A stretch of 64,000 nt of DNA from an uncultured Planctomycetota bacterium. Lineage in GTDB: Bacteria; Planctomycetota; Planctomycetia; Isosphaerales; Isosphaeraceae. Below the pieces are notes generated by a model. That model was given only the letters and a program-made list of their open reading frames with translations. It had not been told where the DNA came from and made no database searches. The DNA lies in assembly GCA_963823665.1 (NCBI GenBank), contig CAWGMQ010000010.1:1664001-1728000 (forward strand), in the 5' to 3' direction. The translations under genes and the position numbers were made by a program. Shown piece after piece: positions 1 through 64,000 of the stretch. How positions within the stretch are numbered: the stretch's first letter is position 1; each line of letters starts with the position of its first letter.

Positions 1-110
1 CGGAGACCCGCGCCGAACTGGCGATCCGTGGCGAGCTGCCGATTCGTGGCTCGTTGCGAGCGAAGGGTTGAGTTTGGCAAGAATGAATGGGGTGTTGCGT
101 CGATCTTGCC

Positions 111-233
111 GAGCGTCGGGCACTCGCCTTCTGCCTGTTCCAATCGACCAGAGGTCTTGGTTTTGCGCCGTACGCGCAAGCCGCAAATGAATGGTCGCGG
201 GGGACCGTGACAAAAGGATGGGGGTCTGGAATC
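111..233. repeat. 123-bp dispersed repeat R, copy 1 (copy 2 at 25266-25388)
   Basis: gagcgtcgggcactcgcctt...ggttttgcgccg...tgacaaaaggatggg..tctggaatc aligns colinearly with 25266-25388. Confidence 0.85.
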
Positions 234-308
234 TTCCGGAATCCCGGAATCCCTCGCGGGCTTTCGTTAATTGGGTGGCGTGGATGTTCCGCGCCGTTGA
301 CACTCTCC

Positions 309-354
309 CCCGGCGTTGACACGCCGGGCTATATGATGTCGCCCCTAGCGGGGC
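309..354. repeat. Double-hairpin REP-like element downstream of the MBOAT gene
   Basis: cccggcgt-tgac-acgccggg followed by gcccc-tagc-ggggc. Confidence 0.55.
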
Positions 355-398
355 TCGGGTTGATTGGGCTGCGTTGATCTCCTCCCGGCGTTGGCCTT

Positions 399-1322
399 CT
401 AGCGTTCGAGTCCCGGCACTCCGGCCAGAACCAGCATCGGCACGATGTAGCCGTTGACGAGCGCGGGGTGGAGGAACAGGCCGACAGGCAGGATAACCAC
501 GGCCGCGGTCCAGATTCGCCCGAGCCAGGGTTGGCCCCGGAGCAGACGGCGGGCGGGGTGGGTGCGTTCGGCCGCCACTCCGAGGTACTGCAGCAGGAAG
601 TAGAGGGCGGGCCTGCCGTAGCCAGCTCGGGCCATGAAGCTGAGTAACTCGTGGTAGAACCCGCTATAGAGGAACACCGCCAGCAGCGCGGCCCGCGCGC
701 CGGCCCGGCGCGCCACGGGGTAGAAGATGACTTCGCGCAACACCCCCGAGACGAGGCGGTTCCAGCGCCGACCCCAGAAGTCGCCGAGCGAGGTCGCGGC
801 GATGGGACAGTCCCAGAGCTTCTCGACCGCGAAGCCCATCGCCCGGAAGATCAACGTATAGAAGTCGAACCGCGCGATGAGGCTAAGGAAGCAGATGCCC
901 ACCAAGCCGATCCAGAGCCGGACCGGAAAGGGCGTCGCGGCCGGCAGCAGGCGCGGCACGAGCCAGAGGAGGGCCGCGCCGGTGGCCACGTTCAGGAGGA
1001 GCCCGCGCACCGTGGGAACCGGGGCCCCGGGCGTGGTCTGCTGACCTTTGAGGAATTGCGCCGGCTGCATCCCCAACCAGACGCAGTAGGCCAGAAACCT
1101 CATTCGGGTGAATCGAGCCCACGACTCCGGCGGCAGGCAGAGCAGCGAGGCCGCCTTCCACGAGGCCATGAGGACAACGGGCTGTCCGATATTGAACGTC
1201 GTCGTCCCTAGCCAGGGCCGGCAGCACCAGAAGGCGGCGAGACCGCCAACCATCAGGGCCCAGGCCAGAATGTACCGGTATAACGGGGCGGGTTGCTGCG
1301 TCGATGGCATGGTCGGTCGCAC
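399..1322 (-). CDS. Membrane-bound O-acyltransferase (MBOAT_2 / wax-synthase-like)
   Basis: Polytopic hydrophobic protein with P-x-x-ATSLGDFWGRRWN and FLYSGFYHE (catalytic His). Start may be ATG 1310. Confidence 0.85.
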   Translation of the reverse strand: MRPTMPSTQQPAPLYRYILAWALMVGGLAAFWCCRPWLGTTTFNIGQPVVLMASWKAASLLCLPPESWARFTRMRFLAYCVWLGMQPAQFLKGQQTTPGAPVPTVRGLLLNVATGAALLWLVPRLLPAATPFPVRLWIGLVGICFLSLIARFDFYTLIFRAMGFAVEKLWDCPIAATSLGDFWGRRWNRLVSGVLREVIFYPVARRAGARAALLAVFLYSGFYHELLSFMARAGYGRPALYFLLQYLGVAAERTHPARRLLRGQPWLGRIWTAAVVILPVGLFLHPALVNGYIVPMLVLAGVPGLER

Positions 1323-1383
1323 TCGTCCTCAGGTGTCCGTCGTCTCGTTGTAGCCGAGCCGGCGGGACGAAACGAGGGGATGT

Positions 1384-1427
1384 CGCTGGGTAGGTCTGGG
1401 TGGTCAACCACCCAGACCTACCCAGCG
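1384..1427. repeat. Perfect 21-bp inverted repeat, GTAG-type REP-like palindrome
   Basis: cgctgggtaggtctgggtggt-ca-accacccagacctacccagcg. Confidence 0.85.
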
Positions 1428-1662
1428 GAATTGTCCCGGTGTGGTCGCCCATGCCGTTGCCCGCCACGCTTTCGATGATCGAAGCCGTCAGCAAGGTCCG
1501 CGGTTCGAGCGGGCCACGGTCAGCCGGCTCCGCCGCGGGGGCGCTGCGCAGCGGTGGCGACTGATGCGAGCGCGAAGCCCGGCGTCGCGCGACTTCGCGC
1601 TCACGCCGTACAGGAATCGCCGGAGAGCGGTCATCGTTTGGGTCCTCGAGTGGGTCGGCATC

Positions 1663-4600
1663 TCAGTGATGCACGAACGAACGGGCAGGCCGGTGAACCA
1701 CCGCCAGGTCCGCGGGGATCGACGGCTGCAAGCGAACGGGATGCCTCGAGCCGATCGTGGCCTCACGTTCGATCACGGCGTCGACCGCGGAGGAATCGAG
1801 GGCGAGGCGGAAGTCGGCCCGGCTCATGGTTGGGGCATTCAGGGTGACGCCGCTCTTGCGGAGAACAGCCACGACATTCGTGCCGTTGTTCAGCGGACGG
1901 CCCAGCGCATCGAGCAGACTGGCGGCATTGACCGTCAGCTCCAGCGCCGGGCTCAGCACGAGCGCCTTGCGGGGCGTCAGAGTCACCGTGAGCATTGTCG
2001 CGTTGTAACTCGCCGAGGCCAGCGCCACCGGCTTGCTCTTTTGCTTCTTCGAGCTGGCCACCGTGACGAGTCTATAGACACCGAGGTTCCGCGCGTCGCT
2101 CGCATTGAGCGCCGCGCTGAATTTCAACACGATCACCTGCGACGTCTTATGCTTGCCCGTCTTGATCTTCTGAATCGAGACGTTCTGGACCGTCGCCAGC
2201 GGAACCGTGACCGTGAGCGTGCCGTCGATGTACGAGATCTTGTAATTGCGCAGACCACTGCCCGTCGCGGCGCTGGGCACGATGGGATACGTGCCCAACT
2301 TCGCCGACGCCGGCGCCCCGGTGCTGGTTCTCGGTCACGCCGGTGATCGTGTCGCCGTTGGCCGTCACCAGGCCGGTTTCGGTGAACGCCGTGCCGAGGA
2401 AGGTCTCCAGCGTGCCGTAGATCTTGCTGCCATTGTGGGCGGTAATAGTCAAGGTTGCCGGGTTGACTGTTTGACTCAGACTGCCTGAGCTGTTCGCAAA
2501 ATTCCCAGTCGGAGTATAGAAAGCAGTGATCGATTGGCTCCCTGCCGGCAACGTCGAGGCGGTAAACGTCGAGGTTGCGCTGTTCCCACTGCCGCTGAGC
2601 GAAGATCCAGACCCGAGATCGGTTGACCCGTAATAGAACGCGACGCTGCCGCTAGGCACGCCACCGCCGGTGTCGCTGACGGTGGCCGTGAATGTCACCG
2701 ACTGGCCGTAGGTCGACGGATTGAGCGAGGAGGTCACGCCCGTGGTGGTGGACACGGGTGTCGTCGTCGGGTCGAAGAACAGCCCGTTGACGATGGCATT
2801 GGTCGGGCCCGTATTCGTGACCGTGATGAGCACGTTACCCGAGATGGTCCAGATCAGGTAGTCGCCGCCCGAGAAATTCGACAGGGTCTCCGTGTCTAGC
2901 ACCGTCCCCGTGATGGCGTCGCTGAGCTGGATTGTCTCGGTACGTCTTTCGGAGTCAAAGTCTGTGGCGTAGAGTTCCAGGTTGTGGGAATTCCCGTCGG
3001 TCACATCGACATCGACCGTGAAGCTGGAGGCGGAGTACCAGTCCGCGGCGATGTGGTTGTTGCTTGAGTTTGGCACGTTTTCCAGAGCGCGGGGATCGCT
3101 GGAGTTGGTCGAGTAGACGTAGGTTGACTGTCCGGCCGGCGTGATGGTGGCGTAGGTGGGTGCGCTGACCGGGCCGTCGATGATGTCGTAGCCCTGGGTG
3201 CCGTAGACACCGACCCAGTTGCCCTGGGTCGAGGTGTCCGTGCCGTTGAAGATTGCGCTCGATGAGCAGCAGACCGTCCCGCTCAGGTCCACGCGCAGCC
3301 CTGTGTAGGTATCGCCGTCGTTGTGGACGATGAAATCGAGCGTGTTCGTGCCGGACTTAAAACTGACGCCACTACCGCTGCCAGTACTCTGGTCGGTGAT
3401 CGTGAAGTAGTGCAGCGTGTCAAATGACGCGGCAGTCGTGGTGCTAATCGTCGCTCCGGGACTCATGACCTGCTCGCCGTTGAGCCAGATCGTGCCTTCG
3501 TTATCGGCCGCCCAATTCCCCGTGAGCACCGCCGTTTGTGGGTTACAATTACAATCCGTGGGCATAACGAACGTGGTTTCGTAATCGTAATAGCCACCGG
3601 GGCTGCCCATGTCATACCCGGACGGATCGGGCGAGATCCACTCCGAACTCGGGCCGTCGGCGACGTACGGGGGGAAGAGGCCCGAGCTGCTGTTGATTAC
3701 ATAGGTGGGTGCGGGGAGAGGCAGGGTGGCGGGTGTGTCGCCGTTTACGGGGGTAACCAGCGTGTAGTGCGGGTCACTGGGCATGGGCGAGACCGGATTC
3801 GTGGACAACAACGCTCCGGAGGTGTTCAGGCCGGTGCCGAACACCGGCAGGGGGACCGGGTCCGCGCAGCAGGCCGTCCCGCTCAGGTCCACGCGCAGCC
3901 CTGTGGGGCTTTCAATGTTTGAGTTGGGGAGGTCGTCGTTGTGGACGATGAAATCGAGATAGTTCGTACCGGTCTGAAAACTGACGCCACTACCGCCGCC
4001 AGTACTCTGGTCGGTGATTACGAAGGGCTGCAGCGTCTGAAATGATGTGCGATCAGTGGTGGTAATCGTCCCTCCGGAACTACTGCTAACCGGCTTGCCG
4101 TTGACCAAGATATAGCCTTCGTTATCGACTGCCCAATCCCCCTTGAGCACGACCGATTCTGGGCTAAGACCCGGGGCCAGGACGAACGTGGTTCGGTAAT
4201 CGTAATAGCCACTGGGCTCGTCTGCGGAATACCCGGTCGAATCGGGCGAGATCCACTCCGATGTCGTGCTGTTGCCGTCGTACAACGCTGGGGAGTTAAA
4301 GATGGTGTCGCTCTTGTTGAGCACATGGGCGGGGGGAGATGGGTACGGGGCGGCGACGTTTGGGGCGGTGAACGTAGGGATGAGGCCGGGCAAAGAACCG
4401 AAGGTGACTGGGGCGGTTGGATTGGGGGTTAGCGGTTGCAGCGTGTAGTGCGGGTCGATGGGCATGGTCGAGACCGGGTTCGTCGACAACAACGCTCCGG
4501 TGGTGCCCACTCCGGTACCGAACACCGGCAGGGGGAGCGGTGCGTTACAGTACAGTTCGTTGCTGACTGACGTGAACTGAATGTTGAAAGTCGAGGTAGT

Positions 4601-5285
4601 GACCCCGATCGCTGTGTCGATTTGAGACGTGAGGTCTAGGTAGGTCCCGGCGGGGGCGGGTTCTATCCCGGGGGCGGGGGGTTCCGTGACATCAATAGAT
4701 GGGATCGGGCTCCCATTCACCGCGCCAGGGCCAAGGGGGTTGAACGGTATAGTCCCCGGTCCGAGGGTGTCTGACAAGAATAGCCAGCCCGCGGTCACGT
4801 TGTCTAGGGATGCCGTCAACGTGATGCTCAGTGTGTCGTTGAGACCATTAGCGCTTCCCTGAACGATTGAAACACCCGGTTCATAGATATTAAAATTGAC
4901 GACATATACACCCACGGGGACGTTTGGGGTGCTTGTCGAGCCCGGGGCGTTCGAATAGGTAGTTTGCCCATCAACCTCCCCAAAATTCGGCGGGGTTCTC
5001 ATTGGTAATTGTTACAATTGAATCATTTAAAGATGAACTGATCGGAGCTGGATTGTTTGGTGGGTAAACATATGGTCCTTCTCCTGGTAGGTTATCGCCT
5101 AATGACGCCAAGATCGCACCACTCGGGTTCGAAGCATCAATTGCAACGTAAACCGCTACCGGTAACTGGGCGAGCAGGCAGCGATTCTCCAGCTCCAAGA
5201 TCTGGGGGCGGGTGGCGTTGCGTCCTCCATTGGGGCGGCGGTGGTGTTTGGAGGGTTTGAACTCACCTGCCAAGGTCAAGTTCAT
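1663..5285 (-). CDS. Large exported protein (~1200 aa): planctomycete export motif, two beta-sandwich lectin-like repeats, Ig-like (Big_3) and MBG-like domains; frameshifts near 4995 and 2333
   Basis: ORFs 4971..5315 (ILELENRCLLA), 2147..5002 and 1663..2298 join into one coherent protein. Repeated LPVFGTG...SEWISPD...YDY.TTF...WA.DNEG; SLNPSTYGQSVTFTATV; GTYPIVPSAATGSGLRNYKISYIDGTLTV. Confidence 0.75.
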
Positions 5286-5459
5286 CTCCCTCTCTGGCTT
5301 CGTCGCGGTCAACATGGCTGAATCCTCCGGGTTGGTTCTCGATCATTGCGCGATGGTCGCTCGGGATCGGTGGAGAATCGGCGGTTGGCTCGCCGAGAAC
5401 CACCGGGTCCGGCCCACCGGCCACCCGGTGATCATGCCTGCGTTCCTCGCTTACAGAGG

Positions 5460-5507
5460 AACTCGCTGGCGCGGCGAATAACCCCGCAACCACGCGCGGA
5501 TTTTTTT
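5460..5507 (-). promoter_or_regulatory. Conserved ECF-type promoter-like motif, copy 1
   Basis: aactcgctggcgcggcgaataaccccgcaacc plus T-run; identical core at 12448 and 16645, 28/32 match at 13900. Confidence 0.6.
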
Positions 5508-5731
5508 CCGAATTGGGTCTGCTCCGCTGGCAGGCTCGGTGCGAGAGTGGTCTCGTGTTGGCAGGGAGCAGCCTGCCGGGATGTCGATCGGGTCGGCATT
5601 CTGCCACGCACGGATCGACTCGCCAGATTAGAGTATTTGCGTGAGAAAATTATGTTTGCATTCCGGTATCCGCCACCCCATCATGAATGCGTCAAACCCT
5701 TCGTTCCTCGCGGTCGAAGGAAGCCGCGCCG

Positions 5732-5845
5732 ATGGACCTGGAAGGTTCGGTCACGCACTGGATCTCTCAGCTCAAGCAGGGCGACCGCGCCGCCGCGGAG
5801 GCCCTCTGGCGGGCCTATTTCCACCGCCGGGAGGGGAATTCATGA
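5732..5845 (+). pseudogene. ECF sigma factor remnant with a 477-bp in-frame internal deletion
   Basis: MDLEGSVTHWISQLKQGDRAAAEALWRAYFHR|REGNS* matches the first 32 and last 5 residues of the ECF at 16926..17516. Confidence 0.9.
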
Positions 5846-8800
5846 GCGGTGCGACCCCGACCGAGGAAGGGGACGGTTCGGCGTCGCTGGGCGGACGCTT
5901 GGAAGAGATATGCGACCGCTTCGAGGCCGCCTGGAAGGCAGGAGAGCGGCCGACGATCGAGGATTACCTCGGTGAATTACCTGAGGCCGATCAGACGGCG
6001 CTGTTTCGCGAACTGCTGGTGCTGGAGCTGACCTACCGCCGCCGGCTTGGCGAACGGCCGACGCAGGAGGGATATCAGTGCCGGTTTCCTGAGCAGGTCG
6101 CCGTGATCAATGCTGTCTTCGGAGCGGAGCCCCCTCTTCGGGCCGCCCGGCCCCGGGCCGGCGCGGACCACAACCTGCTGTTCGGCCTGCTCGCCCTGCA
6201 GAATAACTTCATCGATCGCGACACGCTCGTGGCCGCCTTCGCCGCTTGGGTCACCGACAAGCCCCGGGACCTGGGGCGGATCCTGCTCGAGCGCGGCGCC
6301 GTCGACGCCGACACCCACGCCCTGCTCGAGGCCCTGGCCCGCAAGCATCTGCAGGTGCACCGCGGCGATCTTGAAGAGAGTCTGGCTGCGCTTAGCTCGC
6401 TCGGATCGGTCCGCGCGGATCTGGAAGGGGTCGCCGACCCCGAGCTGCAAACTTGTCTCACCCGCGTCCCCACGACCAACAACCGGGCGGGCCAGGACAC
6501 CTCGGCCCCGCGGGCCGAGACGGCCGGTACCGCGGGTACACGGTTCCGCATCCTGCGGCTGCACAGGACCGGCGGCCTGGGCGCCGTCTACGTCGCCCGC
6601 GACGAAGAGCTGCACCGCGAGGTGGCCCTGAAGGAAATCCGCGAACGACTCGCCCACGACCCGGACAGCCGGTCCCGGTTCGTGCAGGAAGCCGAGATCA
6701 CCGGCCGGCTGGAGCATCCCGGGATCATCCCGGTCTACGGCCTGGGTACCTACGCCGACGGCCGGCCGTTCTACGCCATGCGGTTCATCAAGGGGGACAA
6801 CCTCAAGGACGCCATCGCGCGGTTCCACGAGGCGGACGTCCCGGGCGCGACCCGGGCGGGCGGGCCCTGGCGCTGCGCGAGCTGCTCGGCCGGTTCGTCG
6901 ACGTCTGCAACGCGATGGCCTACGCACACAGCCGAGGCATCCTGCACCGCGACCTCAAGCCGAACAACATCCTGTTGGGCCCGTACGGCGAGACCCTGGT
7001 GGTCGATTGGGGGCTGGCCAAGCCGGTTGGTCGGCCCAAAGAGGGGTCGCGCACCGAGGAGGTGACGCTCCGGCCCGATTCGGCTGGTTCGAGCAAGACA
7101 ACGCTCCCGGGCGACACGCCTGGCACCCCGGCTTACATGAGCCCGGAGCAGGCCGCCGGCGACATCGACCGGCTCGGGCTGTCGTCCGACGTGTACAGCC
7201 TGGGGGCGACCCTCTACTGCCTGCTGACCGGCCGGGCGCCGGTCGAGGACGGGGACATCGAAGCGGTCCTGGATAAGGTCCGACGCGGTGAGTTCCCGCC
7301 GCCGAGGGCGGTGAACCGGGCGATCGACCCGGCAATGGAGGCGATCTGCCTGAAAGCGATGGCGTTGGTCCCCGAAGGCCGCTACAGGTCCCCCATCGCC
7401 CTGGCCGACGACATCGAGCATTGGCTGGCCGGTGAGCCCGTGTCGGCTTACCCCGAGAATCGGACCGAGCGAGTGACGCGCTGGATGGGCCGGCATCGCA
7501 GCGCGGTCCGGGCGGCGCTGGTGACCTCGCTGATCGTGTCCGTCGTTGCGATTTCGTTCGCCTTTTTCCTGGAACAGGCGCGACGCCAGGAGCACAAAGC
7601 CCGGAAGAATGAGCAGCTCGCCCTGGTCCAGGTCCAGAAGGCACGCACCACGGAAGCACTCGCGTTAACCGATGCCCAGCGCCAGCGCGATCTCGCGGAA
7701 GAGAGCTACCGGGTGGCCCGCGAGGCCATGGACGAGCTCGACGAAATCGCTAATACCCCCACTTCGGGCGAAGAAGATTCCCGGAAGCGACTCGCAATGA
7801 TCAAGGCCGTATTGACTGAACGCACCGCGCTCCTTCCTGATCCCATCGCCAATCTGAATCTCGACTTCGAGGCTAAAGATCCACCGCCCAAGAAGCTGTC
7901 CGCGAAGCCGAACGGGTGGGATATCGACGGTGACGGCTACGACATACACCTAGACCCGACGGCCGCGCGGTCGGGCCGGCAATCCCTTCGCATCCGGTTC
8001 AAGCAGGGATCGATGGGTCGGATCGGCCAGGCCTCGCGGGAGATTTCCGTGGCCACGGCGGCGGGGAAGCAGGTCCGCGTCAGCGGGTATATCAAGACCG
8101 AGGGGATCTCCACCGGGTATGCGGGGCTCTGGTGCCGCGTTGATAGCAGAGAGGGTACGATCGCCCTGCACACAATGGGCGAACGGTACGATCACGTCGA
8201 CCCCAAAACCGGCGTCCCTATCTGGAACGACAACTTGAAGGGTCGCGGTGTCCGCGGCACGACCCCGTGGGCCCGATTCCAGATCGAGCTCCGGTTAGCC
8301 TCAGGCGCGACACGACTCGTCTTCGGCGGCCTGCTGACCGGCGACGGCACCGCGTGGTTCGACGATCTGGCGATCGAGGTCGACGGCAGGCCGCTGGCGT
8401 CGGCAGTCGCCGCGCTCCCCATGCCCCGACCTTCCGCCGACCTGAACCTCGGATTCGAGGTCGATGAACCGAAATTGGAGACGCCGAAGGGATGGAGAGT
8501 GAGCGGGAGGGGCAGCAGCCCGTCAGTGGGAGGGGGAAAGGGCTACGAGTCCGAACTGGATGCGACGACCGCGAGATCGGGCCGGCAGAGTTTGCGAGTA
8601 CGTTCCACCGGGGAACGAGGAGAAGGCCAATTCGGCGTCTTCGGTCAGCGCATCCCGGCCTCCGTGGCTGCCGGAAAGCGTGTTCGCGTTAGTGGCCACA
8701 TCAAGACCGATGGAATCACGGAAGGGTACGCGGGCCTGTTCTGCAGGATCGACGGGCAATACGATACGACGCTCGCGGGCGACAACATGGCGGTCCGTTG

Positions 8801-9527
8801 GGAGTACGGTGGAGTCCAAAAAAGAGACGATCGCGGAGTCCGCGGCACAACGGCGTGGAAACATTACCAGATTGCGCTTGACGTCCCCGCCAGAGCGACG
8901 ATCATCACCTTCGGCGGCCTGCTGACCGGCGACGGCACCGCGTGGTTCGACGATCTGGCGATCGAGGTCGACGGCAGGCCGCTGGCGCGGTCACTCGCGT
9001 ACGAGCCCACAAGAGAGCAGGTCGTCTCGGGCTTGACCAAGGAATATCATCCTTGGAATTTCTCCGTGGACCAGCCAGCTCACTGGACGACGTTGAATAC
9101 CCGCGACGTGTCCGTCGAGGGGAAGGCACTTTTCGCCTGGCGTACGCAACCACAGAATGAAGTGGTCATTTTCATTCTGAAAGAAACCCAAGCGCACAAC
9201 CCACGCATCCTGCTCAACCAATTCGCTCTGGCTGTAAGACAAGCGTATAAAGCTGAGGTCAAAGCCGCCGAGGTCAAGGCGGTCGCCGGCATGCGGGCGA
9301 TGTGGTTGGTATTCACAAGCAAGGGGACCGGACGGATGGTTGACGGAGTCGGAGACATCCCGACGACCCAGCACCGGGTCGAAATCCCGCGCGAGAAGGA
9401 CAGATTGGTACTGATGCTTACGTCGCCAACGGATCGCTATCCGGCCGCCTTGAAGGAATTCGAGGCGATGCTCAAAACACTCAAAGTCGAGGGCACGCAG
9501 ACCAAGGAGCAGGCCGAGGCCCAATAA
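5842..9527 (+). CDS. Membrane Ser/Thr kinase with two C-terminal galactose-binding/CBM-like domains and a PsbP-like final domain; frameshift near 6846
   Basis: GGLGAVY, VALK, HPGIIPVY in frame 5641; HRDLKPNN, DWGLAK, GTPAYMSPEQ, a TM helix and duplicated NL.FE...GKxVRVSG.IKT...GYAGL...GVRGTT.W in frame 6453. ATGA overlap with the ECF stub. Confidence 0.85.
8321..8987. repeat. 79-bp identical direct repeat (8321-8399 = 8909-8987) at the ends of the two sensor domains
   Basis: cttcggcggcctgctgaccggcgacggcacc...ggcaggccgctggcg present exactly twice. Confidence 0.95.
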
Positions 9528-9529
9528 TC

Positions 9530-10578
9530 CGCTTGGCCGGGAATTCCCCCGGTCTCCTTGACCAATTCCTAGGCAATGTCGCGGATGGCCGGGTCGTCGC
9601 TCTGGACGCACGCGGTGCTCCGCCTCCAGGGCGCCGCTTCCTGGGGTGCTTCGGGCCGGGCCGTTCGAGGAAGTGGGGCGTCCTTGCGCCGACCGACCAG
9701 GACCAGCGCCTCCAACCGGACCAGCGCCCCCTCCGGCGTCGGCGCCACGGTGACCTCTCAGAGCCAGTTGCGTTCATCGGGACGCCGCACCCGGCGGTAG
9801 CTCTTCAGGGCCCCGGGTGGTTCGACCTTGAGGTCGAAGGTCAGGGGGACCTGGTCGCAATAGGTGCCGGGGATGGGGAAGTTCAGGACTCCGACGTCAT
9901 CGCGGTTGCGGGTGGCGACGACAGCCTGGGCGCTGGCGTGGATGACGCCCAGCCCGTCGAGCGGGGGGGCGGGCCGCGCGGGGGCCGGCCGCAGCAAACG
10001 CGCGAGGAGACCGCCTGGCGGCTTGGGAAGCCCCGGACCAGCCTTCTTCGGGCCGCCGACTCGGAGATGGGCGTCGGAGACCGAGATGGGCTGGGCGGTC
10101 GCGTTGATGACCCAGGCCGTCAACGTCGCCGTGCCCGGGGGGACAACATAGTCCCGGGTCAATTTGGTCCATTTCCCGGCGACCAGGTCGAACGGAGTGC
10201 TCGACTGAAAGGTGAGATCGCGATCCTTGTCGTAGCCGATCACATTGACAGACGCCTTCTGCCCGTCGGTGTGCCCGCGGACCTGGCAGTCGAAGCGGAG
10301 TTCGCTGTCCGCGGGCACCGGGCTGATGGCGACACCCACGTGCGACCACGACTGCGGCCCCGGCTCGACACCGTCGAGCCGCACAGAGGCGCTGTCGCCA
10401 TGACGAAGCTCCGGCTCGGGGACGGCACCTCGGAGGTACCACCCCTCGGCCCGGTGCTCGAAGGTGGGGTTCTTGAAGAGCTCGGAACCCTGGGGATCTC
10501 ACGAGCCCCCAAAGTCCGGCACAGCCCCAGAAGCGTCAAGACGACCAGGGCCGATGCGAGGTAAAGCAAGCATCTCAC
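9530..10578 (-). pseudogene. Disrupted exported CBM-like + transglutaminase-associated protein (frameshift ~10490, stops at 9758 and ~9570, truncated)
   Basis: RBS aaggag before GTG; signal peptide; NPTFE beta-sandwich; downstream W..STACVQSDDPAIR segment typical of the region preceding transglutaminase cores. Confidence 0.55.
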
Positions 10579-10620
10579 AGGGATCTCCTTTCTCGAACTA
10601 ACGGTGGCGGGCATACCCGA

Positions 10621-10686
10621 GGTCAGACTTGGTTTTTGGGCTATGCTAGAGCGAAAAACCAAGACCAAGTCTGACCCCACGAGCTT
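10621..10686. repeat. GGTCAGACTTGGT...ACCAAGTCTGACC inverted-repeat element, copy 1
   Basis: Arms 10621-10633 and 10664-10676; homolog at 13433-13523. Confidence 0.85.
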
Positions 10687-10783
10687 TACGAGGACTTTGC
10701 GCCTCGGCCGCCGTCGGCTTCCACGGCCAGCCCGACACCAAGGCGGTGCGGTTCCCGCGCGACAGTGGTGCGACCAAGCCTTA

Positions 10784-11968
10784 CTAAGTGATAACGACCG
10801 GGCACACAAAGGGGCCATTCTCGATGTAGAAGCCTGTTTTACCGTAGGCGATGCCTGCCGTGCCGCCGCCGCCGCCCAGATTGTTGCCGCCGGGGCTGAA
10901 GTAGAGCTCATCTCCACTGAAAAGCGTGAGCATGCCACCCTCGTAAGCGACCAACTCCACCACCTTCTGGGACCCACTGTAGGCGTTGACGGTTCTGCCG
11001 CCGCCGCCGACGTTGAGGCCGGTGGGGCTGAAGTAGACGCTGCCGGTGCTGAACTCCGTGTCCACGCCGTCCCAGACGGCGAACAACTGCACCGCTCGCC
11101 CAGTCCCAGTGTAGGCGTTGACCGTACTGCCGCCGCCGCCGACGTTGAGGCCGGTGGGGCTGAAGTAGACCGAGCCGGAGGCGAACAGCGTTTCCACGCC
11201 CACCGTGCCCTCTAAGCCCCCGATCATGTTGTTGACGGCAACGATCTGCACCGCTCGCCCAGGCCCATTGTAGGCGTTGACCGTACCGGGGCCGCCACCT
11301 ACATTATTGCCGGTGGTGCTGAAGTAGACACTACCCGAGGCGAACAGCGTGTCCACGCCGCCGTTGACGGCAACCAACTGCATCGGTTCATCAGACCCAA
11401 TGTAGGCCTTGACCGTGCCGCCGCCGCCGCCCAGATAGTTGCCGGTGGGGCTGTGGTAGACGTAGTTGAAGACTCCGGAGTCGAACAGCGTGTCCACACC
11501 GCCGCTCCCGTTCTCGCCAACCGGGACTATCTCCACCACGCGTTCCTTGCCGGTGTAGGCCTGGACGGTACTGCCGGAGTACGTATTGCTGCCCGGCACG
11601 ATGCCGCCGTTCCAGCTGCCGGGGGGGCTGTACCAGACGGTTCCGTCCTGAAAGAGCGTATCCAGACCGCCGTCAGCCGGCACAATCTCCACCACCCGGC
11701 CATGCTGCTGGTTCGACGGGGTGTGGATAGAGAGGAAGTTGTAGTAGACATCCCCGTCGTTGCTGAGCTCGTACGCGCCAACGCTGACCTTCGCCGTCTG
11801 CACCACCTGAAACGGTCCGTTGAAATTGGGAACTGGTATCGCAGACAGCAGCATGCGGCCCTCCATGGTTTCGACCTGAGGTCGCTGCTGCCGCCTGGTA
11901 TGTTGCCGGGTCCGCTGGCTGCGAGGCGAAAGCCGACCGAAAAGGTCATGAAGTCGTAAGAAACGCAT
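10784..11968 (-). CDS. Exported protein built of ~6-7 tandem ~42-48-aa Gly-rich repeats (probable beta-propeller)
   Basis: VETMEGRMLLS export motif; repeats GVDTLFASGSVYFSPTGLNVGGGG.TVNAY.G. Confidence 0.8.
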   Translation of the reverse strand: MRFLRLHDLFGRLSPRSQRTRQHTRRQQRPQVETMEGRMLLSAIPVPNFNGPFQVVQTAKVSVGAYELSNDGDVYYNFLSIHTPSNQQHGRVVEIVPADGGLDTLFQDGTVWYSPPGSWNGGIVPGSNTYSGSTVQAYTGKERVVEIVPVGENGSGGVDTLFDSGVFNYVYHSPTGNYLGGGGGTVKAYIGSDEPMQLVAVNGGVDTLFASGSVYFSTTGNNVGGGPGTVNAYNGPGRAVQIVAVNNMIGGLEGTVGVETLFASGSVYFSPTGLNVGGGGSTVNAYTGTGRAVQLFAVWDGVDTEFSTGSVYFSPTGLNVGGGGRTVNAYSGSQKVVELVAYEGGMLTLFSGDELYFSPGGNNLGGGGGTAGIAYGKTGFYIENGPFVCPVVIT

Positions 11969-12447
11969 GGTCGTACTTCTTTCTTTGGTTGAGGTCTGCG
12001 GATGTGAATCGTCTCATGCCGGCCAGGACACAACTTGTGGCCTGGCCACTCAGGACCGCGGGGAGTCACCGCCCGACGGACGGGCGCACCCCGAACGGGG
12101 GCGCCCGATCACGACACGCCTTCCGGTTCCGCCGACCCGGCGGAAGCCCCTTCGACCCAACGCGAGCGAAACCTCCACATCAGGGCCGGGAGCCCGACCC
12201 CGTCCGGGTCAAGCGCCAGCGGCCGGCCATTTGATGTCAGGTGCGGGGTTGCGCGGAGCTTGAACGCCGCCGCCGAGCCCCAGGAACCGGGCGAACCGCC
12301 GCTGGCGCTGGCGGGCGTACCAAGATTGCCGAGCCCGATCCATCGTCCGCCTCGCCCGTGTCGCGTCCATGGTAGGTGCCCTCTCCGAGCGGGACGCCGG
12401 ACCACCGGCCACCCGGCGATCGTTCCTGCATCCCACGCTCACAAAGG

Positions 12448-12495
12448 AACTCGCTGGCGCGGCGAATAACCCCGCAACCCGCTCCCGATTTTTTT
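12448..12495 (-). promoter_or_regulatory. Conserved ECF-type promoter-like motif, copy 2
   Basis: 32-bp core identical to copies 1 and 4; downstream leader shared with copies 1 and 3. Confidence 0.6.
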
Positions 12496-12529
12496 CGAGG
12501 ATGCCAAAGCTAGCTGGAAACGCCTGGAG

Positions 12530-12825
12530 CGCTGTGAAATTTTGAGTTGTAACCGCCTTGCGCACCCGCCTGACCGCGATGGGACTGGGCTGGGACGAAG
12601 ATGAGAGGCCCGTCCCGGAAGGGCCGAGGACCTCGCGCTCCGGGGGCCGGGAGGCCCGCTCCGCCGCCTCCGGTTCAATCCCGACGGCACCAAGCTGGCC
12701 CTCCTGTTCCGCAACGACGGGCCGTCCGGATATGGGCCCTCGCCTCCTTGCGCATCCGACTGGCGGCGATGCGCCTGGATTGGGACGAAGATGAAAGGCC
12801 CGTCCCGGATGGGCGTCAGGCGTGA
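12530..12825 (+). pseudogene. Two degenerate C-terminal fragments of a WD40-type planctomycete kinase
   Basis: LRTRLTAMGLGWDEDERPVPEG and FNPDGTKLALL...AVRIWALASLRIRLAAMRLDWDEDERPVPDG; direct repeat tgggacgaagatga(g/a)aggcccgtcccgga at 12591 and 12781. Confidence 0.6.
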
Positions 12826-12919
12826 TGGACGCTGATCGTAATTACCTTCGCAACCACGATCCGCACAAATCCTCACAGCCGATTCGGTCCAGCGACCGCC
12901 GATCGCGGTTCCCGGAAGA

Positions 12920-13390
12920 TTAGGGATCAACTACGGAATCCACCGAATTACACCGACAAAGAGAATCTGGATGAACTCCCCTTTTTCCGTGTCCGTCGGC
13001 TTTTTCCGTGGTTACCCATTTGTGATGATCTTTCTTGCCGAAGTAATAGCCGAACACATTGACAGACGCCTTCTGCCCGTCGGCGTGCCCGCGGACCTGG
13101 CAGTCGAAGCGGAGTTCGCGGTCCGCGGGAACCGGGCTGATGGCGACCCCCGCGTGTGACCACGATTGCGGCCCCGGCTCGACACCGTCGAGCCGCACCG
13201 AGGCGCTGTCGCCATGACGAAGCTCCGGTTCGGGGACAGCACTTCGGAGGAACCGCCCCTCAGCCCGGCGGTCGAGGGTGGGGTTCAAGAGCTCGGAACC
13301 CTCGGTGATCTCACGAGCCCTCGAGGTACGGCACAGCTCCAAAAGCGTCAGGACGACCAGGGCGGATGCGAGGTAAAACAGGCGTCTCAC
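12920..13390 (-). pseudogene. Truncated second copy of the 9530..10578 gene
   Basis: 13047-13491 aligns with 10233-10686; homology stops at VNVFGY. Confidence 0.8.
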
Positions 13391-13432
13391 AGGGATCTCC
13401 TTTCTCGAACTGGCGGTGGCGGACATACCCGA

Positions 13433-13523
13433 GGTCAGACTTGGTTATTCCAGAGCGAAAAACCAAGAACCAAGTCTGACCCCACGAGCTTCCCAGAACC
13501 AAGTCTGACCGCACGAGCTTCCC
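13433..13523. repeat. GGTCAGACTTGGT inverted-repeat element, copy 2, with a 29-bp tandem duplication of the right arm
   Basis: agaaccaagtctgacc(c/g)cacgagcttccc at 13466 and 13495. Confidence 0.85.
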
Positions 13524-13695
13524 CTTCAATGCCCACGCCCACACCGCCAATGCCATCGTTAGCCCCACCACCGACGACACTCTCCTCCTCGTCGGGGGTC
13601 AGCTCCCTGAAGTCCTCGGACTCCGGGAGGTCCTGGATCCTGTCCTCATCGGCCTTCGCCTTTTTCGGGTCGTTCGTCGGGTTGCTGGTCGCCAT
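13435..13695 (-). CDS. Small peptide with a double-glycine-type leader (bacteriocin/RiPP precursor-like); 3' end runs into the repeat
   Basis: RBS aaggaaagac-ATG; DLPESEDFRELTPDEEESVVGG followed by Gly-rich GANDGIGGVGVGIEG. Confidence 0.6.
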   Translation of the reverse strand: MATSNPTNDPKKAKADEDRIQDLPESEDFRELTPDEEESVVGGGANDGIGGVGVGIEGEARAVRLGSGKLVGSDLVLGFSLWNNQV

Positions 13696-13899
13696 GTCTT
13701 TCCTTCAGTCAATGGACTGCACTTGCCTCCTCGTCTCGGAAACTGTGCGGCGTGGGCGGAGGCCAGCCACGTTCACAGTTTTCTCACAGAGCACCGACGA
13801 CTTCCGCCTGCGTCGCGTCCATCATCAGTGCCCTGTGCGAGCGGGACGCCGGCCCGCCGGCCACGCGGCGATCGTTCCTGCGTTCCACGCTCACAAAGG

Positions 13900-13948
13900 A
13901 ACTCGCTGGCGCGGCGGATAAACTAGCAACCCGCGCCCGATTCTTTTT
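13900..13948 (-). promoter_or_regulatory. Conserved ECF-type promoter-like motif, copy 3 (variant)
   Basis: aactcgctggcgcggcggataaactagcaacc, 28/32 match, plus T-run. Confidence 0.5.
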
Positions 13949-14318
13949 CCGGGACGGGATCCGCCTTGCCGGGCTTGCCGCGCCGCCCGCCCCACTCCAC
14001 AACCGGGATGACTTCCGGCGGTTCGTCGCCAAGCTATTCGACCGCGTGTTCCCGGCCGACCCGATTGCCCGCTGAGCGGGTTGGTCGTGGCGAAGCGCAA
14101 CTTGCACCAGAATCGCCCGGCCGTCGCACCGATGCACGCTGCGTCTGGCCACGGTCATTCCATCCCTGCCTGAAGAAGCAAACGGCCCTCGCCGGAATCC
14201 CGGGACGACCGCGCTGTCGCACGGCACGACACCTTCAAGCCGACGCGGCCTAACCGCAACATTCGTGTGACCAGCCGCAAAGGAACCATTCCTCAATTCC
14301 AAGTTGGTCGAAAACCAG

Positions 14319-14366
14319 AAAAGGAGGCAGTTCATTTTTCGCTAGAAAAATGAACTGCCTCCTTTT
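14319..14366. repeat. Perfect 22-bp inverted repeat downstream of the calpain gene (terminator or REP-like)
   Basis: aaaaggaggcagttcatttttc-gcta-gaaaaatgaactgcctcctttt. Confidence 0.85.
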
Positions 14367-14458
14367 ATTCCCAGATGTCGAGCTTGGACGCCACCAAACC
14401 TTGCCGCCACTCTTGGCGAACGGTTACGTCTGCGCCCGGTACGCCAGGGGTCCGCCGC

Positions 14459-16570
14459 TCATGAGGCGTCTCCCGAGAAAGTTCTTGGATCGACCTGGCC
14501 GATTCTCTGGAGGGGACGAGGTCGCAGAACAGGGAAGTCATAGACGTCCACGCTGGCCGCGACACTCTGAGTCGGAAGAACCAAGTCCGCGATTGCCGCG
14601 TCCCGCAGAGCCGTGGCGGCCCACCCTAAGGTATCGGCACTGTCGTTGCTGCTCGTTGTCCCGTTGCGCGGGGCCAGCGATCCCACGCTTGGCGAGAGCT
14701 CGGACCCGGTCTGTGGCAGGCTTTCCGCCTCGGAAATCGTGGCCGACGGGCTGGCGTCGACGGGGCCGACGGGCTGGGGACAATTGCCGTCCAGGTAGAA
14801 GTTCGCCGTGAGCTGGTTCCAGTTGAGGTTCAGAATTCCCGGGTCGGCGCCATAATCGCCTTTGTTGTTCACGCCCCAAGGATTCAGCAGCTCGAACGAC
14901 TGGTCCGACGGATTGTAACTTATGACCGCATAACAGTGATCGCCTACGATCGGCGAGCTATCGCCCGGGTAGCTGTCGAGGGTGAGCAGTGTTTGAGAGT
15001 TGATCGCGCTGATGAAACTGCCCTCGCTTGCCAACAGGTTCGAGTGGCTTTCCTGAAGGCCGGTGATGACCGGCAGGGTCCACGATGCCTCGCCGCTCAG
15101 AGACGCATAGGCGTTGGAAGAGGGCTGACCGTTCCACCCGGATTCGCAGAGCTGGGCATACGCCTTCTCCGCCAGGGGGACCCAGAGGACGTTACTCGGG
15201 TCGCTTATGGATTGAAGTTGACCTTGGTTGAGACTATCATGTGCGAATTCAAAATAGTCACCGGTGTAACTGGTTCCTTCATAGCTCGGGTTAATTTCGT
15301 ACGGAAAATAATTGTTGACCGTGAGATAGGATGCCACGCCGTTGTCATAGAAGCAGACCGTCCAGACCTGAGCCCCGTCCACGGTTCCGTCGTACGTGAA
15401 CATGTTTTTGATGGCGACGGCGTCATGCGCGGCCGTTTCCGCGTAAGAGGCCAGCAGCCAGCAGTCGCCGTCATTTCCTTGATAAACGTCGTTGTAGCTG
15501 GGGCCGCCGCTGCTGCACAGGTTGCCGCTGGCGAGCGCGTAGCTGGGGGTCGGGGTCTGGGCAACCCCGTTGTAGTAGGTTGTCGGATCCGGATAGTCTT
15601 CGCCCAGGAACCACTTATTGACCAGGTCCTGCAAATGCGTGGCCGAACTGCCCACTTGCAGGTTGCCCAGCGGAACGCTTTTCTCCGCGTTGCTCGAGTT
15701 AAGGTATTGGTAGTCGGTGTTGCCCGGGTCCCCGAATACCACTTTGCTTGCGAGGTCGGTGAGGCCCGTGCCCGTCATGAAGCAATCCTCTCCAATATTG
15801 CTCGCAAGTGTCTGCAAGCACTCCATTTGCAGGGGCAGAAGGCCGCCCGAGGGCACCTCGCCCTCCACGGTTTGGAGCAGCCCCAGCATGTCGTTGAAGT
15901 TAAGTGATCGATCGCGGTCGAGATCCGTCAGCGCATCGGCGAGCACCGTTGGTTCGTTCGGGTCGGACGTGGATGCGGGGCCATTGATCTGCACGTTGGT
16001 GACGAACGCGTTGTTGTCCCCCGAGAGCGGGTTCAAGCCTCTGAACACGAGGGTATGCAAGCCCGTTCCCGCTACACTGAAGTTCATGCTTTGGTACGAG
16101 GTGTAGCCAGTGGTGGCGGGCACCACCACGTCCACCAAGGCGTTGTCCAACCAAACCCCTACGGCTTGAAAACTGGATTGAAGATTCTGCCGCTGGGCGG
16201 CCTCGAACGAGATGCTGTAGTTGCCCGGCTGGAGGTTGAACGACTGCGACATGTTGCCGTTGTTTGGCAGAAAGGCCACCTGGCTCGGGGCGGAGACATT
16301 AGGGTTGCCGATGGTGAACTTGCTGCCGTTGCCGCTCACGCCTGCGCCTCCGTAGAATGCCCAGGGCGAGCCGGGCCCGTTGGCCCCGTAATCATAGGGA
16401 GGGGGGGCCGTTTGGAACGGCGTGGCAAAAGTACCGTCGCTGAACGCCACACTCATCATCGTCCGCGTTTCCAACCGCTCGACGCGCAAGGACGCGCCGC
16501 GTCTGTTCCGACCGGAGGTCCGAATCGACTGTGACTCGCCGGCACAAACTCGTTGAAGCATGCGTTTCAT
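14459..16570 (-). CDS. Exported calpain-family (C2) cysteine protease with an N-terminal beta-sandwich domain
   Basis: LRVERLETRTMMS export motif; catalytic triad DVYQGNDGDCWLLA / GDHCYAV / LLNPWG. Confidence 0.88.
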   Translation of the reverse strand: MKRMLQRVCAGESQSIRTSGRNRRGASLRVERLETRTMMSVAFSDGTFATPFQTAPPPYDYGANGPGSPWAFYGGAGVSGNGSKFTIGNPNVSAPSQVAFLPNNGNMSQSFNLQPGNYSISFEAAQRQNLQSSFQAVGVWLDNALVDVVVPATTGYTSYQSMNFSVAGTGLHTLVFRGLNPLSGDNNAFVTNVQINGPASTSDPNEPTVLADALTDLDRDRSLNFNDMLGLLQTVEGEVPSGGLLPLQMECLQTLASNIGEDCFMTGTGLTDLASKVVFGDPGNTDYQYLNSSNAEKSVPLGNLQVGSSATHLQDLVNKWFLGEDYPDPTTYYNGVAQTPTPSYALASGNLCSSGGPSYNDVYQGNDGDCWLLASYAETAAHDAVAIKNMFTYDGTVDGAQVWTVCFYDNGVASYLTVNNYFPYEINPSYEGTSYTGDYFEFAHDSLNQGQLQSISDPSNVLWVPLAEKAYAQLCESGWNGQPSSNAYASLSGEASWTLPVITGLQESHSNLLASEGSFISAINSQTLLTLDSYPGDSSPIVGDHCYAVISYNPSDQSFELLNPWGVNNKGDYGADPGILNLNWNQLTANFYLDGNCPQPVGPVDASPSATISEAESLPQTGSELSPSVGSLAPRNGTTSSNDSADTLGWAATALRDAAIADLVLPTQSVAASVDVYDFPVLRPRPLQRIGQVDPRTFSGDAS

Positions 16571-16644
16571 GGAAGGTTCCTTGCTGCCAGGCAGCTTTCG
16601 CGGTTTCAGTTGCGGGGCAAGACATGTTGTCCTCTCTACAGAAC

Positions 16645-16692
16645 AACTCGCTGGCGCGGCGAATAACCCCGCAACCCTGGCCGAATTTTTTT
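16645..16692 (-). promoter_or_regulatory. Conserved ECF-type promoter-like motif, copy 4
   Basis: 32-bp core identical to copies 1 and 2; 75 bp upstream of the calpain ATG and divergent from the ECF gene. Confidence 0.6.
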
Positions 16693-16925
16693 CAGGTTTG
16701 GGTCTGCCCCCCCGACAGGCTCGGTGCGGAGGGGGTCGCGTGTCGGGGCGGGCCGGCGAGGCAGGGCCGAACGGTATGTCGGTCGGGGCCGTATTTGCGC
16801 CGCATCGATCGACTCGCCAGATTAATGTATCTGGTTGAAAAGAATATGTTTGCAATCCGGGGGCCGAGTCCCGATCATGAGGGCGTCGGCCCCGTCGTTC
16901 CTCGCGGTCGGAGGAAGCCGCACCC

Positions 16926-17516
16926 ATGGACCCCGAAGGTTCGGTTACGCGCTGGATCTCTCAGCTCAAGCACGGCGATCGCGCCGCCGCCGCGCCCCTC
17001 TGGGAGGCCTACTTCCACCGCCTCGTCGCCCTGGCGCGCACGCGACTCAGCGGCACCCCGCGCCGCGCCGCCGACGAGGAGGACGTGGCCCTCGCCGCCT
17101 TCGACAGCTTCTACCGTCGCGCCGAACGCGGCCAGTTCCCCAGGCTCGAGGGCCGCGACGACCTCTGGCAGCTCCTGTTCGTCCTCACCGTGCGCAAGGC
17201 GGTCGACCTGACGCGCCGCGAGGCCCGCCAGCCCGGGCGCGGCGCCTGGGGGCGGTCGCTCTGGGAGCAGGCCGAGCTGAAGCTCGAGCTGCTGCTCGGC
17301 TCGGAGCCCACGCCCGAGTTCGCCGCCCTGGTGGCCGACGAGTGCCGGCGACTGCTCGCCCGCCTCGGGGATGAGACGTTGCAGTCGGTGGCCGTCTGGA
17401 AGATGGAAGGCGAGACCAACGCCGCGATCGCCGCGCGGCTGGGCTGCGTCGCCAAGACCGTCGAGCGCAAACTCCGGCGCATCCGCGAGCTCTGGGGCAG
17501 AGAGGGAGTTTCATGA
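16926..17516 (+). CDS. ECF-type RNA polymerase sigma factor (Sigma70_ECF-like, kinase-associated)
   Basis: GSVTRWISQLKHGD..AA..LWEAYFHRLV.LAR, DEEDVALAAFDSF, region-4 HTH IAARLGCVAKTVERKLRRIR. Confidence 0.92.
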   Translation: MDPEGSVTRWISQLKHGDRAAAAPLWEAYFHRLVALARTRLSGTPRRAADEEDVALAAFDSFYRRAERGQFPRLEGRDDLWQLLFVLTVRKAVDLTRREARQPGRGAWGRSLWEQAELKLELLLGSEPTPEFAALVADECRRLLARLGDETLQSVAVWKMEGETNAAIAARLGCVAKTVERKLRRIRELWGREGVS

Positions 17517-20500
17517 GCGACGTGACCCCGACCGAGGAATGGGATCGTTCACCCTCGCTGGGCGGACGGGTGGAGGCGATGTGCGACCGCTTCGAGGCCG
17601 CCTGGAAGGCGGGCCGGCGGCCGCCGATCGAGGATTACCTCCGTGAAGTGCCCGAGGGCGGACAGACGGCGTTGTTCCGTGAGCTGCTGGAGCTGGAGCT
17701 GGCATACCGCCGTCGCGCCGGCGAGCGGCCGACGCCGGAGGAGTATCAGTGCCGGTTCCCGCAGCAGGTTGCCGAGATCGAGACCATTCTTGGCGGGGCG
17801 CCCCCTCCTCGGGCCGGCGCGGACCACCACCTGCTGTTCGGCATGCTCACCCAGTCTTCCGCTCCTTTTCAGGAGTACCCGGTGAAGATCGATCGCTATC
17901 GACTGATCCGGTCGCTCGGCCAGGGGGGATTCGGGCGTGTCTACCTCGCCCGCGACGACGATCTTGACCGCCCTGTGGCGGTCAAAGTCCCACGCCCCGA
18001 GCGAGTTTCTTGCCCGGAAGATATCGAGGCGTACCTGACCGAAGCCCGAATCGTTGCGAGCCTCGATCATCCCCATATTGTTCCGGTCCACGACGTAGGG
18101 CGCACCGACGACGGGCTGTGCTTTGTCGTGTCCAAGTTCATCGAGGGGAGCGACCTTGCAACCAGGATCAAGGAAGCACGCCTCAGCTTTCACGAGTCAG
18201 CGGGATTGGTGGAAACGGTCGCCGAAGCCCTTCATCACGCACATACTCGTGGCTTGGTCCACCGCGACATCAAGCCCGCCAACATCTTGATTGATGCCTC
18301 AGGGAAGGCGCACGTTGCCGACTTCGGTCTTGCACTTACTGACGAGGACTCAGGGAGACCTGGTGGGCTGGCTGGAACCCCTTCGTACATGAGTCCCGAG
18401 CAGGCACGGGGCGAAGGTCACCGGGTCGATGGGCGATCCGACATGTTCAGCCTTGGCGTGGTGTTCTACGAACTACTGACCGGGCGACGACCGTTCGTCA
18501 CCAAAGCCCAAGACAACGACGAAGCTCGCAACGAACTGCTGGACCTCATCGCTGCCACCGAAGCCCGCCCTCCGCGCCAGATCGACGACACGATCCCCAA
18601 GGAATTAGAACGCATCTGTTTGAAGGCGATGAGCAAGCGAGCGTCCGACCGGTACACCACCGGATGTGACATGGCTGAGGATCTGCGAGCCTTTCTCCAC
18701 ACCGTCAGAGGAGTGGCAATTCCCGCCACCATGTCCGCTCCGGTCAGCCCGCCTCCCGGTTCAACCGACGTGGTGACACCGGTCCCATCTACCTCCAGGC
18801 AATCCGACTCCGACCAACGACCGTTGAAGATTGTCCCCAAGGGATTGCGGTCCTTCGATCAACACGACGCCGATTTCTTCCTCGAACTGCTGCCGGGACC
18901 ACGAGATCGAGATGGTCTGCCCGACAGCATCCGATTCTGGAAGGATCGCATTGAAGAGACCGACCCTGATCAGACCTTTCGGGTGGGACTCATCTATGGA
19001 CCTTCGGGTTGCGGCAAGTCGTCGCTTGTGAAGGCGGGATTGTTGCCGCGGCTGGGCAAGCACGTTCAAACGGTTTACGTCGAGGCGACCGCGGAGGAAA
19101 CGGAAACCAGGCTCCTGAAGGGGTTGAGGAGGGTTTGCTCTGAGTTGCCAACAGGGCTGGGCTTGGTGGGTTCTCTGGCAACGGTGCGGAAGGGTCGGGT
19201 TCTGCGGGCCGACCGGAAACTCCTGCTTGTGCTGGACCAGTTCGAGCAGTGGCTTCATGCGAAGCGCGGTGAGGAGAACACGGAGCTGGTCGCCGCTCTT
19301 CGACAGTGCGACGGTGAGCATGTTCAGGCGGTTGTGATGGTGCGGGATGATTTCTGGATGGCCGCAACCCGGTTTATGAGGGATCTGGAGATCCGCCTTG
19401 TCGAAGGGGAGAACTCGGTAGCCGTTGATCTCTTCGACCTTGACCACGCCGGAGGAATCCTGTTGGCATTTGGTCGGGCGTTCGGCAGGCTGCCTGAGGA
19501 TGCGTCCGATACCTTGAAATATCAGAAGGACTTTCTCAAGGAATCCGTCAATGGACTGGCAGAAGACGGCAAGGTTGTTTCCGTCCGCTTGGCGTTGTTT
19601 GCCGAGATGATGAAGGGGAAGTTGTGGACCCCCGCCACGCTCAAAGAGGTGGGCGGCACGAAGGGTGTGGGTGTCACATTCCTCGAAGAGACCTTCAGCG
19701 CCTCGACCGCCCCTCCCGAGCATCGCTTTCACCAGAAAGCAGCGCAGGCGGTTCTCAAAGCTCTTCTGCCGGAAAGCGGCACCGACATCAAGGGGCAAAT
19801 GAGATCTCGTCAGGACCTGCTTGAAGCTTCGCGGTATGCGAACCGACCAAGCGACTTCAATGACCTGATTCACACTCTCGACCCGGAGCTGCGCCTGATC
19901 ACACCCACCGACCCGGAAGGCTCCGACGATGATCAAACCGTGACGAAGCCCGGAGAGCGTTATTATCAACTCACCCACGATTACCTCGTCCACTCGTTGC
20001 GGGACTGGCTGACACGCAAACAAAGGCAAACCCACCGTGGGCGTGCGGAACTGCGGCTGGCGGAACGCTCCTCGCTATGGAACGCCAAACCAGAGAACCG
20101 CTATCTGCCGTCCGCGCTGGAGTGGGCGAACATCAGGTCGCTGACCGAGAAGCGGGAGTGGACCGATGCCCAACGCAAGATGATGAAACGGGCGGGACGG
20201 CTGCATGGGGTGCGGGCGATCGCGTTCTCGGCCGTTGCCGCAGTGCTGGCAGCCACGGGAATAAACGCTTGGAAGCGTGAAGTTGAGGCCAACAGAGCAA
20301 AGGCCAGTGCCGCGACGAGCCGCATCCAACAACTTCTCAAGGTCCAAACCGCCGATGTCCCCGGAGTCGCTCTGGCTATGGAGGAAGATCGCCTCCGGAC
20401 CGACCCTGAGCTGAGACGCATCGTCGCGAATCCATGGCTTCGGCCGAAGGCCAAGCTTCACGCCAGCCTCGCGCTCTTGCCGGTTGATCCCAGCCAGTTG

Positions 20501-23500
20501 GAGTATCTGGAGTCGCGACTTTTCGACGCCGCGCCCGACGAGCTACTCGTCCTGAGGGATTCCCTTCGACCCTATCAGTCCAGGCTGCCCCCGAAACTGT
20601 GGCCCATACTCGCAGAAGCCAAGGCCGGCGATCCCAGGTTACTTCCGACCGCCGGCGCCCTCGCCCTGTACGACCCTGACAATCCTCGATGGGACAACCT
20701 GGGTCGCGAGGTGGCTCAGGCACTCGTGACGGTGAATTCCGTCGACCTCGGCCCTTGGCTCCATGTCCTTCGTCCCGTGCGCGGCAAGCTGACAGCACCA
20801 ATCGCGGCCATCTTCCGGAATAAAAAGAGTTCCGAGTCCGTACAGTCGCTGGCGACCGACATCCTCGTCGACTACGCCAGCGATGAACCCGAGCAGCTTG
20901 CCGAGCTGCTGATGGTTTCCGATCCCAAGGCGTTTGCGAAGCTCTTCACGGTGGCCGAGCGCCAGGCAGCGCGAACGATGCCCGTGTTCCTGGCCGAGAT
21001 CGCCAAGAAGGCGACCTTCAACTGGAACGACCGGCCGCTCGAACCCCCCTGGACGAAACCCGATCCGACGTTGGTGCGTCAAATCGAAACGGCGCAGGGC
21101 GTGCTTGCCGAGCGATTTGCGCTCTGCCAGACGATGCCGCTCGAGGATTTCCGCAGGATCGTCGAGAGTCTGCGAACCTTGGGCTATCGCCCCACTCGGT
21201 TTCGACCGTTTGCCGATCGGCAGGCCGTGAAGGTCGCGGCGGTCTGGACGCGCGACGCTCGGAAGTGGCGGGTCGCGTCAGGCCTGACCGCCGAGCAGGT
21301 TCGCCAGCAGGACGAGACGAACCGGAATGCGAAGTTCCTCCCCACGGACATCGCCGGCTACTTGACAACCGATGCCGGAAAACTTGCAAACCAATACGCT
21401 GTGCTCTGGGTCGAGCAAGCCGGCGGCGACGACGCCCGGCTCTTTGCCGGGGCGGCCGACGACGAGTTGGCCGACCTCCAGAAGCCCTTGGAAGACGCCA
21501 AGCTCATCCCCCGCACGCTGCACGCCCTGCGCGGGCCCGACGGTCGCCTACGATACTGCGGCGTCTGGGGCAAGCCCCCTTCCGCCGCCGTCAGCGCCCA
21601 GGAGTACCGCGACCTTTTCGAGGGGAACCTCACCGTGGATCTGGTGAATATGAGCGACCAGTTGGTCCTCGATGTAGCGGTCAGCGAGGCGGGCAAGCCG
21701 CAAACAACGCGCGAGCTTGCCCAGGCCGCCCGGCAGCGTGCGGACAAGAAACTCGAGACCACGCCCGACGATCCCGACACCTGCCAAGCCCGGGCTGTGG
21801 CGAGCTTCCGTCTGGGAGAGAATCAAAAGGCACTCGATGACCTTCAGGTCGTGATCGGCAAAAACCCGGAAGCCGCCACCGCCAAAGAGTACAGGGTCAT
21901 CGTCCTCGCCCGGCTCGGGAAGAAGCAAGACGCCCTGACCGAACTGGCAAAGTTCCGGAATGGAGTCGACCCGGAGCGTAGCAAGCTCAGCCTGGCCGCC
22001 GTCGCGGCCGCCGAGATCGGCGAAGGGGCCGACAAGGCACTGGAGGTCCTGGACGCGGCGCTCAAGAAGCAGCCAAAGGATTCGGAGCTCAGGTATGACG
22101 CTGCCCGTGCCTTCGCTCTGGCCTCGCAAGCCGTTGCCAAGCAAAACCAGGCCAGGGGTCGCCAACTGGCGGAGCGATCCCTTCTATTGCTCCAGGAAGC
22201 GCTGAAGGACGGTGGTGCCGATTTCGGCAAGATGGACGTCGACCCGGCCCTCGACCCAGTCCGTGATGACCCGGCGTTCGCCGAGGTCATGAAGGCCGGC
22301 CACCCCGATCGCCGCTATTCGGCCGTCTGGTCTGGTGATGCACGGTTCGACTCAACGCAAAGCCACGGTCTCGACCCCGCCGCCCACTTGCGGCGCTGCC
22401 ACGAGCTGATCGCCCAAGGATACCGGCCGGTCTCCAGTGTCCACCGCACGGACCTTCCCCGATGGCCCGATGGTGACGGCCTCGGTCTGGCATCGCCCCT
22501 CCGTGAGCGAGCAGGTCAAGGACGATCTGGCCGAGCGGCAGGCACGGGCTGCGGCGGCCCTGGTCCGGCTGGGCCAAGCCGATCAAGTCTGGCCCTTGCT
22601 GGTGCACAGCCCCGATCCGCGGCTGCGCAGCTTCATCGTCAACTGGCTGAAACCTCTGGGAGCCGAAGCCGGCGTCATCGCCGCCGAATTCGACCGCGTG
22701 GATAAAGCTGGGCGCGGGTCGGACAAAGTTGGGCGCGGGTCTCCAGACCCCGCCGAGGAGCCAGACCGAAGGTCTTCTGCCCCTGGACGAACCGCCGAAT
22801 CGGGGAGACCTTCGGTCCCGGGGAGGGCGGGGTCTGGAGACCCGCGCCCAACGCCCGGCACCGGGTCCGGAGACCCACGCCCGACAGTCGACCGTGCCAC
22901 AGACTTGATGGAAACGATTCTCTTCGACCCCAACAGCTCGATCCGACGCGCGCTCATCCTGACGCTCGGGACCTACGACAATGACGGGCTCTCCCTCGGC
23001 GAGCGTGATGCCATGATCGCCAAGCTGCTCGACCTCTACCAAGTCGACCCCGACGCCGGCATCCACGGTGCGGCGGAGTGGACGCTGCGGCAATGGAAGC
23101 AAGAAGAAAAGCTGAAGGCTGTCCAGGCCGAGCTGACCAAGCTCAAGGACAAAGGCAACGGCCCCCGCCGTTGGATCGTCAACAGCCAGGGCCAGACATT
23201 CGCCGTGATCGACGGCCCCGTCGAGTTCCGCATGGGCTCCCCGCCCGATGAGCCCGATCGGAATCCCGACGAGACGCCCCGTGCCCAGGTCATCTCCCGT
23301 CGGTTCGCGATCGGCTTCAAGGAGGTGACCGTCGAGCAGTACGAACGGTTCGTTCAGAGCGGAAACCAGGAATTCGGTCGCCCGAGGAGCGACCTGGACA
23401 AGTTCAGCCCCGATCCTAGCGGTCCCATGATTGGGGTGACTTGGTTTGGCGCGGCGGCCTACTGCAACTGGCTCAACAAGCAGGAAGGCCTGCCCGAGGA

Positions 23501-23978
23501 CCAGTGGTGCTACCTGCCCAACGACCAGCAAAAGTATGACGCGGGGATGAAGATCCCCGCCGACGCCCTCAAGCGGACAGGCTACCGCCTGCCCGCCGAG
23601 GCCGAATGGGAATACGCCTGCCGCGCGGGCACGGTCACGAGCCGGTATCATGGTCTCTCGCTCCGACTACTCGAGGCTTATGCCCAGTATGCGGGCAACA
23701 GCAAGGTGCATGCATGGCCCGGCGGGACTCTGCTGCCCAATGACCTGGGCCTGTTCGACATGCTTGGGAACGTGACTGAATGGTGCCAGGAACGTTACGC
23801 GAACCATCAGCCTGGAGTAGTCGAATCAGTAAGTGATGATATACGCAACAAACGTCTGCTTCGGGGCGGGTGTTTCATCTATCTTCCGGCGGTCGTCCGC
23901 TCGGCGCACCGGGCCGGGGTCGCCCCGTCGAGCCCCGGCGCGGGCTACGGTTTCCGTCCCGCCAGGACTTACCACTGA
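17513..23978 (+). CDS. Ser/Thr kinase - nSTAND NTPase - tandem 'AAVW' repeats - TPR - FGE-sulfatase (SUMF1, C-type lectin fold) protein, ~2150 aa; frameshift near 22437
   Basis: GQGGFGRVY, HRDIKPAN, DFG; Walker A GPSGCGKSS and Walker B LLLVLDQFEQ; TPRs; FRMGSP, YRLPAEAEWEYACRAG, DMLGNVTEW, GFRPART. Confidence 0.88.
22728..22852. repeat. 125-bp palindromic element inside the coding sequence
   Basis: Perfect 27-bp arms 22728-22754 / 22826-22852 plus inner 12-bp arms 22764-22775 / 22806-22817. Confidence 0.9.
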
Positions 23979-24179
23979 TCCTCTTTACGACTTTACCACT
24001 ACCGCCGAGTGGTATATCCTGAACTGACACGAATGACACGGTAATAGCCGCCGAGCCACGTCCAGTAAGGCGTCACGTGCTTCGTGAGGTGGATCGGCCA
24101 GTAGGCGCTTCCGGGCCTAGCAGTCGTTGCGTGTGTCGGGGGAAACCGCAGGCTGGTCTTGCAGGACGAGAAGGGAGCA

Positions 24180-24496
24180 CCGCCGGGACCGCGCGGTTCT
24201 GGGATGCCGCCACCGGAAAGCCGATCGGGTCATCGCTCGTGCATCAAGGCCCGGTCCGTGCCGTGGCCTTCGGTCCCGATGGCAGGACGCTTCTCACGGG
24301 GAGCGCCGACGGCACGGCGCGGCTCCGGGATGTGCCAGATCCCGTCGAAGGGGACGTGGAACGAATCGAGTGCTGGATTCAATTCCTGACCGGCCTGGAA
24401 TTCGACGACTACGACGCGATCCGACCGATGGACACCGCCGCCTGGCGTGAGAACCGCCGACGTCTGGATGACCTGGGTGGCCCGCCCAAGCCGTGA
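24180..24496 (+). pseudogene. C-terminal fragment of a WD40-repeat protein (kinase tail)
   Basis: GTARFWDAATGKPIG...HQGPVRAVAFGPDGRTLLTGSADGTARL.D...WIQFLTGLE...LGGPP; no credible N-terminus. Confidence 0.75.
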
Positions 24497-24581
24497 AGTG
24501 CTGGGACGCCGGGCGACGGGTGTGACGGTCTGCCCGGCCGTCGGGGAGACTGGCGGATCGGTTCCTGGCACCTTATCCGGT

Positions 24582-25185
24582 TTAGAACATGACCTCGCGC
24601 AACACCCCCGAGACGAGGCGGTTCCAGCGCCGGCCCCAGAAGTCGCCGAGCGAGGTCGCGGCAATGGGACAGTCCCAGAGCTTCTCGACCGCGAAGCCCA
24701 TCGCCCGGAAGATCAGCACATAGAAGTCGAACCGCGCGATGAGGCTAAAGAAGGTGATGCCCACCAGGCCGATTCAGAACCGGACCGGAAAGGGGGTCGC
24801 GGCCGGCAGCAGGCGCGGCACGAGCCAGAGGAGGGCCGCGCCAGTGGCCATGTTCAGCAGGAACCCGCGCACCGTCGGAACCGGGGCCCCGGCGCGCGGT
24901 CTGCTGACCCTTGAGGAATTGCGTCGGCTGCATCCCCAACCAGACGCAGTAGGCCAGAAACCTCAAGAGGGTGAACCGAGCCCACGCCTCGGACGGCAGG
25001 CAGAGCAGCGAGGCCGCCTTCCACGAGACGCCGAGGATCAGGAGCTGTCCGATATTGAACGTCCTCGTCCCCAGCCAGGGCCGGCAGCACCAGAAGCCGG
25101 CCAGACCGTCGGTCATCAGGGCCCAGGCCAGGATGTACCGGTACAACGGGGCGGGATGCTGCGTCGATTGCATGGTCGGTCGCAC
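24582..25185 (-). pseudogene. Frameshifted, 3'-truncated copy of the MBOAT gene
   Basis: 24583-25244 aligns with 721-1381; frameshift near 24893; lacks the His-containing C-terminal third. Confidence 0.9.
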
Positions 25186-25265
25186 TCGTCCTCAGGTGTC
25201 CGTCGTCCCGTTGTAACCGAGCCGGCGGGACGAAGCGAGGGGATCTCCGACACCCACCCTTTGCG

Positions 25266-25388
25266 GAGCGTCGGGCACTCGCCTTATGCGTGCTGGAAAT
25301 GACCGGAGGCCGTGGTTTTGCGCCGAACGTGCGAGCCGCGAATGAAACGATGCGGGGGACCATGACAAAAGGATGGGTGTCTGGAATC
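25266..25388. repeat. Dispersed repeat R, copy 2
   Basis: Colinear with 111-233. Confidence 0.85.
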
Positions 25389-25652
25389 CCCTAGTAATCG
25401 AAGTGTCATGGAGGCTTGCTGTCGCACGCCGGCGTCGACATCGTTGAGTAAAGGGGTCAAGAACGGGGCGAGGTGTGGACCCCGGTTGGAGCATTGACGC
25501 AAAGCCGCCGTCGATGCCGCACGCACTCCTGCATCCGAATGCGTCAATCGCTTGACCAATTCCTCGGTCCCATTCACTGCGAATCTTGCGAATGCGAACG
25601 CGCCCTGAAAACGCAAACTGGATCGTGGCCTCACTCGTGGCGGCGCGGACAT
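25284..25652 (-). pseudogene. HEAT-repeat protein fragment
   Basis: LVKRLTHSDAGVRAASTAAL...LTPLLNDVDAGVRQQASMTLRLLG. Confidence 0.55.
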
Positions 25653-25875
25653 GTCGGTTGACGCCCGCCGGCGGGTTGGGTGAATGTCGCCAACGAACCC
25701 AGAGGCTCGCGGACTGGAGGGACACCCTGGACGCGGGGGTCGCGTTGGGTGTTTTTTTGCGTTTTTTGGCCGCGGCGCGCAGGACGGAAACTGGGGACGG
25801 AAACTGGGACGGGGACGGAAACTGGGACGCGATTAGTATTGAGGGAAGCGTTCAGTTCTGTGAGCGGATGTTGTC

Positions 25876-26046
25876 ATGCCAAGTACAGCGAGAGTGGCAC
25901 CTGGGGGCTTTGTTTATCACGTCCTGAACCGATCCGTCGGCTTGATGCATATGTTTCGCAAGGAGTCCGACTTTGAGGCGTTCGAGCGTGTGATGGTTGA
26001 GGCTCACCTGCGGCGACCCATTCGTATTCTGTCGTATTGCATGTCG
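25876..26046 (+). mobile_element. Truncated REP-associated tyrosine transposase (RAYT, Y1_Tnp / IS200-like)
   Basis: MPSTARVAPGGFVYHVLNRSVG...FRKESDFEAFERV...IRILSYCMS; breaks off just before the expected NHxH (HUH) motif. ggacggaaactggg x3 upstream (25782-25830). Confidence 0.8.
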
Positions 26047-26272
26047 GAGCAATGCATGGGCAGAGAAATTTCGCTCGAATTGGACGAATCCCACATGTTT
26101 TGCGCAAAAAAATCGGGGCGTTTGTAGATCATCTAGGGTAGAGGCCAAGAGTACCGTCATTTTTTATGTCAAACGGAACTGGATCGCCTTGAGGCATTTT
26201 CACTCGAAAGCTTGCTTGATTGGGCGGCGACAACGGGGGCCGGCGGCTTCCGTGTGCGCTGGGCGGCCCATC

Positions 26273-26328
26273 AGTAGGAGTAGAAATACGAGTACGAGTA
26301 CAAGTACGAGGACGAGTATGAGCAGGAG
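26273..26328. repeat. Degenerate hexamer tandem repeat (GAGTAC)n
   Basis: agtaggagtagaaatacgagtacgagtacaagtacgaggacgagtatgagcaggag. Confidence 0.75.
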
Positions 26329-26843
26329 AGGGAGTATGCCTTTCGCGTGCCGCCGGGCGCCCCTCGGCCGGCTGCGGCGGCACCTCCCTGACGGGAGATA
26401 TACAGTACTGTACGGATGCTTTGACTCGGCCCAAACGCGCCATTTTGCGCCGATTTTGCGCCACTCTTCGCGGGGGGCGGCGGCTGTTGGGGTCGTTCCG
26501 CATACCGTTGTGATACAAGAGGATCGGAAGTCGGCGACGGGCTTTTTGGCTCGTCGGCTACGCCGTGGCGCGGGTTGCATCAAAGCGCCACATTTGATCG
26601 GGGGTCTTGTTCACTATGCTTGACCGACGTTGCTTCAAAGGAATCTCTGGCTCGATTGCGCGGGACACCGGTCTGATGAAAAGCGGTCTGGAATGGCGAA
26701 ATCCCGTGTCGACGATTCGGCGTTTTCTGTTGCGCGACGGTTCAGTCTCGATCGCTGACACCGGAGTCGGCGCGAGGCTCCACCCCAACGGCACGCAGAA
26801 TGTAGGGGTGTGTGAACACGACCGGACGTCAGTGTACATGGAT

Positions 26844-26865
26844 GGTGGGTTGCACCCACCCTACG
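26844..26865 (-). repeat. GTAG-type REP (identical inverted copy at 48306-48327)
   Basis: Reverse complement = cgtagggtgggtgcaacccacc. Confidence 0.85.
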
Positions 26866-27106
26866 AAGAAACCGCCAGGCCCGATGAGTCGGCGCGCGGG
26901 AACAACCATGTCTATGGAACATCGTGCGGGCGAGGAAAGGTTCGAGTTTGACCCGTGGCTCGCGGTCAAAAGTGCGCGCGTTCGTTCCCGTAAGCCTTGT
27001 GGCGTAAGGACGCGCGACAAATCTACAAAACGAAATCCTCCCTGGTCGAAGCCCGAAAAATGGACCCACCAGGAGTTGGATTCAGTGCCAATATATAGAA
27101 CCCGGA

Positions 27107-27296
27107 GTTCCGAATATTCCATCGTCACGCCATAACTTTAGTCACCATGGGATTTTACGTCTGAAATCGCCAGTGTTCCGAATATTCCATCGTCACGCCC
27201 TAAATACCGGCCGAACAGTTGTTTACGACGATAAACCCCGGGTTCCGATTATTCCATCGTCACACTTAAGTCCAATCGTGGTAAGGACGTGACGCC
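27107..27296. repeat. Three-unit array with a 25-bp conserved block at 68/67-bp period
   Basis: gttccgaatattccatcgtcacgcc at 27107 and 27175; gttccgattattccatcgtcacac at 27242. Confidence 0.85.
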
Positions 27297-27565
27297 AAAC
27301 GGTGGTTTTGAGGTTGGCGAAGTCGTGGTTCCACTCTCCGTGGGGGTGGGCGATCACGTTTTGCACTACAGGAGTTGGCTCCCTGCGTTGTGATGTCAGA
27401 ATTGGAGCGTTGATTGCTGGATCGTCGCGCGTCAGCTTGTCGATCGCTGTGGGAGAGCGACGATTCGCGAAACGGGCGGCCCGCCCGAAAAGGAGTGCTG
27501 GTTTCGACCGGGCTGGCCGATTATCCTGGCTCGAAGCCAAAGGACCTGGAATTCTCCCTTTGCGA

Positions 27566-28747
27566 ATGAGCATCTCCAAACTGACGCTCTACAAGGTTGC
27601 TGTACCGCTAAAACGCGCTGTGCGGCATGCTTCCTTTGCCCGAACCGAGAGCGAAAATCTGGTCGTGCGGGCGACGCTTTCCGACGGCACCACTGGATTT
27701 GGCGAAGGGGTTCCGCGACCGTATGTCACGGGTGAGACCGTCGAGTCGACGTTTAGGGACCTCGCGGCCGGCGACTGGGCGCGCAGCATGGGCCAACCCG
27801 CTAGCTTTGCGGAAGTCGTCGAGCGATTGGAGGTGCTCACCCTGCCGCGCATCGAGTCAGACCCGCGCGGAATGGCGGGCAACGCGGCGCGGTGTGCTCT
27901 CGAGTTGGCCATTCTCGACGCTTACGGCCGGCGGTTCGGCGAGTCACTGGGCCGGGCCGTCGAGCTGTCGCGAGCAACTGGATTGGCGCGGTTCGGCAAG
28001 CCCCGCGGCGTTCGTTACAGCGGAGCGATCACGGCCGAATCCAAGCGCGCCGAGCGGATCTCTGCCTGGAAGATTTGGATTTATGGATTCCGGCAAGTGA
28101 AAATCAAAGTCGGGACGAAGGGCCAGGATGACCCGGCGCGACTGGCTCGGCTCAGGCAGATTCTCGGCCGGCGCATGGATATCCGGCTCGACGCGAATGA
28201 AGCCTGGCCGGCGGCAGAGCTGCTCGACCGCGTGGCGGCGCTCGTGCGATTTGGCCCGACTGCCCTCGAGCAGCCCGTGCCACATTCCGAGGTCGAGTCG
28301 CTGGCAGAGCTTCGGCCCCGGTTGGGCATCCCGGTGATGCTGGATGAGTCGCTCTGCGGGTATCCCGACGCGGTGGCGGCCGTCGAGCGCCGGACTGCCG
28401 ACCTCTTCAACGTTCGGCTCTCGAAGTGCGGCGGGATTCTGCCTTCGCTGCGGATCATCGCGCTGGCGCAGAGCAAGGGATTGGGCGTTCAGCTTGGTTG
28501 TCACCCGGGCGAGACGTCGTTGCTCTCGGCGGCGGGGCGGCATGTTGCCTCGCGAGTTTCTGGCCTGCGCTATGTCGAAGGCTCGTACGATCGGCATATC
28601 CTGAGGTCGAATGTGACCACGCGAGATGTGACTTTTGGATATGGCGGGCGGGCGCGGGCGATTGTCGGGCCCGGACTCGGCGTTCTAGTCGATCCGTCCG
28701 CGCTGGAGTCGATGACGGTTGAGAGCCGAGAGATTTGCTATGAGTGA
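27566..28747 (+). CDS. Enolase-superfamily dipeptide epimerase / muconate cycloisomerase-like enzyme
   Basis: GFGEGVPRPYVTGET, VKIKVG, RLDANEAW, LEQP, MLDES, RLSKCGG. Confidence 0.88.
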   Translation: MSISKLTLYKVAVPLKRAVRHASFARTESENLVVRATLSDGTTGFGEGVPRPYVTGETVESTFRDLAAGDWARSMGQPASFAEVVERLEVLTLPRIESDPRGMAGNAARCALELAILDAYGRRFGESLGRAVELSRATGLARFGKPRGVRYSGAITAESKRAERISAWKIWIYGFRQVKIKVGTKGQDDPARLARLRQILGRRMDIRLDANEAWPAAELLDRVAALVRFGPTALEQPVPHSEVESLAELRPRLGIPVMLDESLCGYPDAVAAVERRTADLFNVRLSKCGGILPSLRIIALAQSKGLGVQLGCHPGETSLLSAAGRHVASRVSGLRYVEGSYDRHILRSNVTTRDVTFGYGGRARAIVGPGLGVLVDPSALESMTVESREICYE

Positions 28748-29636
28748 ACGAGGTCCCGAAATTCGTTCGTTCGTGGCGTCCGACGGCTATCCGCTGCACG
28801 TCGCACTTTGGCCTGCGGAGATCCCGCCGCGCGGGCACGTGGTGGTTCTGCATGGGGTGCAGAGTCACGGTGGGTGGTATCACCGGCTGGGGCGGACGCT
28901 TTCGTCGGCGGGGTACGTCGTGTCGTTCCCGGACCGGCGAGGCTCCGGCGCCAATTCACGTGATCGGGGTCACACGCCGTCGGCTCGCCGGCTGATTCGT
29001 GACTTGATGGAGTGGATTCAACAGGTGCGCAGCGAGCAGCCGGGAACTCCTGTCGCCGTGGCCGGGATCAGTTGGGGCGGAAAGCTCGCGGTGATTCTGG
29101 CGGCCTGGCATCCCGCGCTGGTCGATGCCCTCGCACTGATCTGCCCGGGCTTGCATCCACGAGTTGGTGTGACGGCCGGGGAGCGGCTGAAGATTGCCTG
29201 GGCTTTGATGACGAATCGAAAGAAAACGTTCCCGATCCCGTTGTCGGACCCGGCGCTGTTCACGGATAGCCCCGAGGGCCAAGCATTCATCGCGGCCGAC
29301 CCGCTGTCTTTGCACGAGGCGACGGCCGGCTTGCTGGCTGCGAGTGTGTTGATCGACCGGCTGGTCGCGCGAACCCCGTCGCGGATCAAGCAGTCTGCGC
29401 TCTTGATGCAGGCGGGGCGCGATCGGATTATTGATAATGAGCGTACGCTCGCGTTTTTCAAACGGCTGGCGGCGAGCGACACAAGGGTGATTGACTATCC
29501 CGAGGGCCATCATACGCTGGAGTTCGACCCGGATCCCGACCGTTATGCGCGGGATCTCATTGCGTGGCTTGATCGTCATCTTGAGAGGCGGGAAAAACGG
29601 TCAGGAGCAGAAGATCATGGAACCGACCAAACGTGA
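28740..29636 (+). CDS. Alpha/beta hydrolase (lysophospholipase / Hydrolase_4-like)
   Basis: VLHGVQSHGGWY, DRRGSG, GISWGG nucleophile elbow, D-RII-D, HHTLEF. Confidence 0.88.
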   Translation: MSERGPEIRSFVASDGYPLHVALWPAEIPPRGHVVVLHGVQSHGGWYHRLGRTLSSAGYVVSFPDRRGSGANSRDRGHTPSARRLIRDLMEWIQQVRSEQPGTPVAVAGISWGGKLAVILAAWHPALVDALALICPGLHPRVGVTAGERLKIAWALMTNRKKTFPIPLSDPALFTDSPEGQAFIAADPLSLHEATAGLLAASVLIDRLVARTPSRIKQSALLMQAGRDRIIDNERTLAFFKRLAASDTRVIDYPEGHHTLEFDPDPDRYARDLIAWLDRHLERREKRSGAEDHGTDQT

Positions 29637-29814
29637 GCTGCGGCAATTGAAGCGGGAAGTGAAGCGCGAGGGGAGCCAGCGCCGCCGCCGCCAGTGGAAG
29701 CGGGACCTACGCGAGAACCCGGAAGAGGCGCCGTTCTCAGAAGAGGATTTCGGCCGCTGTTCCACGGCGCCCTTGAACGGGATCGATCAGGACAACACAC
29801 GCAGGCGCTCGTGA
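29617..29814 (+). CDS. Small basic hypothetical protein (65 aa)
   Basis: RBS aggag upstream; overlaps the hydrolase stop; MEPTKRELRQLKREVKREG...LRENPEEA. Confidence 0.65.
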   Translation: MEPTKRELRQLKREVKREGSQRRRRQWKRDLRENPEEAPFSEEDFGRCSTAPLNGIDQDNTRRRS

Positions 29815-29941
29815 CCAGGCCGATCGTGCTCCAGACGATCAAGGGATGCCGGTCGCGACGACGATCAGGAATATGCCCTCCGCCAATTGAAGCTGCCCGA
29901 GTGAACTGCGTTCGGTTCGGTCGTGACTAAGGGGGAAATCC

Positions 29942-31042
29942 GTGTCCGGATCCGATTCCACGAAGTCGATTTCCGCCCCTGCCGTTCCGGGCCGGGACCG
30001 TCTTAGACGCCTCGGCCGTTTGGGTCTGCTGTTGATGGGCATTGCGATATCTGCCTTCGCGATGGCTTTTCTTTACGGCGCGATGGAGCCTAATTTCGAG
30101 GCGACCACGGTCGTGCTCGTGGATCGTAGCCACCCGGCCGACCTGGAAGATCTGGTAACGCGAACCCAAAGCGCGACGCATCGCCCCGGAACGTTCCGTA
30201 TCGAACCTCACCCGGCGGAGTTTTCGCTCCACGTTTGGGCCCGCGACCGCGATCCCGTCAAGGCGGTCGATCTGGCCGGCTCTGCGGCATCGGCTTACAA
30301 GCAAATGCTGGATACGCGCATCGGTTTTTTGGAGCAGCAGATCAACGGGCAGGCTCGCCGGCGCATCGCCTTGCTGGATGAGCTCGACAAGGAATTCGGC
30401 GACTACGTCGATTTGAAAGCCCTCGGCCGAAACCGAATTCTGGCGTGGTTCGAGCTGACGCTCAATGCACTGGAGGAGAGCGAGCATCAAACGGAAGCTT
30501 ATTTCGGGAAGATGGACGCGAATCAATTGAGAGAGTACCAATGGTTCTTTCAGATGACGCCTGACCTTGCGACGAGGGCCAAGATCAAAGCTCGATTCGA
30601 TCAACTCGATTCGCTTCAGAGGGAACTTTTTCTCAAGTTTGTTGCTCAGTGGCCGCTCAAAGAACTCGCTGGGATCAGAGACGCAATGCGCCGAGATTTT
30701 CGCGAGGACGTGTCCCTCGCGGAGGAGGCGTGCGAGGCACGCAAGGAGCTGGGAGCTCTCGCCGCAGTCGACCGTTCGCCCAGCGATGAGGGCAAGGTCA
30801 AGCTGCTTGCTTTGGTCGATTCCATCAGAGGGCGACTCGCGCAGGCTCGTTCGGAGATCAAGCCGGTGCCATCCTTCACAATGACCTTGCAGCCGGCGGT
30901 CATTCACGACCTCAGTCGAGCCCGGCGGATGACATGGGCGGCGGTCGCGGGAGTCGTGGTGTTTCTCGTTTGGATGGGACTCTCCCGCATTCTGATCATG
31001 CTTCAGAATATCCAGCGTGAAGCCGACCGTGTTTGGTCCTGA
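29942..31042 (+). CDS. Membrane protein with two terminal TM helices and a helical middle (Wzz/GumC-like topology)
   Basis: N-terminal TM followed by P.FEATTVVLV; coiled helical core; C-terminal TM WAAVAGVVVFLVWMGL. Confidence 0.5.
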   Translation: MSGSDSTKSISAPAVPGRDRLRRLGRLGLLLMGIAISAFAMAFLYGAMEPNFEATTVVLVDRSHPADLEDLVTRTQSATHRPGTFRIEPHPAEFSLHVWARDRDPVKAVDLAGSAASAYKQMLDTRIGFLEQQINGQARRRIALLDELDKEFGDYVDLKALGRNRILAWFELTLNALEESEHQTEAYFGKMDANQLREYQWFFQMTPDLATRAKIKARFDQLDSLQRELFLKFVAQWPLKELAGIRDAMRRDFREDVSLAEEACEARKELGALAAVDRSPSDEGKVKLLALVDSIRGRLAQARSEIKPVPSFTMTLQPAVIHDLSRARRMTWAAVAGVVVFLVWMGLSRILIMLQNIQREADRVWS

Positions 31043-31085
31043 TCGAATGCGATCGAGTTCCACCTCGCTAACCACCAATCGTCGC

Positions 31086-34000
31086 TCAGCGCCGCGTGTT
31101 GCCCTCGAGGCGCTGCACCAACTTGATTGCCTCCTGGGCCATCTGCGGGTTCGTGCGCTCGCCTTTCTCGGCGGCCTTCTTCAAGTGCGGCACCGCCTTT
31201 TGAGCACGCGCACGGTCGTTTGCAATCATCTTGCCGAAGTGGAAATTGAGCATCGGGTGCTCGGGTGACTTCCTGAGTCCATCCAGATACGATTGCTCGG
31301 CATTCGTCTTCTGCCCGATCGACTCCTGGATCGCTCCGAGGGTGTCGTAGAACTCACAGGGCAACGCCCCGGAGTTCACGCGCTTTTGCAGCGCCACCAC
31401 GATCTCGAGCGCTTCCCGCGACCTGCCCAAATACGAGTGCAGAATCCACGCCTTGTTATTCACTGCCTCGATCGAATTCGGTTGCGCCTTGAGCACCAGG
31501 TCGTATTGCTCGACGGCCTTGGTGAATGCGGCCTTGGCCTCAGGCGTTTCGGGCTGGCTCTCCGCAATCGAGAGCAGCAAGTCGCCCATGTTGATGTGAG
31601 CGGGCACCGTGTTGAGCTTGGTTGCAGCCGTTTCGGCAAACGGCAGCGCCGCCTGAAGCTGCTGGGCTTTGTGTAGACCAACCGCGACTGCCAGGCTCAT
31701 GCTTCCTGAGGAGTCGTCTTTTGTCAGCTCGGCTGCGACACGCATTGCCTCGGCGATCTCGCTGTGGCTGGCCTCGGCACCCTTCTTGGCGCTTCCTGCG
31801 AGGATCTCGATCAAGAGCGAGGCTGCCGGGGCGTCCTTCGGGCTGACCTTCAAAACGTCCTTGAGCACCGAAGCTGCGGCCGTTTTGTCCTTGCGCTTGA
31901 GATGAATCTCGGCGAGCGTGTGGTATGCGTCGGCGAATTCCGGATTGGCGGCCACCACGGTTTTAAGCTGAGCGATCGCGGCTTGCTGCAGCCTGGCGCG
32001 ATCGGCGTCGGTCGTGCCCGACTCGGCGAGTGCCTTCGCTTGAAGCAGCAACGCATCGAGTCGCTTCTTGTCGACGTCGAGCACCAGCGTGGCCTGCTTG
32101 AGTGCTTCATCGGGTTCACCCAGGCGGAGCTTCGCCTGCCCGAGCAGAACTCGCACGTCGAGCTGGCGAGAATTCCGCTCGAGCGACTCGGTATAGGCCT
32201 GCGCCATGTCGCGCGTGCGCCCGAGCATGGCGTACAGGCGTGCTCGCAGCAATGAGCCGGCCGGCGACGTCTTGGAGGTCTTGTCCATCTCGCGCGTCAG
32301 CTCGATCGCGCGGTTGAAATCGCCGTGGCGAGCGACCATGTCGCATTCGATTTGCACCAGGACGAGGCTCTTCGGGAAGCGGGCGCGATAGTCCTTGAGC
32401 ATCGCCGTTGCTTTATCGTTGAGCGACCGCTCCCGGTCTGTTTCACGCCGCGCGCCGGCATCGGCGGCCTGGAGCGAAATCGTCTGGATCAGCGAGGCCG
32501 CCAGGTTGATGTCGTCCGGTGACTCCTTGTTCAACTCGGACAGCATAGCCGCCGCCTTGTCGTAACGCCTCAGATCGCGATAGATGTTCACGAGCTCGGC
32601 CCGGTAGGGCCCCTTGGGGAATTCCTTGGCCTTGGCCTGAACGAATTCGATGGCCGCGTCGGGCTGTCCCAGAGCGCGAAGCGCGACGTGCTTGGACTGC
32701 ACAAGCTCGATGGCGTCGGGCAATCGAGCGAGCCCCTCGTCGATGACGCCAAGCGCTCGCTTGAGCCCGGTGGCCGGCGGCGGCTGCTCATTCTCGGCGG
32801 CTGCCAGCATCAGATAGAGAACGGGAGCCGGCCTGTCCTTCGCAGCGATAAGGGAAAGCGCCTTTCGGAGGATCGTTGCGGCCTTATCGGGCTGCTTTGC
32901 CTTGAGCAGGATATAGGAGCGGGTCACCACGGCCCAGGTGTGAGTGGGATTCACTTCCAGGACGTAATCAAGTTGAGAGAGAGCGGGCGCATCCTCGCCT
33001 TGCTGGCGATAAAGGTTGGCGCCGCGCACTCGCTCGTCGTCGCTGGGCGCGTTCTTGGTGTCGTTCAGGATGGCAGCAATTTCTCGTTTGGCGAGGGGCC
33101 ATTGGCCGCTCGCGACATAAGCGTTTATCAATTGCCAGCGGTCGTTCCGCGTGAGCGTGCCCTTCTGGTCGCCGCGCTTGAGCTCCTCGAACCGGCGGAT
33201 GGCGTCGTCGAAGTCCCCGGTGCGAAGCGCGAGATTTGCCAGAGCCGACTGGGCGGCGGCCAGGAGGGAGGTGCCCGGATCGAGCTCTTTGACCGGTTTG
33301 TCGCGGACGATGGCTTCCAGCGTTTTCTCCGCTTCGGCCACGGACCCGGTCTGGCCGTCGAGCTGAGCTTTCCAGTACTGAACGATCTTGTTGTTGGGGT
33401 CTTTCTTGAGCGCGGCATCGAAATGCTCGATGGCCAGCGCGGCGTGCCCGCGCTTCAGCTCGAGCTGGGCCGAGAGGACGTCGCTGGTCGCGGCTTCGGG
33501 CCAGCGGGCACGGATCTTGGCGATGACGGCCGCCGCCGCGTCCAGACGGCTGCGCTCGAGCTCAAGTCCGGCCCACTGGACGAGCGGTGCCGAGCTCTCG
33601 GTGCGATCGGCGATGCTCGAGAGCAGAGTGCGGGCCTCCTGGTCATTCTTGAGCGTATCAGCCTGGAGCTGCGCCCGCATCATGACAAGCGCCGGTTGAT
33701 CGGGCGAATCCTTGAGAAATTCGGCGAGAATGCGGTCCGCCAGGGAGGCATTGCCGTCCCTGGCCGCAAGTGCGGCTTCGAGGCCGGCAAGCTCAGCGCT
33801 CTTCGGGTACGTGGCGCGAGCGGCTTTCAGGCGTGTGCGGGCTTCGGGCTTCTTGCCTTGTTCCTCGAGGGTCATGACCGCGAGCTGCTCGGCGCTGGGG
33901 CTTCCATTACCCTGGCGTGCCATGGCGTCGATGCGGCCGATGGCCCGTTCAGACTCGCCGAGCTGTACGTCGATCTGAGCAAGACGGACCAGAACGGTGG

Positions 34001-35723
34001 CGCTCGATTCCGGGCCGGCAGCGAGCGATTTCTCGAATTCAGACGCGGCCTTGCGGAGGTTCTCCGGGGTGCGGCGGCTCTGGAGTACCTCGCCACTCAA
34101 GAGATGAATCGCGGCGCTCAGCTCGCGCGGCACCGCACCGCTTTTCAGCTTCTGGGCAAGCGAGCTGACGATCGGCTCGGCCTCTTCGGGATAACCGGCC
34201 TGGAGAACCGTCCAGGCCGCCCAGAGCTCGAGCTGCGCATCGAGGTTGCCGAGTCGGAGGGCGTTCTGCAGAAACTGGCGGCCGAGGTTCTGCTCCCCGG
34301 CGAGCACCAGGGCCACTCCGTACCGCGCCTGCACCACCCCGATTTCCGGCAACTGCGCGGCCGCAATCTTCAAATGGTTGAGTGCGCTCCTGCGCAGGGC
34401 GGTCTGGGATTTCTGTCCCGTGCCGGGCGCCGGCTTTGCACCCGGATTTGCGCGTCCCGCACCGGACTGGTCCAGCTCGATCGACCCGGCAAGAAAGTGC
34501 CCCCGGCCCTGGTAGATCGGGTCCGGGCACTCGAGCAGTGCCTTGACGTGCGGCGCAGCCTTGTCGAAACGCTGCTCGTCCGCCTCTGCTGAGATCGCGG
34601 CTTCGGCGGCGATCGTGTGCAGATTCATCACCAGGCGGGTCGAGTTCTGGCGTGATGCCTGCGGCGACGCGAGGGCGCGATCCACAACTTCCAGACATCG
34701 ATCGCGGCTTCGGCGAAACATCAGGTGGTCGGCGTAGCTGAGGAACGTTTGCAGGTCGGGTTCCTTCTCTCCCGAGAGGGCGAGCTTGAAGATGGCTTCG
34801 AGCTCGAGCTCGATGGCGTCCACCTGGCGGTCATACAGCGGTGTCGCGGCGGCCGAGACCCTGGACGCGCCCTCGATCAAACTGCGCTGAGAGAGCTCCA
34901 GAAAAGTGCGCAGCCGTGCAACCCGGGCCGGAGCCAGCCCGTGGGAAAGAGTCAACTGCTTGACCTGAGCCAGCATCGCCTCGACCTGTCCGCCGAGCTT
35001 GGCGGGCTCCGATTCGGTGCGGATCTGCAAAGTGATCAAGCGCAGCCAGGTAATGCACTCGATCGCCGCGGTGTCGGCCGCGAAGGACAAGGCAGCCGCT
35101 TGTGCGCAGGCGGCGTCGCGGGCCGGCGCGTCGCCGGTTGCGTCGGCAAGCTTCGCACGAATCCACAATCGGCGCACCAGGCTTGCTTTCCGGGCTTCGA
35201 GAACCTTGAGATGGCGGCGGGCCTCGGGGACGTCCGGAGTTCGGCCCTCAAGCGCCTCGACGGCCAGGACGAAGTGCGCGTCAGGGTCGTCAGGCTCGAG
35301 CTTCTGAACCTCCTTGGCCCAGTACAGCGATTCCGGCACAAGGTCCTCGTTCAGCGCGTCATCGAGCAGCTCATGCCGCGTGTGCCTGTCGGTCTTGTCG
35401 ATTCTGACCGCGCTCACGAGATGGTCCAGGCGTTCGGCTCGAAGAGACGCTTTCTTCGCCTCCGGAGCGCACCGTGACCACTCGCGATACATCGCTGCCA
35501 GCTCCCGATGGATCGCGGGGTTCTTGGCTTCGAGCTGAAGAGCTTTCTTGTAGTAGATCTCGGCATCCGGGAAGCGATTCGCAACGCGTGCCGCCTGCGC
35601 TCGTTTCAGCATCCCTTGAGAAGATTGCGGAACGAGTGTCACGGTGATGGCGACCACGCCGACGAGCGCCACGGCCACGAAAAGCCCGGACAGAACGAAC
35701 AGGGGTTTCCATCGAACAGTCAT
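31086..35723 (-). CDS. Large membrane-anchored tetratricopeptide-repeat protein (~1545 aa)
   Basis: MTVRWKPLFVLSGLFVAVALVGVV anchor; many TPRs; C-terminal AVNNKAWIL...YDTLG..I typical of PrsT-like TPR proteins. Confidence 0.85.
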   Translation of the reverse strand: MTVRWKPLFVLSGLFVAVALVGVVAITVTLVPQSSQGMLKRAQAARVANRFPDAEIYYKKALQLEAKNPAIHRELAAMYREWSRCAPEAKKASLRAERLDHLVSAVRIDKTDRHTRHELLDDALNEDLVPESLYWAKEVQKLEPDDPDAHFVLAVEALEGRTPDVPEARRHLKVLEARKASLVRRLWIRAKLADATGDAPARDAACAQAAALSFAADTAAIECITWLRLITLQIRTESEPAKLGGQVEAMLAQVKQLTLSHGLAPARVARLRTFLELSQRSLIEGASRVSAAATPLYDRQVDAIELELEAIFKLALSGEKEPDLQTFLSYADHLMFRRSRDRCLEVVDRALASPQASRQNSTRLVMNLHTIAAEAAISAEADEQRFDKAAPHVKALLECPDPIYQGRGHFLAGSIELDQSGAGRANPGAKPAPGTGQKSQTALRRSALNHLKIAAAQLPEIGVVQARYGVALVLAGEQNLGRQFLQNALRLGNLDAQLELWAAWTVLQAGYPEEAEPIVSSLAQKLKSGAVPRELSAAIHLLSGEVLQSRRTPENLRKAASEFEKSLAAGPESSATVLVRLAQIDVQLGESERAIGRIDAMARQGNGSPSAEQLAVMTLEEQGKKPEARTRLKAARATYPKSAELAGLEAALAARDGNASLADRILAEFLKDSPDQPALVMMRAQLQADTLKNDQEARTLLSSIADRTESSAPLVQWAGLELERSRLDAAAAVIAKIRARWPEAATSDVLSAQLELKRGHAALAIEHFDAALKKDPNNKIVQYWKAQLDGQTGSVAEAEKTLEAIVRDKPVKELDPGTSLLAAAQSALANLALRTGDFDDAIRRFEELKRGDQKGTLTRNDRWQLINAYVASGQWPLAKREIAAILNDTKNAPSDDERVRGANLYRQQGEDAPALSQLDYVLEVNPTHTWAVVTRSYILLKAKQPDKAATILRKALSLIAAKDRPAPVLYLMLAAAENEQPPPATGLKRALGVIDEGLARLPDAIELVQSKHVALRALGQPDAAIEFVQAKAKEFPKGPYRAELVNIYRDLRRYDKAAAMLSELNKESPDDINLAASLIQTISLQAADAGARRETDRERSLNDKATAMLKDYRARFPKSLVLVQIECDMVARHGDFNRAIELTREMDKTSKTSPAGSLLRARLYAMLGRTRDMAQAYTESLERNSRQLDVRVLLGQAKLRLGEPDEALKQATLVLDVDKKRLDALLLQAKALAESGTTDADRARLQQAAIAQLKTVVAANPEFADAYHTLAEIHLKRKDKTAAASVLKDVLKVSPKDAPAASLLIEILAGSAKKGAEASHSEIAEAMRVAAELTKDDSSGSMSLAVAVGLHKAQQLQAALPFAETAATKLNTVPAHINMGDLLLSIAESQPETPEAKAAFTKAVEQYDLVLKAQPNSIEAVNNKAWILHSYLGRSREALEIVVALQKRVNSGALPCEFYDTLGAIQESIGQKTNAEQSYLDGLRKSPEHPMLNFHFGKMIANDRARAQKAVPHLKKAAEKGERTNPQMAQEAIKLVQRLEGNTRR

Positions 35724-36200
35724 CAGGCGGTTCTCCTTTGGCTCGTGACACCGTAAGGCGCAAGGCGACAGCCCCGCGGCGCGGCCGGTCGCAAGAGTCG
35801 AGGCGCGGACCGCCGGCTCGCCGCGTTGCAAGTCGGTTCCAGAGCGTCGGTCGAATCCCAACGTCCCCAAATGCGAGAGCGTGCGCCTGCGTGCGCGAAG
35901 AGCTCGCAGTGGGACCAATTCGAATGGTTCCGGAATCAAAGGGGGCAAATCCATTCGCCCTGATGCCTTAAGAGGGGTTGCAGTCCATTGCCGTTCTATG
36001 CCGGAATCAGGCGTGGCACAGGATAGAGCTTCTTCGCAAAGACATCAAGCGAAGTTTTCCACGAAAACTCGCCAAGCCGCCGAGCGGCCCGGCCCGGGCA
36101 CAAGAACGCGACACACCACCGCGGCCGGCAATGCGAAAGACGGTTCAGGACATAGTCGGCATCTGAGGCGCGGGCCCGACACGAGCCCGCGTGCGGTCAT

Positions 36201-39200
36201 TCATTTCTTTTTGGCGTGCGCGGCGGGATGGGCCTTCGCGACCGCCAGGTGCTTCACGGTCTTGGTCGTGGTTGTCTTGTGGAACTTGGTGCTCGACCCA
36301 CCGCCGGGATGTGTCTTCTTCGTCACCACTTTCAGTTTCACCTTCGTCTTGGCCTTGGTTGCGGCCTTGACCACAGGCGGCGTTACCGTCACCGGAGTCG
36401 CCACGGTGGTGGTCACGACGACCGGTGTCGTGACGGTGGTCTTGGTCGCCACTTTGGCCGAGGCCGTGAGCGGGGTTCCATACGTGGCGTACGGCTTGAA
36501 GCTGATCGCGGGAATTGAGACTCCGCCTTGATAGGCGCCGATGTCGATCGACGTGGTCGGTCGGGTGCCTCCTCGCTGGTCGGTGGTGGGAACCGACACA
36601 CCGGTGATCGTCGTGCTCCCTGCGCCCATGGCCGGGCTGGTCGACGATAATGCAATCGTCTGGGTTGGGCCGCCGTTGTTGGCCAGGGTTCCCAGGCCGG
36701 CATTGATGTCGCTGATGATGAGGTTCGAGTTGGTGTTCGTGAGTCCGCCGGAGCCGGCGCTGCCGATCACGTTGAACGAGCTCGCCGGGGCGACGGTCCC
36801 GTCGATATTGTTGTAGATGGCACCGCTGCGCTCTGGCCCTGCGCCGTGTTCTGGGCGACGATCGTGTCATAGAGGCCCGTGGTGCCGCCGGAGGTTTCAA
36901 TTCCGCCGCCGGTACCAGTGGAGGAGACGGAGTTGAGGGCGATGGTTGAGCTGATCACCGTCAATGTGCCGAAATTCGCGATTCCGCCGCCGGAGAGCGA
37001 AGCCACGTTGCCGGCGATGGTGCTGTCGGAGAGAGTGAGTGTTCCGCCGTTGTAGATGGCACCGCCGGTCGTGCCCGAGTTGCCGGAGAGGGTGGAATCG
37101 GTGACCATCGCGGTGGCGCCGATTTCGTTCGAGAGTCCGCCCCCGTCCAGAGCCCCACTGCCGGTGACCGCGACGCCCGAGAGCGTCAATTTGCCGAAGT
37201 TGTCGATGGCGCCGCCGGAGCCGGGTTGCCCGAGCAGAATACTCTCGGCGGCGCCTCCGGTGAGCGCGACGCCCGAGATCGTGGCGGTGGTGCCGGATGC
37301 GATCTGGAACACTTGCGAGGCGTTGTTCGCCGAGATGGAGACCTGATTCGCCCCGGGACCCAGGATCGCAATTGGCGTCACGGAGTTCTGCAGCACGCAG
37401 CGCGCCGTTCGTCAGGGAGATCGGCTGCGTCGTCGCCAGGACAATGGTGTTGGCTGCAGGCGTCTTGATGTTGCCGGGGTTCGCGTTGGAGTTCGCATCG
37501 GCCCACTCGACCGCGGCGCGGAGCGTGCCGATGCTCGAGTCATCGGCGGAGGAGTAAACCTCGTAGGACGAGCTCGCTTCATAAGCACCGATGTCGATCG
37601 CCGTTCCCGCGTTCAAGCCGCCAGGTCCCCGCAATGCGCCGCGCTGGTCTGTCGCCGGTGCGGTGATCGTGCCGGAGGGAATCGCAAAGCTCGCAGCCCC
37701 CGCATCGATCGCCGGGCTGCCTGCCAGGAGCGCGACGGTCTCGGTCGGGCCGCCATTGTCGGCGAGTGTGCCGAGCAACGGCTTGGTCACGCCGACCAGG
37801 TTTCCAGAGACGCCATTGGTGAGTCCGGACGACTTGCCGCCGATCAGGTTATTGGAGCTGAGCGGACTGACGAGACCGGAAATGTCGCTCGTGGTGGCGG
37901 TTGCACCGGTACCGGTGGTGTTGTCGGCGACGATCGTGTTGTAGAGCAGGGTCGTGCCAGCCGATGCGTCGATGCCGCCGCCGGCGCCGCCAGGTGCAAC
38001 AGCGTTGTAGGCAATCGTCGAGCTGTATGCGGTCAAGCTGCCGACCTGATTGATTCCGCCACCGTTTTGACCGGCGAAGTTGTTGGCGATGGTGCTGTTG
38101 AGCAGGACGAGAGTTGAAACGAGATCGTTGGCAATCGCCCCGCCCTGGAAGGCAGTCGAGTTCGAGAACGTACTGCCGCTGATCGTGGCGTTTGAATCGT
38201 TGTAAAGGCTGCCGCCCTGGATCGCGTCGTTGCTATCGAAGGTACTGTCGTTGACAGTGAGAGTGCCGGCGTCCTTGTTGTCGATCGCGCCGCCCTCGAA
38301 TGCCTTGCCGCCGGTGAACGTGCTGTAATTCACCGTCAGGCTGCCGGAATTGTCGATCGCGCCGCCCAGCCCGTACGTTGCGGTATTTCCGGAGAACGTC
38401 GTGTTCGACACGCTCAGCTTGCCGCCCTGATTGTAGATGCCGCCGCCGTAGTAGAGGACGGTGTCGTTCGTGAACGCCGTGTTGGCGACGCTCAGTGTGC
38501 CCTGATTGAGGATACCGCCACCGTTCTGGCCGCCGCCGCCGGAGATCGTCAATCCGCTGAACGAGGCCGTCACGCCGGGCTGCACCGAGAAGAGTCCGAC
38601 GCCGCCATCTCCCTCGATCGTCACGAGCGCGGCGCCGGGGCCGACGAGGTTCACGGGGGCATTGGTATTGGTGAAACTGAGAGAGCCCAGCTCGTCGGCG
38701 ATGTTGATCGTCTGGGGCGTGTTGAAAACCGTGGGATCAAAGAGAATGGTGTTGGCGCCCGACGCGCTCACCGGGTTGCTATCAGCCCACGAGACGGCCG
38801 ATCGAAGCGTTCCGGCCAGGAGAGAGTCGCCGGTGTTGCTCACCAGGTAAGATGAGCTGATCTCGAAGGCGCCTGCGTCGATCGTGGCACCGTTATTGAT
38901 GTGGTCGGGGTTGCGCAGCGCCCTGCGCTGGTCGGTCGTGGGAACGTTGTAACCGGCAATCGTGGCGGCGCCGCCGCTTATGGCGGGGCTGCCCGTCAGG
39001 AGCGAGATCGTGAGCGTCGGCCCACCGTTGTCGGAGAGGCCCGAGGCCAGCAGGGCGGGAGAGCCGATCTGGTTGCCGTTTGCGCCGTTCGTCAAGCCGC
39101 CGTCCGAGGCGCTGTCGTCGATCACGTTGTATGCGCTGTTCGTGGAAACGGCGTTTTCGATGTCACTCGGGGTCGAGCCTCCGACGGTGTTCAGCGCCAG

Positions 39201-42200
39201 GATCGAGTTGAACAGCGTCGCCGTGCCCGAGTTCGCGTCGAGACCACCGCCGGAAGCGGTCGCGGTGTTGTAGGCGATGGTGTCATTGATGAGCGTCAGC
39301 GTACCGTCGTTCGTCACGCCGCCGCCTGAGGGTGCGCTGTTCTGGGCGATGGTGGTATTGGTGAGCGTGGCCGTGCCGTCGTTGGCGATCGCGCCGCCGG
39401 TCGTCGTGGCGGTGTTGGACGACAGCGTGCTGTCGAGGACCGAAAGCGTGCCGCCTGATTCGTTGGCGATCGCTCCGCCTGTTGCGGCGGTGTTGCCGGT
39501 GAGCGTGTCGTTGCTGATGGACAGCGTGCCGAAGTTATTGATCGCACCGCCGCTCGTGGCTGTTCCTCCGGTGATCGTTACGCCGGTGATCGAGGCGGTG
39601 ACGCCGGGGGCAATCGTCAACACGCCGGAGCCGTTGCCGCCGCTCAAGGTGAGCGAGCCCGTGTCCGGGCCGACGATTGCCGCGGGGACGGTCGTGTCGG
39701 TGAACGCGAGCGGGCCGCCCGTGAGTGTGATCGTTTGCGGTGTGGCGAAGAGGCCCGTCTGGTCGAAGACGATGGTGTTGGCAGCCGGGTTTGCGAGGTT
39801 GGCGGGATTGACGTTCGTGTTCACGTTCGCCCAGCCAACCGCGGTCGCGATCGTACCGACGTCGAGCGTGTCGGCCGTCGTCGAGACCAGGTATGACGAG
39901 CTTGCTTCGTAGGCCCCGATATCTGCGGCCGGTCCGGCGTTCAGCCCCCGCGGCCCGCGCAATGCGCCGCGCTGATCGACGATCGGGACGCTCACGCCAA
40001 CGATCGTCGAGGCGCCTGCGTCGATGGCGGGGCTGCCCGGCAACAGTGCGAGCGACTCGGTGATGCCGCCGCTGGGCTGTAGCGCAGTTGCCAGTCCGGG
40101 GTCGGCGACGCCGACCAGATTGCTGGTGATCCCGCCGGAGCTGAGCCCGCCGGAGCCTCCGGTGCCGATCAGGTTGTACTGACTGTTGGGAACCAGGCTG
40201 CCGCCGCCCACAACCGTTATGTCGCTTGCGTGGTTCGGCGCGCCGGCACCCATCGTATTCTGGGCCACGATCGTGTTGTACAGGCCGGCTTGACCGCCGG
40301 TCGAGAGGTACAGCCCGGCACCGCTGCCGGCCAGAGTGGAGAGGGAGTTGTAGGCGACGGTGACGTTGACCAGCGTGATCGGGCCTGAACTTGAGATACC
40401 GGCTCCAAGGTTGGCCGAGTTGAAGGCGATGGTGGTGTTGGTGAGCGTGACCGGGCTGCTCGAAAGCTGGGCGATGGCACCGCCGGTGGTGCCGGTGTTG
40501 GAGACGAGCGACGAGTTCGTGATCGAGGCGGTACCCTGGTTGTAGATGCCGCCACCGTAGGCAAGGGCCGCATTCGAGGTGAGCGTGCTTTCGGTGATCG
40601 AGAGACTCGATCCAGGCAGGTTGGCGATTGCCGCGCCGTTTGAGGCGATATTGGTCGTGAACGTATCGCCCGAGAGCACGAGCGTGTGGCTGTTCAGAAT
40701 CGCGCCGCCGAAGGTCTTGGCCGCGTTCTGTGAGAAGCTCGAATTCGCGACCGTGAGCGTGCCCGTAAGCTCGTTGGCGACGCCGCCGCCGAACGCCGCG
40801 GTATTGCCCGTGACCGAAAGATTCGAAAGGTTGAGCACCCCCGAATTGTCGATGGCACCGCCGTTGTTCGCGGCGAGGCCGCCGGTGACCGTGAGCCCGC
40901 TGATCGAGGCCGTTACCCCGGCCGCGACCGAGAACACGCCGCTTGCATTGCCGCCGCTGATCGTGAGCATGCCGGGGCCAGGGCCCAGGATCGACTTCGC
41001 CACACTGGTGCCGCCGTTATTCGCCAGTGTGAGCGTGCCGCCGGTCAAGTCGATCGTTCCGGTTGCGCTGAAATCCACCGTATTCGGTGCGGGACTGAAG
41101 TGATTTTCGGGGTTCACGTTCGTGCTGACATTGGCCCAGCCGATGCCCGTCCTGAGCGTGCCCGCGTTGAGGGTGTCGTCGGTCGACGAAACGATGTAGG
41201 ACGAGCTGGCCTCGTAGGCACCGATATCGGCGCGGGGCCCCGCGTTCAAGCCTGCGGGTCCGCGTACCGCGCCGCGCTGGTCGATGGTGGGCACTGTCAC
41301 GCCGGAGATCGAGTTCGCTGCTGCGTCGATCGCCGGGCTACCCGCCAGGAGGGCGATGGTCTGGGTGGGGCCGCCGTTGTTTGCAAGTCCCGCGGCGATG
41401 CCTGGTGCGACGCCGATCAAGTTGCCGGCGGAGCCGCTCAAGCCGCCGGAGAAAGCCGCGCTGGTCACGAGGTTGTTCGAGCTGGCCGAGGCCAGTGTGC
41501 CCGTGATGTCATTGGGCGTCTTGAGCGCGGCAGAGCCCGCCGTGTTGCCCGCGACCAGCGTGTTATAGAGTGTGGCCGTGCCGCCGGCGACATCGAACCC
41601 GCCGCCGGCCAGCGAAGCTTGATTGTAGGCGATCGTGGCATTCACGAAGGTGAGCGAGCCCTGGGTGTAGACCGCACCGCCGAAACTCGCCGTGTTGGAT
41701 GCAAACGTCGCGTTCGATGCCGTCAGTCCGCCTGCAACGAGCACGGCGCCGCCATTACCGGCCGAGTTCCCGGTGAAGGTGGCACCGTCGAGCGACGTAT
41801 TGGTCGCCGTGTACAGGGCACCGCCGGTGGTCGCCGTATTCGTGCTGAAGGTGCTGTCCACGATGTCCAGCGGCACGGCCGCAAAGCTGTAATAGACCGC
41901 GCCGCCGGATTTGGCGGCGGAGTTGCCCGTGAACGTGCTGTCCGAGATGGAGAGCACGCCCGAGGAGGAGACGGCACCGCCGGTTGCGGAAGTGCCGGTG
42001 GCTGAGTTGCCCGAGAAGGTCGATCCGAGGATGGTGAGGATACCTGCCGCGGTATTGCCGATCGCTCCCGCGGAACCGGTCGACGAATTGTTCGTAATCG
42101 CACTTCCCTGCACGGTCAGCGTGCCGACATTCTCGACGGCACCTCCCGTGGTGCTCGAATTTGTCGTCAGGTTTGAGCCGGCGATCGTTGCCGTGCCGCT

Positions 42201-45200
42201 ATTGTAGATGGCGCCGCCCTGCGGGGCCGAGTCGCCCGAGAACGTGGAGTTGTTGACCGTCAAGGTGCCCGGCGCTTCGTTCTGGATGCCGCCGCCGGTG
42301 CCGGTCGCGATGCTCCCGGTAAGAGCGACGCCGCTGACGTCGAGCGTGCCGAAGTTGTCGACGGCACCGCCCGAGGCTGAACTGCCGCCCGAGAGCGTCA
42401 TTCCGCTGAGCGTGACGTTTGATCCGGCGCTCACCTTGACGATCTGGGTCGCACCACCGCCCGAAATGGTCAAGTTTGCGATGCCCGTGCCGTTGATTGC
42501 CTCGGGGGTCGTCGTGCCCGTGAAGACGAGTGGCCCGCCCACGAGTGTGATGGTTCGCGGGGATGAGAACACGTTCGCGCTGTCGAACGCCACGGTGTTC
42601 GGTGCGGGTTTCGCGAGATTCTCCGGATTGTCGTTGAAGCTGACGTTGGCCCACTCCACGGCGGAGATGATGCTGCCGTAGCCAATGGCGTCGACCGTGG
42701 TCGTCACGAGATACGAGGAGCTGGCCTCGTAGGCGCCGATGTCGACGTTGGGCCCGGCGTTCAAGCCCAGGGGCCCGCGTGCGGCCCCGCGCTCGTCGTA
42801 TGTGGGTACGTTCACGCCGGTGATGTTGTCGCTGCCGCCGTCGATGGCCGGGCTGCCGGTCAGCAAGGCGATGGTCTCGAGCGGCCCGCCGTTGTTGGCC
42901 AGTGCGCTCAGGTGCGGATTCGAGACGCCGACGAGGTTGCCGTTGACCCCGTTCGTCAGGACGCCGTTTGCACCCGTGCCGATCAAGTTGTAAGAGCTGT
43001 TCAAGGAGACGATGCCGGCCGAGAGGGGATAAATGTCGTCGGGCGTCGAGGTTCCCCGGACATTGGACGCGACGATCGTGTTGTAAATCGCGACGGCACC
43101 GCCGGCGATATCCAGGCCGCCGCCGTGGCCTCCTGCGGAGGCGGAGTTCTGGGCGATCGTGGCGTTGACCGCAGTGAGCGTGCCGCCCGCGCGTATAAAT
43201 GGCGCCGCCGGACGAGCCGCTGTTCTCGGCGATCGTGTCGTTTGTGAAACTGAGCTCGCCGGCGTTGTAGAGGGCGCCGCCGGAGCCGGTCGTGGCCTTG
43301 TTCAGGTCCAGCGTTGCGTCGGTCACCGTGCCCGACCCGGATGCCGAGTTGTAGAGGGCGCCGCCGGAGCTGCCGGTGTTGCTCGCGAGAGTGACGATCG
43401 TGATCGTCATGGCCCCGCCGTTCTGAATGCCGCCGCCGGTGCCCGTCGCTGTGTTGTGGGAGACGGTGACGGTGTTGAGCGAGAGCGATCCGAGGAGATT
43501 GTCAATGCCGCCGCCGGAACCCCCCGCAGTGTTACTGGTAACCGAGCTGCCGATGATGGTCAGGGCGCCTTGGTTGACATAAATACCGCCGCCTGACGTG
43601 CCGGCGCTGTTTCCGGAGAGCGAGCTGCTCGTGAACGCCACCGAGCCGCTCGAGTTATAGACGCCGCCTCCGGTCTTCGACGCGGAGTTATTCGCGATCG
43701 TCACATTGCTGATCTCGAGGTCTCCGTGATTCCAGATGCCTCCGCCGGAGCGGGCGGTGTTGCCCGTGAGCGCGCTGGCGCCATTGAGCGTCAGCTTGCC
43801 CACGACGTACACGCCGCCGCCCTGGTTCAGCGCGGCGTTGTCGGAGATGCTCGCAGCGGAGATGGAAAGCGTTCCCGTGGCAGCGATGCCACCGCCGTCG
43901 CTTGCGGAGTTTCCGGCGATGTTCCCGCCGTTCACCGTGAAGGTTCCGCCCGCGGCGATTGCGCCACCGGAGCCCCCGACTGCCTGGTTGCCCGTGAGCG
44001 TGCTGTCGGTGACCGTGAACGGCCCCTTGGTGCTGTCAATCGCCCCACCGTCGATGGCCATGTTGCCGCTGAATGTGCTGGCGCTGATACTGCCCTTGCC
44101 CTGGTTGTTGTAAACGGCGCCGCCCAAGCCCGTTCCGGTGGTTGCAACGTTGGTGCCGAAATTGGCAGAAGTGACCGCGAGCGTTCCCTGCGATTCGATG
44201 CCACCACCTTCCTGGGCCGTATTCGAGTCGAAGGAAGTCCCGGCGCCCACGACAAGCGAGGCGCCCTTCCCCGCGTAGACGGCGCCGCCGGCCTGTGCAG
44301 TGTTCTGGGAGAACTCGGTGCCGGCGATCGTTCCCTTGCCGGTGGAGTCGATGGCCCCGCCCAGGAAACCGGCGGTGTCAGCGGAAAAGGTACCGCCCGT
44401 GATGGTGAAGTTGCCGGTGCTGTTCACGCCGCCACCGCTATCGGTCGCGGAGTTGCCGGTGATGTCGGTATCCTGAAGCACCAGCGTGCCGGCGATCGTG
44501 ATGCCGCCACCGTTGGTTGCCGAGTTGCCGCTGACGACGCTTGACACGAGGGTGAGCGCGCCCTTCACGTCGATACCGCCGCCTGAGTCGGCGGTGTTGT
44601 TGGTGATCATGGCGCCTGAGAGAGTGAGCGCCTGCGCGGCATCATAGAGCCCGCCGCCGGCACCTGAGCCGGCTGGCCCTCCGGCACCGGATTTTTCGCC
44701 GGGGGAGCCGACGCCGACGACGCCTCCCTGGCCCCCGGTACCTCCATCGGAATCACTCATGTTGATGGCAGTGTTGTTGAATGTGACGCCGCCATTCAAT
44801 ATGTACATGCCGCCACCGGAGCCGGGGCCGCCCTTGCCGCCGTCGCCGCCGGCCCCGCCCTTGCCGGTGAACGTGTTGCCCGCCGAGGTGATTTCGACCC
44901 CGCCGAAGCCGCCTGTGCCACCGACGCCGCCCACGCCGCCGGGACCGTGGTTGGCGGAGAGGTTCGTGGAATTGAGGGTCACGCTGCCGGCAAAGAGGTA
45001 AATGCCGCCACCGGCTCCCACACCGCCGGCGCCGCCGACGCCACCCTTGCCGCCTGGAAACAAGAACGTGCCGCCGGTGCCGCCGAACCCGCCCTGACCA
45101 CCGGTGCCGCCCTGTGCATTATTTCCGGTGATCGTGCCGTTCGTGATGGACACTTTGCCGCCATCAACAAAGAGGCCGCCGCCCTGACCGGAGCCACCGG

Positions 45201-47652
45201 CGCCGCCCGTGCCACCCTGGCCGCCGGGTTCCTGGCGCCCGAAGTAGAAGAAGCCGTTGGGTGTCCCCGTTCCCCCGAGGCCGCCGGTGCCGCCCAGACC
45301 GCCGAGCCCGCCCTGTGCTTTGTTGCCGCTGATCACGTCATCGGCGAGCGTCAGTGTTCCCGCGGCCAGATAGATCGCTCCGCCCTGACCGATCCCGCCC
45401 GCGGTTCCGGGACCACCCGGCCCGCCGGTGACGGAAGCACCCAGGAAGCCCGTTGACCCGGTGGCGCCCTGGGCCTCGTTGCTTTCCATCGAAACCTTGG
45501 ACATCGACACCAGGCCGCCATCCATCAGGATGCCGCCGCCGACGCCTGACCCGGTCGGCAAGAGCAGTCCGCCCGCGTCTCGGGCCATTCCACCGCTGAT
45601 CGTGAGGTTCTGGAAGAACACAGTCAGATTGCTGAAGCCCCCTGGCAACATGCCGAGGATCTCGAAATCTCGGTTCTCACCACCCGCGGTGATGACGGAT
45701 TGCCCCTCGCCCATTCCCTGGACGTTGATCGTCTTGTTCGCCATTTGCGAGGTGTTCTGAAGAACGATCTGGCCCCCGCTGACGTCGTAGTTGGCGCTGT
45801 AGACCAGAAGCAGATTGTTGATGGCATCTGCATTGGACCCAGCGGCGGCGAAGTCGTTGCGCACGCTCTGGTCGACCGGCAGCGGATAATAAACGCCGGT
45901 CCCGTTCGGAGCCGCCGGGGTTACCGTGACCGGGGTGGTGGTCAGGCTTGCGAACGGGTTCTTGCCCGCAAGGACGCTGATCTGGAAAACATAGGGAGTT
46001 GACGAGACAAGATTGAGCGTCAAGCCATCAAGCACGCCCATCCCGCCCGACATCTGAACCTTCACCGGAGCGAAGGTCGCGCCCGGAGGGCCGGAGACCA
46101 TGGAAATCGTCGCCGTCCCGCTGAAGCCGAACGCGAGATTGCCCTTGGCGTCCAGAGCCTCGACAACCGTGCCGAAGACACCGCCGGCCTGCACGCTTGA
46201 CGGAGGCTGGTACTCGATAGCCGCCGAAGTCGCCGCGCCGTAGTCGGCAAGGTCAGGGATCAGCTTGTTGCCGACCGGCGAGCCGCGGCCGGTCACCAGG
46301 TCATAGCCGGGGCCTGCGTTGTAAAAGTTATAGCCGACCGTTTCGTCGTGGAAGTCGCTCGCGGGGAGCGAATAGAGCGCGGGCAGGGTCTGGTTGGGCC
46401 CGTCAAGCGGCTCTAACCCGCCTTGCACGCGACCCTGATCGGCGATGGCGATTTCACCCGCCCAGGTTGGACTAGCAAGGCTCGTGCCTCCGACTGTACC
46501 CCAGGGCGTGCTTGATCCGAAATCGCTGGGATCGTAGACCGACACACCGGTGTCGACATCGGCGTCAGAGGAAACGTCGGGAACGGTCCGGAATCCTCCG
46601 CCGCCACTGAAGCCATCATCCTGCTGAAACACCGGCGTGGGGTAGACGGTGCTGATGCCGCCGCCGCTGGCCAAATCCGTGTCGAATGAATCGCTGCCGT
46701 AGCTCCAGCCGATTTCGTTCAGCCACTGGTTGCTCTTGGTGAGAGTCAGCGTTGTGCCGCCGACTGCGACGACGTCGGGCGAGAGTGAAGGATAGAGGGG
46801 CCCAGAGCCTTTGACGGTGGGGTTAGCGCCTTCGTCGCCGGTCGAAGCGAGAAAGGTGACATACGGGTTCGCGGCCAGCGCGGCCTGGAAGTAGGTTTGA
46901 TCGATGAACGTCTCGAGTGACCCGAAGCCGGCTTGTTCGTACTCGGCGCCGAAGCTCATCGAGACTACCGAAGCGCCCAGCTTGGTGACCGCGGTTTCGG
47001 CCGCCTGGAACAAGTCAAGGCCAGTAGGACCCTCCACAGCTTCGACAATATCGAGATTAGCGAGCGGAGCGATGGCGTGGGCCCATTCGATATCGAGAGC
47101 GATTTCCGTGCCCCAGCCGGACACCGGCGCCGGAAGCGTGGTTCCCCCGGTCTGGTTGTACATTCCGAATGAGGGTGGATCGGGCAGGCCGAACTCCTGG
47201 TCGAAAACCTGAAGTGCACTTCCGGCGAACTTGGGACCGGTCGGCTGGAAGCTCGTGTTGTTGCCGTAGTCGATGACCGCGATGGTTTGCCCCGCACCAT
47301 CCCCTTGAATTCCGCCGGGGAACTGAATGAGAGGGATTCCATAGGCCGTCTGCAACTGGATCGGTGTCAAGCCTGTAGGAGACGGCGCCTGGAGTGGGAC
47401 GATCCCGCCGCCGGGGCCTGTCCCGGGGAGACTGCCAGGACTGATCTGAATATCATGAAGCGCCGCCTCCTGGCGGGGCGTGAGCACCAGCTTGCCTTCG
47501 GGTGTCGTCGCCACCGGCCCGAAGGTCTGGTTGATCGGCATGGTCACCGATGATAGAACCAACCGGTTTTCGAGGTCCTCCAAAAGCGGGCGCGAAGCGC
47601 ATCGTGGCTTCTGGAGTCGATTGGAGCGGACTGATCGCTTGCGAGCGGACAT
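36201..47652 (-). CDS. Giant exported protein (~3800 aa): S53 sedolisin peptidase, Gly-rich segment, beta-helix (Pmp-like) repeats, repeated choice-of-anchor-Q-like modules and a Lys/Thr-rich tail; frameshifts ~43190, ~37395, ~36825
   Basis: LLEDLENRLVLS; EIALDIEWAHAIAP, ASTGDEG, GGTSLASP; GGAI.N.G.L...N.TF..N.A repeats; NNGGPTQTIALL.GSPAID...DQRG...DIGAYE x6; four consecutive ORFs continue one repeat pattern. Confidence 0.82.
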
Positions 47653-48305
47653 AGGTCGTTCTTCCTCGGTGCGGGGACCAGAAGCGCGGCCAAGGATCAC
47701 ACGGTGACCCAAGCTGCCCTGTCGAGCCGACGACGTCAATGAAAACGGGAATTCCTACTTACGATACGCATCCGTTACGATTTCAAACGCCCTGCAACGC
47801 GGCCAAGAGATCTCACGAGGACCGAACCCGAGCGAACGAATAACTCCGTCCGCAGAAGAGGATCAATACTACCAAACTGCGCAAAATGTGTGACTTACGC
47901 AGTCTGCCTTGCAGTTCGATCAAAATCAAGCCGATCGCCTGAGGACTCCTTCACAAAAAAGCCATCTGGCCGGATCAACCATCATGAACGTTGACCCGTC
48001 AGAGGTTTACGATGATTCGCCCTCTCTGAACTGCGTCCCTGACAATCTCCATACCATGCATGATATTTATCTCGCATCTATGCGATGCTCGCCCGGTCAA
48101 CCGCACAATCTTGGTCCGATTGACAGCGCGACCATTCGATTCCTTAGCGGACGCATGGGGCTCCTTCGATCCATCGCACTTGTGTGCAATCATCATGCAA
48201 TGGTCGCTCGCATCGTGTCAAGTGAGTGCTGGCGAAAGTGTGAATTTTCTTGAGGCCGCGACGGTCGTAGGCTTTTCTACCCAATCCGTGCGCCGCTGAG
48301 ACATC

Positions 48306-48327
48306 CGTAGGGTGGGTGCAACCCACC
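48306..48327 (+). repeat. GTAG-type REP
   Basis: cgtagggtgggtgcaacccacc, identical to the reverse complement of 26844-26865. Confidence 0.85.
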
Positions 48328-48544
48328 GGTAGCCATGTTAGCCCGAGGCGCCCCGCCAGACCCTGAAACGGTCGTCGCGGTGCGAGGAATCGATCGATCG
48401 CGCCGGATGATCGACGGGTTCGGTGAGTCGAAGCGGAACATCGCACGTGCTTCAAGTAAAGTGCCCGGATGACGCGAGACATTTCGCCACTGGACACGAG
48501 ACTGGCAGCGCACCTCCTGTGCGAGCCCATGAGAGGATACCAGG

Positions 48545-49516
48545 TCATCCTCCAAAATTCGACACCCTGGCTTCGTGACTCGATCGGTTCGCGTCATCCT
48601 CGGAGCGAGAAGCCGCGCCCGATGATTCGGTGCCAGGCAAGCTTTGCGTGGCGAAGGGACCGGGATTGGCGAAGAACCGGCGTCGATCTTCTTCGCTGGC
48701 GCAGAGGAACAACCGCCCGGCGTAAAGAATGCCCCAGCGCGGATCGCCGGGCGTTGTCTTTCCGCGCTCGAGCTGCGTCACGGGACACGCGCCGCCGTTC
48801 CAGGGCACGTAGCGATCCCGATTCTGGCGAAATCGTTCGCCCGCCGCCGGCGTCGCGAAGTAAAAGGCCTGGCCTTCGTGCTCGATTACGTGCTCGCTGT
48901 GGCCTTTCTTCAGCTTCCGCTCGTCGACCAGGCTCACCACGCAGTATCCGCTCGCGGCGAGCGTGCCGCCGCCGCCGGGCTCAGCCTTCTTGTCGCCACC
49001 GGGCGTTGCGTCTGCTTGTTCCTGCGAGCCGGCGGCCGGCGGTGCTGGCTCGGGTCTGGATGAAACCCGCGCATGGCAATCGCGCAGCAGTCCGTCGAGC
49101 TCTTGCGGACCCAGATACCCCTGATGAAAGCCGATGATGTCGCGGTTGGGCGCGACCACGACCGTCGCCGGAATCGCAGTGAGATTGAAGGCCGCGACGA
49201 GCTCTTCGTTGAGATCGGACCTGAGTTTGAGCGGCACGCACGATCGCTGCGCGTGCTCGACGATCGCGGGATGGGGAAACGAGTCGTTCTCCATCCGGGT
49301 GCAGTTCGGGCACCACGGGCCGGTGAACTGGATCCAGAGGAGCCGATTGGCGGCGCGGGCATCGTGCATCGCACCGGCGTAATCGTCGCGCCAGACGATT
49401 GTTGCTGGTTCGTCTGCGCAGGCGACTTGATGCGGGAAAAGAAGGCCGAGCACCCCGAGGGCAAGCGCGAAGCGAGATCGGGCCCGTTTGGGCCTTTTGG
49501 CATGCGAGTTCATCAA
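48545..49516 (-). CDS. Exported thioredoxin-family protein with two YHS-like domains
   Basis: Signal peptide; FTGPWCPNC; GYCVVSL...YF.T...F..N.DRY and GACPV...YAGRLFLC. Confidence 0.82.
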   Translation of the reverse strand: MMNSHAKRPKRARSRFALALGVLGLLFPHQVACADEPATIVWRDDYAGAMHDARAANRLLWIQFTGPWCPNCTRMENDSFPHPAIVEHAQRSCVPLKLRSDLNEELVAAFNLTAIPATVVVAPNRDIIGFHQGYLGPQELDGLLRDCHARVSSRPEPAPPAAGSQEQADATPGGDKKAEPGGGGTLAASGYCVVSLVDERKLKKGHSEHVIEHEGQAFYFATPAAGERFRQNRDRYVPWNGGACPVTQLERGKTTPGDPRWGILYAGRLFLCASEEDRRRFFANPGPFATQSLPGTESSGAASRSEDDANRSSHEARVSNFGG

Positions 49517-49752
49517 GCATCTCCGTCAGCGACGAGGTTCAGAGGCTGTCGTGAGTGAAGGCTCGCGGCGCTATGCCGCGTACTCCTTCCCTGGAGATGC
49601 CACCCGAGTTCACCGAGCGGGCCAGACCATTGGCAGTCGAACGAAAGTCGGTTTTTTCTCGACAGTCAAATCGGCCGGCGGTGGGCTCGCACTTGAACCG
49701 CGAGCGGCGCTCCGAAATGTCGCGGCCGGAAGAATCGCGACAAGCGGTTCCT

Positions 49753-50341
49753 TCAGCGAGATCGGCGCGAGTGGCGCAGCGCGAGGGGGGGCTTCAAGAC
49801 CTCTATCAAGATCGCGATCTCACGGAGCTTTTCCGGGGAACCGAGAATGGCGCGAGCGGACTGGGCGTCGAACGTCGAGGTTTTGGGGCGGACCGGGCGC
49901 GGCTCGAGGGACGCGCGAGTTCCCAGCGGAGTGAGCGTGGCGCTGAGCGATGACAGCGGGATCTCGAGGGGGACGATTTCGAGCGGGCGGTTGGCGGCCT
50001 GCGACATGCTCAGGCTGATCTGGCTGGAGAGCCGGCGGCCTCTTTCCGGCTCGGCGGTCTTGGCGGTGGTCGCGCCCGAAGTCGAGCGGCCCCGGCCGCC
50101 CCGCCGGGACGAGCTTCGCGATCCACGTGAGGATGTCGGGACCGGCGCAGCGGTCGCCGCCGCGCCGGGAAGTGATCGCGCGGCGCGGGAATCAGACTCG
50201 GGAAACCGGCTCGCCGACGGCGCGAGCCCACCCATGGGCCGGGCGCGGGGGCCTCGGCGGCAGGGGCTGCGTCTCGCGGCTCAGCAGCGAGGTCAGTGCC
50301 CAGAGGAGCAGGATTCCGAGCGAAATCAGGATCTGGAGCAT
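49753..50341 (-). CDS. YqfB-like hypothetical protein downstream of floA (frameshift ~50240)
   Basis: N-terminal TM MLQILISLGILLLWALTSLL; C-terminal LREIAILIEVLKPPLALR motif in ORF 49753..50235. Confidence 0.55.
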
Positions 50342-50436
50342 GGTGTCGCTTTCGGGGGGGCGGGAAGGGATCGTTCGCGTGGGTGCAGGCGAGTTGACGC
50401 ACTTTCGCAGAGCGAAAGGCGACTATTCGGCCCGCT

Positions 50437-51504
50437 CTAGCCGGGTACCTGTGCGTTCTCGCGGCGTGCGTTGCCGGTTCCGGCGATCGAGTTTCGCATT
50501 TCGGTGTCGGCTTGAACGTTGCGAAGATTGTAATAGTCGACGATGCCGAGATGTCCCTTCCGGAAGGCCTCGGCAATGGCCATGGGGATTTCGGCTTCGG
50601 CTTCGACGACCTTGGCGCGGTTTTCCTGGACGGCGGCTTGCATTTCCTGTTCTCTCGCCACGGCGAAAGCACGCCGCTCCTCGGCCTTGGCGCGGGCGAC
50701 GCGGGTGTCGGCTTCGGCCTGGAGGGCTTGAAGGTTGGCGCCGATGTTATCGCCGACGTCGATATCGGCGATGTCGATCGAGAGGATCTCGTACGCGGTT
50801 CCGGCGTCGAGGCCTTTTTCGAGCACACGCTTGGAAATCGACTCGGGCCGCTCGAGCACCTGGAGGTGCGTTTCGGCCGACCCGATCGCGTTCACGATGC
50901 CTTCGCCCACGCGGGCGATGATCGTCTCATCGGTGGCGCCGCCGACTAAGCGGTCAAGGTTGGTCCGCACGGTCACCTTGGCTTTGACCTTCAACTGAAT
51001 GCCGTTCTTGGCAACGCCGTCGATTGTCTGGCGGCCGGATGCGGGATCGGGGCAGGGGATGACCTTGGGGTTCACGCTCGTCTGCACGGCCTCGAGGACG
51101 TTGCGGCCGGCCAGGTCGATGGCGGCGGCTCGCTTGTAGGAGAGCGGGATATCCGCGCGGTTGGCGGCGATCAGCGCGCGGACGACGTTGGGCACGTTGC
51201 CTCCGGCCAGGTAGTGGGCCTCGAGTGCCCGGGTCGTCATCCCGTCCTTCTCGGACAGACCGGCCTGGTAGGCCATGATCTTGGAGCGGACCATGATGTT
51301 GGGATTGACCTTGCGGAACGACATGCCGACCAGCTCCCAGATCGTCACGTTGGCCTGGGTCATCTTGGCCTGGATCCACAGCTTGAAATACTTGGCGAGG
51401 AAGATGCTGACGATCAAGGCGAAGCCGCCAATGGCGATGATCAGCAGCCAGATATAGGTTTGCCACGGGTTCGTGGGCAGTTGCGCGAAGAGCACGGTGG
51501 TCAT
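50437..51504 (-). CDS. floA: Flotillin-like protein FloA (UPF0365 / YqfA)
   Basis: [22 protein letters not shown]....[45 protein letters not shown]. Confidence 0.95.
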
Positions 51505-51526
51505 GGTGTTTCCTTTGAAGTTGTGA

Positions 51527-53729
51527 TCAACTACCGATTTTCTTGACGACGACCCGCGGCCCCTGCACGTCGACGACTTCAATCAAGGTGTCGGGCTCGA
51601 CGAAGCGGTCGCCTGCGGTGACGTCCAGGAGCAAGCTGCCGAAGCGTGCCTTGCCGGTGGGTCGTAGAGCAGTGGTCGTGCGCCCGGTTTCACCGATCAA
51701 GAAAGCGAAGGAATCGAAGCCGTCGGCCGAATGTCTGCTCTCTGTGTCTTCGACTTCGACCGCTGTCCAGGGCTCGGGCTTCAAGATCAGGCGGTTGAAC
51801 AGTGGCAGCGACGGGAAGTACCGTGCCAGCCCGACCGCAGCGCACCCGACGGCGATCAGCACGCCGGTCAATTGCAGGAGCGTGTGGCCGAACTCCTGGT
51901 ATTCGTAATCTTCTCTGGGCCAGATGAACGTGTGGCTGGCCAGGACGATGCTGCAGAGCATGAGCAGGATTCCGCTCATTCCGAAGACGCCGAAGCCCGG
52001 AAACACGAAGATCTCGAGTGCGATGCAGACCAGGCCGATCAGGAAGAGAATGATCTCTAGCTGGTCGGCCGTTCCGCTCAAGTAATGGCTGCCGAAGAAG
52101 AGCAGAAACGCGACGGCCGAGATGATCGCCGGCAGGCCGATACCGGGCAATTTCAGCTCGACCACGAGCATCACCGCGCCGATGAAAAGCAGCATCCAGC
52201 TCACGTACGGATTGGTGAGCACCGTCACCAGCCAGTCGACCCACCCTGCCCCTTCGACCCGCATGGTGCGCGGGACGGCGTAGAGGTCCTTGAGCTCGTC
52301 GCCGCCGGAGACCACGTGCCCCAGACCGAACGAGGCGGCATCATCGGCGCCCAGAGTGAGAACGGATCCGGGGGCTTTACGGGTTTCGAGGATCCGGAAT
52401 CGATCTCGCGCGGCCAGGGCCTCGGCGCGGAGGATCAACCGGCTCGCGCCGGTCTGGGCGTCGCTGGCCTCGACGATTTCGGCTTCCGGATCGATCATGG
52501 CAATCGGCGACGGCTTGCGGATGCCCTTTGGCCTGGGCCCACAGAGCGGCCTTCTTGGCCAGCCCGGCGCGGGTGGTCGCGCTCAGGTCGTGCAGCATGC
52601 CGTTCCGCCCGCTCACGGTCTGGCGGATATCGCCCATGGTCGCGCCCTTCTTGAGGACGATGTCGCGGCAGGCCAGCGGCAGAAGCGCGGCCACACCCAG
52701 GGCCCGTTCATTGATGTAGGCGACGGTCTTCATGTCCTTGATCTCGGCGAGGATGTCGCCCATCCGGTCACCGGCTGCCTCGGTTCCCCCCGGGCTGTCG
52801 ATTTCGAGGATGAACAGGTTCTTTTTCTGCTGCCGGGCGTCCTCGAGCTTTCGCGACAGGAACGACACCGAGACGCTGTCGAGCAGTCCTTCGAGCTTGA
52901 TCCATTCAGGGCGGACGCTCTGGCCCAGTGTCGGGTCGTCGACCGACGACCGCCCCCCCAGTTGGTACATGTTCGCCAGCTCGGCGGGGCTCTCGGCGGT
53001 GCGCTTGCAGAACCCTTCCGCCCGCGCGCGCTCTGCGGTCAGGATGCCGCGGGCACCGGCGTCCCAGGCGGCTTTGTCTTCGGTGACGTTGTGGGTCTTC
53101 AAGAATTCTTGCATGTTTTCCGCAAGAACGTAGTGCACGGCGCGATCGGCAGTACGCACCACATGGAGGTCCGCGTCGCGGTCGAGCATGCCCAGGAGCA
53201 GGTCGGGCTCGCGCGTCTTGCGAATCGCCAGAAACCGAATCGGTTCCCGGTGGGCGGGGTCGAACGCACGGTCCTCGGGTGTGATCGGGCCCAGCGAGGC
53301 CGATGCCCCCATCACGATCTCGGTGCAGGCGACCGCGGGCAGCACGACGAAACCCTTGAGCGGCTTTGGCACGTAGGCCACCGTGAGCTTCGCGCCGGCC
53401 AGGTCGCGTGAGATCAAGCTCGCCAGGTCGTATGACGACCCGAACTCGCTGCTCCCAGGCGCCGTGTCGCCGGGGAGGAACTCGAACACAAGAACCGGTC
53501 GCGCCGCCTTGCCCGACGCCGCGGCCCGATCGACAAGCTGCCGCGAGGCCGCTCGAACCCTGGTGAGCGTATCGTTCGTGATCGGCTCCACGATCTGAAA
53601 GAACTGGCCGGGGGCGTCGTCGGCGCTTGCCGCTTCCTGGGCACGTGCGACCAGTGAAGCCGGCGCCGCAAGCACGGTCACGCAGAGCCACACTGCGACG
53701 TGGCGCGGCACAAGAACTGGGCGGAACAT
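51527..53729 (-). CDS. nfeD: NfeD-family membrane protease-like protein (YqeZ-type); frameshift ~52500
   Basis: [38 protein letters not shown]-terminal OB fold [12 protein letters not shown]; upstream of floA. Confidence 0.85.
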
Positions 53730-53970
53730 GGCAGCCGGACTCCCTTCGAGAGTCGGACGCGCCTCTTTGGCCTCGTTTTCCGGCACAACGATACAAGCGT
53801 TGCAATCAGGGCTGATTCGCGTGAAGTCCTTAATAGGAGTCAATCACACTCGTTTGCCGTTCACAAGAGAGCGCGAACTGAATCCATCAAGTCGCTCATG
53901 ATCCTGATTATAGACGGGCCGCCGGAAGGGGTCAAACATGGCGCACGGGCTGGATCAGTACCAGCGAAAT

Positions 53971-54945
53971 TCATTGGCGATCGATCGGCTCCCGACCGGG
54001 AACGGTGCGCTGTGCCGCTTTGGGATCCCCCGGCCGGCGAGCACGCTTGGCGCTAGCGCCCGTCGGATCATCGCGCAGGGGATTGATCTCGGTTGTCCAC
54101 CCGCTAACCTTGCTCATCTTCACCCCGATGAAGTACTTCTCGCTGATGCCCTCCTTGTTGTTGGCACTGAACTTGGACAACCAGAAGTCTTGCCGCTTCA
54201 CCCGGTCGGGCGAAATGAGCGTGATCTGTGCAGGCAGCAGGAACTTGCGGTCGAGCTTGACCCACGCCGTGCTGAAGACGTCTTGATCTTCCTTGAGTCG
54301 CGGGGTCACCACGACGAGGGAGTACTTCTCGTCCTGACCTCGCAACACCATGTGGTATCTCTGTTTGGCATCTCCGGCACGCATCCGGAACAGGAACGGC
54401 AGCGGCCCCTCATCGAGCACCTTTTTGCGCATGGTGTTGTCGAGCGTCCAGATCACGAGGTTCTTCACGTCGGATCGGTAGTCCCATACTTCCTTCCCGG
54501 TGCACAGAATCGTCTCGAACGGGTCCGAGAGAGGCTTCCCGTTCTTGTCCTTCTGCACAACCATCACGCGCTTGTTCTTCACTTTCGGATCGGCCTGCGC
54601 CGACATCTTGACCTTACGGTAGTCGACGTACGCCAGATCGGGGTTCTTGAACGCGGCATGTCCCGTGAAATGGACCTCATCGCCCCACTCTGCGTCGCGG
54701 TCGATCCGGTAAATATCGACCTCGAGTGTCTCGAGTTTCCTGCTCTGCAATTCCCACTGGCCGAGCAATGCATCCATCGCCTCGGGCGGAAACGCCTGCG
54801 CCTGCTGGACTTGCCCGGGCGCCGCCTGAGCCGCTCTCGCCTGCTTGGCCGGAGCCTGCCCGCGATCCTGGGCTCGAGCCGCTTGGTAATTTATAGCCAG
54901 CACGGCGACCGACACGACAGCGAAGAGCATTTGACGACGCGGCAT
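53971..54945 (-). CDS. Planctomycete TIGR03009-type LolA-like exported protein
   Basis: Signal peptide; LLGQWE...L..L.V...R.D; ETILCTGKEVWDY; EGPLPFLFRM.A..AKQRY; W..LD...LLP. Confidence 0.75.
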   Translation of the reverse strand: MPRRQMLFAVVSVAVLAINYQAARAQDRGQAPAKQARAAQAAPGQVQQAQAFPPEAMDALLGQWELQSRKLETLEVDIYRIDRDAEWGDEVHFTGHAAFKNPDLAYVDYRKVKMSAQADPKVKNKRVMVVQKDKNGKPLSDPFETILCTGKEVWDYRSDVKNLVIWTLDNTMRKKVLDEGPLPFLFRMRAGDAKQRYHMVLRGQDEKYSLVVVTPRLKEDQDVFSTAWVKLDRKFLLPAQITLISPDRVKRQDFWLSKFSANNKEGISEKYFIGVKMSKVSGWTTEINPLRDDPTGASAKRARRPGDPKAAQRTVPGREPIDRQ

Positions 54946-55358
54946 GGGCAATCGCCCTCCATGCACCGGCCCCGGGCGCACCGGCAAACGTATCGACGAA
55001 CTGATTCGACCAACCACCGCGGATGTTCCATCAACCCGCAGAGAATAGAGACCGGGGAACCTACCACAACTGCCAAAGAACCACCAGTGCAGCCGGCGGG
55101 CCGAGCCCGGTCCTCCGATCGCCAATGCGTCTCCTCGTCCTCCGCCCGCCGTCCTGCGTTTCACGCCCTCCATCGCCCCGAGTTCGTTTTGTATATTCGA
55201 CGCGCGTCCTTGTCCCATAACGATTAAGGGAACGAATCCCAGGAATTCCTCGCGCCCTTGTGAGCGAGGTACCGCCGCGGCATGAGCATCCCTCCCGCTC
55301 TTGTTGGGAGCTGCCGCCGCAGGCGTCGGACGGGGGTCGCGCGCAGGTAGGCCGCAGC

Positions 55359-55390
55359 CAACTGACAACCGACAACTGACAACTGACAAC
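55359..55390. repeat. Heptamer tandem repeat (CAACTGA)n
   Basis: caactga caaccga caactga caactga caac. Confidence 0.85.
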
Positions 55391-56691
55391 CAGCCCAACG
55401 GCAACGCCTTGGTTTTCGATGCGCCGCCGACCGTTTCCGATGCCAAGCCTGGTGGCTCGCCGAGACACCTCGGAGGGGGTCCAAAACATAGTGAACAAAC
55501 TAAGAGATTCAGGGTGGCGGTTTCGACCTGACTAGCGCCACGAGGTGTTTTTGATCGCCAGGCCGCATCGGGATCATACCCTATCATGTTATCTCCATTT
55601 GATTTATGGAGCAACTGCGCCCCTGTCTGACGACCACATGTAAGTGGCGGATTGTGGCGCATTGTGGCGCGTTTACGAGGGGTCTCCAGCATTTGTACAT
55701 TAGTGTAAATCGCCCGCTTTCAGAAGCTGCCAGTGGCCGGCAGCCGTCCGCTATTGAATACTGCTCGGTGATGCTTCCCCGGGCTGGCGTGTAAGGCCGC
55801 AACAGTACAGCCGACGGCAACGCCCTGGGGCCTGCCTTCGCACGCTTCAAATAAGTAGAAGTGGATGAGACAAAATGAGACGAAATGGGACGATTTAGCC
55901 CAAAAAAGTCTCACATTGCTCGCTGTGTTGAACCCCCTCCGATGGCTATCCGGAACGCTTTGAAGCCGTACGGAAAGACTGAGAGCCAAAGAGGATAGCC
56001 CCACAAGTCCCGCTTCATGATCCCTCGCCCCAACGGCGGAAAACTCACCCTCACCGCGGTCCAAACCCGTCCCACTGCCGGCAAAGCTCAAAATTCGGTG
56101 GCATTTCGTCGCGCACCGATCCCCCTTTTGGAGCACAGTCCGGCCCCGTATTTCCCACAACATGGCCCTGGCCAGGCCGAGCTGAATTCTTCGAGCACGC
56201 GCCCGAGCAAACGAAGCAGTCATTCCCGGTCCCAGAGAGATGTGTGGTGCCTCGCGCCGACTCCAGTGTCGGCGATCGAGATCGCGCTAAGTATATTATG
56301 CGACGGGTTTCCCGGATTTGGCCATTTCGTCGACCAGAAAACCCGGAATTTTTTTCGCGTCGCAACGGATGCAACGATCAACGCGATTGCAACCCCCGAA
56401 TTGAGAGTGATCTGGTTAAGAACTCTGCAAGAACGCCCGACGCGATTCCCGCATCGAGGTTGTCCGTTCGGTCGATGCGCGTCCTCGTCCTCAATGCAGG
56501 TCATCTGATCCCCGACAGCCAGCCATTCGGCTTGAGTGACGCGCGCGAGGTCGACAGACGCAGAAGAGCTTCCGAACAGTGTCAGAACGCAAGGTTACGC
56601 CGCGCATGTTTACGAACGGCGCGCTCGCCACCGTCCTTTTGGAGAAAATCGCATTCGATTCTGAACGATGCACCCCGATTACCTCATCACA

Positions 56692-59600
56692 TCATTGCTG
56701 CAGAAGCTTCCGACGTGATTCGAGGCGGGTCATCGCTTCATCCGCGCCACTGACCGGGCAATACGTCTCAATGGCAAGCCGAATGTCCTTCTCCATTTCA
56801 TCGACGCCTTCGGCACCGGAGAGTCCTAGAGCGACCTCGTAAGCCGCGAGGGCATCGCTTGTCCTGCCGCTAACTAGCAACGCAATCGCGAGATTGGCGT
56901 GAGGTGTCCAATCCTCTGGATTGAGCGAGATTGCCTGTTGCTCGTCCTCGATCGCTTCATTCTTGCGACCGGCGAGGAAACGCAACCAGCCCCGGCTGCA
57001 CAGGGCCGCGGCGCGCTCCTTCGCGTTTGTACCCTGCATCTCGATCACGGTTGTGTAATCGCCTATCGCCTTGGCCGGCTCCCCCCGTCTAGTGTGAATC
57101 GCGCCGCGGTGGTTAAGTGCTTGAGAACCTAAGTTCATCGGGAATCTCCGTCATTCCAATAATTGCTGTGTAGTCGGCCATGGCGTCGTCCAGCCTCTGA
57201 AGCTGAGCGCTGGCCGCCCCTCTGAAATAAAGTGCCTGCGATTTCGGCTGCCCGGAAATCTCGGTGGTCTCGATCACCGTTGTGAAGTCGGTTATCGCGT
57301 TTTCGAGCTGGCCGAGTTTGGAGTAGATCAAACCACGGCGGCCAAGGTTTTGAGCTCTTCCCTCAGGGGAAGCAGCACTCAACCCGAGCAGCAACGTGAA
57401 GTCGGCGATTGCCTTCTGAAGTTCGCCGACTTGTTCATAGATCGACCCTCGCATAGAGAGGGCGTCGGCTTTCAGTTCCGCGAGGTCCGCGGGCATTTGA
57501 ATCACGGCTGACATGTCGGCGATCGCCTTGGCTGATTCGTTCTTATCACGATGTGCCAAGCCACGGTAGAAGCAAGCGTTGGCTAGCACATCGGACGAAA
57601 CCCCCGGCAGTTCGATCACGACGGTACAGTCCGCGATTGCAGAGTCGTGCTCCGCTTGTCGACTGTGGCTGATGCAGCGCAAGAGCAGAGCCCTCGCTCT
57701 GGCATCGGCGCGAGCGTCAGGCATTCCGACGACAGCCGAATAGTCCGCGATGGCGCTCCCGAAGTCGCGTTGCTCGGCGAACGCGACGCCGCGATTCATC
57801 AGCGCTTCGGCGCGCTCCTCAACGGGGACGTCCTTCATGTCGATGACATCCGTGAAGTCGCACATCGCACGGTGCAATTCGCCGCGTTTCTCGTGCGCCA
57901 GACCTCGGAAGATCTGAGCCCTCGCGCGCTGGTCCACCGGAATGTTAGATGCGTGGATGGCGGCGGTAAGGTCGTCGATCGCCTTCTCGAACTGACCCGC
58001 TTCCCAATACGATAATCCACGATACACAACGGCGAACGATTTCTGGTCGGCTGGAGCGTTCGACATCTCAAGCACGGCGCCGTAATCGGTGATTGCCTCC
58101 TTGGGTTGCTTCAGGAGATCGAGTTGTAGGCCTCGGCCAATCAGAGCGGAGGCTCTCTCCAGGGGCGACGGGTCAAAATCCTGAATAACCGCCGCAAAGT
58201 CGGCGATCGCTTGTTGCGACTCGCCCATTTCGCCGTATGCGAAGCCGCGACAGAGGTGCGCCTTGCATTTCTGATCGGCCGTTGCGCCTGGCAGGTCGAT
58301 CACTGCCGTGAAATCGACTGTCGCCAGTTTGGGTTGAGCGGTCTGTTTAAGCGCCGCCGCACGGCCAAGCAAAGCTTTGATCAGCCAATCCTCGCGCCGC
58401 GCAGGCTCGTCTGCCGTCCGGATGACAACATTGTGGAACGGACTAGCGTCGGCTATGCCGCCCTGCTGGCCAAATGCGAAGGATGGTACGACTAGAAGCC
58501 GAGTTTGCCGCTCGGTCAATGTTCCGAGCACTTGGATGCAGGAGGCGTAGTCCGCAATCGCTTTTTCCGGTTCGCTGATCTGGAGGTGCATTGTGCCACG
58601 TTCGGACCGCGCCAGGGCCTTCCTGTCGGCGGGCGCGTCTGGCATCTCGATTACAGCTGCGTAGTCCGCGAACGCTTTCTCGGGCCTTCCGAGTTGACGA
58701 AATGCCGCGCCGCGATTGACCAACGCTCCAGCCTTCTGTGCGGGAGAGGCCGCGATTTGCATCACGGAGTCATAATCGGCAATGGCCTTTTCTGGTTCGC
58801 CTTTGTGACCGTGTCTCAATCCGCGGTTGAAGTGTGCGCCGGATTTCTGTTCAGGCGATGCTTCCTCCGATTGAAGGATCTGTTCGCAAAGGCTCATCGC
58901 GGCATCGAAACGCAGGTCGGCGAGCCCAGCGTCCGCGGTTCTCATCGCCCATTTGGTTAAAACATTCGCCCAGCTTATGAACACCGCGATACGAGTCGAC
59001 GGGTCTCCGTCGTAAAGCACCCGGCATACCCGATCCCAGAGGACAAAGTCCGAGTCTCCGGTGAGGGTCTCGAGGTCGGTGGTCGAGAGAAGATGTGCAA
59101 GAAACGGCGCCGCTCCGGGACTCCAGGTGGACCGGAGTAGTTTGGTTAACGCACCGGAGAACTCGGAGGGCGATCGAGGTTGCTTGAAAGCCGTCGCAAG
59201 AAGATTGTCGTCGAACGAATCGCCGGCTGATCGCAGGACCTCTCGTGTCAGCTTTTCATATTCCTCGGCTAAGTACTCATCCGTGTAGCCGCGCGTGAAG
59301 ATCGTTTCTTTCAATGCCAACTGCGGGTGGTATGACAGTTTAACACTAACGTCGCCCAGACCTTGCTCAACCTGCTTGAGCCGCTCTCGCTTCCCCTCGA
59401 TCTCCCCGGCGGGGACGAGACTCGCCACGATCATGCATGGCTTTGATCCCGGCGCAGGGCCGGTTTCTTCATAGACCCCGACCTCAATAAGGAACTTACG
59501 AGTTCCGGCCACGTTCTGGTCATTCATCGCTGTGAGGACGACGAGCTGGTCGGAGAGCGGCCCGATGCAGAGACCCCCGATCTCCGTGATGCCGGTGCGG

Positions 59601-60148
59601 CTGTCGATCAGAACATAGTCGTAAGAAGCAGATCGCGGATAGTCCGGCCCGTAGTAGTCGGGAACTTCGATCGGAAACCGGAGGCTTTGAAGCCACGCTC
59701 TTAGCACACTTCCCGTCTTTACCAGCGCTTGCTGATCGCAGTCCCTGATGGCGAGTTCAGAAAGTCTGTCGTAGTACGCTCGCTCCTCGTCCGCCGGAAT
59801 GATGTCGAGACGACCGAACTCGCCGAAGAGCGATGCAATCCGATCTGGATCGTTCTTCGCGATAGGGACAATGTATTCAGCGGCAGGGCGATATGATGCA
59901 GGGACTAGCGGTAGAGAGACCGTCCGGGCCCAGCTCACCAAGTCGAGAATGTCGCACGGAGCGTAACGTGGAATCTCCTTGTCTCGGTGAAGAAATCCGC
60001 TAAGGCCTGGCGCCTCCAGGTCCATATCCAGGATAAGGACGTGCCGGCCTTTAGCCGCAAGGGCGAACGCCGAGTTCACGAGTGCCATGCTTCGGCCGAC
60101 CCCGCCCTTGAAGCTGTAGAACGCAAGGATGGTAGGCGTGTCTTTCAT
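56692..60148 (-). CDS. KGGVGR-motif ParA/MinD-like ATPase fused to a long TPR array (~1150 aa); frameshift ~57128
   Basis: FYSFKGGVGRSMAL.N, LILDMDLEAPGL, YDYVLIDSRTGITE.GG; many A..DFTAVI.MPDA.ADQKA.AL..RG repeats continuing in ORF 56692..57138. Confidence 0.88.
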
Positions 60149-60962
60149 CCCGCGATTGACTGCCGAACGTCGATGGCCTTGAGCCTGGCAATGCCACGCA
60201 ATTTCGTTCCCACAGGCGTGCCAGTCGATTCCACCGGCGGACGAGAATTCCCGGACGGGATCGACCGCAGCACGTCGCTCAAGTTCTTTATCTCGCCGAG
60301 GTACGCATCCCAGGGCACGGCCGGAAACTCGTTCTTCGTGAACGCGTCGAACGTGAGCCTGATCCGCTCAGGATCTTGGGCCAGAGAGTAACGCAAGTGA
60401 GCCTGCCAGCGCAACTGCCGATTCCTGGCGGCACAGAGCATGAAATCCGCCATTCGTTTCAGAGACGCCCTGTCGCAGCCCTGTTGGTACATGCTGTTAA
60501 AGCGTTCCTTCAGGCAGACGGCCCACTCGCCCAGGAGTGCCTCAAGTGCCGCGTCAGAAGCGGTTGTGGCGCGAATTGACTCGTTACCCCGTTCGAGACC
60601 ACGCCAAAGCAACGGTTCGTCACGAAACACTTCGGGCCAGGCAGCTCGACCTGTTGTGTCGAGGAACGTTCGAGCCGCGAAAACCACCATCGGATATCGT
60701 CCAGACTGTGCGCCGAATCGCACACGCACGATCGCGGAAAAGGAAGCGGCTCTCGGAATTTTGTCCATCGCCCTGCCTCGGCGAGCTCTGTTGCCTGTCC
60801 CTCATCGTACCAGGAGAGCTTTGCCGCATCTTCTACAGGACCGAGCACGCAGTGCATTCCGTCCGATTGGCGCCGCGCGATCGGCAATGCGCGACCGCAC
60901 TCCACGACCGGCGATCCATTAAAGCCGACAATTTCCAAATCATGATCTCGCGCCAGCATCAT
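60145..60962 (-). CDS. Hypothetical protein (~270 aa; probable frameshift ~60630-60770)
   Basis: ATG 60962 overlaps the upstream TGA and TGA 60145 overlaps the downstream ATG; ORFs 60510..60986 and 60145..60768 likely belong to one gene. Confidence 0.55.
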
Positions 60963-61789
60963 CGGAGACATTGCTCCTGTGCCCATTGCTCGATTCGTTC
61001 GCAGAACATCGGCGTCCCCGCCGGTTCGAGCGCGCCAGGTCCGGAAAAGAATCGTTCGAGGGGGGTCGGCGGATCGCCTGGCGGGGACACTCCGTCCTCG
61101 TCCAGTCGCCGCCGTAGGGACTCCATCGTGGGCTCATCGGCACACCAAGCCGCGCGATCTTCAATCGGTTGACCCTCGTGAAATCGTACCTCGAATGTCC
61201 AGGCCCGCCAATCGCTGTTCAGTTCGTATAGCCCTTCGGGATCGAACGGTTGCGGTTTGCCCGACCAGTAGTCGACTGAGGATAGGAAGTGCGCTGCGAG
61301 CACTCGGGCGAACACATCGCGCCAGCGATCCAAAGGGATTTCAGACGATCGGAAATACTCTGTTCGTTCCGCGTCGCCATCCGTGGGCGAAAGGCGCAGT
61401 TTCACAACACGCTTCGGATGGACGAGCCCACCGGTGTCAAAGGGCGTCGCGGAACCGGTATGACCGGCCTCGCACGGTGGCAGGAAAGCGAGTGCAACGG
61501 AGCCAAATTTAGGGTGTGCTCGTCCCGCATAGAAGTACACGCAGCTTAAAAGCCCGAGTAATTGTTCCGCGCGCCTCGTGCCGCGCGAACTGCTCCCATC
61601 ATCATCGGACGCGAGGATTTCGTGTGGCGCGTTCTGCACCATTGTCTAGAACGGGCTCTTACTTCCGGTCACATGAACCAGGGCGATGCGCTTCGACACA
61701 TCGTGGCAACTGGGCAACCTCCGTTTGTAGCCGCCACTGTCAAACGGTGGGCTTGAAGCGCGTTCGTCGAGATCCGTGAACACAGGCAT
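60959..61789 (-). CDS. Hypothetical protein, candidate ADP-ribosyltransferase-like fold; in-frame TAG at 61648-61646
   Basis: Upstream in-frame ATG 61789 gives ...IALVHVTGSKSPF*TMVQN..., then VYFYAGRAHP, TPFDTGG and WTFEVR. Confidence 0.55.
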
Positions 61790-62070
61790 CGGCAATGATG
61801 ATCCGTTTGGTTAGTCGAGTGAAGGCTGGATACGATTCAGGAAAGTGGTAACGTTCTATACATAAATGATATCGGCCGTCACAGAGAAACGATAGAACGG
61901 AACATGGCGACGCAGAGGTGTTGCCGACCGGCCACCAAGGCACGCCATATTCGGCCCGGCCGTCACGTCGCGCACCGACTTGCGGGGCGCTGCTGACTTC
62001 GAGAGAATAAGAACCGTGGCAGCGGCCCAGCATATCGGCGGAGGCCATCCACAAAACCGGCGGAGTGGCT

Positions 62071-62742
62071 ATGAAAGCGGATCCTGATCACGCTCCCAAG
62101 CGATTCGTACTGCGGTTGAGCGTCCGCATGTTCATGACGCTCATCCTCCTTCTCGGCGCCTGGCTCGGGTGGGTCGCCCGTCAAGCCGATCGCCAGCGGC
62201 ACGCCGTCGCGGCGATCGAGAGGGCCGGAGGCCGCGTCTATTACGATTGGCAATACGCCGGCGGCACGACTAGCGGCGCCGAGCTTCCCCTTGACGGGCC
62301 CTGGGTGCCGCGCTCGCTCGTGAACCTGCTCGGCCCTGACTATTTCGGGACGGTGATATCCGTGCAATTTGAGGGATGCGGTACGGACGAGGTCCTGGCT
62401 AAAGTCGCGCAGCTCAACGGGCTCGAACAACTGACACTCTGCATGTCCCAGGTCAGCGACGATGGAATGCGCCGGATCGCGGGCCTGCCCCGCTTGCAAC
62501 GGCTGAATCTCCAGGACACCGCCGTGGGCGACGCCGGGCTGAAGCACTTGGAATCGCTGCCGCGATTGCGCATGCTGACGCTGCCAAACAATGTCACCGA
62601 CGCGGGTCTGGTTCGCCTTGCGGGCATGCGAGGCCTGCGCACGGTCTTCATCCATCGCGAGCAGAGCTGCCAGTTCCTGACGGAAGAGAGCCTGCAAAGG
62701 CTCCGCTCCAGGCGGCCTGACCTGGCGATCGACCCACCTTGA
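62071..62742 (+). CDS. Membrane-anchored leucine-rich-repeat protein (planctomycete type)
   Basis: RLSVRMFMTLILLLGAWLGW..RQ..AVAAIE..GG.V.YDW; L..L..L.L..T.V.DAGL..L repeats. Confidence 0.85.
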   Translation: MKADPDHAPKRFVLRLSVRMFMTLILLLGAWLGWVARQADRQRHAVAAIERAGGRVYYDWQYAGGTTSGAELPLDGPWVPRSLVNLLGPDYFGTVISVQFEGCGTDEVLAKVAQLNGLEQLTLCMSQVSDDGMRRIAGLPRLQRLNLQDTAVGDAGLKHLESLPRLRMLTLPNNVTDAGLVRLAGMRGLRTVFIHREQSCQFLTEESLQRLRSRRPDLAIDPP

Positions 62743-62788
62743 GGCCCACACGAGGGCCAGACCCGAGAGGACCAGCGGAGTCTTACCC

Positions 62789-62992
62789 ATGCCCCAGGAC
62801 AAGGAAAAACCAGACGATCGGCTCGGTGAGCTCGCGAAGTCTTCTGATCAAGAGCCCGGATACTCGAATCCACCGTCGCCGAAGACCGCAGAGGAGCGGT
62901 TCGAGGAACAAGTCCAAAGACTGCTCCGCTCCGTTGATCCGTCGCATGTTGACGATACCTGGGAGGGATGCGGCGGAAACCCCGCCCGTTGA
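62789..62992 (+). CDS. Small hypothetical protein (67 aa)
   Basis: ggag RBS upstream, ATG start, protein-like composition; no family recognised. Confidence 0.35.
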   Translation: MPQDKEKPDDRLGELAKSSDQEPGYSNPPSPKTAEERFEEQVQRLLRSVDPSHVDDTWEGCGGNPAR

Positions 62993-63097
62993 ACCTCCGC
63001 GCCCGAGCGACCGATGTCTCGGGCCAGCCGAAGAAGCGCCTTGAGCTCCGGAGTGCTCGGACGACACACGCAAGCTGCTCGATCAACTGGCAACCAT

Positions 63098-64000
63098 TCA
63101 CACCAGCGGGTGCTTGAGTCGACCTTCATGCACCGCCGCGATCGCCTCCTCGATTGTGAGTGCGCCTTTTGCCGTCTCGTCGAGACTGGTCCATAGCTCG
63201 TCGCATCTCCGGCGCTCCTCCTCACCGATCGCGGGCGATACACGTGAAGGAACCTGCATACCTAGAAGCAAGGTAAGGTAACCGGCGAACCCGAAGATAC
63301 TCCAGGGGGGGAGAGTCACTTGACCTCGCTCGGCAGGGTCCGGGATCATCGATGCAAGCGCTGGACCGAGTTGCTCATATGTATCGACGAAACCCTGAAG
63401 CGAGCCCAGCGGGATTGACGAGTGACACCACCTCCAGAACTCCGACTCACGCGCTCGATTGAATTTGTAGTGGATCGCGATGAAGTCACGAATGTCATCC
63501 CATCGCTGCGCTGCTTGCGTGTTGTACGCGGCGATCCGTCCCGCGTCGGGACAGAGCATACTCAGGTCGAGGTCTCGAATCAGCCACCTGACTTGACTTG
63601 CGATCATGTGCAGCCCCGTCGACTCAAGCGGCTCCACGAACCCGGAAGAATTGCCGATGGCGATCACATTCTTGAGCCAGCAAGTCTCATAGCGGCCCGA
63701 AGGGAAACGGATCGTCCTGACATTGGACGGCGACCCCTGTGTTTCACGCAGATATTCTGCACGCGCCTCATCCTCACTGATATGGTTCGAGCTGAACACA
63801 TAAGCTTGATTAATCTTCTCGACGTGTTCGATTCTCCACATCCAGCCGCATTCCATCGTCGTGCACGTCGTGCAGGGACGGACCGGTTCAGGGCGCGCCC
63901 ATTCGCCGACGATAGCCCTGTCGCACGCAAGTACATCGGCGTAGGAAATGAACTTCACACCAAGTTGCTTGAGAAACAGCGACGAAAACCCGGTGCAATC
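63098..64000 (-). CDS. Tryptophan-halogenase-family flavin-dependent halogenase, 5'-partial
   Basis: DCTGF at the window edge, GWMWRI (WxWxI), IGNSSGFVEPLESTGLHMI, IRDFIAIHYKFN. Confidence 0.88.
   Translation of the reverse strand, partial: DCTGFSSLFLKQLGVKFISYADVLACDRAIVGEWARPEPVRPCTTCTTMECGWMWRIEHVEKINQAYVFSSNHISEDEARAEYLRETQGSPSNVRTIRFPSGRYETCWLKNVIAIGNSSGFVEPLESTGLHMIASQVRWLIRDLDLSMLCPDAGRIAAYNTQAAQRWDDIRDFIAIHYKFNRARESEFWRWCHSSIPLGSLQGFVDTYEQLGPALASMIPDPAERGQVTLPPWSIFGFAGYLTLLLGMQVPSRVSPAIGEEERRRCDELWTSLDETAKGALTIEEAIAAVHEGRLKHPLV

Follow-up and report, generated by a model that had tools for sequence, protein, structure and literature searches.

A candidate conflict operon of Isosphaeraceae combining a predicted DarT-fold ADP-ribosyltransferase, a partner gene and an exchangeable ATPase gene

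Operon layout and state of the window copy

The locus lies within a 64,000-nucleotide stretch of DNA (the window) and consists of three minus-strand genes, here called gene 1, gene 2 and gene 3, which are chained by ATGA overlaps at 60962-60959 and 60148-60145 (Table 1). The initial annotation of the window had described this chain and its non-coding flanks, and both stand: coding signal is absent for ~1.8 kb downstream of the operon, and ~250 bp separate it from a divergent gene upstream. Intact operons with this gene order and these overlaps are present in other Isosphaeraceae genomes, in different surroundings, so the arrangement goes beyond chance. A scan for promoters and terminators found signals no commoner than in shuffled sequences. 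The operon had also been described as more AT-rich than its flanks, which holds only in part. Its GC content (0.586-0.600) is below that of the whole window (0.630) and of floA/nfeD (0.62-0.66), but two near neighbours, the TIGR03009 gene (0.590) and a halogenase gene (0.578), are equally low, and strong AT-richness was therefore dropped as evidence.

Table 1. Positions of the operon's genes, gene pieces and interruptions in the window
Feature	Position	Strand	Basis
Gene 1, DarT-fold ADP-ribosyltransferase-like (predicted), 276 codons, interrupted by a stop	60959..61789	-	predicted fold and conserved residues
In-frame TAG, codon 48 of gene 1	61646..61648	-	position open in relatives' frames
Gene 2, 5' piece, ~residues 1-80 of the family, beta-rich domain, beginning in the ATGA overlap with gene 1	60723..60962	-	
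Gene 2, 3' piece in the other frame, ~residues 88-267, TPR-like helical end; likely antitoxin or adaptor	60145..60702	-	
Gene 3, ParA/MinD-like domain, residues 5-220, with KGGVGRS Walker A, DMDLEAPG and DYVLID Walker B	59489..60136	-	
Gene 3, main open frame, 1011 aa: KGGVGR ATPase, linker, TPR array	57113..60148	-	
Gene 3, frameshifted tail with additional TPRs	56692..57138	-	

All three genes are interrupted in the window copy. Gene 1 carries its in-frame TAG at a point where relatives have a single open frame, gene 2 changes frame between 60723 and 60699, leaving two pieces, and the last TPRs of gene 3 lie in another frame beyond the stop at 57113. Only the first of these interruptions had been recognised in the initial annotation. 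The TAG is matched by a 156-nt short-read contig from run X3 (depth 5.7) with no differences over 61616-61771; this contig extends 30 letters beyond the TAG codon, one short of the bridging rule, and the run may share its study of origin with the assembly. Of the three breaks, the gene 1 TAG is the one reached by contigs. Short-read contigs over 36500-56400 show no indels among the matches listed, none of which crossed a suspected frame switch.

The window copy is likely decayed, and the frameshifts in genes 2 and 3 may be assembly errors. A reading on the unlikely side is that living cells carry an intact operon, all three breaks being assembly errors or the TAG being read through. It draws on ~7 further frame switches, counted by eye, within coding stretches of the window; the one that was checked lies in nfeD, a gene read in one uninterrupted frame (824-860 aa) in three of four relatives. 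At the window's rate, 0.6-0.8 switches are expected per 5.1 kb, with two or more in ~12-18% of cases, and gene 1 is split in 6 of 82 other loci as well. The TAG, however, is a substitution, and the run X3 contig reproduces it exactly. As a likely decayed copy, the window's operon is the wrong one for testing; an intact copy is present in the cultured Singulisphaera acidiphila DSM 18658 (NC_019892.1, 2421-5967).

Predicted fold of gene 1 and its partner

Gene 1 contains all of the motifs reported for it (LVHVT, VYFY, PFDTGG and WTFEVR). Sequence searches of genes 1 and 2 against Pfam, NCBIfam, PADLOC, PHROGs and the PDB return no match; one PDB row at E 0.21 was rejected. The fold was modelled with AlphaFold2 on an intact relative, P0004, using 114 sequences (pLDDT 97, pTM 0.93), and the model was compared with 48,161 chains by VIA-align. 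The best match is Thermus DarT (Z 10.3, rmsd 3.5, 178 aligned), followed by the DarT proteins of M. tuberculosis (9.9) and T. africanus (8.8), CopC (8.5), OspC3 (8.4), SopF (8.1) and DarT1 (7.8). The best eight rows are all ADP-ribosyltransferases (ARTs), protein-modifying enzymes among them. The best nine Foldseek rows are SopF, DarT1, DarT and OspC3, with weak E-values (0.017 at best). The ART fold proposed in the initial annotation is thus borne out at the level of a predicted model.

Residues conserved in the gene 1 family (P0004 numbering) are H39, E75, Y85/Y87/G89, D118 and E200. E200 is kept in all 114 sequences; at position 39, 81 of them have H, 15 have R and 12 have T. Gene 1 is accordingly predicted to encode an ART fold with an early His and an invariant late Glu. 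DarT activity hinges on a single conserved glutamate (PMC5179494, PMC11543638), and H39 and E200 may be the counterparts of the DarT catalytic residues, as judged by order and conservation rather than by residue-level superposition. Nucleic acid is a serious possibility as the substrate, favoured because DarT is the nearest fold, with a protein target and plain NAD+ breakdown sharing the remaining probability; the eight best ART matches, all within Z 7.8-10.3, include protein-modifying enzymes.

By profile, the family stands apart from DarT. None of its 114 members matches PF14487 (DarT/DUF4433) at E up to 0.1, nor does any protein in this genome, and an HH-align comparison with 12 DarT sequences gives a probability of 0.2, which is not significant. 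Searches for gene 1 in plasmids and phages (tblastn) and in IMG/VR found no match, and the ESM Atlas gave no usable match. The family comprises 461 representatives at 50% identity and would be an added branch of the DarT fold for which Pfam, NCBIfam, PADLOC and PHROGs hold no model.

Gene 2 accompanies gene 1 closely. A homologue lies directly downstream of gene 1 in 58 of 62 loci (40 of 44 clusters), in line with the co-occurrence anticipated for the operon. Loci were counted as assessable when the sequence included the gene 1 C-terminus and continued for 300 nt or more past it; the first gene 2 profile found 46 of the 62, and 12 of the 58 were added only after iterating the profile on the same loci. 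The protein has a beta-rich N-terminal part and a TPR-like helical region at its C-terminal end. Some homologues are extended at the C-terminus, in locus L054 by a LuxR helix-turn-helix. That it belongs to no recognisable family, as first noted, agrees with the five sequence searches above. Foldseek finds no match with an E-value of 0.001 or lower in the PDB or BFVD, and VIA returns only TPR-like helical rows with a best Z of 9.1, a value that common helical arrangements also reach; these rows covered residues 106-229 and hardly touched the N-terminal domain. No macrodomain or NADAR match to Pfam was found in the window's gene 2 pieces or in seven longer homologues. Gene 2 represents a partner family without a clear structural match and is likely to act as an antitoxin or adaptor.

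The third gene, distribution and proposed function

Gene 3 matches NCBIfam NF047398 (KGGVGR-motif variant AAA ATPase) at 132.7 bits against a cut-off of 90, and is the only one of ten matches in this genome to exceed that cut-off. Its TPRs match Pfam TPR_1 at E 1e-45 and form 14 motif repeats, most of them spaced by 38 residues, which upholds the earlier description of a KGGVGRS variant with a TPR array. In a comparison by motif, the ATPase domain bears the ConB2 marks set out in the preprint discussed below (sections 10 and 12), namely the Lys to Arg change in Walker A (KGGVGRS), a PG after DxD (DMDLEAPG) and a DhhhhD Walker B (DYVLID); the first two are shared by the ParA partners listed for other loci. 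TPR arrays vary widely in length among loci (ORFs of ~540-1030 aa). A partition or MinD role was rejected on scores of 19 bits against 180 for NF041546 and 20 against 213 for MinD, and on the lack of a ParB or MinE family in the adjacent genes. The PADLOC model PDC-M28B matches the ATPase domain of gene 3 only, with its best stretch at residues 5-67. PADLOC has no model for genes 1 or 2, where no named system had been expected, and a paper naming PDC-M28 was not found in the literature searched.

The ATPase-TPR gene is only one of several occupants of the third position, a feature that the initial annotation missed. Of 34 clusters, 20 have a ParA-type protein in third place and 5 a tandem KaiC-like ATPase, while the remaining 9 have a different gene or none. 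The fixed core is formed by genes 1 and 2, and the third gene is exchangeable. The switch is not always needed, because no ATPase follows gene 2 in 9 of the 34 clusters. At one locus (L086) the ParA-TPR protein is fused to CRISPR Cmr1, ahead of Cas10-Cmr3-Cmr4, and at another (L076) the partner has a NACHT module. Eleven proteins of the ParA-TPR-Cmr1 type (P0362-P0372) were identified. In a gene 1 tree of 75 rows from a quick search, which left out one KaiC locus with a split gene (L084), ParA partners are spread over several branches and KaiC partners are found at two or more places, with weak support between them.

This arrangement bears on how genes 1 and 2 work together. They could form one working enzyme, in which gene 2, as an adaptor or target-recognition subunit, would activate the ART or direct it to its target and the third gene would be one of several triggers. 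We consider this unlikely, although it would suit the variation of the third gene, the TPR-like end of gene 2 and the extra C-terminal parts of some homologues, as well as the close fold matches to SopF, OspC3 and CopC, whose structure entries are complexes with ARF1 or calmodulin. DarT nevertheless outscores these cofactor-dependent enzymes in the fold comparison, and the pair occurs without an ATPase in the nine clusters noted above, where an unrestrained enzyme would do harm. Toxin-antitoxin operons usually have the toxin gene leading and an overlapping partner next, the two rarely being separated, and genes 1 and 2 follow this pattern.

The operon is found in 9 of 120 other Isosphaeraceae genomes, and a sample of 400 other Planctomycetota yielded none. 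In genome G429, which belongs to the same genus and is 84% complete, the floA-nfeD-TIGR03009 block is preserved, with different genes lying beyond it. Among 21 long loci, in which chosen neighbours were scanned, 6 have defence-type neighbours and the other 15 have no clear defence neighbour among the scanned genes. The S. acidiphila operon lies directly after dnaA, and the copy in Singulisphaera GP187 also adjoins dnaA. These two positions, the location of most loci among housekeeping genes and the KaiC-like ATPase of five clusters would be compatible with ADP-ribosylation serving as a regulatory switch in stress or development rather than in defence. Such a role seems quite improbable given the patchy presence and shifting location of the operon, TPR arrays of very different length and partner domains such as NACHT or Cmr1, which are typical of conflict systems.

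A conflict system is preferred, and the patchy spread is as seen in defence loci. The operon probably, though by no means certainly, comprises a DarT-fold ART toxin, a restraint encoded by gene 2 and an infection-sensing switch encoded by gene 3, the window copy being a likely decayed example. In the course of events that we infer, the gene 1 protein, a predicted ADP-ribosyltransferase toxin, would be restrained by the product of gene 2, its likely antitoxin; the TPRs of the ParA-like ATPase would sense an invader, leading to toxin release; and the released toxin would arrest the infected cell, giving the operon an anti-phage role.

A broader version of this proposal is tentative and unlikely to hold as a whole. 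The ART and its partner could be a portable kill module wired to swappable NTPase sensors (ParA-TPR, ParA-NACHT, tandem KaiC-like and ParA-TPR-Cmr1). In the Cmr1 fusion, the type III-B complex would be the sensor, and target-RNA binding would flip the ATPase and free a DarT-like nucleic-acid ADP-ribosyltransferase by contact, with no diffusible messenger. If the Cmr1 fusion does control the toxin, it would provide a CRISPR output through direct coupling.

Comparison with known systems

DarTG1 and DarTG2 (PF14487) resemble the core in having the fold nearest to gene 1, an early His strand, an invariant late Glu and a partner downstream. They differ in their PF14487 toxin; by sequence, the partner here shows no match to the macrodomain (DarG) or NADAR hydrolase of their antitoxins, and a third gene is common here. 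Assignment of the gene 1-gene 2 pair to DarTG was rejected (0 of 114 for PF14487, HH-align 0.2). SopF, OspC3 and CopC share a fold group with gene 1 (Z 8.1-8.5) but are injected effectors acting on host proteins, while gene 1 encodes a small stand-alone domain with a cognate partner; no secretion genes were found among the scanned neighbours. CmdTAC (PMC11618068) is likewise a three-part anti-phage system around an ART toxin, but its third part is described as a SecB-like chaperone (10.1101/2024.02.24.581848; section 24 of the preprint discussed next) instead of an ATPase-TPR protein. NF047398, of which gene 3 is a member, is a domain family and is silent on genes 1 and 2.

The closest precedent is TA-ParA subtype (ii), predicted computationally by Li, Burroughs and Aravind (bioRxiv 10.64898/2026.10.19.760177, sections 24 and 26, Oct 2026). 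As set out in the main text of that preprint, it likewise combines an ART toxin, a previously unrecognised partner and a ConB2-type ParA fused to TPRs, with the same proposed switch. The present operon has a predicted ART-fold toxin, an adjacent partner without a recognised family, ConB2 motifs and C-terminal TPRs, and by its sequence features fits this subtype, so the class is already described. The initial annotation's claim of an undescribed operon consequently falls at class level, both architecture and model being in the preprint. The preprint's NACHT-module variant is also present in the gene 1 family (L076). The match is one of class and is drawn from the main text, which does not contain 'Singulisphaera', 'planctomyc' or 'DarT'. 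KaiC, RecA, CRISPR, RAMP and Cmr are likewise absent from that main text, whereas the gene 1 family uses KaiC-like and Cmr1-fused partners, and so is the fixed gene 1-gene 2 core with a variable third gene. The literature searched, with subscription journals mostly outside its scope, held no paper on the gene 1 family, the KaiC partner or the ParA-Cmr1 fusion. As far as these searches reach, TA-ParA systems are predictions without experiments. The gene family described here offers a testable case, with a cultured strain carrying an intact copy and clear residues to mutate, and exchange of the third gene would be a direct test of ParA as a replaceable switch.

Anatomy and state of the operon

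The operon consists of three minus-strand genes linked by two ATGA overlaps, one at 60962-60959 and the other at 60148-60145, just as the initial annotation had described, and all motifs it quoted for gene 1 recur in the translation. The three-gene operon is real. Its supposed AT-richness holds in part: GC content lies about 4 points under the window mean, but two near neighbours are equally low.

A single short-read contig agrees with the gene 1 TAG with 0 differences; on one side it ends 30 letters beyond the codon, and it may share its study of origin with the assembly (16.5 Mb, 12 contigs). Named relatives and family labels point to Isosphaeraceae as the family of this genome. Read support covers this stop alone among the three breaks. 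Since the window contains about 7 other frame switches and the split nfeD is whole in three of four relatives, the frameshifts in genes 2 and 3 could fairly be explained by assembly error. The nfeD split is itself likely an assembly indel; in the same-genus genome G429 the nfeD gene is split at a different place. The window's copy of the operon has probably decayed, with the toxin lost.

Features of the window and of loci with gene 1 relatives (window positions unless a locus is named)
Feature	Position	Strand	Description
Gene 1	61789-60959	-	ART-like protein; TAG at codon 48
Gene 2		-	two frames, switch between 60723 and 60699
Gene 3	ending 57113	-	1011 codons; last TPRs in another frame, to 56692
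nfeD	51527-53843	-	split near 52500
Upstream genes	62065-64000		divergent membrane-anchored LRR gene and tryptophan-halogenase-family gene
Repeats in downstream gap	~55160-55490 and 56170-56470		non-coding; short repeats, many matches in G429
Gap repeat	55359-55391		very deep coverage in soil runs
11-kb coding stretch	36204-47547	-	four frames, switches near 43194, 37397 and 36827; probably one giant surface protein
Repeated peptide	24585-25161	-	three frames; looks like a decayed duplicate
Repeated peptide	402-1280	-	near-identical text common to both copies (YRYILAWALM...WCCRPWLGT)
L002	746-5967		operon in a Singulisphaera genome
L003	6312-12339		operon in a Singulisphaera genome
L054	2318-3364		gene 2 homologue with added C-terminal LuxR helix-turn-helix
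L058	592-1797		gene 2 homologue with added C-terminal ribosomal protein S15 domain; may be read-through or misassembly
L076	2608-11331		ART, short gene 2 homologue, 313-aa gene without known family, ParA-NACHT-FGE, DUF4062-NACHT
L086	3356-12000	+	ART, partner, then a single 1032-aa frame of ParA, TPR and Cmr1, then Cas10/Cmr2, Cmr3 and Cmr4

The coupled pair of gene 1 and gene 2

Searches of Pfam, NCBIfam and PADLOC gave no family model match for gene 1 or its 114 aligned relatives; the family comprises 461 representatives at the 50% identity level (E up to 0.001). The structure of P0004, an intact relative from L001 that is 65% identical, was predicted at pLDDT 97 and compared with 48,161 solved chains. 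Thermus DarT is the best match (Z 10.3, rmsd 3.5, 178 aligned), followed by M. tuberculosis DarT (9.9), T. africanus DarT (8.8), CopC (8.5), OspC3 (8.4), SopF (8.1) and DarT1 (7.8), with tRNA phosphotransferases and other ARTs ranking below; Foldseek places the same proteins at the top with weak E-values. The ART fold proposed earlier is thus recovered in the predicted structure. A profile comparison of the family with 12 DarT sequences, however, fell below significance, and gene 1 therefore has a predicted DarT fold while standing outside the DarT family. Among the 114 alignment rows E200 is invariant, and position 39, on the first strand, is H in 81, R in 15 and T in 12. DarT requires a single conserved glutamate (PMC5179494, PMC11543638). 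By order and conservation, H39 and E200 would correspond to catalytic residues of DarT.

None of the 96 gene 2 homologues has a Pfam entry. The gene 2 model (pLDDT 90.7) combines a beta-rich N-terminal half with a helical C-terminal half that resembles TPR-like bundles at generic scores only. To count coupling, 82 loci (74 metagenome, 8 genome) were entered, with duplicates and L004, L016, L022 and L023 excluded, and 62 were assessable, having the C-terminus of gene 1 and at least 300 nt past it. A gene 2 homologue lies downstream of gene 1 in 58 of these loci; after clustering at 85% identity the figure is 40 of 44. For this pair, co-occurrence elsewhere is supported. The first profile recovered 46/62; the remaining 12 were gained by iterating on the same loci, with every open frame of every locus searched and only frames just behind gene 1 admitted. 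One of the four loci counted without gene 2, L099, is similar to three of the accepted members, each at E 1e-21 or better.

Exchange of the third gene and genomic surroundings

Gene 3 passes NCBIfam NF047398 and carries KGGVGRS, DMDLEAPG and DYVLID followed by TPRs, in agreement with its first reading as a KGGVGR ATPase-TPR protein. Hand labels for the third gene were given to 34 of 57 clusters; the remaining 23 had short downstream sequence or were left without a label. It is a KGGxGR ParA in 20 of the 34 (17 plain, 1 mixed cluster, 1 ParA-NACHT-FGE and 1 ParA-TPR-Cmr1), a larger product (about 1200-1300 aa) in which two stretches match KaiC in 5, and another gene or none in 9. Because the third gene varies between clusters while gene 2 follows gene 1, the first two genes form the stable core. 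ParA partners span about 540 to 1030 aa; four ParA loci are truncated at contig ends, and no TPR family was found in L045. At the KaiC-partner loci (L061, L064, L065, L066, L080 and L084) the third-gene product is 1185-1307 aa long and has a Walker A motif as well as its two KaiC (PF06745) stretches, and gene 2 is lengthened to 378-421 aa.

At L086, Cas10/Cmr2 with a GGDD motif, Cmr3 and Cmr4 lie 3' of the ParA-TPR-Cmr1 frame, and the ART has Arg at position 39 with the Glu retained. Eleven further full-length ParA-Cmr1 fusions (P0362-P0372, 41-86% identity) all contain KGGxGR and a RAMP domain; literature searches found no paper on this fusion. P0373, a 1148-aa KGGTGR ParA protein, carries PF00270, PF00271, PF18019 and PF22590, which we take to be Cas3 helicase and HD domains, and is a possible ParA-Cas3 fusion. 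In a tentative and rather unlikely reading, the ART pair is a killing module that can be exchanged between partners and is coupled directly to a CRISPR complex.

Among other Isosphaeraceae genomes, 9 of 120 have gene 1; of 400 genomes sampled elsewhere in Planctomycetota, 0 have it, although source names of its relatives include Pirellulaceae and Gemmataceae MAGs. The operon's position differs from genome to genome. G429 (84% complete) keeps the upstream gene block with different genes past it; its halogenase gene and floA block are on separate contigs. Both Singulisphaera genomes have the operon immediately behind dnaA, a position worth noting should the enzyme modify DNA. A scan of chosen neighbours in 21 long loci found defence-type genes in six: AIPR and DUF5131 (L001), AbiE (L062), DUF4062-NACHT (L076), a methylase and CARF (L080), a phosphorylase effector (L084) and type III-B Cmr genes (L086). 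This count leaves out the matches that four other loci gave to models of ABC-transporter and sigma-54-type ATPases. A regulatory, non-defence role for the operon appears improbable.

Proposed switch and relation to TA-ParA systems

In the mechanism that we moderately favour, gene 2 would bind and silence the ART, the TPRs of gene 3 would bind an invader product, and the ParA domain would shift state to free the ART, which could then act on DNA or another target with NAD+ as substrate, or drain NAD+, so that the cell stops. Gene 2 might instead be an activating adaptor, which we consider unlikely. The operon, initially put forward as a candidate undescribed system, belongs to a predicted class, the three-gene TA-ParA systems set out in the main text of a preprint (10.64898/2026.10.19.760177), and all defining features that could be compared with that text are present in the window's operon type. 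Literature searches found no experiments on the class. The preprint's supplements may list this exact ART family. Its main text does not mention KaiC, RecA, CRISPR, RAMP or Cmr, whereas loci of the gene 1 family include KaiC-like and Cmr1-fused partners.
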